A DNA stretch of 64,000 nucleotides from Endomicrobiales bacterium (GTDB taxonomy: Bacteria > Elusimicrobiota > Endomicrobiia > Endomicrobiales > CAWCFT01), in contig CAWCFT010000001.1 of NCBI GenBank assembly GCA_963794945.1, positions 288,001 to 352,000 of the forward strand, given 5' to 3'. The position numbers were made by a program, and so were the translations under genes. Shown in pieces: positions 1 through 64,000 of the stretch. Numbering within the stretch: position 1 is the stretch's first letter; each line of letters starts with the position of its first letter. The notes below the pieces were generated by a model. The model saw only the letters and a program-made list of their open reading frames with translations. It searched no databases and was not told where the DNA came from.

Positions 1-661
1 CGCCGCGGATAATATGGGATATTTTCATCCTGACATCATCTACAACTACCGCGAAATTGTACGTGGGCACACCGGATGCTTTCATGATAATAAAGTCATC
101 AAGCATGTAGTTCTCGAATTCCACGCGACCGCGAATCGCGTCGTCGAAAACGGTCTTCCCGGTTTCCGGAACCTTAAGCCTCAGCACAGCTTTTCTGCCT
201 TCAGCTTCGCACTGCTTTCTCTGTTCCGGGGTAAGCGACCTGCACTTGCCGTTATATTTGGGGACTTTTTTTTCTGCCTGTGCCGCTTTCCTCATCTCCT
301 CGACTTCTTCGGGCGTGCAATAACACGGGTAGGCTTTGCCCTCACTTACAAGCTTATCCGCGAATTTTTTATATATACCTTCTTCCGCAGCCTTCATCTG
401 GAAATATGGCGCGAACTCAGGATTTTCTTTGCCGGGACCTTCATCCCAGTCAAGGCCGAGCCATTTCATGCTTTCCAGTATCGCCCCGACAGATTCTTCG
501 GTCGAACGCGCCTCGTCCGTGTCCTCTATGCGGAGGACGAAAGTGCCTTTGTTCTGCTTGGCAAATAACCAGTTATACAGGGCCGTCCTTGCCCCGCCTA
601 TATGCAGGAAGCCTGTAGGCGATGGTGCGAACCGTACTCGAACTTTATTATCCGTACTCAT
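1..661 (-). CDS. gltX: Glutamate--tRNA ligase, N-terminal part (runs off window start)
   Basis: Manual minus-strand translation from ATG at 661: [34 protein letters not shown]...FVLRIEDTD (HIGH-type motif); not in the ORF track because it is partial. Confidence 0.95.
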
Positions 662-847
662 GTATCTATCTCCCGGGATCTTATGCTTATCCGCATATCA
701 ATGCCATTTTATAATTTTAGTTAAATTATGCGGCGGGTTATGTAATTCGACAGGTTTTAGGATGCTGAGAAAGGTTGACGTGGCTCTTTCTGATCGCTGA
801 AAAACTGACGTGGGTTGTTCTGCCGCGGCTTATCACACACTGTTTAT

Positions 848-2144
848 TTAATTGAACTTAAAGCCTACACCCAGTATAGTTTGTGTGACTGAAAGAGCAA
901 CAGTATCGTTTTCGCTCGCGTAGCTCCTGGAAAAATACGTGTAATCGGTGATGCTCCTCTGTTCTATGAACAAGGTGGTACTGTCGCCAACGTTAACCCT
1001 AACACCGATAATTGGTGAACGAAGCAGAAAACCCACGGTGAATTCGTCGAGCGAACCGCCACCCTCCTGCAGTATGTACGGAGAAGAAACACTGCCTAAC
1101 GACATACCGATACCAACACCAACATACGGCTGTATCATTTTATTTGTGAACCTGTAAAGCAGGTCCATGGATATTAGGTTAAAAACGCTCATTTTAAAAT
1201 AATCGCTGTTGGAATCATTGTAAGTAGAGGGACTGTTGCCGTACGTTACCGTTGCTACCTGCTTTGGCATGGTCGCTGAATAATATGAGCACTCCATGTC
1301 AAAACCCCAGTGCTTGCCGTAACCCACTATTCTTGCGCCTATAGGCGCGGTGCCGTCCATATTTACACCGCTAAAAGAATACTTAGTGTAGGTTCTGGAA
1401 ACTGAATAACTGCTACTGTTATTTGAAGCTTGCCAATATATATCCAGGTTAGACGACGGGATACCGCTATTATTATTGAATGTCAGGTCCATCTTGCCGC
1501 TGCCTCCACCTAATCCGGTGAAAAGGTCGACATACGTATCAAGTTTCGGGCCGCCGCGTCTGGTAGCGGGCTGTTTGTACATAGGCTGTTGTTCTTCCTG
1601 GACAGCCTGTTCCTGTTGGGGAGCCGGCTGCGAATGGGGGGGCGGTGGCGCAATCGAAACATCCGACCATATCTTTTTAATGCTTACCGATGCCGTGTTA
1701 AGCACCTCAGCCGTTTCTGTTTTTATAAGCCTCGCGTTAACTTCTACCATGCCGTCCTCAACATCAAGAAGAGTACCGCTGATGATAGCGTCAACACCCA
1801 ATATCTTTCCTATTTGTTTCGCTGTTTCGGCACTTACGGCTCCAGATGTTTCAAGATGCTGTTCCTGGATAAGGTTCTCAAGAAGCTCTCTTTCTATAAC
1901 CTGATATTTTTTAAGTTTTACTATACGCGTCGTAAGTCGCTCTGAAACTATCGAACCGCCTTCCGATTTGCGTTTGTCCAAGTAACTAAAAGGTAATATA
2001 GCTATCTTAGCCTGTCCAGTTGAAATCACGACGTTGCAAAGATCTTTAGCGAGATCATCGTATTCGTCCGCAAAAGCCGTGGCAGCAGAACCAGGTAAGG
2101 ATTATCCCGGACACGACAAGCAAGAATTTGGTGATTTTCTTCAT
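848..2144 (-). CDS. Secreted protein: CsgG/FlgO-like N-terminal domain, Pro/Gln linker and C-terminal outer-membrane beta-barrel; 1-nt frameshift near 2092
   Basis: ORF 848..2029 has a CsgG-like pattern (VIERELLENLIQEQ...IGKILGVDAIISGT) and ends in GFKFN; a signal peptide MKKITKFLLVVSGIIL starts at 2144 in another frame. Confidence 0.7.
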
Positions 2145-2441
2145 ACACTCTCCGTTAATAATTTAAACTAAAACATTGCTGTATATTCTAGCAGTTTTGC
2201 GTTTCAGTTTCAAGGTATTTCGCAACGAAATTTTTCTTCGGCCTTTATAAAGTTCTAAACAAGCAAATTCACAGCAATTAACGGAGCCCAAGTTTATAAT
2301 GCTTGTAATACTATCCTAAAACAAAGCAAGGCTTTCACAATTAATTACACAGCTTCCTTAGACTACTCGCAAAATATATCATTTTTTTTAGCTGTATAAG
2401 GTAGGCGTAGGCTACATTATTCGATGGAGGATTTCTTCAAT

Positions 2442-2975
2442 TTACTGGTATGACAACACTGTTTTTGTCTTTTCTACTATTTCTGCGGCTATTTTGTCTG
2501 ATTTAGCTGTCGTTGAGTCTTTCTGGCCTTTATCCTGCGACAGATAGTCTCCAATTGCATTTAACAGCACAATTCTTTTTTGGACACTTTCGTCAGCAAA
2601 GACTCTTACGCTCCTGTCTTTGTTCTTGTCTTCGATGAAATTGACTATGATTATGGCGCCGTAACTGTTCGCCTTCATTCCTTTAAGACTAGCTCCGTAA
2701 GCGATTTTTACGTATTTCCCTTCATTCTTCAGTTCTTGGGCCACTTTAATAATCACAGGGTCGTTTGTCTTGGCCTTATTAGAAACTATCAGCACTCTGC
2801 TTGAGCGGTTGTTGCCTTCTGTTCCGGCCGCAGTATTGTGTCCGGCCGCGATCATAAGCAGGCAAACCAATAAAAAGCATACTTTGAATATGCCGTGCAT
2901 GGATCTAAAGTAGCCTGACATTGTTTTGTTCAAATTCATGTTCTCCGGGCTTTGTATTTTATGTTCGGCCTGCAT
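2442..2975 (-). CDS. Hypothetical exported protein (small alpha/beta domain)
   Basis: 177-aa ORF with a hydrophobic signal-like segment; true start may be downstream. Confidence 0.5.
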   Translation of the reverse strand: MQAEHKIQSPENMNLNKTMSGYFRSMHGIFKVCFLLVCLLMIAAGHNTAAGTEGNNRSSRVLIVSNKAKTNDPVIIKVAQELKNEGKYVKIAYGASLKGMKANSYGAIIIVNFIEDKNKDRSVRVFADESVQKRIVLLNAIGDYLSQDKGQKDSTTAKSDKIAAEIVEKTKTVLSYQ

Positions 2976-3004
2976 TTTTACTGCAGTTTATCTCATATCC
3001 CGCG

Positions 3005-3397
3005 TCACGGCCTCTGCGCTTCTATCACTTTTGAAGACACATGTATATCGCTTAAGGTTTTGCCCTGGCTAGTTTTGGCACCCTGAAGGGTTATGTCGGC
3101 TGTACCGCCTTCACTTACATTTGGGAACGAATACGTTAAACGGCACCTGTACTGGTCTACCCAGTAGACAGGGAAAGACAGGTTATTATCATCCGGCATT
3201 TTAAAATTCAGCTGAGGAGCAACTGTCGTATCCATCCGCACATTGAAAATGAACGTGAAGGTCGTTGGCGTTCCAGCTTGAATTGTATCCGGAGATGAAT
3301 AATAGCTTGTCAGCTCCATTGGCTGTGAGGCGAACACAGGCAACAACCCGGCCTTAAACATCAGTGACAGAATAATAACAAAATATTTGATTTTCAT
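3005..3397 (-). CDS. Hypothetical secreted protein (Ig-like beta-rich)
   Basis: ATG at 3397 (MKIKYFVIILSL) with a GAGGTG RBS; beta-strand-rich mature part. Confidence 0.55.
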   Translation of the reverse strand: MKIKYFVIILSLMFKAGLLPVFASQPMELTSYYSSPDTIQAGTPTTFTFIFNVRMDTTVAPQLNFKMPDDNNLSFPVYWVDQYRCRLTYSFPNVSEGGTADITLQGAKTSQGKTLSDIHVSSKVIEAQRP

Positions 3398-3518
3398 AGA
3401 AATCACCTCAAAAAGCGCCTCTATGCAGCTATCATATTCTGTTATATTGTTTGTTTCAAGTAAATCGGCGCGATACACCGCAAACTGACATTTGTCAACT
3501 TTCAGCGGTTAAGATTTA

Positions 3519-4279
3519 TCAGGCTTGTATTTTTTCAAACATTAAACTCCCGATCGCAAGCAAAGCCAAAGCGAGGAAGGAAAGGATACAAAGATCCAGT
3601 CCGATACCGAACTTCCCGCCGTTTATCAGGACCGCCCGCATCCCGTCTATACCGTATGTCAGCGGGTCGATCCTGGTAATTATTTCCATAGCGGTCGGCA
3701 GCCCTGCAGCGGGAACAGCGCGCCCGAAAGAAAGAACACAGGCATAACAAGGAAGTTCATGATCAGTTGAAAACCCTGCATGTCTTCCATAGACGACGCG
3801 AGCGCCACACCCAGCGATGTAAACAACACCGCCACGAGCAGCACAAAAACAAAAGCCAGCGGCAGCAGCAACATGTTCTGAGGCCTGAAGCCTATCACCA
3901 GCGTCAAAAGGAACACTATCACGCCCTGTACCACGGCTACGGTGGCCCCGCCAAGCGTTTTGCCAAGCATGATCTCCAGCCTAGAAACCGGTGCCACCAT
4001 GGTCTCTTTGAGGAACCCGAACTGCCTGTCCCATATAAGGTCGATGCCTGAAAAAACCGCTGTAAAAAGCACGCTCATCATTATAATGCCGGGAGCCAGG
4101 AACTGTATGTAATTTCCTCTTCCAGCCTGTTTGTAGATGGAGCCGAAACCGAATCCCAGTGCGATAAGAAACAGCAAGGGTTGCCCCAATGATCCGATAA
4201 TACGCGACCTTGACCGCAAATATTTTTTCACCTGCCTAAGCCAGAGTATATATATGGTACTCATCAGCGTCGCCTCCAT
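3519..4279 (-). CDS. ABC-2 type transporter permease (DrrB-like); frameshift near 3700
   Basis: DRQFGFLKETMVAPVSR motif; continues in another frame as IDPLTYGIDGMRAVL...EKIQA* ending at 3519. Confidence 0.88.
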
Positions 4280-5079
4280 ATTTTTCTCATCTTTCTCATG
4301 CGGTCCATGCCCGATGCTTCCTGCTCGCGTATCACGCTGCCGGTTATAGCGAGGAACGCCTCTTCCAGCGACTTCGTTTTTGTCTTTTCCTTAAGTTCAG
4401 CAGCTGTTCCTACCGCGCTGATCTTTCCGTGGTCGATTATAGCTATACGGCCTGCCACTTTCTCGGCTTCTTCCATGTAATGGGTCGTAAAAAAGACCGT
4501 CATATTCTCTTTTGCATTAATATCTCTCAGGTAGTTCCACATATGGTTCCTCGTCTGCGGGTCAAGCCCCAGGGTGGGTTCGTCCAAGAACAATATTTTT
4601 GGGTGGTGGACTAGTCCCCTTGCTATCTCAAGCCGGCGTTTCATACCTCCCGAGAAGGTTTTGACAAAGTCTTTCCTGCGGTCCCAAAGCTCCACCATGC
4701 GCATCAGCTCTTCAATGCGGCGATTTCTTATATCGTATGGGACCTTGTAGAGGACTGCGTGGAATTCCATGTTCTCCATCGCCGTCATATCATCATCGAG
4801 GCTCGGGTCCTGAAATACTATCCCGAACGACCTTCTCACTGCGTCCTTGTCATGCATCGGATCATGCCCGTTTACGAGTATTTTTCCGGAACTCGGGTGC
4901 AAAAGAGTGGTGAGCATCTTTATGGTAGTAGTTTTTCCCGCGCCGTTGGGCCCGAGGAATGCGAATGTTTCACCTCTTTGAACTTGAAAGGAAATGTGAT
5001 CTACCGCTGTTAACCCGTCAAAGTTTTTTACCAGGTCGGAAACCGATATTATCGAATTATCTTCATTATTTTCAACCAT
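4264..5079 (-). CDS. ABC transporter ATP-binding protein (DrrA-like)
   Basis: GPNGAGKTT Walker A, FSGGMKRR signature, LFLDEPT Walker B. Confidence 0.93.
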   Translation of the reverse strand: MVENNEDNSIISVSDLVKNFDGLTAVDHISFQVQRGETFAFLGPNGAGKTTTIKMLTTLLHPSSGKILVNGHDPMHDKDAVRRSFGIVFQDPSLDDDMTAMENMEFHAVLYKVPYDIRNRRIEELMRMVELWDRRKDFVKTFSGGMKRRLEIARGLVHHPKILFLDEPTLGLDPQTRNHMWNYLRDINAKENMTVFFTTHYMEEAEKVAGRIAIIDHGKISAVGTAAELKEKTKTKSLEEAFLAITGSVIREQEASGMDRMRKMRKIWRRR

Positions 5080-5109
5080 CAGCTAACTCCTATAATAGTT
5101 GTGTTGTTT

Positions 5110-6393
5110 TCAGCACTTAAGGTCATCATTCTGCGGGTCGTGTTTTACCTGTTCCATCGTATGCATGTCGAACTTGAGGCCAAGTAGTTCCTTGCCGTAA
5201 AGCGCCACAGTTCCGGCTATCCCTATGGTTATCACGCCGCCAATGGCGACGCACGGCACAGCCCCCAGCCACGCGGCCCCCATGCCGCTCTCGAACGCGC
5301 CCAGCTCGTTGGAAGCGCAGATAAATATAGAGCTCGCGGAAGCGATACGGCCTCTCATCTCATCAGGTGACAGAAGCCTTATTATCGAGCGCCTTATTAT
5401 TACGCTTACACCGTCGAAAGCGCCGCTGAAGAACAACGCCGCCATCGACAGCCAGAAGTTCTTTGAAAAAGCGAAAACCAATATGCACACGCCAAAACCC
5501 GAAACGGTAGCTATCAGGTTCCTTCCGGCTTTTCTGATAGGCGGATGCTTAGTGGCAAAAAGCATCGTCACCAGCGCACCCAGGGAAGAAGACGCGTTAA
5601 GCAGGCCCAGCCCTTTCGCGCCGACGTTGAGGATATCGGTCGCGTAGATAGGCAGAAGAGCCACGGCCCCGCCGAAAAAAACGGCGAACATGTCCAGGGA
5701 CATTGACGCCCATAACGCCTGTTTATTAAAAAGGTATCGCCATCCGATAAGGATACTTTTGAATACTGGTTCTCGCTTTTCGGGCATGGATTGCGTTTTG
5801 GGCGGTATAAGCACTGTACACAGCCATGAACATAAGAATAGCGCGCTGATTATAACATACGAAACAGCCGCGCCGAAATAGTCGAAGCTGAAGCCTATCA
5901 TCGCGGGGCCGATGACAGCGCAGCTGAGCCATGTGCTGCTTATCCAAGATGCCGCGTTGACCGTAAGGTGTTTTGGCACCACCTGCGCTTCAAAAGCCGT
6001 GTTTGCCGGGTCGGCGAACCCTCTGGCTATGCCGGCTATAAAGATCATCGAATAGAGGCCGATTATAGACACTGAACTGCTATTTCGTGATAATATGGCG
6101 AGAACAACGGCTGATACTACAGATACCGCTCTGGTTACAATAAGTATATTGCGCCGTTTGAAGTGGTCTGCAACATAACCGCCGAACGGGGATATCGAGA
6201 TCGCTGGTATAGCCTCTATTAGCCCCAGCCATCCCAGAGACAGGGCGGAATGAGTTATCTTGTATATCTGGAAACCTATCACAACCACCAATGCCCGCCC
6301 GGCCAAAGAGAAAAAACCCACCGATCCTATGAACAGGCGTATGTCAGATATCTTTAACGCGTCAGAAAAATTGTATTTTACATTCTCATTCAT
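5110..6393 (-). CDS. MFS transporter
   Basis: About 12 hydrophobic segments, GGYVADHFKRR MFS motif, PDEMRGR loop. Confidence 0.9.
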   Translation of the reverse strand: MNENVKYNFSDALKISDIRLFIGSVGFFSLAGRALVVVIGFQIYKITHSALSLGWLGLIEAIPAISISPFGGYVADHFKRRNILIVTRAVSVVSAVVLAILSRNSSSVSIIGLYSMIFIAGIARGFADPANTAFEAQVVPKHLTVNAASWISSTWLSCAVIGPAMIGFSFDYFGAAVSYVIISALFLCSWLCTVLIPPKTQSMPEKREPVFKSILIGWRYLFNKQALWASMSLDMFAVFFGGAVALLPIYATDILNVGAKGLGLLNASSSLGALVTMLFATKHPPIRKAGRNLIATVSGFGVCILVFAFSKNFWLSMAALFFSGAFDGVSVIIRRSIIRLLSPDEMRGRIASASSIFICASNELGAFESGMGAAWLGAVPCVAIGGVITIGIAGTVALYGKELLGLKFDMHTMEQVKHDPQNDDLKC

Positions 6394-6426
6394 TTTTTAC
6401 ATATTATAATCGCTGATTTTATGATA

Positions 6427-7791
6427 TCAGAACAATCCGCCAAAGGCCGCGGATATTTTCCAATCCTTGTCATCTATGCTATAAGTGTAACCCAAGCCCA
6501 GCGGCAAAGGGAACCGCCAGAACTGAAAGTTAAGATTGAATCCCACGCCTTCTTTGGCACCTTCCCGGCTGCTAACCTGCGGGTTGTCGAAAAAACACTC
6601 GGAATATTCGCAGAAGACTTCGCCGTTAAGCTGGCCGTGACTGTTCCGAAGCAGCGACCTATGGTACGCGGTATTGGCAGTCACTATCTTGTCGCCGCGG
6701 AATTCTCTGGCGTAAACACCAAGCAGGCCTGCGCTGCGGTCGGTCACGAAAAGCTGGCTGTCCGGCAAATTTACCCCGTAACCGGCTTTCATCGAGACCG
6801 ACCACCTGCTGCGGTCCGTATAATTTATAACGCGGCTGCCCGAAAGCGATATTTTACTAAATTCAGAGTCCGAACCGAAGGCCTTGATGGACCCATCTAG
6901 CGAGGTTTGGCAGCCGTAATCAACTGTTGTACACAATAGCGGTTTGAAATTCTCCTGCAGGTCAGCCATGCCGAGGCCGAAAAGCCTGCCGATGATAGCA
7001 GCGACATCTCTGCCCGGCCCAAACTTTCCATATTGCAGGCCAATATGCAAAACATTTATTCTACCCGTATCGTTCGGTGTTGAAACTGTACCATTGCTAT
7101 ACTGAACATCGTTGAAACTAACGCCCAAATTGCCCTTGAACCTCTCGGATAGCTGCCTGCTTGCGGAGAACCGCAATGTGGTCTCATCCTGATCATAGGA
7201 GTTGACTATCTGTCCATAATTCGCTAGGGTACCGATATTCTTCTCGGTGATTATCTGCGAATTATATGCCCCATCCTGATACTGATACTGAGTAAATGTA
7301 TTTCTCTCCAAAGCAGCGCTGAAAGTTACTTTATTGAATTGAGTTGAGAGTGAATAGCGCGACAGCGAATCCTGGAAACTGGCAAAAGCCGAAATGCGTT
7401 CGCCTTTTTTTAAAGCGTTCTGTTCTAAAATAGCGCCGCCGAAATACCTTTCTCCTCCGTTGCTGCCGAACATCGGCACTGGTAGAAGATACCAGCCGTC
7501 TCGTGCGTCAATAATTATTTTAGTGCCGCCCGTAATTTCATCCTTTTGTTCAGATATATCAAGTTTCTTGAAGATCCCCAGAGAATAAAGATTGGCCCTG
7601 CTTTTCGCGATCTTTGCCTCGTCAACCGCATCGCCCTCATGAAAAGCCAGATTCATTCGGATAATTGATTCGTCTATCCTGTTGCCGGTTATCTCTATCT
7701 TTGTAATGATGTTCCCGGAAGGCGCGCTATCTGCGAACCCCGTCCCGGCCGAGAACATGAAAAACAAGATTATTAAAATAGATCTCAGCAT
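6427..7791 (-). CDS. Omp85/BamA-TamA-family outer membrane protein (one POTRA domain plus barrel)
   Basis: Signal peptide, POTRA pattern ITKIEITGN...NLYSLGIF, C-terminal Phe. Confidence 0.75.
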   Translation of the reverse strand: MLRSILIILFFMFSAGTGFADSAPSGNIITKIEITGNRIDESIIRMNLAFHEGDAVDEAKIAKSRANLYSLGIFKKLDISEQKDEITGGTKIIIDARDGWYLLPVPMFGSNGGERYFGGAILEQNALKKGERISAFASFQDSLSRYSLSTQFNKVTFSAALERNTFTQYQYQDGAYNSQIITEKNIGTLANYGQIVNSYDQDETTLRFSASRQLSERFKGNLGVSFNDVQYSNGTVSTPNDTGRINVLHIGLQYGKFGPGRDVAAIIGRLFGLGMADLQENFKPLLCTTVDYGCQTSLDGSIKAFGSDSEFSKISLSGSRVINYTDRSRWSVSMKAGYGVNLPDSQLFVTDRSAGLLGVYAREFRGDKIVTANTAYHRSLLRNSHGQLNGEVFCEYSECFFDNPQVSSREGAKEGVGFNLNFQFWRFPLPLGLGYTYSIDDKDWKISAAFGGLF

Positions 7792-7806
7792 TATTTCACT
7801 TTATTG

Positions 7807-8514
7807 CTATTTCAGCATGGCCCTAACTTTCAACTCTTTCGGCATTTTTTCTATAGCATAGCGAAGTGCGGTCCTAGGCATAACCGCTTTGTTCCTCATC
7901 ACGTATTTGAAAACTTCATTCTGGTGAGCCTGGCTCGCGGCCTTTAGCATCCACCCGTATCCCTTTTGCACCATATCGTCCTGGTCCAAAAGCAGAATAT
8001 CGGCTATCTCGAAAATATCTTTGAGGAACTTGCCGTGCCGTGCGGGTATTATTAGAGATACCGCGGAAGCCCGGCGCACCCAGCGGTTCTTTGACAGAGC
8101 CCATTTCTTCATCCCGGACAGGAATTGCGGATACATTTCGACGAAAGCTCCTACCGTGTGGTTGCATAACGTATCGCAAGAGGCCCAGTTACCTATATAT
8201 GTGTTGACCCACTTGCGAAAAATTTCGTAATCTGCTGGCTCATAATCTTTTCTTAACCGGTATGCCCATTCGCAAGCGACAAATGATTCTTCCATATAAC
8301 CAAACCGCCACAAATATTCACACAAGGCAAACACTTCACCCTTTCTTCTTTCTTTTAGCGACTTAAAACATTCGGTGGCTATCTTGTACACAACCGCGCT
8401 CTTTACTCCATAATGTTTTACTTTTTCCTTAAAAAAATGTTGCGCACTCTGCCTTGTTCTTTCGTCCGAACTATTTATTAACTGCAGGCGAACAGCCTTA
8501 ATAACTGGATCCAT
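7807..8514 (-). CDS. DNA alkylation repair protein (AlkD-like)
   Basis: NWASCD, SKNRWVRRAS and DDMVQKGYGWMLK motifs. Confidence 0.9.
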   Translation of the reverse strand: MDPVIKAVRLQLINSSDERTRQSAQHFFKEKVKHYGVKSAVVYKIATECFKSLKERRKGEVFALCEYLWRFGYMEESFVACEWAYRLRKDYEPADYEIFRKWVNTYIGNWASCDTLCNHTVGAFVEMYPQFLSGMKKWALSKNRWVRRASAVSLIIPARHGKFLKDIFEIADILLLDQDDMVQKGYGWMLKAASQAHQNEVFKYVMRNKAVMPRTALRYAIEKMPKELKVRAMLK

Positions 8515-8574
8515 GTTTACGCTCCGCACATATATTTTTAATCAGATCTACTTTCTTTGCAGCGATGCCAGAAC

Positions 8575-9213
8575 TTAATTGCACTCATATAGAACTATTT
8601 TGGCGCTGTTGCCGAAGTTTTTCCAATCATTGGAGCCGCCGCCAGCCTTAAACCCCAACAATTCCACATAATACTTATTTCCACAGATGAACTTCTTTTC
8701 CTCTTTAATAACTTTATCGAATGTCTGGATTTTGCCGTCACTGTATTTTACTTCGATTGACGCGTTTGGCGTGTCTCCGGAACAGATATTCGAGACCTTG
8801 ATATAGATCGGGTCGTCCGCGATCTTAAAATATTTATTCTCATTTATCCACAAAGGCACAAGAATAAGTTTTGGCTCTTTTATGAGGCCCTTCGATATAA
8901 TTATATTGCCTGGCGTATCCGCCCCAGTTGCTTCGCTGTTCTGTGTTTCATTTTTCGCTTTTGAGCGAGAACCGCGCGATTGAGATATCAAGCTTATACT
9001 AGAAAGCAGTTCTTTTATACCGGCATTATATTCATTCGGCAGCAAGTCTATTAATCGGGTTCCTATGTTTGAAGGTGTGCTGGGATCATTTACGGCAGTG
9101 TTACTGCCCTTGTACAAAAAACCTCGCAGCGAAAAAAACATCAGAACCTCTATCAATATTACAGCTATCGAGAACTTAAGTAAATTTTTTAACATAATAA
9201 ATACTCCAGCCAA
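8575..9213 (-). CDS. Hypothetical membrane-anchored protein
   Basis: 212-aa ORF with one N-terminal TM segment; no family recognised. Confidence 0.5.
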   Translation of the reverse strand: MAGVFIMLKNLLKFSIAVILIEVLMFFSLRGFLYKGSNTAVNDPSTPSNIGTRLIDLLPNEYNAGIKELLSSISLISQSRGSRSKAKNETQNSEATGADTPGNIIISKGLIKEPKLILVPLWINENKYFKIADDPIYIKVSNICSGDTPNASIEVKYSDGKIQTFDKVIKEEKKFICGNKYYVELLGFKAGGGSNDWKNFGNSAKIVLYECN

Positions 9214-9400
9214 AGCTTATGCATTGAGTTCGATCCTTAAAAACAAACCACCCCGAAAATTCGGCGTGGTTTATATTAATGCCATATGACACGGAAAACC
9301 TTATTATTCCGAGTACTAAGGGCATATAGTGTTATTATGCGTCACAACATTCACTTTACGAACGTATGGCACTTGTTATCGCGTGAATATATTCGCGATT

Positions 9401-9973
9401 TCAGTGAGCGGACGAGCTGTTTTTCAGGTCGGCAGCAAGCTGTTTGACAAGTGAGGATACAAGATATTCAAAGGCAGTCTGGACATCGGCTGCATCGTTG
9501 GTATCGGAGCCTACCCAGAGGACTTCTCCAGTTTCAACGCTTATCATCCGCACGGTCACACCAACCTCAGCCGATATAAAGCGCGGGTAACCCGCATCAT
9601 AAAAATTCTGCTGGGGCACTACCATGGGTATAGAACCGGTCACTATAGCATCTATCCCCAGGAGCTTGAACTGCGTGATGGTTTCCGGGTCCATTAGGTT
9701 GGTGAGCTGAAGATTGTGCTCCCTTAGCAGCGTGTCCATCTGTTCGCGTTCGATGATATTGAAACCGGTCATAAGCAGGTATTTCGCGAACAGCTCAGAA
9801 ACTATCGATCCGGAGTTCGGATAATTTGGAGAATCTTTGAAATCAATTACCGCTATTCTTTTAATCTTTGAAAAATCATAGTTCTGCTTCATTACGATCG
9901 TAGCTGTACTGCCGCAAGAAGATAGCATAATTCCCAAGAACACGAACAGTAACGGAAGGGTTATCTTTTTCAT
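9401..9973 (-). CDS. CsgG/HfaB-like lipoprotein
   Basis: Lipobox LSSC; RIAVIDF...IIEREQMD...LGIDAIVTGSI...VETGEVLW. Confidence 0.75.
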   Translation of the reverse strand: MKKITLPLLFVFLGIMLSSCGSTATIVMKQNYDFSKIKRIAVIDFKDSPNYPNSGSIVSELFAKYLLMTGFNIIEREQMDTLLREHNLQLTNLMDPETITQFKLLGIDAIVTGSIPMVVPQQNFYDAGYPRFISAEVGVTVRMISVETGEVLWVGSDTNDAADVQTAFEYLVSSLVKQLAADLKNSSSAH

Positions 9974-10503
9974 TGCAGTCCCTCCTGGAGCATCTCAACA
10001 TGATTTTTTGCCCGTTTTATGCTCTCTTTTACTGTAATGCCAAGGCTCCAGTGCATATTGGAAGGCATAGTTTTTTTGCTGTCGGCATACTTTAAATAAT
10101 TTTGCCAGGCTTCTAGGGCTTTTACTTTCATATCTCTTCCTATTTCCGGCTTTGAAGTGCCGAGAGCTTTTTTTTCGTATATCATGCCCATAAAATAGTA
10201 TGTCGCCGGATTTTCTTTATTTAGTTCAATTGATTTTAAAAATCCGTCAAGCGCACTGCTGAAATGCTCGTTGCGGAAATACACAAGCCCCAGACAGAAA
10301 TAGGCTTGCGACATATCCTGTTTTGGATTCTGCTCTATTATACGTTTTATAGCAGCTACCGCTTCATCATGCTTATCATGTTTGTCCAAGTCCATAGCCT
10401 GTCTCAGGGTTAACAGCGGTTTATTCTGTTCAGCCCGTACTGGTACCGACATTAAACATGATATTAAAATCATTAAAGATACTCTGATCAAATAATTATT
10501 CAT
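9970..10503 (-). CDS. Secreted tetratricopeptide-repeat protein
   Basis: Signal peptide; TPR units AYFCLGLVYF and TYYFMGMIYE; 4-nt overlap with the lipoprotein gene. Confidence 0.8.
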   Translation of the reverse strand: MNNYLIRVSLMILISCLMSVPVRAEQNKPLLTLRQAMDLDKHDKHDEAVAAIKRIIEQNPKQDMSQAYFCLGLVYFRNEHFSSALDGFLKSIELNKENPATYYFMGMIYEKKALGTSKPEIGRDMKVKALEAWQNYLKYADSKKTMPSNMHWSLGITVKESIKRAKNHVEMLQEGLQ

Positions 10504-11059
10504 TTTTACTCCTTCTAGCCTTCTATGGTTAGACAAATCGTGGCTGCCGTTAGTTTCATTATGCCAAAATTACCGTTTTAAATCAAACAAATGCCGCTGC
10601 ATAATAAACTTTTATTGCAATACAAAACCCATCGGGCAGTTTGAATTTCTGAAGATGTTTAAGGGCTTCGTTTTTAAAATGCCGTAACCTTCTTCACCTT
10701 TGACGGTAAATATATGCTCGAGCAGCGCGCGTGTACCGTGAGAATACTGCGCGGCCCACTATTCCTCTTCACGCGCGTAGAAAAAATCTTTCCTCTTTTC
10801 TGTTAAGGCATGACATCGCCCCAGTCTGTATCGCTCTTACCCTATCTTCGAAGCTTTTTTCGTATTTCGGCCGCAGGCCTTGCGATCTCCGTGTTTTTAT
10901 TGTATAAAATTTACTGCTGTTCGGGCAAGGGTGTTCAATTATCGCATAAAATTTGCTAGAATCATTCAACGCCTTGCTCGGCTTACTTGTTTTGAGGCTT
11001 GAGATAAGGCGCTTTTTTATTCGCTTAACAAAATAAATTTCTTATTCAAAGGATGTTAG

Positions 11060-12676
11060 ATGATCAGCACCGAGAATGTCACGCTCTCATATGGAACTAG
11101 GATACTATTCGAAGACGTTACTATAAAATTCGACCCCGGCAACTGCTACGGCCTTATAGGGGCTAACGGGTCCGGGAAATCAACTTTTCTCAAGATACTG
11201 TCGGGCGAGATAGAGCCGACACATGGCACTGTGTCTATAACTCCGGGTGAGCGCATAGCCATCTTAAAGCAGGACCACTTCGAGTTCGACGAGTTCCCTG
11301 TGCTGGAGACAGTGATAATGGGGCACAAGAAACTTTATTCGGTCATGAAAGAACGTGAGGCGCTCTACGCGAAACCCGACTTTAACAACGACGACGGCAT
11401 GAAGGTTTCAAGCCTGGAAGAAGAATTCAATTATTTGAACGGCTGGGAAGCCGAACCGGAGGCCGCGAAGCTGCTCAATGGGCTGGACATAAAGGAAAAG
11501 CTTCATGCCCGAAAGATGAAGGAACTCTCTGGCGGCGAGAAAGTACGCGTTCTGCTTGCTCAGGCTCTTTTCGGCAACCCCGACATACTGCTGATGGACG
11601 AACCGACAAACAACTTGGACGTCGAGACCATAAACTGGCTTGAAGATTTCCTCTACGAGTTCAAGAATACCGTAATCACGGTGTCACATGACCGCCATTT
11701 TCTCGATAAGGTATGCACGCACATAGCCGACATAGATTACAATACGATACAGCTCTATTCCGGAAATTTCAGTTTTTGGCGCGAATCGAGCGAACTTGCC
11801 CTGCAGCAGAAAAAGGATTACAACAAAAAAATGGAGTCTAAAATAGAAGAGCTTAAAGAATTTGTCGCGCGTTTCAGCGCCAACGCTTCAAAAGCCAAGC
11901 AGGCAACATCGCGCAAGAACCTTATCGACAAAATAACCCTTGAGGACCTTAAACCTTCCACCCGCCGTTATCCTCACGTGATTTTCAAACCGACCAGGGA
12001 AGCCGGAAATGAGCTGCTGACAATAGATTCACTTAGCATAATTCAAGGCAGCGAGACATTGTTCAAGGAATTTTCCTGTATAATCAAAAAAGGCGAGAAA
12101 GTGGCGTTCGTAGGGAAGAACCGTCTGGCGGTCACGGCGCTGTTTAACGTCCTTATGGGTGAAGATAAGACCTCGGGAGGCGAGTTCAAGTGGGGTTCGA
12201 CAACCACACAGGCGTATTTCCCCAAGGAGCATGCCAAATACTTCACAAACGACATCAACCTTATAGAATGGCTAAGACAATTCTCAAAGGAAAAGGACGA
12301 GAGTTTTATAAGGGGTTTTCTCGGGAAAATGCTATTCTCGGGCGACGACACACAGAAAAAAGCGACCGTGCTTTCCGGAGGAGAAAAGGTCAGGTGCATG
12401 CTGTCAAAAATGATGCTCTCCGGCGCGAACGTACTTCTGTTCGATGAGCCAACTAACCATCTCGACCTCGAGTCCATAACAGCGCTAAACAACGGGCTGA
12501 TAGATTTCAAGGGAACTGTGCTCTTTACTTCGCATGACCACCAATTCGTACTGACCATAGCGAACCGAATAATAGAGCTCACTCCGAATGGATGTATAGA
12601 TAAATTGATGAATTACGATGAATACCTGGCTGACGAGAGGGTCAAACAGCAACGGGCTGAGTTATACGGGGATTGA
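11060..12676 (+). CDS. ABC-F family ATP-binding protein (YbiT/YkpA-like)
   Basis: Two ABC domains (GANGSGKST, LSGGEK x2, DEPTN x2) and no TM domain. Confidence 0.93.
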   Translation: MISTENVTLSYGTRILFEDVTIKFDPGNCYGLIGANGSGKSTFLKILSGEIEPTHGTVSITPGERIAILKQDHFEFDEFPVLETVIMGHKKLYSVMKEREALYAKPDFNNDDGMKVSSLEEEFNYLNGWEAEPEAAKLLNGLDIKEKLHARKMKELSGGEKVRVLLAQALFGNPDILLMDEPTNNLDVETINWLEDFLYEFKNTVITVSHDRHFLDKVCTHIADIDYNTIQLYSGNFSFWRESSELALQQKKDYNKKMESKIEELKEFVARFSANASKAKQATSRKNLIDKITLEDLKPSTRRYPHVIFKPTREAGNELLTIDSLSIIQGSETLFKEFSCIIKKGEKVAFVGKNRLAVTALFNVLMGEDKTSGGEFKWGSTTTQAYFPKEHAKYFTNDINLIEWLRQFSKEKDESFIRGFLGKMLFSGDDTQKKATVLSGGEKVRCMLSKMMLSGANVLLFDEPTNHLDLESITALNNGLIDFKGTVLFTSHDHQFVLTIANRIIELTPNGCIDKLMNYDEYLADERVKQQRAELYGD

Positions 12677-12685
12677 CTTCAAGTT

Positions 12686-12961
12686 TTAAATATATTTTTT
12701 AAGCTTCTTAGATCTTATAAACTCCAGCTTCTCACTTCTGTTCCAGCTTTTTATTTCCGCCTCGCGCTTAAGCGCCGAACTCATGGTTTTGCGGACTTCC
12801 CAATAAACAAGCTTCTCAACACCGAATGCCCTCGTATATTTAGCGCCCTTGCCCGTACTATGCTCAAGCAGCCGTCTCTTCAAGTCATTTGTGATTCCTG
12901 TATAGAGGCACCCGTTTCCGCACTTGAGTATATAAACTGACCATTTCGTTGTTTTACGCAT
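12686..12961 (-). CDS. GIY-YIG nuclease family protein (YhbQ-like)
   Basis: VYILKC...LYTGITNDLKRRL...GAKYTR...ALKREAEIK; ATG at 12961. Confidence 0.9.
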   Translation of the reverse strand: MRKTTKWSVYILKCGNGCLYTGITNDLKRRLLEHSTGKGAKYTRAFGVEKLVYWEVRKTMSSALKREAEIKSWNRSEKLEFIRSKKLKKYI

Positions 12962-12983
12962 AGTTGTATCTAAATTATACAAA

Positions 12984-13020
12984 AATAAAAACCGTCGATT
13001 AATAATCGGCGGTTTTATTT
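12984..13020 (-). terminator. Intrinsic terminator after the cold-shock gene
   Basis: AAAACCGTCGATT-aat-AATCGGCGGTTTT hairpin flanked by A/T runs. Confidence 0.7.
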
Positions 13021-13040
13021 TAATCTCAGAAAGGGGTTGG

Positions 13041-13244
13041 TTATACCTTCTTGATATTAGCTGCTTTTGGTCCTTTGTCGGACTGCTCGATGTCGAACTC
13101 GACAACGTCACCTTCCGCCAAAGTTTTAAATCCATCAGATGCTATTGCTGAAAAATGTGCGAACACATCTTTGCTGCCGTCATCGTTGGAAATAAAGCCA
13201 AAACCTTTTGCGTCATTGAACCATTTAACTTTACCACGTGCCAT
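13041..13244 (-). CDS. Cold-shock protein (CspA family)
   Basis: [18 protein letters not shown]...DVFAHFSAI (RNP1/RNP2), 67 aa. Confidence 0.97.
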
Positions 13245-13393
13245 TACTAACTCACCTTCTTTTTTCTTATCCCGCTTTCGCGGGATGATTATTCCAAGCA
13301 TCGTAAAACGAGGCTTGCCCATCTAATATAGCATATATATAGCATTTTGTAACATTTATTTAAAATATTTTTCGGCCGGGGTATTAAACCCTC

Positions 13394-14245
13394 TCACGCA
13401 GCTTGTTTCGGTTCAGCATAAAGATAGTTATCTTTGATCGTCACCGCGTAGCCTACGCCTTCAAGCAGCGCCTTGACTTCATGTTCTGTATTATGCGTTT
13501 CCATAATTATGAACGGCCTGAACCTGAGCAAAGTGCCTTTAGCACCTTCGAGTATCTTAATCTCGGCTCCCTCAGTGTCTATCTTTATGAGGTCTACGGA
13601 TTTCAACCCGAGCTCTTCAACGACTTTATCCATTACAGCCGTTCTTACGGTGACGAACTCGCCCTTCTGGGCTACCATCGAGTGCCCGCCAGTTGAAAGC
13701 TCGTCTATATACAGCTTCATCTCGCCGCTCTCATTCCACAAACCCATATTTATAGCCTTGACGCCTGCCAATGAGTTTAATTCTATATTTCTGGTCAGCC
13801 TCTTGAAATTCACAGGGAAGGGCTCGAACGCAACCACCGAGGCCTTTTTCTCTAAGGCGGATTTCACGCTAAAAGACCCTATCTGAGCCCCAACATCCAG
13901 CACTACCGCTCCTTCTTTCAATGGGAACCACCCGTAGATGTCGTCCGCATAAATCTCCTTTATGTGAATGAAGATATCAAAATATGTGCACACCATACGC
14001 GCACCGTTCGGCAAACGCACCATAAGCTCTTTTTGGAATGCCCTCATTTTGTTGAGCCTGTCAATGGCTTTCGCATGGTCCCTGCCCAGAACGAGGTACA
14101 AAGTATAATAAGTGAAAAGATAGGCTAACCTGAGCAGAAGGTTCCCCTTAACTTTAAGCTGGAACGCAAAATGCCGCTTAACCGGTTCTGGTATAAACAT
14201 GATCTGATTTTCTCCTTGTTCCTTTTTTCTAAAGCACCCTGTCAT
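13394..14245 (-). CDS. FkbM-family methyltransferase
   Basis: VLDVGAQIG, AFEP and IKIDTEGAE motifs. Confidence 0.9.
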   Translation of the reverse strand: MTGCFRKKEQGENQIMFIPEPVKRHFAFQLKVKGNLLLRLAYLFTYYTLYLVLGRDHAKAIDRLNKMRAFQKELMVRLPNGARMVCTYFDIFIHIKEIYADDIYGWFPLKEGAVVLDVGAQIGSFSVKSALEKKASVVAFEPFPVNFKRLTRNIELNSLAGVKAINMGLWNESGEMKLYIDELSTGGHSMVAQKGEFVTVRTAVMDKVVEELGLKSVDLIKIDTEGAEIKILEGAKGTLLRFRPFIIMETHNTEHEVKALLEGVGYAVTIKDNYLYAEPKQAA

Positions 14246-15243
14246 TGGTTCTTTAATTTTTTGTTGAAGCCCTCGGCTGTCTTGAACAGGCCCGGTGTTA
14301 TGTACGCTCCCGCGGTCAGCGACGCCAGCCTTAATATGTGTTTAGCCTCTACGGCCATTGATTTCCTTTTAAGCAGTTCGCCTATCATTCTTCTGGCGCT
14401 TGTTCGGTCACCGCGGCGCAGGTATATTGCGCAAAGCGCCTGGTAAGCGTTGTAAGAATTATTGTCAATATAATCGGCCATGCCCGGTCCAACAGCAAGT
14501 ATGCGTTCCCTATTATTAGAAATAAAAACCGCCGCGTAATCGATGTACCCAATCCACAATTTTTCCTGGTGTGTCGCAGTTATGGATGACGCGTGCCTGC
14601 GCCAGAAACCCAGCGGCTTTTCGATGAACCCGAACCTGCCTTCAAACGCGAGGTTCATGTAGGTAGGGTAATCCACGAGGAACAGAGATGGTATCTGCTG
14701 GAATCCGCCTATATTCACCAGAGCGCTTTTTTTTACCATCACGCTCGGAGCAAACACCGGGTCTTCCCCCATTAAGAACGCCTTCAATGACATCCCTTTC
14801 GGGTCGTTTAGCCTTATTTCATCAGGGTAAGGGTTATTAATTTCGGACTCTGTGCCTTCAACAACCTCTATCATCCGCCCATGTACCAGGACCGCGTCCC
14901 GCGTGCTTTCAAAAGACCTTAGCTGTTCTTCCAGTCTTTGCTCCGGCCAGTAATCATCCCCTTCTATTACAGTAACAAAATCGCCCTGCGACATGGCGAG
15001 GGCCTGGTTATGTAATTCTCCAAGCCTGCCAGGCCCGTAGTTGGCCAAGTGATCTATAACGGTTATTCTCGGATCATTTCTGGCGTACGCCGCAATTATC
15101 TCTTTAGTGCGGTCAGTGGAAGCATCGTTGACTATTATCATCTCCCAGTTCCGAAAGCTCTGTTTCAGAACAGACTCGATGCATTGGGCGATATATTTTT
15201 CGTGATTATACGTTGGGGCGATGATCGAGACTTCCGGCTTCAT
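14242..15243 (-). CDS. Glycosyltransferase family 2
   Basis: VSIIAPTYNHEKYI...IVNDASTD...EGDDYW. Confidence 0.92.
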   Translation of the reverse strand: MKPEVSIIAPTYNHEKYIAQCIESVLKQSFRNWEMIIVNDASTDRTKEIIAAYARNDPRITVIDHLANYGPGRLGELHNQALAMSQGDFVTVIEGDDYWPEQRLEEQLRSFESTRDAVLVHGRMIEVVEGTESEINNPYPDEIRLNDPKGMSLKAFLMGEDPVFAPSVMVKKSALVNIGGFQQIPSLFLVDYPTYMNLAFEGRFGFIEKPLGFWRRHASSITATHQEKLWIGYIDYAAVFISNNRERILAVGPGMADYIDNNSYNAYQALCAIYLRRGDRTSARRMIGELLKRKSMAVEAKHILRLASLTAGAYITPGLFKTAEGFNKKLKNQ

Positions 15244-15260
15244 AATAATTGACTCCGCTG

Positions 15261-16823
15261 CTACTGGTGCATCTTATCGAATTCTTTGACTGCCTTTAAG
15301 CAGCTGGAAACTTCTTCTAGGCCCAGGATACCAGAGACCGCCATAAAAACCGCAGTCCCCGCGGCGAACCCGAGAATTATGCCGACGGCATTAAACACAA
15401 GCGCGTGTGCGGTAACATGGTGTATGTACCAGCCGTAAATCAATATCAGCGCGGCGCCGGCCGCTGCCGCTGCCGGCACTATCTTTAACAATCCGTTTAA
15501 AATATATTTCCATCCCAGAATGATGTTTCTTTTGTTGAGCAGCACGCTCAGTATAACACACGATACTGCCTGAACCAATGAAGTTGAAAGTGCTATACCA
15601 GCGGCTGGAGGCCTGATCAATCGTATAAAAAGAAAATTCAACACGATGTTTAAGATAATGCTAAATAACGCCACTTTCAAGAACGCCGCGGTATCACGCA
15701 TGGCGAGTATGGCCCGATACAATATTAGCGCCACCGTAAAGAATAATATCTGGAAGCTGTAGCAGACGAATATGTTTGAGGTAAGAAGGGTCGCTGTGTG
15801 GGTGAACGCGCCTCTTTCGAACAACAGCGATATTACGGGCTCGGCGAGTATTACCGCCATTACGGTCAACGGGATGAAAATGAACGCCGACATGCGTACG
15901 CTTTTAGATATCGATTCGCTCATCTCAACAAGCTTGTTCTCAGCGGCCTGCTTGGAAAAATAAGGGAATATGGCAATGGATATTGAGCCGGAGAATATTA
16001 TCAGCGGTACCTGAACAAGCTTATCCGCGTAACCGAGGGCCGCGAGGCTGCCTACTTCAAGAAAAGACGCCATCACCCGGTCAACGAGCATGTTGACCTG
16101 TGATGACAATACTGCAAGCAGAAGCATGGCGGCCCCTGCGAATATCTCTTTGAGAGCCGGCGAATTGCGTTCTAAAGAAGCGGCGTAACGGTAGCCTTTC
16201 GCGTAAGCAAATACAACCAGCGCCGCGAACTGGAACGCGACACCAGCGGCAAGGCCTGCAGCAAGAGAGTATACTCCAAGGCTCCTGGCAGTCAAAAGCA
16301 GAAAAGCCATGGTGGAGACAGTTACCGACACCTGAAGAAGCGCCGGCCATTTAAAACTCTCGTAACTATTTAGAAGCGCACTGAATATCCCTGCAAGACT
16401 GCTGAACACGACTGTTACGGAAACAGCACGAAGTATGTTAGATGCCAGGTGAGCTGTCTCCGGAGAGAACCCATGGAAACACAGGCGTATTAAAAGTGGT
16501 GCAAAAATGAAGAAGAATGCTGAGATGGCTGACGTTAAAAGAAGCACATAGTTGACCACGATCGACACGGTCATGAGCGAAGTGGCCTGTTCTTGCTCCC
16601 TGTATTTGACGAAGACGGGGATGAAAGCTGCTATAAAAGTTGATATTAATATGTTGGTCAACAGGTTTGGCAGGGTTATCGCGGCGTAGTAGGCGTCCAT
16701 CTGCCTGCTGACGCCGAAATATGAAGCAACAAGCATCTCTTTTAAGAGGCTAAGCGAGTGTCCAAAAATGCTGATCGTTATAAGTACGATAGAAGCGCGT
16801 GCAATCTTACGGTTTACGCTCAC
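15261..16823 (-). CDS. MurJ/MviN-family flippase (paralog in the glycan cluster)
   Basis: KEMLVASYFG...DAYYAAITLP and FERGAF motifs, about 14 TM segments. Confidence 0.85.
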   Translation of the reverse strand: MSVNRKIARASIVLITISIFGHSLSLLKEMLVASYFGVSRQMDAYYAAITLPNLLTNILISTFIAAFIPVFVKYREQEQATSLMTVSIVVNYVLLLTSAISAFFFIFAPLLIRLCFHGFSPETAHLASNILRAVSVTVVFSSLAGIFSALLNSYESFKWPALLQVSVTVSTMAFLLLTARSLGVYSLAAGLAAGVAFQFAALVVFAYAKGYRYAASLERNSPALKEIFAGAAMLLLAVLSSQVNMLVDRVMASFLEVGSLAALGYADKLVQVPLIIFSGSISIAIFPYFSKQAAENKLVEMSESISKSVRMSAFIFIPLTVMAVILAEPVISLLFERGAFTHTATLLTSNIFVCYSFQILFFTVALILYRAILAMRDTAAFLKVALFSIILNIVLNFLFIRLIRPPAAGIALSTSLVQAVSCVILSVLLNKRNIILGWKYILNGLLKIVPAAAAAGAALILIYGWYIHHVTAHALVFNAVGIILGFAAGTAVFMAVSGILGLEEVSSCLKAVKEFDKMHQ

Positions 16824-16945
16824 TTGCCTGCCTCGTTGCTGTCTCTGTCATGGTCTTATAGAAGGGTGTCACGGAAAATTGCAGTCTGTGAATCAATTGA
16901 TTTTACTAAATAAATCAATGCTTTTCAACGAGACAGGGTGCGTTC

Positions 16946-18436
16946 TTAACTTCTTGGAACGGCCGGTGTTTTGCGAAGTATATTCATAACGAACTGTACG
17001 GCATCTATAATATATTTCTCTATGAAAAACCCAAAATATCTGCTCTTCCAGCGCCAGCGGAACACGGGGTCAATCAGCGCATAGAACCATTTCCTCAAAA
17101 AGAAATCATCGGGTTTCTTGAAGAATCGGCGTAGGATGTAAAGTGACACCGCGGATGCGTACCTGCTATATTTTCTCGGTAGCCAGGGATTTTTGTATGC
17201 GTAGAGGTCCATACTGCTCCACTCCTCAAGCGAGGCCGGCGGCTTGAACCCGTATTTTACTGCACGTCCATACAGATCGCTACCCGGGTATGGCGTGTAG
17301 GTAAATATATAGGCATCGGTAACGCAGCTGGCACCGGAAGAAAACATACGGTCAAGCAGGGATATAGTAGCATCGAACTCTTTTTTCGGATCCTGGCCGG
17401 GAAGCCCTATCATGAGCGAGACCCAGAGGTTGAACTGGTGTTTGGAGGCGAGCTGGAAAAGTTTGAACGTGTCTTCAACGGTGTTCTTCTTTTTAATAAG
17501 ATCAAGCACGGACTGGTCGCCTGATTCCGCGCCTATGAGCAGTTCCCGGAAACCCGCCCTTCGCATAAGTTCCCACTCATTATCGCTGTAGGTAAGCAGT
17601 GCATCCACTCGCGCGTTGACACCGAAGAATATCACTCTTATACCTCGCTCAGTAAGCAGCCCGCATATCTTTAAGACTCGGTTCTTATCAACGAAAAAAT
17701 TGCTGTCCCTTAAGAGTATTGATTGAACGCCGTATTTATTTACTATAGAAGCTATCTCGTCAACGGTCCTCTCGGCGCTCAGGGCCACCCACTGCCTCCG
17801 GCAAAACACCGTTTCCGCGCAGAACCCGCACTCAAAAGGACAACCTTGAGAAGAATAATATGCCAGGAACCGGCCCCACTTAGGGTCAAAGTTTGTGTAA
17901 CGGCCGCTGTCAATCATATCCCATGGCAGCGCAGGGAACTCGTCGAGCTTCTGAAATTTGCGCGGCGGGTTGTCTTTAAGCTCTCCATCTTTTTTAAACG
18001 AAATGCCTTCTATACTTTCGAGCGGCAGCTTGTTTGCCAGGGCTTCAACAACTTCCCTGAAAGCCGACTCTCCCTGGCCTTTTATAACAATGTCGACACT
18101 GGGATCGCTCAAGGTCTCAACGGGCAGTATGGAAGGGTGATACCCTCCCCAAATTATAGGCGTGTCCGGAGACAGGCTTTTAACCAGCCTGGCTATCTTG
18201 AGGCCTTCCCTTATCTGGAACCCCGTCATGGCGGTTATTCCGACGCAAAGCGCGCCGTCCCTAACATTCCCCGTTATCTTCTCTATAAAATCACTGTCTA
18301 CGGTAGCGTTTACCATAACAACCTGGTAACGGTTTCTATCCAGCACCCTCGAGATCGCTAGGAGATTTAGCGGGAGAGATTTCTTCGCGTTCGGCACCGG
18401 AGTCGGATAAAAAAGTATTACTTTGCCATTCGGCAT
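16946..18436 (-). CDS. Cobalamin-binding radical SAM protein
   Basis: N-terminal B12-binding pattern (IIWGGYHPS...GQGE), CPFECGFC cluster motif, GAESG. Confidence 0.9.
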   Translation of the reverse strand: MPNGKVILFYPTPVPNAKKSLPLNLLAISRVLDRNRYQVVMVNATVDSDFIEKITGNVRDGALCVGITAMTGFQIREGLKIARLVKSLSPDTPIIWGGYHPSILPVETLSDPSVDIVIKGQGESAFREVVEALANKLPLESIEGISFKKDGELKDNPPRKFQKLDEFPALPWDMIDSGRYTNFDPKWGRFLAYYSSQGCPFECGFCAETVFCRRQWVALSAERTVDEIASIVNKYGVQSILLRDSNFFVDKNRVLKICGLLTERGIRVIFFGVNARVDALLTYSDNEWELMRRAGFRELLIGAESGDQSVLDLIKKKNTVEDTFKLFQLASKHQFNLWVSLMIGLPGQDPKKEFDATISLLDRMFSSGASCVTDAYIFTYTPYPGSDLYGRAVKYGFKPPASLEEWSSMDLYAYKNPWLPRKYSRYASAVSLYILRRFFKKPDDFFLRKWFYALIDPVFRWRWKSRYFGFFIEKYIIDAVQFVMNILRKTPAVPRS

Positions 18437-18582
18437 TTAGTTACCTCGAATAATACAGCTAAAGCGATACGACATTTTAGCGAAATCGGCACCTTTAGGC
18501 AAGTACAGCGGGCCTGATCTGTCCGAAAGAACCGTCAAAAAATGGTATAATAAATGCAACGCAACATCCTAAGGAGAATTAC

Positions 18583-20246
18583 ATTTTTCTTCCAACAACA
18601 AAACAGGAACTAGATAAACTCGGCTGGGACAGGCCAGATATTATCCTTGTCACGGGCGACGCCTATATAGACAGCCCGCATGTGGGCGTTTCAGTTATAG
18701 GCAAATATCTTTCGGCTAAAGGGTTCAACGTTGCGGTGATCGGCCAGCCGTCAATAGACAGTGATTCCGATATCGCGCGGTTAGGAGAACCTAAACTTTT
18801 CTGGGGAGTTACCGCAGGCTGCATTGACTCTATGGTGGCTAACCACACCGCGCTTAAGAAATGGCGCAAACAAGACGACTACACCCCTGGCGGTGTCAAC
18901 AAAAGGCCCGACCACGCCTGCGTTGCGTATACAAACCTCATCAGGCGATACTTCAAGAACACTCAACCTATAGTACTTGGCGGCCTTGAAGCGAGCCTAA
19001 GGCGTATAGCTCACTACGATTACTGGGATAATTCTGTAAAACGTTCTATACTGTTTGACGCGAAAGCCGACGTGATAGCTTACGGCATGGCTGAGAGGAC
19101 TGTTTTTGAACTTGCTTCAGCGATAAAAGAAGGCAGGGATTGGAAACAACTTTGCGGTATATGTTACGCCGCTGACAAGCCTGAGGAAAACCTTGCAAAA
19201 CTTCCATCTTTCGAAGAAGTGAAAGACGACAAAAGAAAGTTCTTGCAGATGTTCAACATCTTTTACAAGGACTGCGACGACGCCTCAAAAGGCTTTGTGC
19301 AGAAACACGGCGACAAGTTCCTTATACACAACCCGCCTTTGCCTCCGCCATCTCCGAAAGAGCTCGACGAGGTCTACGAACTCGATTTTGAACGCGACGC
19401 CCACCCTTACTACAAAACAGGCGAAATACGAGCGCTGGAAACTATCAGACAGTCTATCACATCCCACAGGGGGTGTTACGGCCAGTGCAGTTTTTGTTCG
19501 ATAGCACCTCACCAGGGAAGAAGGGTAGTATCAAGGAGCACGGCATCGATACTAAGAGAAGCGGAAAAAATATCGCAGCTGCCAGGCTTTAACGGCATAA
19601 TTTATGACGTGGGCGGGCCGACGGCGAATATGTACGCCTCGGAATGCCTCAAAGGCGGTGTCCCTTGCAAGCACAGAAGTTGTCTTGTCCGCAACCATGC
19701 GACAAATTGAGGTTCGGCCACAAAACTCAGATAAAGCTGCTGGCTGATATCTTGAAGATACCGAAAGTTAAAAAGGTATTTATTTCGACGGGGGTGCGCT
19801 ACGACATGGTTGTGGCGGATAAAACTTCCGGCAGGGACTATTTAAAACAGCTAGTGAAATACCACGTTTCTGGACAGATAAAAATAGCGCCGGAACATTA
19901 CGACAACGAAGTCCTTGCGCTTATGAACAAACCTTCAATAAAACCGCTTATGAGATTTAAAACTCTTTTTGATGAAGTATGCCGTGAAGAAGGAAAGCGC
20001 TATTTCCTGACATATTACCTTATCGCGGCCCACCCCGGTTGCACAACAGCTCACATGTTCAGGCTTAAAGATTTTCTGCGCGGAGGGATAAAGGCACTAC
20101 CGGAACAGGTACAGATATTCACTCCCACGCCTTCAACGCTCTCGACAGCCATGTTCTGGTGCGAAACCGACCCGTCAGGCAGGAAAATATTCGTTGAGAA
20201 ATCAACTTATGAAAAGCAGAGACAGAAAGACATTATAAGAAGATGA
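18583..20246 (+). CDS. YgiQ-family radical SAM protein; frameshift near 19690; apparent ATT start
   Basis: FLPTTKQELDKLGWDRPDIILVTGDAYIDSP, GGLEASLRRIAHYDYW, RGCYGQCSFC; the C-terminal half (IAPEH, AAHPG, EQVQIFTPTP) is in ORF 19644..20246. Confidence 0.9.
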
Positions 20247-20264
20247 TCGGGCTTTAAATATTTT

Positions 20265-22478
20265 TCATCTCCCGTGCCACCCTCCGCCGCTCCTACCGCC
20301 ACCCCAACCGCCGCCAGTTCCACCGCCTCTCCAGCTGCCACCCTCATGCCCTCCCCAGTTGCCGCCAGTTCCACCACCAGACCAACCGCTTGTATTTTCT
20401 TTAAAACTACTATATCGGGATTCACCCTGTTCGTGAGCAACAGCCTGCCTGTTTAAACTGCTCTGTTCACTGCTGATCGGAGCTTTTGACGGCACACTTA
20501 AATTCTCCCATCGGCACGCTGCTGCTTTGTTTGTAAACATGGCCGTTTGGCGTACCATAAATACGTTGACTGGAGCCAACTGACCTTGTCCCTACCAATC
20601 CAGCTTTAAACACGTTATGTACTGCCTGTTGGTGCCCGACTACCATAATACCTGTCCTTGAATTGTATGCCCTTCCGAAATGGCTCATGTCGGAATAAAA
20701 CCGATGGGCTCCTTCACGATAAAAGGACCTGTTGTAACCATTGAAACCGGTGCTTAACTCCCACGGGTGGAATCTGTAGTGAAAATCGTGCCTCCAACCA
20801 TAAAACGGTCCCCAATAAGGGAAAGGAGGATAATACCACCATGGCCCAAAACCCCAGCCAAAACCAAAACTGAAGCTCCAGCCGTACCAGGGTGTCCAGC
20901 AAAGCTCCGAACCATAGCCATATGTATCCATGGGACAATACCACACAGAACTGCCTACATATGATGGGTACGCATAACCTGTACCGTAAACGACTGTTCC
21001 ATCATTGCTTACGACCGTACCATAATATCCCGGGGTATAGCCAACATAAACCGACTGTGCGTCCGAATTATAAACCTTTACATAAGTAACGTAATGCAGC
21101 GGAGATTTTACCGGTATCGAATAAATAACCGCCGGAACAAAATCAGCCACGACCCAGGGGCCGTTCACATCTTTAGCCTTATACCATACCCCGTTATAGA
21201 CCGCATACCAGTTATTCTCGTCTACCTTTATTACCGGTATTGAACAGTTAAATACATAAGAAAGCCCGGTGCCTTCAATAGGCCTGAGCTGCGGAGTGCC
21301 GTCTATTTCAAGCGTCATTTTTGTTGTTACCCGGTCAACTTTTGTAGTGGAAGGAATACTGTTCGCTATTATCGCTTCCTGCGCTTGATGAGTACCTGAA
21401 ACAGACGCTTTTACGTTCTCTTTCTGGGTTTTATCAGGAATTTTCGCGAAGTCATCCGGGATCTTGTTAGAAGGCACATATACCCAGGACCCGGTTTCCG
21501 AAGGCGATTTAAACCATCTGCCTGATATCAGAACATATATGTTCTGATCTTCAGTATCCCTGAATATGTTGGCTGATGTATTTGAAACATACAACAGCTT
21601 GGTCCCTTCGATAGGCACGTAATTAGGTTCCCCATCGGTAACCATGAGTTCTGCAGGCGTCTTAGATATAAAAATCAAGGGAGTAAGTTTCAAAAGAGTC
21701 GGTTTATTGCCTGCCTGATCGGCTTCCCCTTCCAGAAGGTCAACTCCCTCCGGCTTTTCGAGCGCCGCTATGTCCGATGGTGTATTTTGGGATATTGTCC
21801 ACACCCCGTTAATGTCCGATGCGGTCATGTAACCGTCAAATACATGCAGATAATATTTCCCTGTTTTGTCTTTAATAAGAAAAACCCGGGTATTAAGTAC
21901 CCTCGAGAGGCTCGTGCCTTTTATGGGTGTGTAGGCTGGCTCTCCATCAATATTAACAAGCACTGCCGGCTTATTTGAGAATATTATCTTTGGAGGAGTA
22001 TTGTTCAGCGCGTAAGACTCTCCTTTTTCCTGTTCCTCAAGTATTGCGAGATTTGCCTCAAGCCTGTCAAGGGACATGCCTTTCATCTGAAGCGGGCAGC
22101 CTGGCGCAATATATTCAAATAACTTTGTTCCTGTTCGGGCAGTGAAGGGAATTTTACGCTGTCTATCTGTAGCTTGTCAAACTTAACAAGTCTTTTGTCC
22201 TTATCTACTATAGTATTGAAAGTAAAACTCGCGACGCCGTACGAGATCTTTTTCTCGTCAGTGGAGCTATTCGCACCAATAGCGCAATGAACGTGAAGTA
22301 TATAACCGTCCCAGCTGTCTATTTGGGGCTGGTACACTTTAAAGGCAACGCCCTGCGCGTTAATTGTCAAAGGCCATTGGTCATCAGTTTGCGCGGGAAC
22401 ATCTTGAGCTGTCGCGCAGATAAAAGATTGCGCCGCTAACGCAACAATACATAATCCTGACATTATCAATCTTTTCAT
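20265..22478 (-). CDS. Large secreted protein with Trp/Tyr-rich repeats and a Gly-rich tail; split by frameshifts near 22085 and 20515
   Basis: ORFs 22083..22478 (signal peptide), 20467..22086 and 20265..20579 (Gly-rich end) read as one continuous protein. Confidence 0.7.
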
Positions 22479-22508
22479 AGATGCGCCCCTTTTAAAGCAA
22501 AAAGAATA

Positions 22509-22613
22509 GTGAAACTCCGCCGGCAGGAGCTGGCGGCTTCTTTTACTACGCCAACAACCTGCGTCTCGCCTTTGGCGGCCGCCGATTCATTCCCAAGCAT
22601 AAGCTTTGGGGTT
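22509..22613. mobile_element. Putative non-autonomous IS200/IS605-like palindromic element
   Basis: GTGAAACT-CCGCCGGC-agga-GCTGGCGG-CTTC hairpin, then ATTCATT-CCCAAGC-ataa-GCTTTGGG hairpin; no ORF. Confidence 0.45.
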
Positions 22614-22649
22614 AAACATGGCGGGCCAAATTCTTCGAATATATTATAT

Positions 22650-23920
22650 CACTTCTGTCCGGTTAAAAAGCGAACGCCATTGTTAGTTGGCGGTCTGTGT
22701 TTTTGATTTTAGGCAGCAATCGATCATTCAAATTAAGTAAGTCAATGAGATTGAGGCGTTCAAGAAGCGTTTCCTGAATGACTTTGTGCAGGTAGAACAG
22801 TGAATATTTATATTTTGACTGATATTTGATGTAAGACAGAAGCAAGTAGTAGCACATGGCAATCCAGATCTGCGTAAGCACAGCGTTCTTTGAAGTGCCA
22901 AAGAATGTTTTGATTTTAAGGTTCTGCTTGATCCACTTGAAAAAGACTTCAACTTGCCAGCGGGCTTTATAGATACCAGCAATAGTAGAAGCGGCAAGCT
23001 TGAAGTTGTTGGTAATAAAAACAAGCAGTTTATCGGTTTGCTTGTCATAGTAACGGATCAAGCGCAGTTCTTTGGGATAATCCTGCTTCTGATAAAAGCC
23101 GTTCAAGGCGATAATTTCATCTGAAATTACGCTGTTTTTTGATGATTCAGGATGCTGTCCGGAAACAGTGTAATTGATGTTGTCTTTGGCTCTGGTAACG
23201 AAGAAAGCGCCTACTGTGTCTATTGAATTAAACCAGGCAAAGTCTATATAGCCCTTGTCCATGCAGTAGATGCTGTCCGGCACAATGTCAAAAGAAGAAC
23301 GGGCAACGGTTATTTCGTGCTTTTTGGCATCTGTGACAACCATGAACGTGGGTATCTGCCCGGCATGGTCTAACTGGCAATGCAGTTTTATAGCCCCTTT
23401 GGTAGTGCGGAATTTTGCCCATGAAAACATTGACAGGCACAAGTCAATGACTGTGGCGTCAAAAATGAACAATGGGTTTTTAAACTTGAATTTGTGTGTA
23501 GGGGTTATATTCTTACAGCGTTCAAGCAAGGCATAAAACAACCCTTCATATATGCGGTAGTCGCGTTTCTGGTTGGCATCGGCAAGAGTAGAACGGCGCA
23601 CAATGGCAAGGCCGACATGGTAGAGCTTTCCGGCTTGCGCCAGAAAAGCATTAACAATATCACGCAAGCTGTCCTTGCCGCTGATTTGGGCATAAAGCAT
23701 GACTGTTAGTTGTTTCCAGCAATTGAAGGTTTTGACGTATCTGTCCCCGAAATGACGAGAAACGAGGTTTTCAAAACGATGTCTCGGAATAAACGTTTGC
23801 AATTGGTTCATGATAGTGTTATAATGCATCTTATCAATCCTCCGTCAGTAGATTTGTTCCTTTGCAGAAACATTCTACCTGATCGGGGGATTTTATTCAA
23901 ATTTTAACCGGACAGGTCTG
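22650..23920 (-). mobile_element. IS4-family insertion sequence (~1.27 kb)
   Basis: Terminal inverted repeats: CACTTCTGTCCGGTTAAAA at 22650 versus the reverse complement of the end at 23920, CAGACCTGTCCGGTTAAAA; these enclose a transposase. Confidence 0.88.
22663..23829 (-). CDS. IS4-family DDE transposase (DUF4372-type N-terminus)
   Basis: DATVIDL, MDKGYIDF and the YKARWQVEVFFKWIKQNLKIK (YREK-like) motif. Confidence 0.95.
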   Translation of the reverse strand: MHYNTIMNQLQTFIPRHRFENLVSRHFGDRYVKTFNCWKQLTVMLYAQISGKDSLRDIVNAFLAQAGKLYHVGLAIVRRSTLADANQKRDYRIYEGLFYALLERCKNITPTHKFKFKNPLFIFDATVIDLCLSMFSWAKFRTTKGAIKLHCQLDHAGQIPTFMVVTDAKKHEITVARSSFDIVPDSIYCMDKGYIDFAWFNSIDTVGAFFVTRAKDNINYTVSGQHPESSKNSVISDEIIALNGFYQKQDYPKELRLIRYYDKQTDKLLVFITNNFKLAASTIAGIYKARWQVEVFFKWIKQNLKIKTFFGTSKNAVLTQIWIAMCYYLLLSYIKYQSKYKYSLFYLHKVIQETLLERLNLIDLLNLNDRLLPKIKNTDRQLTMAFAF

Positions 23921-23994
23921 ATAAATTTATATATCTGAACGTTCTTACTGTGCACGAGCTATGAGCGCTTATATTAAAAAATAATGCTTTCTGC

Positions 23995-24023
23995 TTGACA
24001 TGTGAATCAATTTGTTATAAAAT
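23995..24023 (+). promoter_or_regulatory. Sigma70-type promoter of the zapB-zapA operon (possibly leaderless)
   Basis: TTGACA-17 nt-TAAAAT ending 7 nt before the ATG at 24031. Confidence 0.7.
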
Positions 24024-24030
24024 TTAATCG

Positions 24031-24258
24031 ATGGAAAGATTGGACATACTAGAAAAAAAAGTTCATCAGGCGGCTGAACAGCTGTCGAAACTGCGTCAAG
24101 AAAGTATTAAGATGCGCAGCGAGATCCAATTCCTTGAGGAAGAGAACAAAAAAGCTAAACTTCTTCTTCAAGATGGGACAAAGTGGCAGGAGCAAAAGAA
24201 GGCTGTCACTACTCGCATAGAAAAGATAATTAAGAAATTAAGCGCTTTGGGCGCATAA
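24031..24258 (+). CDS. ZapB-like coiled-coil cell division protein
   Basis: 75-aa coiled coil (LEKKVHQA...LEEEN) directly upstream of zapA. Confidence 0.65.
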   Translation: MERLDILEKKVHQAAEQLSKLRQESIKMRSEIQFLEEENKKAKLLLQDGTKWQEQKKAVTTRIEKIIKKLSALGA

Positions 24259-24270
24259 CGGGTTACATAA

Positions 24271-24555
24271 ATGAACAAGATCACAGTGAATATTCTGGGG
24301 CGAACATATGACGTGCAGGCATCACCTGGTGATGAACTGCTTATTTATTCTCTGGCGGAATACGTAGAACAGAAGATTAACGAAGTGCAACGTGACACCG
24401 GCATGGTAGACACGCAGAAATTGGCGATTTTGGTCGCTTTGAATATCGCGGATGAGTATTTTCGCCTTAAGAATTCACGCGAAAATGTTTCGGTAAACCT
24501 GGATAAAAAAGCAGAAGAAATGATCAAGACCCTTGACCGGGCGTTGACTGCTTGA
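24271..24555 (+). CDS. zapA: Cell division protein ZapA
   Basis: VNILGRTY...LAEYVEQKI...KLAILVALNIADE. Confidence 0.93.
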   Translation: MNKITVNILGRTYDVQASPGDELLIYSLAEYVEQKINEVQRDTGMVDTQKLAILVALNIADEYFRLKNSRENVSVNLDKKAEEMIKTLDRALTA

Positions 24556-24569
24556 CATATCCCGTTCTT

Positions 24570-24721
24570 ATCCCTGCGGTGTTGGTGAAGATTATCTGAT
24601 TTAAGCCGACAAGTTCCTTTTCGGGAGCGATAAAAGATCCGGCGGCATCGTGCCGCCAGTCTTCGCACCCACTTAATTAACTGGGACTTAAATCGATAGT
24701 CAGCACGGCACTCGCGGGGAT
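24570..24721 (+). ncRNA. ssrS: 6S RNA
   Basis: Canonical position after zapA; ends pair (ATCCCTGCG/CGCGGGGAT); 6S-like segments GGGAGC, CACCCAC and ACGGCAC; central hairpin GGCGGCA-tcg-TGCCGCC. Confidence 0.82.
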
Positions 24722-24730
24722 TTATTATAT

Positions 24731-26047
24731 ATGGAGACCACGGATCTCTTCGGGACAAAGAAAGTAAAACCTGAGAATATACCGCTTGCGCTTAGAATGA
24801 CGCCCTCCTCACTGGATGAGGTTATGGGGCAGGAAGATATACTGGGCGAAGGCAAACTTTTGAGAAGGTCCATAGAGACCGACCGGTTGAGTTCGGTCAT
24901 TTTCTACGGCCCATCGGGCGCTGGCAAGAGCGCTGTGGCTCGGATAATCGCCAAGACCACAGGCTCGCATTTCGAAGAAACGAACGCAGTGCTCATAGGC
25001 ATAGCGGACATAAGAAAGATACTCGAGCAGGCAAAACTACGCTTAACCGCTTCATCAAAAAAGACAATCCTCCTTCTTGACGAGATCCACCACTTCAATA
25101 AAACCCAGCAGGACGCGCTTCTTCCAGATGTCGAGAAAGGCAACATAACCCTTATTGGCATCACTACCGAAAACCCATATTTCTATGTCAACGCGGCCCT
25201 GCTTTCCAGATCCATTCTTTTTGAGTTCAAGAAACTGGATTGCGCACAACTCTCAAAGATAATCGATACGGCGCTCGCAGATAAAGATAAAGGCTTCGGT
25301 AGCCTTAGTGTAAATATCGAACCCGACGCGAGGAAACACCTTATCCTCAACTCAAACGGCGACGCGAGACGGCTTCTTAACGCGCTCGAAATAGGAGTAC
25401 TGTCTTCTAAGCCCGGTACTGACGGAACTATCAATTTCGATCTGCGGACAGCTGAAGGTTCGCTCCAGAAAAAATACATCTCATACGATAAATCCGGCGA
25501 CGAACATTACGACCACATATCCGCTTTCATTAAATCAATGAGAGGCTCTGACCCTGATGCGGCGCTTTACTGGATGTCCAAGATGCTTGTGGCCGGCGAA
25601 GACCCGTTGTTCATCGCCAGGCGCGTTATCATCTGCGCGTCCGAAGATGTCGGCAACGCAGACCCCATGGCGCTGGTGGTGGCGGCATCGGCGCTCCAGT
25701 CGATAGAGTTCGTTGGCCTGCCGGAAGGCAAGATACCGCTCGCGCAGGCAGTTGTTTACGTTGCTACCGCGCCGAAATCCAATGCGTCTTACATGGCGCT
25801 TAATAGTTCCGAACAGGAAGTAATGAAAGGTAGGAGCAGGCAGGTGCCAAACCATCTTAAAGACGCTACTATGGACGGCGAGGGCAAACGAGGCCATGGA
25901 GTGGGGTACAAGTACCCGCACGATTATCCAGGGCATTTCGTAGAACAGGAATACTGGCCCGACAAAAAGGTTTTCTATGTGCCGGGCAGCGAGGGTTATG
26001 AGACCGAGATCGCCAAAAGACTTGCGGGCTGGAGAAAGAAAAGCTAG
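24731..26047 (+). CDS. rarA: Replication-associated recombination protein A
   Basis: PLALRMTP, GPSGAGKS, LDEIHHFNKTQQDALLP, SAFIKSMRGSDPDAALYW. Confidence 0.95.
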   Translation: METTDLFGTKKVKPENIPLALRMTPSSLDEVMGQEDILGEGKLLRRSIETDRLSSVIFYGPSGAGKSAVARIIAKTTGSHFEETNAVLIGIADIRKILEQAKLRLTASSKKTILLLDEIHHFNKTQQDALLPDVEKGNITLIGITTENPYFYVNAALLSRSILFEFKKLDCAQLSKIIDTALADKDKGFGSLSVNIEPDARKHLILNSNGDARRLLNALEIGVLSSKPGTDGTINFDLRTAEGSLQKKYISYDKSGDEHYDHISAFIKSMRGSDPDAALYWMSKMLVAGEDPLFIARRVIICASEDVGNADPMALVVAASALQSIEFVGLPEGKIPLAQAVVYVATAPKSNASYMALNSSEQEVMKGRSRQVPNHLKDATMDGEGKRGHGVGYKYPHDYPGHFVEQEYWPDKKVFYVPGSEGYETEIAKRLAGWRKKS

Positions 26048-26606
26048 GCTCCGCGATCAGATGAAGAAAAAAAGGGACAGCATATCGGCCGCTTCCCGTG
26101 AGATCAAAAGCCGGAGTATAGCTTCGGAGGTAAGGAAGCTTGGGGTTTACACCAAGGCCAGGACCATAATGCTGTATATGAACATTGGTTCCGAAGTTGC
26201 GACCAAAGAGATGATAGAGATGGCTTTAAAGGACGGCAAGAAGGTTCTTATTCCATTTTTAGGGAAAACAAAAAAGAATATCAGGGCTGCGAAGATAGTG
26301 TCATTAGAAAAGGGACTAGTAAAAGGTGCGTTCGGGATAATGGAACCCGAACCGCGCTTATGCAGGGCGGTCCCAGAAGAAAACGTCGATATGGTAGTTG
26401 TCCCCGCGGTTGCCTATGATCTTTCCTGCCGCAGGATCGGATACGGCGGCGGTTATTACGACAGGTGGCTTAAGAAGGTTCCGGAAAAAGCCCGCGTCGG
26501 CGTAGCATATGATACGCAGGTCGTAAAAGAGATACCAGATTGCAGAGGCGATGTAAAGTTAAATATGATAGTTACTGAAACGAGAGTCATAAAGCGCAAA
26601 GCTTAA
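25977..26606 (+). CDS. ygfA: 5-formyltetrahydrofolate cyclo-ligase (true start probably ~26022-26061)
   Basis: FGIMEP, VVPAVAYD and RIGYGGGYYDR motifs. Confidence 0.92.
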   Translation: MCRAARVMRPRSPKDLRAGERKARLRDQMKKKRDSISAASREIKSRSIASEVRKLGVYTKARTIMLYMNIGSEVATKEMIEMALKDGKKVLIPFLGKTKKNIRAAKIVSLEKGLVKGAFGIMEPEPRLCRAVPEENVDMVVVPAVAYDLSCRRIGYGGGYYDRWLKKVPEKARVGVAYDTQVVKEIPDCRGDVKLNMIVTETRVIKRKA

Positions 26607-26677
26607 AAACCAACCGTTTGCACACGTGAAGTGAGGACGGGAAAAATGAAGTCTTTAAATCCAGAAAGGAGCAATAA

Positions 26678-28231
26678 ATGGACATTTACGTACAGGCCGG
26701 ATTAGCTCTGTTATGCGTTGTAGCAGGCTATGTTATTAGGTTCGTATACGCTAGAACGCAGGCAAGATCAGCAGAACAAACAGCTGAAAGGATATTAAGT
26801 GAAGCCAAAATAATGGCTGAAGCAAAAAAGAAGGAAGGTCTACTTGAAGTAAAAGAGCAGATGGAAAAAGAAAGGCGCGAGTTCGAGAAAGAGACTAGAG
26901 AGCGCCGCCAGGAAACTCAAAATATTGAAAGAAGGCTCAACCAGCGTGATGAGAACCTGGATAAAAAGCTGGAGCTTGCTGAGAAAAAAGAACGTGAACT
27001 TCAGCAGCGTGAAAAGAACCTGGTTGCAAAGGAACAAGGCCTCGAAGAACACGAAAAGGAACTTGTGAAGGCGCGAGAGGAACAGAAAAGGGTTCTCGAA
27101 AGGCTTTCAGGCATGTCCAGCGAAGAAGCAAAAAAGATGCTTATGCAGACACTGGAAGAAGAGGCGAGAAGAGATGCGGCAATGCTTTACAAAAGGATAG
27201 AAACGGAAACCCGGGAGACGGCTGATAAAAAGTCTAAAGAGATACTTTCAATAGCGATACAGAAGGTCGCGGCGGAACACACAACTGACATAACCACGTC
27301 GTCCGTTCCAATAACGAATGACGAAGTGAAAGGCAGGGTTATAGGCAGGGAAGGAAGGAACATCAGGGCCTTCGAACAGGCTACAGGCGTGGACCTCATA
27401 ATTGACGATACACCTGAAGCTATAACAATATCTGCTTTTGATGGTGTTAGACGCCAGATAGCGAAAATAGCGCTTGAAAGGCTGATAAGCGACGGACGCA
27501 TACATCCGGCCAGGATCGAAGAAGTAGTTGAGAAAGTCAAGAAAGAAATGGAAAATACGATAAAGGAAGCCGGTGAACAGGCTGCGCTTGAAGCGGGCGT
27601 GCCGGGGTTAAATCCGGAGATACTAAGGCTCCTAGGAAAATTGAAATATAGGACTTCATATGGACAGAACCAGCTCCAGCACACGCTTGAGGTCACCTGG
27701 CTTGCTGGTGCCATAGCAGGCGAGCTCGGGTTGGACGTGGCATTTTGTAAAAGAGCGGGCCTGCTGCATGATATTGGAAAAGCCGTAGACCATGAAGTCG
27801 AAGGTTCGCACCACCAGATATCGGCGGACCTCGCAAAGAAATACAACGAATCACCCAAGATGATCAATGCCATTATTTCGCATCATGAAGGTATAGAAGA
27901 ACCTAAGAGCCCTGAAGCGTTCGTGGTCGCGGCAGCAGACGCGATATCGGCCGCGCGGCCGGGCGCAAGACGCGAGTCGATTGAACACTATTTGAAGCGC
28001 CTCGAAAAACTTGAGAAACTCGCCACCTCGTTCCGCGGGGTGACCTCCGCTTACGCGATACAGGCTGGAAGAGAGATCAGGATACTCGTTGAGCCGGAAG
28101 ACATTGACGATAAGGGAGCGCAGATACTCGCTCACGACATAGCCAAGAAAGTCGAGCAGGAGCTTGAATACCCCGGACAGATAAAGATCACTGTCATAAG
28201 GGAGATTAGGGCTCAGGAAACCGCTAAATAA
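26678..28231 (+). CDS. rny: Ribonuclease Y
   Basis: N-terminal TM, coiled coil, KH domain ([13 protein letters not shown]), HD domain (LLHDIGK), [11 protein letters not shown]. Confidence 0.97.
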
Positions 28232-28233
28232 GG

Positions 28234-28324
28234 CAGTTGTCAGCAGTCAGATATCAGCTATCAGCAAAGACTCAAGATCAATGTTTTTGTTTTAGCTGAA
28301 GACTGAAAGCTGTAAGCTGAAAAC
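28234..28324. repeat. Inverted array of 7-nt tandem repeats (TCAGCTA-like / TAGCTGA-like)
   Basis: cagttgt cagcagt cagatat cagctat cagc ... gctgaag actgaaa gctgtaa gctgaaa. Confidence 0.8.
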
Positions 28325-28329
28325 TTAAA

Positions 28330-29100
28330 ATGAAGATACTATTCATCAGCGATATCGTAGGACAACCGGGCAGGGAAGTCCTTGCTTCCCGGCTCCCAGC
28401 TTTGAGGGAGAAAGAGAACCCCGACTTCATAATAGCCAACGGAGAGAACGCTGCAGGAGGAAAAGGCATAACCGTAAGCATAGTTAATGACCTTACTGGC
28501 CTGGGCATAGATGTAATTACACTCGGGAACCATACATTCGACAGGAAAGAAGCGGAAAGCGCGCTCAGCATGGAAAATGTTATAAGGCCCGCGAACTATC
28601 CTCCGATGGCGCCGGGCACGGGTTGGGGCGTTTTTACTGCAAAGAGCGGCGTAAAGATAGCTGTTATAAACCTCATAGGGCGAGTGTACATGCCTCTCAC
28701 CGATTGTCCGTTCAGAACAGGCAGCGCTATTGTAGACAAGGCCATGAAAGAAACAAAGAACATAATCGTTGATTTTCACGCAGAAATAACTTCAGAAAAG
28801 CAGGCCATGGGTTGGTATCTGGACGGCAAAGTCTCGGCTGTGCTCGGCACCCATACACACGTACCGACCGCTGATGAGAAAATCCTGCCCATGGGTACAG
28901 CCTATGTATCTGATTGCGGGCTTACCGGCCCAGCGGAAGGCGTTATAGGCATGGACAAAGAGCTGGTCTTGAAAAAGTTCCTCACTGCCATTCCTCAGCA
29001 TTTCGAAGTTGCAAAAGGCAAATCCATAATGCAGGGCTGCGTTGTTGAAATAGACAAGACTTCAGGGAAGAGCCTGAGCATTAAAAGGTTCAGCGTATAG
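28330..29100 (+). CDS. ymdB: YmdB-family metallophosphoesterase
   Basis: DIVG, NGENAAGG, TLGNH, DFHAEITSEK, GTHTHV; follows rny. Confidence 0.93.
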   Translation: MKILFISDIVGQPGREVLASRLPALREKENPDFIIANGENAAGGKGITVSIVNDLTGLGIDVITLGNHTFDRKEAESALSMENVIRPANYPPMAPGTGWGVFTAKSGVKIAVINLIGRVYMPLTDCPFRTGSAIVDKAMKETKNIIVDFHAEITSEKQAMGWYLDGKVSAVLGTHTHVPTADEKILPMGTAYVSDCGLTGPAEGVIGMDKELVLKKFLTAIPQHFEVAKGKSIMQGCVVEIDKTSGKSLSIKRFSV

Positions 29101-29103
29101 CAT

Positions 29104-30334
29104 ATGGAACAAGCATCCGGTAGAAAGGTTTATACTGTTTCTGAACTCAACCGCGAGATAAAAACGGTACTTGAAGACGTTTACCCGGATATCTGGGTAG
29201 AGGGAGAAATATCCTGCCTTAAAACGTACTCGTCCGGGCACACGTACTTTTACCTAAAAGACGGAGAGTCTCAGATATCAGCAGTTATCTTCCAGGGAAT
29301 GGGAAAAGCTATAAAATTCAAATTTGAAGAGGGCCTCAAGATAATCGCACGCGGGCGTGTTACGGCATACCCGAAAAGAGGAGACTACCAGATTATAGTA
29401 AGCCATGCAGAACCAGCTGGGGCTGGGGCGCTGCAAGCTCGCTTTTGAACAGCTCAAAAATAAGCTTCAGGATGAAGGGCTGTTCGATGAAGCAAGAAAG
29501 AAACATATACCAATGCTTGTGCAGCGTTTAGGGATAGTGACCTCTCCCGACGGCGCAGCGCTTAGAGACATTTTAACTGTCATCAACAGAAGATATTCGA
29601 ATATTGAGATATTGATCTATCCCGTACGCGTCCAAGGCGACGAAGCAAAATATGAGATAGCGGAGGCGATAGAATATTTGAATTCGAACTACCCTGGCCT
29701 TGACGCTTTGCTTGTCGGCAGGGGTGGCGGTTCTTATCAGGATCTCTGGGCTTTCAATGAGGAGACCGTTGCGAGAGCCATATACAAGTCCAAGATACCG
29801 GTTATATCCTGCGTTGGACATGAAGTTGATTTTACCATAGCGGACTTCGTAGCAGATATGCGGGCGCCGACACCGTCCGCGGCGGCCGAACTGGTCGTAA
29901 GCAATAAAAGCGAACTGCTAGACACTATAGAAATGAATCGAATCAGATTGGAAAACACTATACATTCGAGTATTGAGAACTTTGAACAACATTTAAGACA
30001 TCTGGCAGAATCAAAAGTGCTGGGAAAACCTGTCGGAATATTCGAGTTCAGGATGCGCCAGCTTGACGAAATCAATGAATCGCTCCACAATGCTGCTGCA
30101 AACCTGCTTGAAACCGCAGGTTCCGATCTGAGCCATGTTGCCGAAAAACTTAACCTTATATCTCCGCTGAGTGTCTTGGCTAGAGGGTATTCTATATGTG
30201 TTAAGACCGGAGAAGCAACTGTTCTGAAAGACGGTTCCCGTCTTAAGATAGGGGATCCCGTAAGCGTTAGGCTTCACAAAGGCTCGTTCGAAGGCACAGT
30301 AAACAAAGTGAGCCAAACGGAGTTAAACAGATGA
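29104..30334 (+). CDS. xseA: Exodeoxyribonuclease VII large subunit; frameshift near 29437
   Basis: WVEGEIS...SGHTYFYLKD, then VTSPDGAALRD, RGGGS, GHEVDFTIADFVAD, PTPSAAAE. Confidence 0.95.
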
Positions 30335-30572
30335 AAAAAGCGATAACATTTGAGGCCGCTGTAAAAAGGCTCGAAGAAATAGTCGAAAAGATGGAGAACG
30401 GTGACGCCGAGCTGGAAAAGTCGCTCGAGATGTTCGAAGAAGGTATAAAACTGGTAAAATTTTGTTCAGCCAAACTTGAAGAAGCAAAAAAGAAAGTAGA
30501 AATACTTGTCAAAGACGGCAAGACAATGAAGCCCGAACCTTTCAAGGACAAATTTAGCAACGGCTCAAAAGA

Positions 30573-30576
<4 letters not shown>
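30331..30576 (+). CDS. xseB: Exodeoxyribonuclease VII small subunit
   Basis: TFEAAVKRLEEIVEKMENG...LEKSLEMFEEG. Confidence 0.95.
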
Positions 30577-31473
<897 letters not shown>

Positions 31474-31505
31474 TATACGAACGTTTTGTGCGCAGAGGAG
31501 CTTAA

Positions 31506-33377
31506 ATGTCAATACTCGAAAAAATCAACAGGCCGCAGGACCTAAGGATCATAAAAAAGGAGCTCCTTCCTGAACTAGCCGGTGAGATAAGGAATGAGAT
31601 AATACAGAACGGTCTCGCAAAACGGGGGGCATATAGCTTCGAGCCTGGGCACCGTTGAACTTGCTATCGCTCTGCATTATGTATTCGAAGCTCCTGAAGA
31701 TAAAATTATATGGGATGTCGGCCATCAGGCTTACACTCACAAAATAATAACCGGCCGCAGGGACAGGTTTTCGACTCTTAGGATGCATGAGGGAATAAGC
31801 GGTTTTCCTAGAAGAGAAGAATCCGAGTACGATGCTTTTGGGGTCGGACACTCATCCACCGCTATTTCAGCCGGGCTCGGTTTCGCGAGGCGCGAGACAT
31901 CCAGAAAAAGAGCAACAAGGTAGTCGCCGTGATAGGCGATGGCTCTATGACAGGAGGGCTGGCTTTCGAAGGACTCCAGAACGCCGGCCATATCGGCACT
32001 GATTTTCTTGTAATTCTAAATGACAACGAAATGTTCATATCTCACAGGGTTGGCGCTCTTGCCGGGTACCTGGCGAAACTGCTTACGGCCGGCACGCTGA
32101 AACGCCTTGAAAAAGAAGTCGAAGTATTTTTTAAACGCATACATTTCTGGGGAAGCCAGATACTGCGCGTGGCTAAACGTTTCAAGGTGCTTCTTTTTCC
32201 CGGAATGCTTTTCGAAGAAATGGGCTTCGCATATCTGGGCCCGGTCGACGGGCATAACGTTTTTGAACTGATAGATATACTGTCCAAGGTAAAAGAACTC
32301 AAAGGGCCCGTACTCTTGCACGTAATAACAAAAAAAGGAAAAGGGTATGCACCGGCGGAGAGCCAGCCGACTAAATTTCACGGTGTCGGAAGGTTCAATA
32401 TAATTACCGGCGAAATAGAAAAGAACGGCGGCAACCCGTCCTACACGCAGGTTTTTGGTGAAACAATAGTTAAACTGGCAAGGGAAGACTCGAGAATAGT
32501 AGGCATAACAGCAGCGATGACCGAAGGCAGCGGGCTGGAAGATTTCGCAAAAGAATTTCCAGAACGTTTCTTTGACGTAGGTATTGCCGAAGAACACGCG
32601 CTTACATTCGCGGCTGGGCTTGCCTGCGACGGGCTGCGGCCGGTTTGCAGCATCTACTCTACTTTCATGCAGAGGGGGATAGATCAGATAATACATGATA
32701 TTGCCCTGCAGAAACTGCCGGTTATAATGTCGCTTGACAGGGCCGGACTGGTAGGTGAAGATGGTGCCACTCATCACGGTAGCTTTGATCTCTCATACCT
32801 GCGGTATATCCCTAACCTTACTATAATGGCGCCATGTGATGAGAACGAGTTGCAGCACATGTTAAAGACCGCGATCGAGTTGAACGGGCCTGTGGCCATA
32901 AGATATCCTAGAGGGGCCGGTGTCGGTGTGTCCATGGATAAGCAGCCAAAGGTATTGGAAACAGGCAAAGCAAAAGTTTTTTCGGAAGGCAAAGACGTGA
33001 TATTGGCAGCTATAGGCAACACTGTTCATACGGCTTCAACGGCTGTGAAAATACTTGAAAATAACGGCATCAGCGCCGGTTTAGTGAATATGAGGTTCCT
33101 TAAACCTCTTGATCGCGGAGTTCTTGATTCTTTGTCCAGGAATGTAAGGCACTTTGTTGTAATCGAAGAGAATTCTGTAATTGGAGGCCTTAACAGCGCA
33201 GTGTGCGAACATTTCGCCGGTTCCGGAGTCAAGATACTTAAAATAGGGCTCCCGGACAGCTTTATAGAGCATGGCAGCCAGAAGATACTCAGGGATAAAT
33301 ACGGACTTAGTGCAGAGAAGATAGCTGACAAAGTGGCCAAATGGATAAAACTGGAAACAGGCATGGACGCGATTTGA
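31506..33377 (+). CDS. dxs: 1-deoxy-D-xylulose-5-phosphate synthase; frameshifts near 31608 and 31888
   Basis: [13 protein letters not shown] start; WDVGHQAY and GHSSTAIS pieces, then [25 protein letters not shown]. Confidence 0.95.
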
Positions 33378-33410
33378 ACGCCAGGATCATAGAGGCAGCG
33401 CCAGAAGTTC

Positions 33411-34178
33411 ATGAAAAAGAAAGCTAAGGTCAGGCTAGATGAACTAATAGTTGAACTTAAACTCGCGCCTACAAAGGCCATAGCTCAGGCGCTGATAATC
33501 GCCGGCGGCATCGAAACAAAAACCCCTATCAACTTAAAACCCGGAACCCTTGTAGATGCTGGAGAACGAGTATCACTGAAAAGAACCAACCCTTATGTGT
33601 CCCGCGGCGGATTAAAGCTTGAAGCAGCAATGAAGGTTTTCGGGCCACTCTGTAAGGACAAGGTTTGCATGGATATAGGCGCTTCCACAGGTGGCTTCAC
33701 AGATTATATGCTTAAGCATGGCGCCGCAAAAGTTTACGCGGTAGATGTTGGGAAGAGCCTTCTGGATTTCAAGCTGACAAAGGATTCAAGGGTAGTAAAT
33801 ATTGAAAATGTGAATTTCCGCTATTTTTCAGACCAAACCTTGAAAGAGAAAATTGAATTTGTTACAATTGACGTATCTTTCATATCATTGGATAAAGTAT
33901 TACCGAATGCAGTTGATGTCCTCAAGCCAGGTGGTCATATTGTTTCCATGGTTAAACCGCAGTTTGAAGTAGAACCGAGAGAACTTCGTAAAGGCGTTGT
34001 TTTTAATGCGAAATCAAGGCTTGCTGCAATAGAAAGAATTAAGGCGCTGTCACTTAACTTGGGGCTTGAAATATCGGGTGAAGCGGATTCCGAAGTTAAG
34101 GGGCCTGCGGGTAACGTTGAATATTTTCTTTTAATGAGGAAACCTAATGCAGATCAAATTGCCAAAATCTCTTTTTAA
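33411..34178 (+). CDS. tlyA: TlyA-family rRNA methyltransferase
   Basis: S4-like N-terminus, YVSRGGLKL, DIGASTGGFTD, DVSFISL, KPQFE. Confidence 0.95.
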   Translation: MKKKAKVRLDELIVELKLAPTKAIAQALIIAGGIETKTPINLKPGTLVDAGERVSLKRTNPYVSRGGLKLEAAMKVFGPLCKDKVCMDIGASTGGFTDYMLKHGAAKVYAVDVGKSLLDFKLTKDSRVVNIENVNFRYFSDQTLKEKIEFVTIDVSFISLDKVLPNAVDVLKPGGHIVSMVKPQFEVEPRELRKGVVFNAKSRLAAIERIKALSLNLGLEISGEADSEVKGPAGNVEYFLLMRKPNADQIAKISF

Positions 34179-34822
34179 GAAAGGCACGAAGATCAGGATC
34201 GCACCTAAACCTATTTACGAGCCCAGCGATGTCCCAAGAACACCCGAAACCGTTGTCCTGGATGTAATAAAGAAAAAAACAATACCCGCGCTGATCGAAT
34301 CCCTTGGCGACGCCGACCCCTATCTCCGATCGGTATCCGCAGAAGTCCTTGGAAGGCTGAAAGAAAAGAAAGCCGTCCAAAGCCTCGCCGCACTGCTTTC
34401 CGACCATTCAAAGTACGTCCGTGAAAAGGCCGCGATATCACTGGGCCATATAGGCGATAAATCATCTGTTCCTGCGCTGATCAAGGCATTAAACGACGAG
34501 TCGGAAGAGGTAAGGGTAACCGTGGCCGGTGTTTTAGGCCATCTGCGCGACCGCCTGGCAGTTCCAGCCCTTATAGTGTCATTAGCCGACCCAAGCGCAC
34601 ACACGAGAATGAAAGCCTGCGATCTCGCTGGGTATTATCGGAGACCCTTCCGCTGTCAAACCTTTATTCGGATTGCTTAAGGATGAGAACGAATTCGTCA
34701 GAAAATATGCCTGTGAAGCCATGGGAGCTATCGGATATCAGGCGATCCCTGCTCTGCTACTGGCGCTAAAAGATGAGAAAATACGCGCTCATGCAGCTCA
34801 GGCGCTGATGAAAATACGTTAA
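34147..34822 (+). CDS. HEAT/PBS-lyase repeat protein 1; frameshift near 34618
   Basis: Repeats such as [16 protein letters not shown]; continues in another frame to a TAA ending at 34822. Confidence 0.85.
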
Positions 34823-34839
34823 ACAGTGAGGGTTTAGCC

Positions 34840-35463
34840 ATGAATATATTCTCGAAGCTGAAATCATTCCTGGGGCTAAAATCAGAAGCTAACGCTGATA
34901 ACGATCCTCTTTCCACATCAGACGAGAACATAGTCGCTTCCATAATAGCTTCCCTTCGTGAGCCCGACCCTCTGATAAGGGCGATAAGCATAGGACTTGC
35001 CGGTCACCTTAAAGACAAGGCGTTCGTTGACCACCTGATAGAAATGCTTTCCGACCCGTTGGAAATAGTAAGGCAGAAAGCGGCTCAGGCGCTGGGTAAC
35101 ATCGCAAGCAAAAAGGCCGTTCCAGCGCTCATAAAAGCGCTTGAAGACCCTTCGGAAGACGTCAAGGTGACAGTAGCGGGAGTGCTCGGTTTCCTAAAGG
35201 ATAAGACAGCTGTTCCGGCTTTAATGAACACTCTTGCCGATAAAAGCGCACATACAAGGATGAAAGCCGCGATATCTCTCGGATATATCCGTGACGAAAA
35301 AGCTATACCAGCTTTAAGCAAGGCCACTAAAGACGATAACGAGTTCGTAAGGAAATACGCCTGCGAAGCCCTGGGAAATATAGGAAGGGACGCCGTGCCG
35401 GCGCTTCTTGAAGCTATGAAGGACAGCCGGCCTGAGAGAAACCGCGACAGCCGCTCTACTTAA
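34840..35463 (+). CDS. HEAT/PBS-lyase repeat protein 2
   Basis: Repeats [17 protein letters not shown] and [25 protein letters not shown]. Confidence 0.88.
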
Positions 35464-35474
35464 AATCAAATAAA

Positions 35475-37947
35475 ATGACAAACTATAATCCGTCGGATAT
35501 CGAACCCAAGTGGCAGAATACCTGGGACGAGAAAATAATATTTAAAGCTTTGGACGACAGCCCGGCAAAGAAATATTACTGCCTTGTCATGTTCCCGTAC
35601 CCTTCCGGCAAACTTCATATGGGGCACGTGCGCAACTATAGTATCGGCGACGTGTTCGCCAGGTTCTACAGGATGAAGGGTTTTAATGTCATACACCCTA
35701 TCGGATGGGATTCGTTCGGATTGCCGGCAGAGAATGCCGCGATAAAGAACAAAACTAATCCGCGTGACTGGACAATAGAGAACATCAAGCAGATGGGTGT
35801 TCAGCTTAAAAGGCTTGGCATCTCTTACGACTGGGACAGGGAGATCGCTACATGCGACCCTAGATACTACAAATGGAACCAGTGGTTCTTCATAAAGATG
35901 TGGGAAAAGGGCTCGCTTTCAAGAAGAAAGCTCGCGTCAACTGGTGTCCTTCGTGCAAAACAGTGCTGGCCAACGAGCAGGTAAACCAAGGACTATGCTG
36001 GAGGTGTGATTCTAAAGTAGAAGATAAAGACCTCGAACAGTGGTTCGTTAAGATAACGGATTACGCGGAGGAGCTTCTGAGCGGGCACAAGCAGCTTGAA
36101 AAAGGCTGGCCGCAGGAAGTCCTCGCGATGCAAAAGAATTGGATAGGAAAATCTACGGGCGCTGAGCTGGATTTTGAAATAGAATCGGAAGATAAGGCAT
36201 TCAAGAGCAAAGTCCGGGTGTTCACAACCCGCCCAGATACGCTTTTCGGCGCCACATTTATGGTTTTTGCGCCGGAACATAAAATAGTGGAACGGCGGCG
36301 CCGAAAATTAAAAATATTGAACAGGCAAAGAGCTATATATCGCAAAGCAGAAAAAAATCAACTATCGAAAGGACATCTGAAAAGAAAAAAACAGGCCTTA
36401 AGCTTGAAGGCATATATGCTGTAAACCCGGCCGGCGGCAAAAAGATACCGGTTTTTATTGCAGATTACGTTTTGGCCGATTACGGGACAGGGGCGATAAT
36501 GGCTGTTCCGGCTCACGACCAGAGAGACTGGGATTTTGCGAAAAAGTTCGGGGCTGAAATTATAGAAGTCATTCATGGTGAAGGCGCAAACGTCTCGGCC
36601 TGCGCTTATGAAGGCGAAGGCGTAATGGTCAACTCCGGCGAGTTTAACGGGACAGATTCGCGGACAGGCGTAGAGAAAGTAACTAAGTGGATCGAGAGCA
36701 AAGGCCTTGGCAAAGGCGCGATTAACTTCAAGCTTAAAGAATGGCTGATCTCAAGACAGAGATACTGGGGCACGCCTATTCCCATGGTTTACTGCAAGGA
36801 GTGCGGTATAGTGCCAGTTAAAGAGGACGAACTTCCGGTCCTTCTGCCGGCAAACGTCGAACTGACAGGCCAGGGCGAATCTCCTCTTGCTTCAAATACG
36901 AAATTCCTGGAAACAACCTGCCCCAAGTGCGGCAAAACCGCGCGGCGGGAAACTGACACGATGGATACATTTGTTGATTCATCCTGGTATTTCTCTAGAT
37001 ATTGCGACCCGCAAAACAGCAAGGCGCCTTTTTCAAGCGCGCTCGCCGATAAATGGCTTCCAGTGGACCAGTACATTGGCGGCATAGAACACGCCTGCAT
37101 GCACCTTATATATTCAAGGTTCTGGCACAAGTTCATGAGGGACCTGGGTTTAGTCAAGTGCGACGAACCTTACACTAACCTTCTTACTCAGGGAATGGTC
37201 ACGCTTGGCGGCAGTGCAATGTCAAAATCACGCGGCAATGTCGTCTCGCCTGATGAGATAATAGTCAAATATGGGGCCGATACTGCCAGGCTGTTCATAC
37301 TTTTCGCGGCGCCACCGGAAAAGCAGCTCGACTGGTCGCAGGACGGGCTTGAAGGCTGCTGGAGGTTCCTTAACAGGGTTTGGCGTTTGCAGGAACTGGC
37401 GGGTTCCAAAGAAAAAAAAGTGGTGATTACCGGCGATGAAGCCGCGGCAGCAGAAAAGAAGCTGTTGTCTAAAACAAGCAAAACTATCAATAAAGTTGAA
37501 CGTGACATAAATACGGAACACCAGCTCAACACAGCCATATCTTCAGTTATGGAACTAGTCAACGAATTATATTCCTATCCGCTTTTAGGCTGTGAAACAG
37601 GGTTTGAAACGGCGGCCAGGGCATACGAGGCTGTCATCCTTCTTCTTGCTCCTTATACGCCGCATATTTGCGAAGAGATATGGCAGAAACTAGGGCACAA
37701 TGACAGTATTGCTTTCGCCGAATGGCCCTTAGCAGATCCTAAATATCTGGCAGACGATGAGATTGAACTTCCTATCCAGATAAACGGAAAACTGCGCGGG
37801 AAAGTGTGCGTTCCTGCCGAAATAACTGAAAACGAGCTTAAAGATTTATGCGCGAAAGATGAAAAGGTGGCGAAATTATTAGAGAACAGAAGTATTGTTA
37901 AATTTATTTATGTGCCAAAACGGATAGTAAATATCATTTTAGTGTAA
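35475..37947 (+). CDS. leuS: Leucine--tRNA ligase; frameshifts near 35910, 36300 and 36400
   Basis: [33 protein letters not shown] and AMSKS across ORF pieces. Confidence 0.97.
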
Positions 37948-37979
37948 TGCCAAAAGAAAGACGTGTGCAAGATATTGAG

Positions 37980-38142
37980 ATAATCAAATATCAAGAATCA
38001 AAAATCAAAATGACAAATCAAAATTTAGAGATAGATTCAAAATAATAATTAGTAAAAAATATTTTTAAGCGGTAGTTTGTATGATTCATGTTGTTAACCT
38101 TAATTTTGGTATTTGATATTTAATTTTTGACATTAAGATTTT
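37980..38142. repeat. Inverted array of 7-nt tandem repeats (AATCAAA / TTTGATT)
   Basis: aatcaaa tatcaag aatcaaa aatcaaa ... ttttggt atttgat atttaat ttttgac. Confidence 0.8.
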
Positions 38143-38159
38143 AAAATAAAGGAGGATTT

Positions 38160-38714
38160 ATGAATGCAGCAAAAATGATCAAGTATCTTTTGTTGACAGG
38201 CATTATCGCTGTGATGGGGTGCGCATCGCCGTATACTCCGGCTCCGCAGCTGTTACCCGCGCACATAAAGAACATTTACATCCGTCCGTTCGTCAACAAT
38301 ACAAATCAGTACGGTTTGGAAGAAAAATTGACCCTGGCCGTTACAGATGAATTCATCAGGGATGGAAGAATGAAGATAGTTAATTCCGAAGCTGAAGCTG
38401 ACGGTGTTGTGGTAGGGGAGATAAGCAAATATATTCTTCAGCCGCTGACATACGATGCCAATATGGTCACGCAACAGTATAAATTGTGGGTACTGCTGAA
38501 TATACATTTCGTTGACAGGGTAAAAAATGTCACTATGTGGTCAGAACCGAACATGGAAGGCATACAGGTGTATTACGATGCCACAAGAGGCGGACCTACA
38601 GAAGTTGAAGTTCAGCAGACCATGTGGGGGAACTTCGCGCAGGACATAGTTAAACGCACAATGGAAGGGTTTGGTTCTGTTTCAGGCGCAGAACAATACA
38701 AAGTGCCGCAATAA
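38160..38714 (+). CDS. lptE: LptE-family lipoprotein
   Basis: Lipobox VMGC; IYIRPFVNNT...LEEKLT; conserved leuS-lptE-holA order. Confidence 0.8.
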   Translation: MNAAKMIKYLLLTGIIAVMGCASPYTPAPQLLPAHIKNIYIRPFVNNTNQYGLEEKLTLAVTDEFIRDGRMKIVNSEAEADGVVVGEISKYILQPLTYDANMVTQQYKLWVLLNIHFVDRVKNVTMWSEPNMEGIQVYYDATRGGPTEVEVQQTMWGNFAQDIVKRTMEGFGSVSGAEQYKVPQ

Positions 38715-38719
38715 ACGGG

Positions 38720-38830
38720 TTCAAATTTCAAATATTAAAGATTAAATATGCAGGGTTCAAGTAAGTGAACATCTTTTGTTTCAATGATTTTAATTGGACA
38801 TATTTTTGATGTTTAATTTTTGATTTTTGA
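38720..38830. repeat. Inverted array of 7-nt tandem repeats
   Basis: ttcaaat ttcaaat attaaag attaaat ... ttttgat gtttaat ttttgat ttttgag. Confidence 0.75.
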
Positions 38831-38842
38831 GTGCTTAAAACT

Positions 38843-39850
38843 ATGGCATATTTAAAACCTAAAGAATTTTATATTCGTATCAGGGAACAAAAATACAGGC
38901 CCGTTTATCTCTTCGCCGGCGAGGACGTATACCAGCAGGAAGAGGCGTGCCGTTTTATAGTAAAAAAGCTGGATGTAGATTCGCTGAATATGGAGATCTT
39001 CTATTGCGGCGACATGAACATAAACGATCTGATGCTTGCCGCGCAGACCCATCCATTTATGGCCGAAAGGCGTCTCCTAGTTGTTAAAGACGCGCACAAA
39101 CTAAAGAGCGCCGATGTAGCGGCGCTTTCGGTGTTTTTAAAGAACCCTCTTGAAACAGTATGCCTGCTGTTCATGTGGCCTGAGAAAGTCAGAAAGGAGA
39201 ACAAAAGCAGCGCTCTGTTCAAGGCTATTGAAGCGGCTGGAGAAGTGGTGGAGTTCAAGGCGCTTTACGAGAACGAATTGCCGGCATGGGTAAAGATTAA
39301 AATCAAAGAACAATCTAAAACTATATCTGATGAAGCGGTTGGGGTGCTGATCGCTGAAACAGGGACTAATCTTCTTGACCTGGACAACGAGATCGAAAAA
39401 CTGGCCCTTTACTGCGCGAAAAAGAATGAAATAGCAGTTGCCGACGTTGAAAAGGTGAGCGGACACGCGCGCCAGGCGAACCTCAATAACCTTGCTGAGT
39501 CTGTAGAAAGCGGCAGGATTGGAACCGCGCTTGAGATTACAGAGAAACTCTTGAGTGAAGGCGAGATACCGCTGAAGATGCTCACCACAATCTACAGGGT
39601 GCTCCGGAGGCTGCTCATTGCCAGGAGCATGATGGACGAAAAGAAGAGTTCCCGCATGGAAATCCAGCAGGAACTTAACCTTAACGCGTATTTTGACAGG
39701 AACTTTTTCAATAACCTCTCGAAATACAGCCTCGAAAGGCTTAAGAAAGGGATCAGTCAGGTGTTGTCTGCGGACATTGATCTTAAATCATCTTCAAAAC
39801 CTGAGAACATGGTCTTTGAGGAACTGATCCTGTCTTTGTCAGGCAATTGA
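38843..39850 (+). CDS. holA: DNA polymerase III delta subunit
   Basis: PVYLFAGED, PFMAERRLLVVKD and LDNEIEKL; conserved synteny. Confidence 0.93.
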   Translation: MAYLKPKEFYIRIREQKYRPVYLFAGEDVYQQEEACRFIVKKLDVDSLNMEIFYCGDMNINDLMLAAQTHPFMAERRLLVVKDAHKLKSADVAALSVFLKNPLETVCLLFMWPEKVRKENKSSALFKAIEAAGEVVEFKALYENELPAWVKIKIKEQSKTISDEAVGVLIAETGTNLLDLDNEIEKLALYCAKKNEIAVADVEKVSGHARQANLNNLAESVESGRIGTALEITEKLLSEGEIPLKMLTTIYRVLRRLLIARSMMDEKKSSRMEIQQELNLNAYFDRNFFNNLSKYSLERLKKGISQVLSADIDLKSSSKPENMVFEELILSLSGN

Positions 39851-40117
39851 TTTAACGAGTTTTGCGAGGCGTGCTTTCTGGTTAGCCGCGGCGTTATCGT
39901 GGATAATATCTTTCTTTGATGCCTTGTCCCATTCTGAAAAGGCGAGTTTTAGAAGGCTCGAAGCGGCGGTTTTGTCCTTAGCGGTGACTGCGGCTTCAAC
40001 TTTTCTTACAATGTTGCTGATCTTGCTTCTAACTGCTTTGTTCCTTGTTGCGCGTTTTATAGCCGAACGGTTTTCTTTTAACGCTGATGTGTGACGTCCT
40101 GTCTTTAGTTTTGCCAT
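39839..40117 (-). CDS. rpsT: 30S ribosomal protein S20
   Basis: RNKAVRSKI...DKASKKDIIHDNAAANQKARL; convergent with holA. Confidence 0.93.
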   Translation of the reverse strand: MAKLKTGRHTSALKENRSAIKRATRNKAVRSKISNIVRKVEAAVTAKDKTAASSLLKLAFSEWDKASKKDIIHDNAAANQKARLAKLVKSIA

Positions 40118-40149
40118 TTAATTCCTCCAGAGCTTTTTAAGATTGACGT

Positions 40150-40178
40150 ATTTTACAAATTTCGGTGCTAGAAGTCAA
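40150..40178 (-). promoter_or_regulatory. Sigma70-type promoter of rpsT
   Basis: Minus strand TTGACT-17 nt-TAAAAT. Confidence 0.6.
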
Positions 40179-40196
40179 ATTTGGATCAGAACCGAT

Positions 40197-40270
40197 TAAA
40201 AATTGAAGATTTTGAAAAATTTAAAATTGTTCAACCTTTAATCTTCAAAATTTTCAATCTTCTAAATCTT
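40197..40270. repeat. Inverted array of ~8-nt tandem repeats upstream of murJ
   Basis: aattgaagattttgaaaaatttaaaatt ... aatcttcaaaattttcaatcttctaaatc. Confidence 0.7.
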
Positions 40271-40279
40271 TTATTAATT

Positions 40280-41902
40280 ATGACAGAACACCACAAAATA
40301 GCAAGATCTGTTTCAATAATAAGCATCGCCACCATGACAAGCAGGGTGCTCGGGTATGTCCGCGACGGGCTTTTCGCCGGGCTCTTCGGCGCCGGGGTAA
40401 TATCCGACGCTTTCCTTGTGGCTTACCGTATCCCGAACCTGTTAAGGGACCTGCTGGCTGAAGGGGCTTTAAGCTCAGCGTTCATACCGGTGTTTACCGA
40501 GCATCTTACGAAAGACGGCAAAGAATCGGCATGGCGGCTAGCCAACCTGCTGATAAATTTAATGCTGATCCTTCTTTCGGTTATAGTAATAGCCGGTATA
40601 ATCCTTTCTCCGTACCTTGTGCATCTTCTTCAATGGAACCTTTCAGGACAGGCGTTCGACCTTACAGTAAGGCTCACGCGCACCGTGTTCCCTTTCATCG
40701 CGTTCATGGCGCTGGCAGCTCTTCTGATGGGTATCCTGAACTCTCACCAGGATTTTACGGTGTCAGCGTTCGCCCCGGCTTTGCTGAATGTCATGATGAT
40801 AATAACCGGCATATTCATCTGCCCTCTGTTCGGCACTTTGCCGGAAAAACAGGTTGTCGGGTGGGCCATAGGAGCCCTGGCAGGGGGGCTGGCTCAGTTC
40901 GTCGTTCAAATACCGGCCGTAATAAAGAAAGGATGGATATACAAACCTATCCTTAATCTCAAGGACAAAGGCGTCAGAAAGATATTGAAATTAATGACAC
41001 CAGCCGTATTCGCCCAGTCTGTCACCCAAATTAATATTATAGTTGTTAACACAATAATGGCAGGCCTTTTGGGGAAAGCGGCTATAACATACCTCTACTA
41101 CGGCAACAGGCTGATGCAGCTGCCGCTGGGCGTTTTCGCTGTGGCTATAGCCACGGCGACACTTCCCGTAATTTCACGGAACATAGCGAAAGGCGAGCAT
41201 GCTGAGGCCATCAAGAACTACTCATTCGCCTTGCGCTTGGCTTTTTTTATAGCCATTCCCGCTACCGTGGGCATGATAGTCCTCAGCTTGCCCATAAACT
41301 GCCTGCTGTTTCAGTATGGGAAATTCGCTCTGGCGGACGCGCAGGCAACCGCGAAGACCGCGGTACTGTTTAGCCTCGGTTTGTTCGCTTTCTCCGGAGT
41401 TAAGATAACCGTGCCTATATTTTACGCGCTGAACGATTCAAAAACACCCGTGAAGATCGGCATTGTAACAGTAGCGTCGAACATACTGCTCGGCCTGTTA
41501 TTGATGTCAAAGATGAGCTATTTCGGGTTGGCTCTATCAACCTCACTTTCCGCAACGCTCAACTTTTTCCTGCTTACATGGTTCCTTAGGAAAAAATTAG
41601 GAAGTATTAAGGGTTCGGAAGTTCTCAATTCGGTACTGCGGATATCGGTCGCAGCTGCCGTAATGGCCGTTGTCTGCTGGCTGGTTTACCATGCTGTCCA
41701 TAACCATATTAACTTCGGCAGCGGACATCTTTCGGCGAAACTCAACCAGTTGGCTGAGGTATCAGCAGGTATATTTATCAGCATAGCGGCCTTCCTGGCC
41801 GCCTGCTGGCTCCTTAAGGTTCGAGAACTACAGCTTCTGTTTCAGATGATATCATCGGGAAGGACACCTGATTCAGCCGAAGCGGAAGCGTGGAAAGAAT
41901 AG
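40280..41902 (+). CDS. murJ: Lipid II flippase MurJ
   Basis: SRVLGYVRD, AYRIPNLLRDLLAEGALSSAFIP, RLMQLPLG; divergent from rpsT. Confidence 0.95.
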   Translation: MTEHHKIARSVSIISIATMTSRVLGYVRDGLFAGLFGAGVISDAFLVAYRIPNLLRDLLAEGALSSAFIPVFTEHLTKDGKESAWRLANLLINLMLILLSVIVIAGIILSPYLVHLLQWNLSGQAFDLTVRLTRTVFPFIAFMALAALLMGILNSHQDFTVSAFAPALLNVMMIITGIFICPLFGTLPEKQVVGWAIGALAGGLAQFVVQIPAVIKKGWIYKPILNLKDKGVRKILKLMTPAVFAQSVTQINIIVVNTIMAGLLGKAAITYLYYGNRLMQLPLGVFAVAIATATLPVISRNIAKGEHAEAIKNYSFALRLAFFIAIPATVGMIVLSLPINCLLFQYGKFALADAQATAKTAVLFSLGLFAFSGVKITVPIFYALNDSKTPVKIGIVTVASNILLGLLLMSKMSYFGLALSTSLSATLNFFLLTWFLRKKLGSIKGSEVLNSVLRISVAAAVMAVVCWLVYHAVHNHINFGSGHLSAKLNQLAEVSAGIFISIAAFLAACWLLKVRELQLLFQMISSGRTPDSAEAEAWKE

Positions 41903-41906
41903 CAGA

Positions 41907-42035
41907 AAATTCAAAAATCAAGAATCAAAAATCAAAAATGAAAAGCAATCAATAAACCTCTGACAGGCAGTTTTAAAAAGGCCGCCAATGGCGGCACCTC
42001 ATATTTGACATTTAATTTTTGATATTTGATTTAAT
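41907..42035. repeat. Inverted array of 7-nt tandem repeats with an internal GCCGCC-aat-GGCGGC palindrome
   Basis: ttcaaaa atcaaga atcaaaa atcaaaa ... atttgac atttaat ttttgat atttgat. Confidence 0.8.
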
Positions 42036-42040
42036 ATAAA

Positions 42041-43345
42041 ATGGAACACAAAATCGACCTCTCTTCTTTGCCTGACGCGCCGGGCGTCTATATAATGCGG
42101 GATTCTGCCGCAAAGATCATATACATCGGCAAAGCCATATCCCTCAAAAAAAGGGTCTCTTCGTACTTCAACAAATCGCCGGACATGAAAACGGTGGGGA
42201 TATTATCGTCCCTGCGGCACATAGACTTCGTGCTTTGCGCTTCCGAGCGGGACGCCCTTGTGTTCGAGCGGCTCCTTATCAATCAGCACAAACCTTTCTT
42301 TAACGCGATGTGGAAAGACGACAAATCTTACCCATACCTCAAGCTCACCCTAAAAGAAGATTTTCCAAGGCTGATACTCACCAGAAAAAAGTTAAATGAC
42401 GGCGGCGAATATTTCGGCCCGTACCCGCACGTCATACAGATCAAGAAACTTCAATTGTGGCTGTCAAGGATATTCAAGCTCAGGCTGTGCAAGATAGATA
42501 TTTATAAAAACAGCCTGCCGAAAGCTTCCAAAGTAAAGTCGTGCCTTTACCTGCACACTGGAAGATGCTCCGGGCCCTGCGTTGGCAGGATAAACGCGGA
42601 AGAATACGGAAAACTTATCAAAGAAGTAAGGCTTTTTCTGAAAGCAAGATACGTGCAGTTAAAAGAAGTTTGGGAAAAAGAAATGAGCGAAGCAAGCAAG
42701 GCCCTGCAATACGAAAAGGCGGCCGACATCCGCGACAGGCTTGGGGCTCTGGGCCAGATGCAGGAAAAGATCATAGTAAGGGAGATGAAAAGCGAGGACC
42801 TTGAACTTTCGCTCCAAAGCACGGACGCTCTAAAGGAACTAAAAGATGTATTGAAGCTTAAGTCGTGGCCCATAGTCATAGAGGGGTTCGATATATCAAA
42901 CATTTCAGGCACCCTCGCGGTTGGTTCAATGGTCAGTTTCCGCAACGCCCAGCCGGATAAATCTTCGTACAGAAAATACAAGATAAGAACGGTTGAAGGC
43001 TCGGATGATTTCGCGATGATAAGTGAAGTTGTTTACCGCAGGTATAAGAGGCTTTCCACTGAGAAAGCCGCGCTGCCTGACCTTGTGCTTATAGATGGAG
43101 GCAAAGGGCAGCTGGCGGCCGCGATGGAGGCTATGAAAAAACTCGGATTAAATAAAGTTCCTCTGGCGTCGCTTGCAAAGAGAAACGAAGAGATATTCCT
43201 GCCGCTGAACCCCAACCCGGTATTGCTTCCAAAAGGCTCACCTGCGCTTCATGTCCTGCAGCGCGTCCGCGATGAGGCGCACCGTTTCGCGCTTGCTTAC
43301 CACCATAACCGCAGGAAAAGCTTATTACTTTCAAATAAGAGATAG
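42041..43345 (+). CDS. uvrC: Excinuclease ABC subunit C (short form without the C-terminal HhH)
   Basis: PGVYIM...IYIGKAISLKKRVSSYF, UVR domain, IEGFDISN, LIDGGKGQL, RDEAHRFA. Confidence 0.93.
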   Translation: MEHKIDLSSLPDAPGVYIMRDSAAKIIYIGKAISLKKRVSSYFNKSPDMKTVGILSSLRHIDFVLCASERDALVFERLLINQHKPFFNAMWKDDKSYPYLKLTLKEDFPRLILTRKKLNDGGEYFGPYPHVIQIKKLQLWLSRIFKLRLCKIDIYKNSLPKASKVKSCLYLHTGRCSGPCVGRINAEEYGKLIKEVRLFLKARYVQLKEVWEKEMSEASKALQYEKAADIRDRLGALGQMQEKIIVREMKSEDLELSLQSTDALKELKDVLKLKSWPIVIEGFDISNISGTLAVGSMVSFRNAQPDKSSYRKYKIRTVEGSDDFAMISEVVYRRYKRLSTEKAALPDLVLIDGGKGQLAAAMEAMKKLGLNKVPLASLAKRNEEIFLPLNPNPVLLPKGSPALHVLQRVRDEAHRFALAYHHNRRKSLLLSNKR

Positions 43346-43368
43346 TTGAAAAAGCTATCAACTATCTT

Positions 43369-43476
43369 GATTACGGTGATTATCCGCCAATGGCGGACTT
43401 CGATTACAGTGATTGGAATCTTGATATCACCGTAATCTTCCATTCTTGTCGCTGTAATCAGTCCCGCCTTGGCGGG
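43369..43476. repeat. GATTAC-type inverted-repeat element without a cargo gene
   Basis: GATTACGGTGATT (43369), GATTACAGTGATT (43402), ATCACCGTAATC (43426), TCGCTGTAATC (43449), plus two CCGCC/GGCGG mini-palindromes. Confidence 0.75.
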
Positions 43477-43519
43477 TTCGATAAGTAAAAATCCTTCATA
43501 AAACAGCGTTAATTACTGC

Positions 43520-43548
43520 TTGACATCAAAGTTCATCTGTGTTATAAT
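43520..43548 (+). promoter_or_regulatory. Consensus sigma70 promoter upstream of the FAS/PKS-like cluster
   Basis: Perfect TTGACA-17 nt-TATAAT with a TG extended -10. Confidence 0.82.
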
Positions 43549-43757
43549 TAGGCTCAAATGAGGGGCGTTACCTTTACAACACCAATTCCAGAGTTTTTTC
43601 CAACCAGGCTACACAGTGAAAGGCCCTCAGCCTTTTTCCATAATTATTTCAATTTTACTAAAAATATTGTTCAGTATTCACTTGTTATTATTAATAAGAA
43701 GTCTTTTTTCATTTAAATAGATCTTCATACTTGGGGCCGTGGTTCAAAAAGGGGAAA

Positions 43758-44976
43758 ATGCAAAAAAATCATATGTTGATCACCGGGATCGGTGTAGTAT
43801 CGCCCTGCGGCGCTAGGCAAAGATATTTTTTTTAACTGCCTTGAGTCCTCTAAAAACTTACTGGCAAAGCCCAAGAATATTTCGTATTCAGGAGCTGCAG
43901 GCGAAGTCAATGATAAAGCGGTTCTAAAGTATCTCGGCGAAAAAGGCGTGCGTAACCTTGACAGAAGCGCGCTGGTACTGCTGGCTGCTGTCGGTATGGC
44001 TATCAAAGAAGCAAAACTTGTGATAGACGCCTCGAATACCGACAGGATCGGTATAGCCACCGGTACAACGTTCTCTCACCTTCAGCCTATAGTAGATTTT
44101 GATAGAGAAGTATTCAAAGAAAGCATCAACTTCGCAAGCCCGGTATTGTTCCCTTCTACCGTTCTTAATGCCGCTTCCTCCCAGGCTTCCATCAGATACA
44201 ACATACAGGGTTTCAACACTACTATCAGCACGGGATTTACATCCAGCCTTGAAGCCGTAAAATACGCTATCAACAGCCTTGAAAACGGCCACGCGGACAT
44301 CGTATTTTCAGCGGGCCTTGAACCGCTTTCGCGGTCGTTATTGTTCGGCCTAAAGAAACTGAGATACATCGCGGGCATCAGCGGGCCGGATATTTCATGC
44401 CCGTTCGACGCGAGAAGGAACGGCCCTGTCCCGGCGGAGGGCGCTGGCGTGCTGTGTTTGGAAACTGAGAGCTCAGCCAAAAAAAGAAAGGTGAAACCTT
44501 ACGCGAAAATATTAAGCGTAGAGAGCTGTTTTGACCCGAGAGGAACAGCCAAGGTTTATCCTACAGGAGAAAGCATCGCCCAGGCCGTCATTAGCGCCAT
44601 AGGTGAAGCCGGGGTCAAGCCTGGAGACATTGATTACATCTCTTCCTGCGCGAATTCGACCCGGGACCTTGACCGCATAGAAGTTAAGGCCCTGAAAAAA
44701 GTGTTCGGCGCAAATGTAGGCAAAATACCCGTAAGCTCAATTAAATCCATGATAGGCGAGACCTTTTCCGCTTCCGGCGCCATGCAGATGATATCCTGCG
44801 TGGGCGCGATGGAACACGGCATCATCCCTCCCACGATCAATTACAAATTAAGCGATCCTCAATGCGATATAAACTGCGTACCAAACAAGCCCATTAAAAA
44901 GAAAGTGAACCTGGCGCTGGTAGTCTCTTCCGGGCCCGGCGGCTATAACAGCGCCTGCGTTATTGAAAAAGCATGA
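43758..44976 (+). CDS. Non-catalytic ketosynthase-like protein (chain-length-factor-like); frameshift near 43805
   Basis: MQKNHMLITGIGVVSP start; KS fold (PFDARRNG, AEGAG, IPPTIN); catalytic positions read STGFTSS, SSCANST and KSMIGET. Confidence 0.85.
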
Positions 44977-44980
44977 AAGC

Positions 44981-45060
44981 AATTGAAAATTGAAAAATTT
45001 AAGATTTAAAATTAGCGTCGTAAATATTTAATCTTAAATCTTTAATTTTAAATTCTCAAT
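44981..45060. repeat. Inverted array of short tandem repeats
   Basis: aattgaa aattgaa aaattta agattta ... aatcttaaat (reverse complement of atttaagatt) ... ttctcaat. Confidence 0.7.
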
Positions 45061-45081
45061 ATTAAATCAAAGGGTAATATC

Positions 45082-45816
45082 ATGAAAGAATTTAGAGGCA
45101 AAACGGTAATAATAACAGGCGGGTCGCGAGGCATTGGTAACGCGTGCGTTAAGGCGTTCTTCTCCGCGGGCGCGAACGTTGTTTTTACTTACAACAATAG
45201 CAAGGAAGAAGCCGGCAAACTTAAAAAACTAGGCAAAAGCGTTATAGCGGTAAAAGCTGATATCAAAGATTACGAACAATGCCGGTCAGTCGTGGGGGCT
45301 GCGCTGAAACATTTCAAGAAAGTAGACATTGTTATAAATAACGCAGGCAAAACTAACGACAAGGCTCTTGTTATGATGAAGAACGATGACTGGAAAGATG
45401 TCATAGACACAAACCTCGGCGGCACGTACAATATGACCAGGGCTATTATCACTACTTTCATGAAACAAAAAAGCGGCTGTATTATCAATATGAGTTCAGT
45501 AAGCGGTATAGTCGGGCTGCCGCGGCAGACCAATTACAGCGCATCTAAGGCCGGAATAATAGGTTTTACCAAAGCTTTGGCAAAGGAAGTCACCGCTTAC
45601 GGTATAAGGGTCAACGCGGTGTGCCCGGGCTATATAAGCACGGACATGATAAGCACGCTTAACGCCGAAATGATGAAGAACATAATAAATACCATACCGG
45701 TAAGGCGAATTGGCGAGCCGGAAGAGGTTGCTGAACTTTGCGTATATCTGGCATCGGATAAAGCAAAATATATAACCGGGGAATCGATAAAGATAGACGG
45801 CGGATTGGCTATATAG
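45082..45816 (+). CDS. fabG: 3-oxoacyl-ACP reductase (FabG-like ketoreductase)
   Basis: TGGSRGIG, NNAG, NYSASKAG, VNAVCPGYI. Confidence 0.9.
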   Translation: MKEFRGKTVIITGGSRGIGNACVKAFFSAGANVVFTYNNSKEEAGKLKKLGKSVIAVKADIKDYEQCRSVVGAALKHFKKVDIVINNAGKTNDKALVMMKNDDWKDVIDTNLGGTYNMTRAIITTFMKQKSGCIINMSSVSGIVGLPRQTNYSASKAGIIGFTKALAKEVTAYGIRVNAVCPGYISTDMISTLNAEMMKNIINTIPVRRIGEPEEVAELCVYLASDKAKYITGESIKIDGGLAI

Positions 45817-45817
45817 T

Positions 45818-45935
45818 AAACCCCGTTAGAGACAACGGGCATTTCGCGAATATAAAGATGGCAGCATTTCACCGCCATCTAACAGCATGGATTTAAACTG
45901 CCAGCGGGAGTCGGCGGCAGTTTCAAACTGGGTAA
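45818..45935. repeat. MITE-like structured intergenic element
   Basis: Imperfect terminal IR (ACCCCGTTAGA / TCAAACTGGGT) around hairpins AGATGGC..GCCATCT and AAACTGCC..GGCAGTTT. Confidence 0.4.
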
Positions 45936-45996
45936 AATAATATAATATTAACACTGGCTTAACAAGCAACTGATAAAATAGTTTACCGGAGGAAGT

Positions 45997-47325
45997 ATGG
46001 CATGCTTGGCCGTTATCTGTTTTTCATTGATGTTGATGTTATCATCAGTTGTCTCCTGCTGGTCAAAAGGTATTTTTATCCAGCCGGGCGCGAGGGATGG
46101 CGCGATGGGCTCCGCGATGACGGCGGTAGCTGATGAAGCCACCGCGGTATATTATAACCCGGCAGGCCTTGCCCAGCAAACAGGTTCAGAGGTTGAAGCG
46201 TCGTTATTCAGCCTGTCGGCCAACGCGACGAGCAACAAGTCCCTGGCCAACGCAGCCGCTCCAAATGTTATTAACGGAGACTTCCCGCTGCCGAACCTAT
46301 CTGCCATCCCAGGCGCTCTTCCGCCGATGCTTGCTAACTCAGAACCTACGGAATATCAAAGCAAACAATTCTCAACAAACGCAGAGATTCCGTTCATAGG
46401 GGCATACAAGAACGTTAACGGTGTAACTTACGCGTTGAGCGTTTATGGAATAGGCGGTGGAGGAGGAACATGGAGTGATTCAGTGCCGGCTTTAGGCGGC
46501 GCTGCCAAAATAACCGCCAGCCTTGCCGGTACTTATGCTTTCATGGTATACAATATTTCAGCCGCAACAAAATTAACTTCAAAGCTGATGCTGGGGCTAG
46601 GCATAGATATTGTCAATATGATCAACGAAACAAACGCTCAAAAATACTTTGATACCGCCGCGGGAAATTCCATTTACGGCATGGCTGTAAACCAGAGCGC
46701 GACAGGCTACGGAGTTCAGGTAAACGGCGGTTTGCTTTATAAATTCAACGAACAATGGAAAGCCGGGCTTGTTCTGCGCAGCGGCACGGACATTAAATTA
46801 AACGGGCAGGCGAACGGCTACGACAGCGTCAGCGGCCAGACTGATTATACTGATGACTACACATACCCTTTAACCGGGTCTGTTGGCGTGTCCTATGAGC
46901 CTAAAAATAATTTAACTTTAGCTTTGTCGGTTGACCAAACCCAGTATTCAGAGATGCATGAAACGATCAATTATAACAAGCAAATGCCTGGTGTGTTTGA
47001 CAATAGCGCCGGGCCGCTTGAAGGCAGGGATTGGAAAGATTCCACACAGTTTCATGTTGGCGCGGAATACCGCTGTGCCGATAAACTGGCTTTGAGGGCA
47101 GGTATTGAGAACGACCCCGCTCCGTTCTCTACTGATCAGTTAACGCTTACTGAGATAAACCAATATAATTTCATTTACTATTCGATAGGCGCCGGATACA
47201 AGATCGGGCAAGTGAACGTTGATCTATGTTACGCGTATTGCCCTTCGGATTCGCCTTCTATTGGCGACAGAAGTTATCAGTATAATTTGAACGTATTCAG
47301 GCTTGGGGCGAGCTACAGGTTCTAA
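45997..47325 (+). CDS. FadL/TodX-like outer membrane hydrophobic-compound transporter
   Basis: GARDGAMGSAMTAVADEATAVYYNPAGL hatch motif; beta-barrel ending in YRF. Confidence 0.85.
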   Translation: MACLAVICFSLMLMLSSVVSCWSKGIFIQPGARDGAMGSAMTAVADEATAVYYNPAGLAQQTGSEVEASLFSLSANATSNKSLANAAAPNVINGDFPLPNLSAIPGALPPMLANSEPTEYQSKQFSTNAEIPFIGAYKNVNGVTYALSVYGIGGGGGTWSDSVPALGGAAKITASLAGTYAFMVYNISAATKLTSKLMLGLGIDIVNMINETNAQKYFDTAAGNSIYGMAVNQSATGYGVQVNGGLLYKFNEQWKAGLVLRSGTDIKLNGQANGYDSVSGQTDYTDDYTYPLTGSVGVSYEPKNNLTLALSVDQTQYSEMHETINYNKQMPGVFDNSAGPLEGRDWKDSTQFHVGAEYRCADKLALRAGIENDPAPFSTDQLTLTEINQYNFIYYSIGAGYKIGQVNVDLCYAYCPSDSPSIGDRSYQYNLNVFRLGASYRF

Positions 47326-47387
47326 AATCTGAATAGTTCATCTCATTTAGGCGGAATTTGCACGTTAATTAACAAAGGGGGTAAATC

Positions 47388-47645
47388 GTGGCGAAGAAGT
47401 TAGACGCGGCAAGTATGATCAAGGAAGCGAAAAAACTGATATCTGAGATATCGGAGATACCAGCGGCTGACCTCAAAGACGGAGCAAAATTCACGGAAGA
47501 TCTCGGTGTGGACAGTATGAAAGCACTGGAAATTGTGGCTGCCATAGAAAAGAAATTCAAGGTTACTATACCTGAGGAGAAGATACCTACTATACGCTCT
47601 CCAAAGGATGTTTATGACCTTGTACAAAAACTCTTGAAATTATAA
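47388..47645 (+). CDS. Acyl carrier protein
   Basis: FTEDLGVDSMKALEIV phosphopantetheine site. Confidence 0.93.
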   Translation: MAKKLDAASMIKEAKKLISEISEIPAADLKDGAKFTEDLGVDSMKALEIVAAIEKKFKVTIPEEKIPTIRSPKDVYDLVQKLLKL

Positions 47646-47712
47646 CGTTATTCGATTAAAATATTCCTACGTTCAGCTTTATCCGGGTGGCTGTGGCAAA
47701 GAGGATAGTTTA

Positions 47713-48204
47713 ATGTCGGAAAACTGTGATAATATGGGCAGTGCCAATAAAGACGGCAATCAGGCTATTACGGGCCCGGTGTTTGACGTGCGGAAGATAC
47801 TGCCTCAGAAATACCCTTTCCTTTTCATAGATAAAGTTGTTCACGCCGATAAAGTAAAACAGCAGATCACCTGCCTTAAAAATATTTCAGGGAATGAAGG
47901 CTTTTTTCAGGGCCATTTCGCGGGAAACCCTATACTGCCCGGCGTAATAATAATAGAAGCTATGGCGCAGGCGAGCATACTTCTCTACGCGTGCGTAAAG
48001 CCCGCCAGCCTTGAGCGAAAGCCCGTATTTTTCCTTGGCAAAGTAGATGCCAGTTTCAAAAAACCCGTAATTCCCGGAGACATACTAATACTTCAGGCTA
48101 ACGCGGAAAAGATCATCGATACGGGCGGGATAGTGAAAGTAACCGCAAAAGTTGGTGAAAACACCGTAGCCGAAGCCACTTTACATTTTGGAGTAAAATT
48201 TTAA
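47713..48204 (+). CDS. 3-hydroxyacyl-ACP dehydratase (FabZ-like)
   Basis: LPQKYPFLFID and FFQGHFAGNPILPGVIIIEAMAQ. Confidence 0.92.
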   Translation: MSENCDNMGSANKDGNQAITGPVFDVRKILPQKYPFLFIDKVVHADKVKQQITCLKNISGNEGFFQGHFAGNPILPGVIIIEAMAQASILLYACVKPASLERKPVFFLGKVDASFKKPVIPGDILILQANAEKIIDTGGIVKVTAKVGENTVAEATLHFGVKF

Positions 48205-48208
48205 TATC

Positions 48209-49423
48209 ATGAAAAATACAAGGGTAGTGGTCACAGGGCTTGGGCTGGTAACATCGATAGGGATCGGCAAAGATGAATTCTGGAAGAATCTTACCGCGGG
48301 CATGTCTGGCATAAGTGAAGTCAAACAGTTCGATACCAAAAGGTTTAAACGCCATTTTGGCGGGGAGATACAACATTTTAACCCTGCCGAATACCTGCAT
48401 AGGAAGTCCGCAAACTACATAGGCAGGGCGTCACAGCTTGGGCTTACCGCGGCAAAACTGGCGTTAAAAGACGCCTCAATATCAGATAAAGCTATAAAGA
48501 ACCAGAAAACCGCGGTTATCGTAGGCGTTACTATACCTGAAAGCGGTTTGATCGACCAGTTTTCGGAGGAGATGTATTTTAAGAGGACAAAGAATATACA
48601 TAAAAGGTCCATACTGAATATCAACGCGCCTTCAATATCGAGGGATATCGGCCATTTCCTTGGCGCTAAACCGGTTAACATGCTTATCCCAAACGCCTGC
48701 GGAGCGGGTAATTTCTCCATAGCCTACGGTTACGACCTCATTAAGCAGGGCAAAGTGCAAACCGCCCTGGTTGGCGGGGCGGAGGCTTTTTCACGCGTGG
48801 CGTTCCAGGGGTTCCAAACCTTACGCGCGATGGCCGAGAATAAATGCTCTCCCTTTGACAAGAACAGGCAGGGAATGTTGTTGGGTGAAGGGGCAAGTAT
48901 ACTGATCCTGGAAGATTATGAATCTGCCATAGCCAGGAAAGCCCGTATTTATTGCGAGGTGCTTGGTTATGGTTACTCCTGCGACGCTCACAGCATGACT
49001 ATCCCTAAGAAGGAAGGCGTATTTAAGGCCATGAAAAAGGCCTTGGATAATTCCGGAATAAAGGCAGATGAGATCGATTATATAAGCGCTCATGGGACCG
49101 GCACCATCGCTAACGATAAAAATGAAACCGCCGCTATCAAGGATCTGTTCGGTGAAAGGTTCAGCAGAATGCCCATAAGTTCTATGAAATCGATGCTCGG
49201 CCACTCTATGGGCGCCGCTTCAGCCATAGAGGCAGCGTCATGCTGCCTGTCAATCGAAAAAAATGTTGCGCCTGCCACCATGAATTACACCACGCCTGAC
49301 CCGGATTGCGATATTGACTGCGTGCCTAATTTCGCCAGAAAAACAAAAGTTGATGCCGCCTTGAACAACGGTTTTGCCTTTGGCGGAAACAATTGCTGCG
49401 TGGTGTTCAAAAGGTGCGCTTAG
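48209..49423 (+). CDS. Beta-ketoacyl-ACP synthase (catalytic KS, FabF-like)
   Basis: Cys-His-His triad intact: PNACGAG, SAHGTGT, KSMLGHS; ends NGFAFGGNN. Confidence 0.93.
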   Translation: MKNTRVVVTGLGLVTSIGIGKDEFWKNLTAGMSGISEVKQFDTKRFKRHFGGEIQHFNPAEYLHRKSANYIGRASQLGLTAAKLALKDASISDKAIKNQKTAVIVGVTIPESGLIDQFSEEMYFKRTKNIHKRSILNINAPSISRDIGHFLGAKPVNMLIPNACGAGNFSIAYGYDLIKQGKVQTALVGGAEAFSRVAFQGFQTLRAMAENKCSPFDKNRQGMLLGEGASILILEDYESAIARKARIYCEVLGYGYSCDAHSMTIPKKEGVFKAMKKALDNSGIKADEIDYISAHGTGTIANDKNETAAIKDLFGERFSRMPISSMKSMLGHSMGAASAIEAASCCLSIEKNVAPATMNYTTPDPDCDIDCVPNFARKTKVDAALNNGFAFGGNNCCVVFKRCA

Positions 49424-49454
49424 TGGAAATGCCTGTAATTTAACACTTGATCAG

Positions 49455-49477
49455 AACCGCACACCGTGCGGTTTTTT
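49455..49477 (+). terminator. Intrinsic terminator after the KS gene
   Basis: ACCGCAC-acc-GTGCGGT followed by a T run. Confidence 0.75.
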
Positions 49478-49639
49478 GCTAAAATATTTGAAAATAGTGC
49501 TGAAACTCGATATTGCCACGTTAACATATTGAATTTACAATATAAACAGCGCGCATGGTGCCAGGTGCGGGGTGGTTGGTAAATGCCTTGAACCCGGCAC
49601 AAAGAACCTTGCACCAAGCAGGGCCATTGAGGAGGGACA

Positions 49640-50392
49640 ATGTTCAACTTGGAGAAGTATCCTGAGCAGTGGGTGGAGTTAAGCAGGATCGAAATTGAAG
49701 GCACGCAGTTCCAGTCAAGAGCAGCAAAGGACCAAAAAAAGATAAAGGCCCTGGCTGAGCAGATCAAGAAAGACAGCCTGCTGGAAGCTGCTATCCTTTA
49801 CGAATTCAACGACCGGTCAAGGCTAATGGCTATAATCAGCGGGCACAACAGGCTGCCGGCGCTGCAATTGCTCGGCTGGGACAAGGTGCGCTGCCGTGTG
49901 ATACCTGAATCGGAAATGGACCAGAAAACAGCGTTCCGGTTAAGCATAAAGGAAAACCTCAGCAACGATTCGCTTAAGAACAAAGACATAATATTTTCAG
50001 CAAAGAGAATGCGAGATGACGGAGCAACACAGGCGGAGATAGCGGAGTGTCTAGGCATAGCTGAGTCAACAGTAAGGAAATACCTTGCCGCGGCTGATTC
50101 GCCTAATGCCAAACAGGTAGCCGCAGGCGAGGAGTCAATAAATCACGCGCTTGACAATAAAAAAATGTATTTCAGGCCTCTCGGCGGCAAGGGTTTTAAC
50201 TACGCCATCAAGTTCAAGTCAAAAAGCGATGACCCGCAGGAACTGAAACATTTTCTTGATAAGACGGTTCCGGAACTTTATAAAATTGCAGGGGCCCTGC
50301 TTGACGCAAGAACGGTGCCTGCCTCTGTGCCTTCGACAGGCAAGCCCGACTCAGATAGAGGGGCGGAAAACGCCCCGGCGCCTGAACAATAA
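49640..50392 (+). CDS. ParB/Srx N-terminal domain protein with an HTH
   Basis: LAEQIKKDSLL...IISGHNRL...ENL; HTH TQAEIAECLGIAESTVRKYL; GAGGAGG RBS. Confidence 0.8.
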   Translation: MFNLEKYPEQWVELSRIEIEGTQFQSRAAKDQKKIKALAEQIKKDSLLEAAILYEFNDRSRLMAIISGHNRLPALQLLGWDKVRCRVIPESEMDQKTAFRLSIKENLSNDSLKNKDIIFSAKRMRDDGATQAEIAECLGIAESTVRKYLAAADSPNAKQVAAGEESINHALDNKKMYFRPLGGKGFNYAIKFKSKSDDPQELKHFLDKTVPELYKIAGALLDARTVPASVPSTGKPDSDRGAENAPAPEQ

Positions 50393-50437
50393 TGAACTCA
50401 ATTGCGTTTCAAGGTTCTTATATAGAGGTTTTCTAAT

Positions 50438-51865
50438 ATGTCTGAAAAATATGATGCGATCATTATAGGTTCTGGGATAGGAGGATTGGTATGCGGCTGT
50501 TATTTGGCTAAAGCCGGGCAGAAAGTCTTAATAGTTGAACAACATGATAAACCGGGCGGGTATTGCGGTTCTTTTAAAAGAAATGGCACCGTGTATGACA
50601 CCGGAGTGCACTATTTAGGCGGCATACGCAAAGGTATCTTAGGGACAATATTAAAAGAACTTGATATACTTGACCGCATGAAACTTCGTCAATTCGATAC
50701 GGCGGAGAAAATAGTTCTTCCAAATGTCACTTTCTATATAAAATCAAATATGGATGAGACGATACAAGGGCTTAAAACACTTTTTCCTAAAGAAAGTATC
50801 AATATCGATAGATTTTTTGAGCATATTCTCCAGCAGAGTTTTTACAGCATTTATAAAAATGCCGCAAATAGAAGTTTTAAAAACGTTTTAAGACATTTTT
50901 TTACAAATGAAGACCTGCTGTCAATATTTGACGCTATCTGTTTAATGAATAAAGGATTAAATGCTTCCCAGGTGTCAGCGATATCGACTATAATATTATT
51001 GCGGGATTATATTTCAAACCCGGGTTATTACCCGGTCGGCGGAATGTGCCAATTCCCGAATTTATTGGTCCAAAGATTTAAGGAATACGGCGGGACTATG
51101 ATATATTCTGAAAAAGTATCTAAGATAATTATCTCAAAAGAAATTAAAGTGAAAGGCGTTGAGGCCGCAAGTAATAAGTATTTATCCGATACGGTCATAT
51201 CTAACTGCGACGCTAAATACACTTTTCAGGAGTTAATTGATGTAAAAATCAAAGAAAAAAATAAAATTGATTCTTTAGTGCCTTCTGCTTCATTTTTTAC
51301 AGTATACTTACAAATAACAAAAGATAATTACTATAAATCACTAACGAAAGATTCTCATGCAATATCATACTTCTTCACTCAAAAACCATCGTATAATACA
51401 AAATATGAAATTGCTGATGGGCAAGAAATCAGGTATCTGAATTATGCTATCCCTGCTGAATACGACAATACTAGTAAAATGGGAATTAGAGTTATTACTT
51501 TAGCCAAGTATTACACACCTAAATTTTGGGATAGATATAAAGCTGCTTACGCACAAACGATTCTAAATAAGACAAAACAACTATTCCCGAAAATAGTCGA
51601 TAACGTAACAAATAAATTTATTGCTACACCTGTAACTTTTAATAAGTTTACACGTAACGATTGCGGTGCCGGGTTTGGATGGGCGCCTACGGTGAAGCAG
51701 GAAAGCACATCATTATGCCCTTCGAAGACCAGTATTAAAGGTCTTTATCTAAGCGGGCACTGGTCAACTACTGCGATAGCCAAAAGCGGGGCGCCTGTTG
51801 TTGCATTTTGCGGGATGAACACAGCAAAATCGGTTTTAGAACAGAAATTATCATTGAGAAATTAA
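50438..51865 (+). CDS. Phytoene desaturase-like FAD-dependent oxidoreductase
   Basis: YDAIIIGSGIGGL, VEQHDKPGGY, YPVGG, TPVTF, GLYLSGHW. Confidence 0.88.
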   Translation: MSEKYDAIIIGSGIGGLVCGCYLAKAGQKVLIVEQHDKPGGYCGSFKRNGTVYDTGVHYLGGIRKGILGTILKELDILDRMKLRQFDTAEKIVLPNVTFYIKSNMDETIQGLKTLFPKESINIDRFFEHILQQSFYSIYKNAANRSFKNVLRHFFTNEDLLSIFDAICLMNKGLNASQVSAISTIILLRDYISNPGYYPVGGMCQFPNLLVQRFKEYGGTMIYSEKVSKIIISKEIKVKGVEAASNKYLSDTVISNCDAKYTFQELIDVKIKEKNKIDSLVPSASFFTVYLQITKDNYYKSLTKDSHAISYFFTQKPSYNTKYEIADGQEIRYLNYAIPAEYDNTSKMGIRVITLAKYYTPKFWDRYKAAYAQTILNKTKQLFPKIVDNVTNKFIATPVTFNKFTRNDCGAGFGWAPTVKQESTSLCPSKTSIKGLYLSGHWSTTAIAKSGAPVVAFCGMNTAKSVLEQKLSLRN

Positions 51866-51925
51866 TCGTGAATTTAAAAAAGGCTTTAAGCGGCAGAAAC
51901 AAGAGTGGACGGAGAAATAAGATAT

Positions 51926-53011
51926 ATGAGTAAAAAAACTGTCTTCTTAACCGGGCCTACGGGTTTTGTAGGGTCATATCTTTTAAAGATATTTATCGAG
52001 AATGGATACAAAGTATATGCGCTCGCAAGAGATAAAAACGAACGGTCAGGCAAAGAAAGAGCGATAAATGCCGTAAGATTTTGGGATAAAAATACTGCAA
52101 AAAGAACAGGCGGCAATCTTGTTGTGCTTAATGGCGATATAATAAAGAATAACCTGGGCCTTTCAAATAATAATGTAAAGCAGTTGGTTGATGAAGTGGA
52201 AGAAATATATCATTGTGCGGCCAATACGGGTTTTAATCTGCCTATCAAAACTGCAAGGCTTGTAAATGTTAAAGGAACAGAAAATGTTTTGAAACTGGGG
52301 TACGCGTGCAGCAATAAAGGGAAATTGCAGAAGATCAATTATATAAGCACAATATACGTATGTGGCGACCATAAAGGTGTATTTGATGAAAATTGCCTTA
52401 ATGTAGGACAGCAGTTCAATACTACGTACGAAAAAAGTAAATATGAAGCTGAACTGCTTGTAGAGAAGTATAGGAAAATGGGGTTATGGATAAATGTATT
52501 CAGGCCGCCGATCATTATAGGTGAGTCAAAAACCGGGAAAGTGCCGGCATTTAATCAAGCCTTGTATCAAACATTGCATATTTGGGATTCAGAACTGCTT
52601 AAATATTTTCCGAATGATAATAAACTTCGTGCAAATATGGTTTGTGTTGATGAGCTCTGTGAAAGTATATTTAAGATCGCCGGCAATGTGTCTTTGAAGG
52701 ATAAAAATTACCATACTTTTCACATGAAAGGGGTCACTCCTGTTGAGCTTTTGAATATTTCACAAAAAATACTAAAATTCAAGAAACCTATAATAGTTAG
52801 TGAAATCGAGTTCGTGAAAAGATCTACCTCCGTGCAGAAGATGCTTTTAAAATACAATATATTATTTATTAATTCCAAGGTAAAACTGCGGTCTTTTAAA
52901 ACAAATGATGTTCTAAATAAACTTAATTTCAAATACTCGGTTATAGGCGAAAAATTATTGAATAGAATCGTATTATATTCAAAACGTGAGAAGTTCGGAA
53001 ATAATAATTAA
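51926..53011 (+). CDS. Extended SDR, thioester/fatty-acyl reductase-like (NAD_binding_4 type)
   Basis: TGPTGFVG, HCAA, NVKGT, YISTIYV, YEKSK, RPPIIIG. Confidence 0.85.
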   Translation: MSKKTVFLTGPTGFVGSYLLKIFIENGYKVYALARDKNERSGKERAINAVRFWDKNTAKRTGGNLVVLNGDIIKNNLGLSNNNVKQLVDEVEEIYHCAANTGFNLPIKTARLVNVKGTENVLKLGYACSNKGKLQKINYISTIYVCGDHKGVFDENCLNVGQQFNTTYEKSKYEAELLVEKYRKMGLWINVFRPPIIIGESKTGKVPAFNQALYQTLHIWDSELLKYFPNDNKLRANMVCVDELCESIFKIAGNVSLKDKNYHTFHMKGVTPVELLNISQKILKFKKPIIVSEIEFVKRSTSVQKMLLKYNILFINSKVKLRSFKTNDVLNKLNFKYSVIGEKLLNRIVLYSKREKFGNNN

Positions 53012-53026
53012 ACAGCCGGTCAAAAC

Positions 53027-55195
53027 ATGAATATGACTAAATTATATCCTATACCCACTTTTATTGTTTCTGCCATGCTGTTGTTTTTGGGCATATTTGT
53101 CTATAGGAACAGCAAACAACAGTATATCAATAAAGTGTTCATGGGATTGTGCTTTACTAGTAGTTGTTGGCTGCTATTCTTTTCAATTACATATACTGTT
53201 AGAAATGAATATATCGCGTTTATGCTAGAAAAAATCGGATATTGCGGTATCACGTTTATACCAATAACTGTATTTCATTATATAATTGAATTTTTAAATA
53301 TCAAGAGAATTAAAAGGTTTGCGCTTTATAACTATATTGTTGGTTTAATATTTGTCGTATTGATATGGACAACGCCATTTATTGTAGGAGGTGTAAAAAA
53401 CTATTTTTGGGGCTATTATCCTGTGGCGGGAATTTTGCATCCGCTGTTCCTTGCGTATTTTATTTTTATTGGTGTTATATTATCATCTTTGTTTTTATTG
53501 TTCAAATATTATTATAGACAAAAGCAGCTTACATATTTAAAGAAAGAGCAGATCAAATATGTGATCTTGGCTTTTTTTATATATTATTTTGCCGCGGCAG
53601 ACTTTTTTCCAAACTATGGGATTTCAATTTATCCATTTGGATACTTGCCAACATTATTCTTTATCATCATTATCAGTTATACTATTGTCAGATTCAGGTT
53701 AATGGATGTAAATGTCGCTATTACCCGCGCTGGAATATTTCTAGTGCTTTATTCATTGGTCCTTGGCATCCCTTTTTTAATAGGGCACTATACAGAATCC
53801 TGGATATTATCAACGATATTCGCTGTTATTCTTGCATCAATAGGCCCTCTGGTATACCGTTCGATACAGCGGAAAGCTGAAGACCTGCTGCTCGCCGAGC
53901 AGAGGCGCTACCAGAAAATATTAGTGCAAGCCGCTAGCGGAATGGCCGGCGAGCATAATCTTGAACGGCTGCTTAAATTGATCGTGAGGGTTGTGAAAAA
54001 AGCCGTTAAAATGGAATACACCGCTATATTCCTTGAAGATAGAGAGAAAGAAGCATATATATTGAGGGCCATTCGCACCGATACTAATATACCGATAGAT
54101 ATATCGTTTGGGTTCAAAGACCCTCTTATAGAGTTCATGAAGAAACACAAGGAACCATTCCTTTTTGAAGAGATACCTGAATTTATCAAAGGGACGCTAA
54201 ACTTTCCTCTGAATATTTCACTAATAGTACCTTCATTTTTTGATGAAAGCTCAATAGGCTTTTTAGTATTGGGAGAAAAAAATAATAAGAAGGCTTACTC
54301 GACTGATGATATCAACGTTTTTAAGATATTATCCAGACGAACATCGATGTCTATAGAGAACTGTATTTTCGTTGAGGAATTCAAGAAAGCTCAGGAAAGG
54401 GTGTTCGCGGCGGAGAAACTTGCTTCTATCGGCGGCCTCGCGGAAGGAGTGGCCCACCAGATCAACAACCGGTTAAACCACTTCTCTATGGTTTCGGGAG
54501 AACTTAAATATGAAGTTGACAGCTATTTGTCGGCCCATGCAGAAGCGATAGTTCAAAATCCGGACCTGAAGAAGACGTTTGATTATTTTATCAAGATATC
54601 AAACTCACTGCTGTCGAACGTTAAGAGAACGGACGGCATCTTGAAGGGGATACTTAACTTTGCCAGAGTAGAAGCCAAAGAAACCTTGTTCTCGAACTTT
54701 TTCCTGCAGGAAGTTGTCGATCTGGCGATCGACCTACTCAGGGTCAAACATAGCGTACAGGAATTTCCAATCAAGGTGAACAAATTGTCATCCGATGTAA
54801 TATATGGGGTTAAGTCACAGATCATGGAATCCGTATATAATCTTATCGACAACGCTTACGAGGCAACACTTGATAAAGCAAACACGCTTAACCCAGGTGA
54901 TGCCGCGTTGTATAAACCCAACATAGAAATATCTATTTCTCAAAATCCTGAAAAGACGGTTATTCAATTCACCGACAACGGCATCGGCATAAAAAGCACC
55001 GACAGGCACAAAATATTCGCTCCTTTTTTTACTACTAAATCATCTTCAAAATCCGGCACAGGTATCGGCATGTATGTGGTCAGAAGGATGATAGAAGAGA
55101 ATCACAAAGGCAAGATATGGTTCGAATCCGAGTACGGCAAAGGCACAAAAATAACTATCGAACTGCCTAAGAAGTATACTTCTGGCAGTAACTAG
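53027..55195 (+). CDS. Membrane sensor histidine kinase (HisKA_7TM-like N-terminus, GAF, HisKA, HATPase)
   Basis: About 9 TM segments, GAF, EKLASIGGLAEGVAHQINN H-box, NLIDNA, DNGIGI, PFFTTK, GTGIGM. Confidence 0.93.
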   Translation: MNMTKLYPIPTFIVSAMLLFLGIFVYRNSKQQYINKVFMGLCFTSSCWLLFFSITYTVRNEYIAFMLEKIGYCGITFIPITVFHYIIEFLNIKRIKRFALYNYIVGLIFVVLIWTTPFIVGGVKNYFWGYYPVAGILHPLFLAYFIFIGVILSSLFLLFKYYYRQKQLTYLKKEQIKYVILAFFIYYFAAADFFPNYGISIYPFGYLPTLFFIIIISYTIVRFRLMDVNVAITRAGIFLVLYSLVLGIPFLIGHYTESWILSTIFAVILASIGPLVYRSIQRKAEDLLLAEQRRYQKILVQAASGMAGEHNLERLLKLIVRVVKKAVKMEYTAIFLEDREKEAYILRAIRTDTNIPIDISFGFKDPLIEFMKKHKEPFLFEEIPEFIKGTLNFPLNISLIVPSFFDESSIGFLVLGEKNNKKAYSTDDINVFKILSRRTSMSIENCIFVEEFKKAQERVFAAEKLASIGGLAEGVAHQINNRLNHFSMVSGELKYEVDSYLSAHAEAIVQNPDLKKTFDYFIKISNSLLSNVKRTDGILKGILNFARVEAKETLFSNFFLQEVVDLAIDLLRVKHSVQEFPIKVNKLSSDVIYGVKSQIMESVYNLIDNAYEATLDKANTLNPGDAALYKPNIEISISQNPEKTVIQFTDNGIGIKSTDRHKIFAPFFTTKSSSKSGTGIGMYVVRRMIEENHKGKIWFESEYGKGTKITIELPKKYTSGSN

Positions 55196-55198
55196 GGG

Positions 55199-55582
55199 TT
55201 GGCCATGGCTGAGAACAAGCATATACTGTTAGTCGACGACGAAGAAGAGATAGTCGTCTTTATGGCTAACTTTTTAAAGCGTTTCAAGATCGCGAGCACC
55301 AAGGCTACTTCAGGCGAAGAAGCAATTAGAGTTTACGATCCAAAGAGTATGGGGTTTGTTTTTCTTGACCTTCACCTTAAAACAATGGATGGTTTTTCTG
55401 TGCTGAACATATTAAAAGAAAAGAATCCGGATGTTAAAGTTATAATTATAGCGGGCAGTCCCGACAAGGTGTCGATAGAAAAAGCATACGGCCTTGGCGC
55501 GGTAGATTACATTACAAAACCGCTAGACTTAAGCGAGTTTAAAAAGAAAATAGATAAATACATCCTCAAAGAGGGTGAATGA
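55199..55582 (+). CDS. Single-domain response regulator
   Basis: ILLVDDE, FLDLHL (phospho-acceptor Asp), GAVDYITKP. Confidence 0.93.
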   Translation: MAMAENKHILLVDDEEEIVVFMANFLKRFKIASTKATSGEEAIRVYDPKSMGFVFLDLHLKTMDGFSVLNILKEKNPDVKVIIIAGSPDKVSIEKAYGLGAVDYITKPLDLSEFKKKIDKYILKEGE

Positions 55583-55689
55583 TTACGGAGATTAAACATA
55601 AACAAATTGATTACAACGATTTTAATCATAATTAAGGTATAATCCAGATCATTGTAATAGTGCAGTAGTAACAAATAATCGTTTTAATC
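55581..55689. repeat. Left GATTAC-type repeat arm of the GxxExxY cassette
   Basis: GATTACGGAGATT (55581), GATTACAACGATT (55609), AATCGTTTTAATC (55677). Confidence 0.7.
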
Positions 55690-55711
55690 TCGTATCTACA
55701 GGATATAAACG

Positions 55712-56110
55712 ATGTTAAAAGAAAAAGATAGCTTGACCGAACAAATTATAGGGAGTTGTTTTAAGGTACACAAAAAACTGGGGCCCGGCTATAATGAAAA
55801 GATATACCAAAATGCATTGAAATTGCAATTAGAGTGTGATGGTTTGATCTGTGAGTGCGAAAAAGAATATAAAGTTAATTATCTTGATAAATTTGTAGGT
55901 ACTTTGAGAATTGATCTCATTATTGAGAAGAGAGTGATTGTAGAAATCAAGGCAATCTCGACTTTTGTTCCTAAAGTATTTGAGAATCAGGTGATTTCTT
56001 ATTTGAAATCGTCGCAACTTGATGTTGGATTGTTGGTAAATTTTGGAAATAACAGTTGTCAAATCAGACGTCTAATGAAATCGCATAATTCGCATTGTAA
56101 ATCGTTGTAA
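55712..56110 (+). CDS. GxxExxY protein (PD-(D/E)XK nuclease-like)
   Basis: LGPGYNEKIY, RIDLIIE..VIVEIKA, QVISYLK, GLLVNFG. Confidence 0.93.
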   Translation: MLKEKDSLTEQIIGSCFKVHKKLGPGYNEKIYQNALKLQLECDGLICECEKEYKVNYLDKFVGTLRIDLIIEKRVIVEIKAISTFVPKVFENQVISYLKSSQLDVGLLVNFGNNSCQIRRLMKSHNSHCKSL

Positions 56111-56135
56111 TCGTTGTTAGTAATCGCTGTAATCA
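56100..56135. repeat. Right GATTAC-type repeat arm of the GxxExxY cassette
   Basis: AATCGTTGTAATC (56100-56112, exact reverse complement of 55609-55621) and AATCGCTGTAATC (56122-56134). Confidence 0.75.
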
Positions 56136-56156
56136 ATTTATCCATAGGATAATTAA

Positions 56157-57437
56157 ATGAAAAAATACTACCATAAAGACCTTGAAAAAGCAGCACGGCA
56201 GATGATACTTGTTCGCAAGGTAGATACCCTTGCTAAACTTATCGTGCGCACTATAATCAGGAATATACATGTAAGGCACGCGGGGATCTTTCTTTTTGAC
56301 AAAACAAAAAATGAATACATAGTCAAAGTGTCGAAAGGAAAATTAGGCATAAAGATCCCAGTAGGTTTTACTAAAGTAAAGAGCGATAATGCAATAATCA
56401 GGTTCTTTACGGATAAGACCGTAGGAAAATACTTCAAACAAGACTTCCTTCTGTACAATAAAATTAATTACCGCTTCAAATGTAAAACACATTCGGAAGA
56501 TAAAAATCTTCAAGATTTCCTTAAGAAATTGAAAAGCGAGTTCTCTTTATACCAGGCTAAAGCTTTTATCCCGGGATTTTATACGAACAATCTGGTTGGC
56601 GTGTTATTCCTTGGCGCAAAGGATGATAACAGCAGTTTTAAGGCTGATGAACTTGGATTTTTGTTTGTTCTTGCTTCGGATGTGGTAATGGCTATTCAGA
56701 ACGCCTGGCTTTTCGAAGACCTCAACAGCCAGCTCGATATCAACAAGAAATTATTTTTAAGCACTGTTACGGCACTGGCAACAGCTATAGAAGCAAAGGA
56801 TAAGTATACGCTAGGGCACACCGAGCGGGTAGTAAAATATTCAACTGCCATAGCCAGGAACTTGCCAGGGATAACCATACCCAACAACAAGGATTTTGAG
56901 GAAAATCTTAAGATCGCGGCTTTATTGCATGACATAGGAAAGATAGGTATATCAGAAAACTTGCTCAACAAGAGCGATGCCTTGTCACCGAAAGAAATAA
57001 AGGCCATTAATGAGCATCCTTTGATGGGTGTGGAGATACTTAACCCTATCAGCGAGTTCAAGGATGTTCTGCTGGGTGTAAAATATCATCACGAGAGATA
57101 TGACGGCAAAGGCTATCCTTTCGGGCTTAAAGGCGATCAGATACCTTTAGCCGCGGCAATTATTGCCGTAGCCGACGCTTACGACGCCATGACAAGCGAC
57201 AGGCCGTACAGAAAAGCATTAAGTGACGCTGAAGCGTGCAATCAGATACTGCTCAACCGCGAGAAGCAGTTTAACCCCGTTGTAGTTGATGCGTTCTTAA
57301 AGGTTTATAAGAATAAGGATGTAATTGAGGATAGTATCGGCAGTGCCGAAACAGTATCTGCGAAGACTAAAGAAAAAAATGCCTCCAATAGTTCCGAACT
57401 GAACCCGGTACAGGACCTCTCCGTTAGAGCCAATTAA
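56157..57437 (+). CDS. GAF plus HD-GYP cyclic dinucleotide phosphodiesterase
   Basis: AIEAKDKYTLGHTERV, LLHDIGKI, HHERYDGKGYP, ADAYDAMTSDRPYR. Confidence 0.95.
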   Translation: MKKYYHKDLEKAARQMILVRKVDTLAKLIVRTIIRNIHVRHAGIFLFDKTKNEYIVKVSKGKLGIKIPVGFTKVKSDNAIIRFFTDKTVGKYFKQDFLLYNKINYRFKCKTHSEDKNLQDFLKKLKSEFSLYQAKAFIPGFYTNNLVGVLFLGAKDDNSSFKADELGFLFVLASDVVMAIQNAWLFEDLNSQLDINKKLFLSTVTALATAIEAKDKYTLGHTERVVKYSTAIARNLPGITIPNNKDFEENLKIAALLHDIGKIGISENLLNKSDALSPKEIKAINEHPLMGVEILNPISEFKDVLLGVKYHHERYDGKGYPFGLKGDQIPLAAAIIAVADAYDAMTSDRPYRKALSDAEACNQILLNREKQFNPVVVDAFLKVYKNKDVIEDSIGSAETVSAKTKEKNASNSSELNPVQDLSVRAN

Positions 57438-58171
57438 TGTTAAAGTTATTACTGACTCTCGCCACATTGCTGCTAAATTCCAGCGCGGTACATGCCATGT
57501 ACGGAAAGCTTGTCATGTGCAACGGCCACTCTTTTACTGGGGATGTCAGGAAATTAGAGAACGGGAATTACTGGGTATCCACTAAAATAGGTTCCATTGA
57601 GATCGAGAAAAACGAAGTAAAATATGTTAAAATATACTCAACAAAAGACCCTGTTTCTGAAAGTTTTATAGGCGCGATGAAGATCACGCCGGGCCAAACC
57701 GGTTCGCAAAATAGCGTCCGTCAAACGGGAAGTTACGACAATCTCATTTCAAGGGAATCTTCTAAAAATAATATAGACCCTGCGCTTGTGAAGGCCGTGA
57801 TAAAAGCGGAATCTAATTACAACAAGAACGACGTGTCTTCAAAAGGCGCCTGCGGTCTTATGCAGCTTATGCCGGGCACGGCAAAGCTGCTTGGAGTAAA
57901 AAAGATCTTTTCTCCGGAAGAGAACATACGAGCCGGGACCAGGTTCCTTAAATATATGTTAGATGCTTTCGATGGCGATATAGAGATGGGCCTCGCTGCC
58001 TATAACGCGGGCCCATCGAAGGTTAAGAAATACGGTAAAGTCCCTCCGTATAAAGAAACAAAGAACTATATTGTAAATGTCATCAGATATTACCGCGCAT
58101 ACGGGAGCTCAGGTTCAATAACAAGCTACACGGATGAGAAAGGATGCCTGAACCTTTATAATGCAAAATAA
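57437..58171 (+). CDS. Lytic transglycosylase (SLT domain), exported
   Basis: AVIKAESNY, GACGLMQLMP, AAYNAGP, ETKNYI. Confidence 0.93.
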   Translation: MLKLLLTLATLLLNSSAVHAMYGKLVMCNGHSFTGDVRKLENGNYWVSTKIGSIEIEKNEVKYVKIYSTKDPVSESFIGAMKITPGQTGSQNSVRQTGSYDNLISRESSKNNIDPALVKAVIKAESNYNKNDVSSKGACGLMQLMPGTAKLLGVKKIFSPEENIRAGTRFLKYMLDAFDGDIEMGLAAYNAGPSKVKKYGKVPPYKETKNYIVNVIRYYRAYGSSGSITSYTDEKGCLNLYNAK

Positions 58172-58467
58172 CACGATTTCTAAAAAATTAATGTCAAAAA
58201 TAAACAAATACCCTGTGTTCTACCGAAAGGTATGGCTTGCCTGTTTGTTGATACCCAGTGGCAAGACCAGAAGCTATGGAGAAATAGCAAAAATAATAGG
58301 CCACCCCGGAGTGGCGCGGCGCTGTGGGTCAGGCTCTCGCTAAGAATCCATTCGCTCCAATAGTCCCTTGTCACAGGGTAGTGCGAGGAGACGGTAAACC
58401 CGGAGGGTATTCAGGCCCGGGCGGCGTGAAAAGAAAACTTGAACTCCTAAATAAGGAAAAACAATGA
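58161..58467 (+). CDS. ogt: Methylated-DNA--protein-cysteine methyltransferase (MGMT family); frameshift near 58318
   Basis: IPSGKTRSYGEIA, then in another frame AVGQALAKNPFAPIVPCHRV...GGYSG. Confidence 0.88.
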
Positions 58468-59156
58468 GTCAGTTGCGATTAATAATCTCTCAACCCTCAA
58501 ACGGCCCGACGAATATGGCCATTGATGAGGCGTTGTTCAACAGCAAGCTGAGAAATCCGGGGCCGGCGACAGTCAGGATATACACATGGGAGCGCGCTTG
58601 TATAACAATTGGATATTTTCAGAAATATAATGAATTTGCGGCATACGGTTTACCGGTGACAAGGCGCATGACAGGCGGCTTATCGGTTGTTCACGGCAAA
58701 GATGTCTCATTTTCCTTTGTTTTAGATGACTCTACATGGGAGCATATTTATGACCAGGAGAAAACATACCATGTCATACACTCGGGTATAAAGGACGCAT
58801 TGGATATCTGCGGCATAAAAACAGAGTTTGTGAAGACTGATGTATCGGCAAGAAACAATCCCAATAAAGGAAATATTTGCGTTCAAACCCTTTATCCTTA
58901 TGACCTTCAGTACAACAATAAGAAGATAGTCGGTTCGTGTCAGAGAAGAAGGGGGAAAACGATGCTGGTCCAGGGTTCGATCCACCTGCCTAAATCCGTA
59001 GATCGTACCAAGTTCTATGAAGCCTGGGAAACTAGCCTAATTGACCAGTTCATTGCAAAACTTAATAAGACTGGACTAACTGAAGAAGAACTGTCATACG
59101 CCGAATCGAATGAAAAAACCAGGTATTCTGACAGGTCATGGAACGAGAAATATTGA
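58464..59156 (+). CDS. Lipoate-protein ligase/octanoyltransferase family protein
   Basis: NMAIDEAL, RRMTGGLSVVH and KIVGSCQRR motifs. Confidence 0.88.
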   Translation: MSQLRLIISQPSNGPTNMAIDEALFNSKLRNPGPATVRIYTWERACITIGYFQKYNEFAAYGLPVTRRMTGGLSVVHGKDVSFSFVLDDSTWEHIYDQEKTYHVIHSGIKDALDICGIKTEFVKTDVSARNNPNKGNICVQTLYPYDLQYNNKKIVGSCQRRRGKTMLVQGSIHLPKSVDRTKFYEAWETSLIDQFIAKLNKTGLTEEELSYAESNEKTRYSDRSWNEKY

Positions 59157-59200
59157 CTAAAGCCCGCAGGAATTAGCTGATAGCCTGGGAGAACCTACTT

Positions 59201-59785
59201 ATGGAAAATAACAACCTTACAAAAGGCGCCAGAGTCGCCGGGACTATTGTTTACGGCGTAGTGCAGGTAATAATACAAACATATGGCCTGGAAGGCTATA
59301 TTAATGTGCTCAAGAGAATGACGCCTGAACACAAGAGCTTGCTGGAGTCAACCCACAGCGCGAGCCGCAGTTTTACGAGCGAATTTACGCGTGACTATTT
59401 GGATGCAATAACAAGGGCTCTGCCGTCAAAAAGTTCACAGTCTGTTATCACCGAAATTGTGCGCGAGCTGGCGCACAACCATCTTAGCACAGTGATGACA
59501 ATATTTTTGAAATTAGGAACGCCTCATTTCATACTTCAGCGTTTTCCGAACATCTGGAGATTGTTTTTCACTCACGGAACTATGGTCGTCGAAAATGAAT
59601 TTGAGAAGTCCGCTGACGTTATGCTTTTGGACAATATTGACTATGGAGAAGGCGTTTGCATGGGATCCTTAGGCTGGATGCAGGGGGCTATGGAAAAATC
59701 CGGCGCAAAAGATGTAATTGTCATACATCCGAAATGTATATTCCGCGGGGACACTAAGTGTATATTCAAGTTTGCATGGAGTTAG
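59201..59785 (+). CDS. Standalone V4R/H-NOX-like ligand-binding protein
   Basis: C-terminal C...GWMQG...CIFRGDTKCIFKFAW V4R-like pattern. Confidence 0.6.
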   Translation: MENNNLTKGARVAGTIVYGVVQVIIQTYGLEGYINVLKRMTPEHKSLLESTHSASRSFTSEFTRDYLDAITRALPSKSSQSVITEIVRELAHNHLSTVMTIFLKLGTPHFILQRFPNIWRLFFTHGTMVVENEFEKSADVMLLDNIDYGEGVCMGSLGWMQGAMEKSGAKDVIVIHPKCIFRGDTKCIFKFAWS

Positions 59786-59807
59786 GACAGGTTATTTCAA
59801 ACACGAT

Positions 59808-60302
59808 ATGGCTATTATCAAAAGTTTTCGACCGCTGATCGGAAACGATGCAGAAATTCTCATCCTCGGCACAATGCCTGGAAATACATCTCTTCAACAA
59901 CATGAATATTATGCCTACAAACATAACCATTTTTGGAAACTGATCTACGCTGTGTTCGATCAACCTCCGCAAGCCGGATACCCAGCCAAAGTCAAATACA
60001 TAAAGGATAATAAGATAGCCTTGTGGGACGTACTTAGCAAATGTAGGCGTGATAATACCAGTGCTGATACAGCTATAAGGCGCGAGATACCGAACAACAT
60101 TACAAAATTACTGGCGGAACATAGTTCTATACGCGATATATTTTTCAACGGCAAACAAGCCGAGAAATATTTCCACAAGTATTTTAAAGGGCCGTTTAAA
60201 CAACGCCTGCACTTGCTGCCATCAACCAGCCCGGCAAATGCACAGTATACTTTTGAACAGAAACTTCGATCCTGGAGAATAATACTAAAGAATATTTATT
60301 GA
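59808..60302 (+). CDS. DNA-deoxyinosine glycosylase (UDG superfamily)
   Basis: ILILGTMPG, YYAYKHNHFW, IALWDV, FFNG, LPSTSPAN. Confidence 0.9.
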   Translation: MAIIKSFRPLIGNDAEILILGTMPGNTSLQQHEYYAYKHNHFWKLIYAVFDQPPQAGYPAKVKYIKDNKIALWDVLSKCRRDNTSADTAIRREIPNNITKLLAEHSSIRDIFFNGKQAEKYFHKYFKGPFKQRLHLLPSTSPANAQYTFEQKLRSWRIILKNIY

Positions 60303-60391
60303 GAGTAATGGAATATTTTATAAATTCAGAACTAGAATTAAATATTTTTATCCTTCCTCACATTATCGTATTTTGCAAAACACCTCAAATT

Positions 60392-60400
60392 TGATATAAT
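60392..60400 (+). promoter_or_regulatory. Extended -10 promoter of secA
   Basis: TGATATAAT with TTGCAA upstream; GGAG RBS before 60427. Confidence 0.55.
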
Positions 60401-60426
60401 CTTTTAATTCATAATCGGAGCAGATA

Positions 60427-63061
60427 ATGATAAAAAAATTTATCAATTCAATTTTTGGTTCTCAGAACGAGAGGACCATGAAACAACTTCAGCCAACGAT
60501 TGACGCTATAAACGCTCTTGAGCCTGAAATGGTTAAACTCACGGACGATGAGCTGAAAGCTAAAACGGTTGAGTTCAGAAAAAGGCTTGCTGAAGGTGAA
60601 AAGCTGGATGATTTAATCGCGGAAGCTTTTGCCTGCGTGAGAGAGGCTTCGAAGAGGACCATCGGCCTAAGGCATTTTGATGTTCAGATGCTGGGCGGAT
60701 GTGTTCTGCACCAGGGAAAGATAGCTGAAATGAAAACGGGTGAAGGTAAAACACTCGTGGCCACGCTGCCCGTATACCTCAACGCCCTGGAAGGCAAAGG
60801 CGTCCATCTTGTCACGGTAAACGACTACCTTGCAAAACGCGATATGACATGGATGGGGCCGGTCTATAATTTCCTCGGGCTTACTGTAGGTTACGTGGCC
60901 CATGACATGCCTAACAGCGAGCGCCAGAAATCATATGCCTGCGATGTCACATACGTCACCAATAACGAGATAGGGTTCGATTACCTGCGCGACAACATGA
61001 TAATCGCCAAAGAAGACCGAGTCCTTGGAGAGCTGAATTTTGCCATAGTTGACGAAGTGGACTCGATACTTATAGACGAAGCCCGCACTCCGCTCATTAT
61101 ATCCGGCCCCGCGGAAGAATCTACCGACAAATATTATATATGCAACCGCATAATTCCGCACATGAAGGGCAGGAAGATCACCGAGGCAGAAGAGATAAAT
61201 GCCAAATACACCGGAGAGGACCTTACAAAAGGGTTCGATTACATTGTTGACGAAAAAAACCATACTGTTGTTCTTTCCGAACCGGGCGTAACCAAGGCGG
61301 AACAATTGCTCGGCGTAAAGAATATCTACGATGACATGCAGGCTGAGTGGGTGCACCACCTCACGCAGGCTCTGCGCGCCCATAACCTCTATTCAAGAGA
61401 TGTTGATTATGTTGTAAAGGAAGGCCAGGTAATAATAGTTGACGAGTTCACGGGCCGGCTCATGCCGGGCCGCAGGTGGTCAGAAGGGCTTCACCAGGCG
61501 ATAGAAGCGAAAGAAGGCTTAAGGATAGCAGAAGAGAACCAGAACGCTTGCAACTATAACGTTCCAGAACTTTTTCAGGATGTACAAAAAACTCGGCGGT
61601 ATGACAGGCACGGCGCTGACCGAAGCCGCGGAGTTTTGGGAGATATACAAGCTCGACACTGTCGAGATACCCACTAACCGCTCGATGGTCAGGATCGACA
61701 GCCCCGACATGATCTACAGGACCGAACGCGAAAAGAATGATGCTATTGTTAAAGAGATAGAAGAGCTGTGGAAGAAAGGCCAGCCGGTGCTTGTTGGAAC
61801 AAAATCAATAGAGAAATCCGAGAAAATATCGGCGCATCTTAGAAGGAAAGGCGTTCCGCACCAGGTATTGAACGCGAAATACCATGAAATGGAAGCGCAG
61901 ATAATAGCTCAAGCGGGAAAGAAGGGTTCGGTAACGATAGCCACGAACATGGCCGGCCGCGGAACGGACATCGTGCTAGGCGGTAACCCGGCTACTCCTG
62001 AAGAAGCAGCTTTCGTAAAAAGCATAGGCGGCCTTCACATACTCGGCACCGAAAGGAACGAGGCTCGCCGCATAGATAACCAGATCCGCGGCCGTTCAGG
62101 CAGGCAAGGCGACCCCGGTTCGTCCCGTTTTTATCTTTCACTGGAAGACGAGCTGATGAGGCTTTTCGGTTCGGAGCGTATTTCAGTGCTCATGGAAAAA
62201 CTGGGCATGAAAGAAGGTGAGGAAATTCAACACCCCTGGATATCCAAGGCGATAGAGAATGCACAGCGCAAAGTGGAAGGAATGAACTTCGACATAAGAA
62301 AACAGCTCCTTGACTATGATAACGTGATGAACAAACAGCGCGAGGCTGTTTACAGGCTGCGCAACGAGATACTCGAAGGTGAAGATATTTCAGTTACGAT
62401 AAAAGACATGCTCGAAGAATCCATAGAAGAAAAAGTCAACCAATGGGCACCGCCTAAAGCCTACCCGGAACAATGGGATTTTGTTAGCCTAAACGCGTGG
62501 CTTCTCAGGGTATTCAACTTTAAAGTTGAATACACTCAGGAAGAAATGATGAACTTAAGACAGGAAAACCTCCGCGCACAGATAGGCGAAAAAGTTGACG
62601 AGGCGTATAAAAAGAGGGAAAGCGAGATGACGACCCCGCTAATCCGCCACGTCGAACGCATGATACTCCTTCAGATGATAGATACGGCATGGAAAGAACA
62701 CCTTTACGACCTCGACCAGATAAAAAAAGGTATCGGCCTAAGGGCTTATGGACAGAAAGACCCAAAGATAGAGTATCAGAAAGAATCATTCTCGATGTTT
62801 GAGAACATGATGCACCGCATCAGGGAAGCGACTCTTGATTACCTGTTCAAGATACAGATAGCCCCTCCGCCTGTGCGTCGAGAACGCGTTGCGGTTAATG
62901 AGCCAACCAATAAAGAACCGGCATCATTGGCAGCCCCAAAACCTGAAAATCATAAACACAAAGAACTAGACGATATCAAACCGCTGTACAAGCTGGGCCG
63001 AAACGACCCATGTCCGTGCGGCAGCGGTAAAAAATACAAGAAGTGCTGCGGAGCGAAATAA
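60427..63061 (+). CDS. secA: Preprotein translocase subunit SecA; frameshift near 61545
   Basis: [32 protein letters not shown] and the SEC-C motif [18 protein letters not shown]. Confidence 0.97.
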
Positions 63062-64000
63062 ATGGAATCAACCAAGAAAATAGTTTCTTGCCAAAAAGAT
63101 CTTAAGACAGAAATCAATCTTCTTCACGGTATAATTGAGATACTAGGGTCATCAGATGACCTTGACAGCCTGCTGCAGCAGATAGCGAAGATTTTAGCTG
63201 ACAGCCTAAAGGGCGACAGTTGCCTGATATACTTGCTTGAAAACAACAAAAAAACGCTTGTACTGCAGGGTGCCTGGCCTCCTCACCCGTACCAAATCGG
63301 AAAACTGAAGCTTGATCCCGGTGAAGGCATAACCGGCTGGGTGCTTGAACACAAAAAACCCGTTGCTATATCAAAGAATGCGTTTAAAGACCCGCGCTTC
63401 AAATTGTTTTCGAACCTACCTGAAGACAAATACGAGGCTTTCCTTTCGGTGCCTATCATAATGGACAACGAAACGATAGGCGCGATAAACATACAGAACA
63501 GAAAGAAAAGGGTCTTTACTGAAAGCCACATCAAACTTTTTAAGAGCATCGCAAGCCAGATATCAGGGGCAATTGAAAGAACAAAGCTCCTTCAGTTCAT
63601 GGAGAACAAGGAAAAACAGCTAAAAACTCTCGCTAGGCTTTCCAGCAGACATCGTTTCCAGCGCCTATCTCCAAGAGATACTTCAGCTTATTGTCACGAT
63701 GACGGCCCAGATGATGAACTCGAAGATATGCTCGCTGATGCTGCTAGATGATGAAAAACAGGAACTAAAGATAGTCGCGACCCAGAGCCTTTCAGATGAT
63801 TATAAGAAGAAACCGCCATTAAAAGTTGGGGAATCCGTGTCCGGGAGGGCGATAAAATTCAGAAAACCAGTAGCCGTACTAGATGTCACAAGAGAGCAGG
63901 GCTACAGCTATCCTAAAATTGCCAAACAGGAAGCTCTTGTTTCAATGCTTGCCGTGCCTATGCTTGTTAAAGAAAAACCCATAGGTGTTATAAACTGCTA
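63062..64000 (+). CDS. Tandem-GAF sensor protein (partial; frameshift near 63648; runs off window end)
   Basis: GAF 1: GEGITGWV...AFLSVPI...IGAINIQ; a second GAF continues in another frame (LKVGESVSGRA...SMLAVPM...IGVINC). Confidence 0.8.

Follow-up and report, generated by a model that had tools for sequence, protein, structure and literature searches.

A candidate lipid-signalling locus of Endomicrobiales in which release enzymes and the sensor half of a 7TM histidine kinase are exchanged together

Why should a ketosynthase pathway lie directly upstream of a membrane-spanning histidine kinase, a receiver and an HD-GYP protein? The question is raised by one region of a 64,000-nucleotide stretch of an Endomicrobiales genome (the whole stretch is hereafter the window), for which a preliminary description had proposed that an unsaturated, fatty aldehyde- or alcohol-like signal is both made and detected at the locus, feeding into c-di-GMP without LuxI or RpfF. 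Here we show from comparative sequence analysis that the release genes are replaced together with the sensor-bearing half of the kinase, inside flanks that stay conserved. Co-occurrence, sensor-enzyme co-variation and allelic swapping together uphold one part of that proposal, the coupling of a dedicated acyl-chain pathway to its own kinase, with HD-GYP as the output and RpfF absent. That the locus makes a fatty-acid-derived lipid signal and senses it through the adjoining kinase, with a swappable specificity cassette, is in our judgement reasonably probable.

Every gene previously listed was recovered at its reported coordinates, and all lie co-oriented on the forward strand. A candidate operon promoter at 43520..43548 (+) is predicted from a 12/12 match to the sigma-70 consensus TTGACA-17-TATAAT with an extended -10; because a scan for such sites returned 61 against 35 in shuffled sequence, we treat it as a consensus match only. 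The first gene encodes a ketosynthase (KS)-like protein (43758..44976) in which the catalytic Cys and both His residues are replaced, and which is therefore chain-length-factor (CLF)-like. It is followed by a FabG-like ketoreductase (KR; 45082..45816; TIGR01830, 5.8e-86, below the cut-off), a FadL/TodX-family outer-membrane channel (45997..47325; Toluene_X, 2e-27), a dedicated acyl carrier protein (ACP; 47388..47645; PP-binding, 1.5e-11), a dehydratase (DH; 47713..48204) assigned to FabZ by family match, and a KS predicted to be active (48209..49423; Cys164, His295, His332). No Rfam match was found within the locus that might have indicated riboswitch feedback.

At the level of gene content, an active KS, a dead CLF, KR, DH and ACP with no enoyl reductase make up the gene set of a highly reducing type II PKS. 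The CLF gene carries a 5' frameshift near position 43805, leaving the open frame of 43948-44976 recorded earlier, and the window's copy may therefore be broken; however, an intact 410-residue orthologue at the related locus L001 aligns from 43810 at 56% identity, and the frameshift is probably an assembly error. The view that this is not the housekeeping pathway holds, as a fabH-fabD-fabG-acpP-fabF operon sits elsewhere in the genome (C1:444-448 kb). The KS belongs to a kinase-coupled clade whose nearest relatives outside it are the KS of anammox 'ladderane' clusters, which are 46-47% identical to the window's protein and form the outgroup in the tree; kinase-coupled KS proteins form one subclade, and the coupling state changes twice on the KS tree.

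Downstream lie a CrtI/CrtISO-like FAD oxidoreductase (50438..51865; GC3 0.33) and a NAD_binding_4 thioester reductase of the FAR/R-domain type (SDR; 51905..53011; NAD_binding_4, 1e-50; GC3 0.34), which matches the MxaA R domain at 1e-22; these constitute the variable cassette. The SDR gene ends 15 nt before the histidine kinase (53027..55195; HisKA_7TM sensor, two further TM helices, GAF, HisKA and HATPase), the spacing given before. A single-domain receiver (55199..55582; Asp57 and Lys107 invariant) and a predicted GAF-HD-GYP phosphodiesterase (56157..57437; metal ligands intact, no receiver domain) complete the output arm. Between these two lies a GxxExxY/PDDEXK_3 (PD-(D/E)XK) gene (55712..56110), absent from the earlier gene list.

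Co-occurrence of the synthesis genes with the kinase in other genomes had been suggested as a check, and the two do recur together. Among 65 places in Omnitrophota with an orthologous KS, the kinase lies downstream in 48, in each case at most 6.6 kb away, upstream in two and is missing in ten, with five incomplete loci, so that 50 of the 60 assessable loci are kinase-coupled. At 48 loci the kinase and the gene before it are separated by between -47 and +58 nt. The window's own genome encodes just two HisKA_7TM-type kinases in 2.9 Mb, the paralogue on contig C16 being an orphan, and against such a density the linkage at 48 of 65 places is far above chance. A separate figure of at least 107/301 comes from a survey that scored no more than three candidates per genome, and was kept out of this statistic. 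The reverse comparison agrees: of 36 kinase-centred loci not linked to this KS, 33 carry a gene of acyl or lipid chemistry immediately before the kinase, the chemistry being classified by our own judgement. Orphan kinases are nevertheless common: 8 of 20 inspected in this bacterial order have no enzyme directly upstream, among them two kinase-receiver-HD-GYP-lplA loci that have no synthesis genes at all.

Three genes of the window are not constant partners. The ParB-HTH gene (49640..50392), previously counted as a member of the system, occurs in 0/50 kinase-coupled loci and belongs to a dispersed family with eight paralogue matches in unrelated contexts, and we discarded it as a cluster regulator. 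GxxExxY (2/50) was likewise set aside as a component. FadL, to which a role had been assigned, is present here and in L001; it is found in 1/50 KS loci and 12/36 kinase-centred loci, and is better regarded as optional.

The gene immediately 5' of the kinase differs between relatives, being a FAR-type reductase, an AAR-like enzyme, a PhcB-like or LuxD-type methyltransferase, an extra KS or an AOS-type PLP enzyme. The PhcB-like profile matches proteins named as 3-OH-PAME (PhcB) synthases by JGI at 6.8e-89; it gave weak matches only in the PDB, and generic methyltransferase names only in plasmid and Atlas searches. Scored in six chemistry classes defined a priori, cassettes change 25 times on the sensor tree and 35 times on the kinase tree. 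With SDR and AAR merged, and MT33 and LuxD-MT merged, four classes drawn up after the first tree give 12 changes for the sensor and 22 for the kinase core, and label shuffles stratified within kinase clades give p=0.0005 for the sensor tracking chemistry. A five-class scheme with nitroreductase cassettes apart (16 vs 30 changes) was also drawn up post-tree and is not relied on. The trees were built in quick mode with no mixture model, and related loci are not independent. In newly added loci, cassette chemistry was predicted correctly by the sensor in 23 of 28 cases and by the kinase in 12 of 28. A linkage control across 62 loci returned 11 changes for the sensor, 18 for the KS and 19 for the kinase, with a null of about 23.7.

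The non-homologous SDR and AAR reductases share one sensor clade, marked by an invariant Asp192. There are exceptions, in that two PhcB-like loci (L123, L142) fall in the reductase sensor clade and two SDR loci (L185, L098) in the KS-type clade. Within classes, enzyme and sensor phylogenies agree for AAR (p=0.008) and PhcB-like cassettes (p=0.001), and not significantly for SDR (p=0.11) or extra-KS cassettes (p=0.33).

Exchange is most directly visible at the window's own chromosomal site, where three cassette-plus-sensor alleles occur (the window, L001 and L185). Between the window and L185, flanking genes are 66-77% identical and the kinase core 78%, compared with 34% for the SDR and 27% for the sensor, and an AU test rejects grouping the three sensors in a single clade (p=5e-58). 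Averaged over 41 loci, GC3 is 0.42 for the KS, 0.31 for the last cassette gene, 0.32 for the sensor and 0.50 for the kinase; the low GC3 shared by cassette and sensor indicates co-transfer, although L185 has no GC dip across this stretch. The variable sensor covers residues 1 to about 215 (to about nt 53670), with an exchange breakpoint at residues 200-240 or so, and is predicted to adopt a GPCR-type 7TM fold. By sequence it has no relative in the PDB; a Foldseek search with the model returned nothing at E<=0.001, the best matches, to GPCRs, lying at 4e-3. A rhodopsin-like photoreceptor kinase, in which a polyene aldehyde would bind the 7TM domain, was considered and rejected, as TM7 has no conserved Lys; position 69 is Lys in just 55% of the reductase clade.

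Structure modelling docks the lone receiver against the N-terminal GAF domain that precedes HD-GYP (ipSAE 0.70, best control 0.00; runs concordant to 91% or better, partner pLDDT 84 or higher), a mark reached by 116 of 157 solved pairs and 2 of 215 mismatched pairs. In the model, receiver residues 107-112 and GAF residues 71-75 form the interface. The HD-GYP protein matches 4mcw at 1e-30 across GAF and HD-GYP domains with its motifs intact. Of 50 kinase-coupled loci, at least 32 have an HD-GYP gene inside the 20-kb segments surveyed; GGDEF and PilZ genes are encoded by the window's genome, and PilZ-fused synthases were seen in relatives.

These features suggest the following model. Judging from the enzyme families, KS/CLF, KR and DH would lengthen an acyl chain carried by the locus's own ACP, with no enoyl reductase, yielding an unsaturated or polyene acyl-ACP. 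The CrtI-like flavoprotein would then adjust its double bonds, the NAD_binding_4 reductase would free it as a long-chain aldehyde or alcohol, and FadL may aid its passage across the outer membrane. The GPCR-fold domain, which co-varies with the cassette, would recognise the class of compound, and the kinase would control phosphorylation of the receiver, whose modelled docking on the GAF domain could alter the level of a cyclic dinucleotide, most likely c-di-GMP. Joint exchange of cassette and sensor would give specificity groups resembling agr pherotypes.

The main rival is that the same data fit a kinase sensing its product within the cell's own membrane. In its fullest form, which we consider unlikely, the product is a structural or protective envelope lipid (a polyene alcohol, a wax or ether precursor, or a pigment) and the 7TM kinase acts within the membrane as a feedback sensor of that lipid, tuning c-di-GMP, with no cell-to-cell signalling. 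Sensor-chemistry co-variation is also expected here, FadL is mostly absent, the KS and flavoprotein have relatives in the anammox 'ladderane' clusters, for which a structural-lipid product has been proposed, and in 13 loci KS and cassette are embedded in a plsX-fabH-fabD operon. However, end chemistry has been swapped repeatedly at one site using non-homologous, one-step off-loaders (PhcB-like, LuxD, AOS, AAR), a pattern more like the diversification of a signal than the supply of membrane lipid; many kinase-centred loci consist of merely FadL or one synthase with the kinase; and the kinase-less sister clade has other partners (hydrolase, GNAT, PagL, radical SAM), with an SDR or HD-GYP in 0/10. 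Less probable still, the product would serve as an antagonistic lipid or as a cue for contact or for recognising kin; the cognate sensor would then discriminate self from non-self instead of sensing density, and orphan kinases would eavesdrop on other lineages. Allelic diversity at a single site and the extra or orphan 7TM kinases adjoining many loci would suit such a role, but the loci examined share no conserved genes for immunity, export or toxins, and sequence cannot separate it from quorum sensing. Mere hitchhiking, whereby tailoring genes and kinase front half travel together through adjacency and the kinase senses something unrelated, is the least probable: the shared low GC3, the orphan kinases and the weak co-phylogeny within SDR point that way, but the equally adjacent KS flank scarcely tracks chemistry (18-19 changes vs 11), unrelated enzymes that carry out similar chemistry have their sensors in the same clade, and an enzyme abuts the kinase in 33/36 loci lacking this KS.

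The reading we favour is instead that the product is a signal. Related uncultured lineages swap the final enzymes along with the sensing half of the kinase, as if each had its own chemical dialect. We regard as evenly poised the broader proposition that Omnitrophota and Endomicrobiales share a widespread, undescribed lipid-signalling family in which GPCR-fold 7TM kinases read fatty aldehydes or alcohols, esters, amines or ketones, cassettes recombine with sensors to give chemical pherotypes, and the free receiver acts on c-di-GMP with feedback from PilZ-fused synthases. Were it true, the window's locus would yield the first fatty aldehyde or alcohol autoinducer from a dedicated type II PKS, and many 'ladderane' clusters outside anammox would gain a function. 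The locus offers a testable function for such unexplained 'ladderane'-type clusters, together with candidate ligands for HisKA_7TM sensors, which are predicted here to share the GPCR fold, and it hints at communication within two lineages that have few cultured members. More than 100 matched enzyme-sensor pairs make up a natural library that would render ligand discovery direct, as each cassette predicts which class of ligand the adjacent receptor reads, and orphan receptors could be assigned by sensor clade.

The system was not found described in the literature searched, which lay mostly outside subscription papers and supplements, nor in the available parts of PMC12419801 and PMC13641062. 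By membership the locus is not Rpf/DSF, Phc or Cqs, but it would work in a similar way. The DSF system, offered earlier as the analogy, is not the nearest; phcB-phcS-phcR and an agr-type hypervariable region are closer in architecture. The available part of PMC13220807 describes, in Ralstonia phcBSRQ (3-OH-PAME/MAME), an acyl-signal synthase gene directly 5' of sensor kinase and receiver and, in Xanthomonas Rpf/DSF, a fatty-acid-type signal, a membrane kinase and an HD-GYP that lowers c-di-GMP. As in Phc, the window's putative synthase gene abuts sensor kinase and receiver, and relatives, including L001 at the same site, have a PhcB-like methyltransferase in the cassette slot; unlike Phc, the window lacks PhcB and has its own KS/CLF pathway with a reductase, a HisKA_7TM-GAF sensor, an HD-GYP output and an interchangeable cassette. 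An HD-GYP linked to a membrane kinase is shared with Rpf/DSF. However, the kinase (HisKA_7TM-GAF-HATPase) lacks the receiver domain of RpfC, a separate receiver and GAF-HD-GYP replace the REC-HD-GYP fusion of RpfG, and no RpfF crotonase was found at the locus, nor PF00378 in the 86%-complete genome (control positive in 13/14). LuxI is likewise absent from the locus, and a genome search gave no match, nor did its control. In some relatives, though not in the window, the gene preceding the kinase encodes an AOS-type PLP enzyme, as in Vibrio CqsA/CqsS; serine palmitoyltransferase/BioF models outscore the CqsA model (NF005526) on these, all below cut-off, and no PLP-dependent CqsA-type synthase was found at the locus. 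Bacillus comQXP is a pherotype locus with a hypervariable region like that of agr. In Staphylococcus agr this region takes in the genes that make the signal together with a portion of the kinase gene (PMC10482373, in the part available), just as the hypervariable stretch here runs across the putative signal genes into the sensor-encoding half of the kinase gene; unlike agr, the chemistry is lipid rather than peptide, with no AgrB/AgrD genes at the locus, whole non-homologous enzymes are swapped, and the output is a phosphodiesterase rather than a DNA-binding regulator. Finally, Omnitrophota are reported to contain 'ladderane' clusters to which no function is assigned (10.1101/2022.12.20.521206, accessible text), and anammox 'ladderane' FASII clusters combine KS, CLF-like, ACP, FabZ and phytoene-desaturase-like genes (PMC2649909, accessible text). 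The window has this same combination; in contrast to the anammox clusters, it lacks B12 radical-SAM genes (which are found in L010-L012 and L014), and it possesses a release reductase and the kinase-receiver-HD-GYP set, which are missing within 10 kb at 4/4 anammox loci.

All the genes named in the preliminary description are present in the window, which spans C1:288001-352000: a KS/CLF-KR-FadL-ACP-DH-KS synthesis core, a cassette (CrtI-like oxidoreductase and NAD_binding_4 SDR) in the slot directly upstream of a HisKA_7TM-GAF kinase, a receiver and a GAF-HD-GYP protein; a GxxExxY gene missing from that list lies between the last two. The view that this is not the housekeeping FAS locus likewise holds, the housekeeping FAS operon having been found at C1:444-448 kb on the same contig. 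The second KS is intact. In the first KS-like gene the catalytic Cys and His are missing, which makes it CLF-like; its actual start is at 43758, with a frameshift near 43805. Since leuS and secA (35475-37947 and 60427-63061) and fabG (C1, 446 kb) are also frameshift-split in this 2.9 Mb, 86% complete genome, the assembly carries many indel errors, and the CLF frameshift is probably another.

Elsewhere in the window are a 6S RNA (24568-24724, + strand), a DDE transposase with DUF4372 (22663-23829, - strand) and a 194-aa protein (59201-59785) with only a weak V4R match (E 0.002); proteins of its kind may be able to bind small hydrophobic ligands, and its gene was not seen at the corresponding site in the related loci L001 and L185. 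The ParB-HTH gene (49640-50392) has eight further tblastn matches in the genome (27-38% identity), and the copies on contigs C2, C6, C15, C16, C17 and C19 are single, genome-specific and in unrelated contexts, with no common flanking DNA among those compared; they could make up a dispersed family of selfish or regulatory genes. A short intergenic repeat (43345-43460 and 56095-56135), one copy of which flanks the GxxExxY gene, recurs at ~70-86% identity on C1, C2, C4, C11 and C16. A third KS lies with a KR beside biotin synthase (C4:426322-429552), possibly as a dedicated biotin-precursor route.

The linkage of synthesis core and kinase is conserved. Relatives of the window's active ketosynthase (the KS clade) occur in 4 of 301 genomes of its phylum and in 62 of 301 Omnitrophota genomes, where all 65 places were retrieved and inspected for a 7TM kinase. 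Of these, 48 have one no more than 6.6 kb downstream and two, which are rearranged, have one upstream, bearing out the co-occurrence expected from the preliminary description; it is absent at ten (at least 10 kb read), and the remaining five were not assessable. Where it lies downstream, the kinase abuts the gene before it, with a gap of -47 to +58 nt. On the KS tree the kinase-coupled sequences group in a single subclade (64 rows, SH-aLRT 82) that also takes in one kinase-less KS; its sister group consists of kinase-less Omnitrophota loci, and the anammox sequences branch outside both. In that sister clade (L092, L106, L126, L130-L132, L136, L137) the shared KS/CLF core is accompanied by a gene for an alpha/beta hydrolase, a GNAT or a PagL-like protein, in a separate lipid pathway. 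A single clade for the four KS of the window's order was rejected (p-AU 7e-9), which points to transfer. In 13 Omnitrophota loci (L097, L102, L105, L108, L112, L120, L127, L128, L138, L141, L144, L171, L172) KS, cassette and kinase directly follow plsX-fabH(-fabD), the usual place of fabG-acpP-fabF. In the passages cited, anammox clusters of this KS type are proposed makers of polyunsaturated or ladderane lipids (PMC2649909), and 'ladderane' clusters are reported from Omnitrophota with function unknown there (10.1101/2022.12.20.521206).

At the window's own chromosomal site the cassette has been exchanged. L001 (genome G006) and the metagenome contig L185 share its downstream context (receiver, HD-GYP, SLT, lplA, secA) and carry, respectively, a PhcB-like gene and an SDR different from the window's. 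Between window and L185, identity is 66-77% for flanking genes, 78% for the kinase core, 34% for the SDR and 27% for the sensor (the GPCR-fold 7TM front part of the kinase), climbing within the kinase at about residue 200-240. The three kinase cores form one clade (support 91), whereas monophyly of the three sensors is rejected (p-AU 5e-58). GC3 over 41 loci is 0.42 for KS, 0.31 for the last cassette gene, 0.32 for the sensor and 0.50 for the kinase, and in 39 of the 41 the sensor has the lower value of these last two. L185 is an exception to the GC3 pattern. The comQXP locus has a parallel, pherotype-type layout. The exchange of cassette and sensor also parallels the layout of the hypervariable region of Staphylococcus agr, as outlined in PMC10482373.

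Across loci, the sensor co-varies with cassette chemistry. Of 94 full-length kinases we used 72, setting aside 19 whose class was mixed or missing and three that were truncated, duplicate or uncertain. Under six classes defined in advance, 25 class changes were counted on the sensor tree (aa 1-215), 33 on the middle part and 35 on the kinase tree, against ~42 in free shuffles; with four merged classes, a merging made after the first tree, the counts were 12, 22 and 22. At each of three thresholds, none of 2000 shuffles confined to kinase clades came down to the count on the sensor tree, and for 28 classifiable new loci (two duplicates included) class was predicted by the nearest sensor in 23 and by the nearest kinase in 12. 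The window sensor belongs to a clade of 22 (SH-aLRT 100; cassettes nine SDR, 11 AAR, two PhcB-like) with invariant Asp192; the methyltransferase sensor clade has Asn at position 192 and an invariant Arg69. Within classes, enzyme-sensor co-phylogeny is significant for AAR and PhcB-like and not for SDR or extra-KS.

We regard the locus as probably a make-and-sense signalling system, whose product, presumably a polyunsaturated aldehyde or alcohol, would be released and bound as ligand by the kinase sensor, and whose HD-GYP protein would act on c-di-GMP. That the kinase instead senses lipid within the membrane is unlikely, if worth keeping in mind, and that the product serves as a recognition or antagonism cue is more improbable. 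Hitchhiking of cassette and sensor is the weakest reading. Over 62 KS-centred loci the KS, an equally close neighbour, shows 18-19 class changes (kinase 19; null ~23.7) against 11 for the sensor, so that simple linkage does not explain the match between sensor and chemistry.

The slot before the kinase holds interchangeable acyl-chemistry genes, among relatives a NAD_binding_4 reductase, an AAR-like reductase (TIGR04058 at 6.6e-41, below cut-off; PDB 6jzq at 1e-28), a LuxD-methyltransferase fusion, a third KS or KS-III, nitroreductase, GMC oxidoreductase, ICMT, AOS-type and class III aminotransferases, and a methyltransferase family whose profile matches JGI-named 3-hydroxypalmitate methyl ester (PhcB) synthase (two so named among 24 matches, best 6.8e-89). 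In a reverse test, 36 kinase places were picked by score to the window kinase away from the KS clade (30 in KS-negative genomes, six elsewhere in KS-positive ones); the gene directly upstream was of acyl-chemistry type in 33, unknown in two and housekeeping in one, and FadL was present at 12. At or beside the kinase in L145, L146, L147 and L283, enzymes of three kinds (radical SAM, PhcB-like methyltransferase, HMG-CoA-reductase family) carry a fused PilZ domain, which suggests that c-di-GMP controls signal synthesis. In family f10 of the window's order (L265-L269, L276, L280, L284) an aldehyde-dehydrogenase-family gene, whose product might either form an aldehyde signal or clear it, abuts the kinase, whose sensor falls in the reductase (Asp192) clade.

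Coupling is not universal. The kinase family is present in 45 of 104 genomes of the window's order, and 8 of 20 copies inspected there lack an enzyme gene immediately upstream. Of the eight, four stand between uvrC and the genes that follow it (three before lplA), and two are in the order kinase-receiver-HD-GYP-lplA. The window kinase's own paralogue (C16:35457-37593) is such an orphan, following ribokinase/MTAP-like genes, as does its counterpart in G006 (L270); the sensor of this paralogue sits on a long branch in the methyltransferase clade.

The sensor model (pLDDT 94) has seven helices and two linker helices and suggests a GPCR-like fold: all 50 VIA-align matches listed are GPCRs or GPCR-like designs (best listed 8jmt, Z 16.4, rmsd 4.1, 218 aligned), Foldseek gave E 4e-3 or weaker, and helical bundles score high in such comparisons, fold alone saying nothing of function. 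The HD-GYP protein, whose metal ligands are intact, matches a solved GAF-HD-GYP structure (4mcw), and the receiver is modelled as docking on the GAF domain of the HD-GYP protein (ipSAE 0.70, best control 0.00; runs agree to at least 91%, partner pLDDT at least 84); among the contacts are receiver positions 21 and 107-111, which are invariant. Of solved pairs, 116 of 157 attain the docking mark, as do 2 of 215 mismatched ones, rates that are only rough with the alignments used here, and a pass could mirror likeness to solved complexes.

A description of a system of this kind was not found in the literature searched, in which subscription papers were mostly missing. By membership, the locus falls outside the Rpf/DSF, Phc and Cqs systems and the ladderane clusters. 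We propose that it works like Phc and Rpf, as far as these are outlined in PMC13220807, with specificity groups among such loci that are agr-like.
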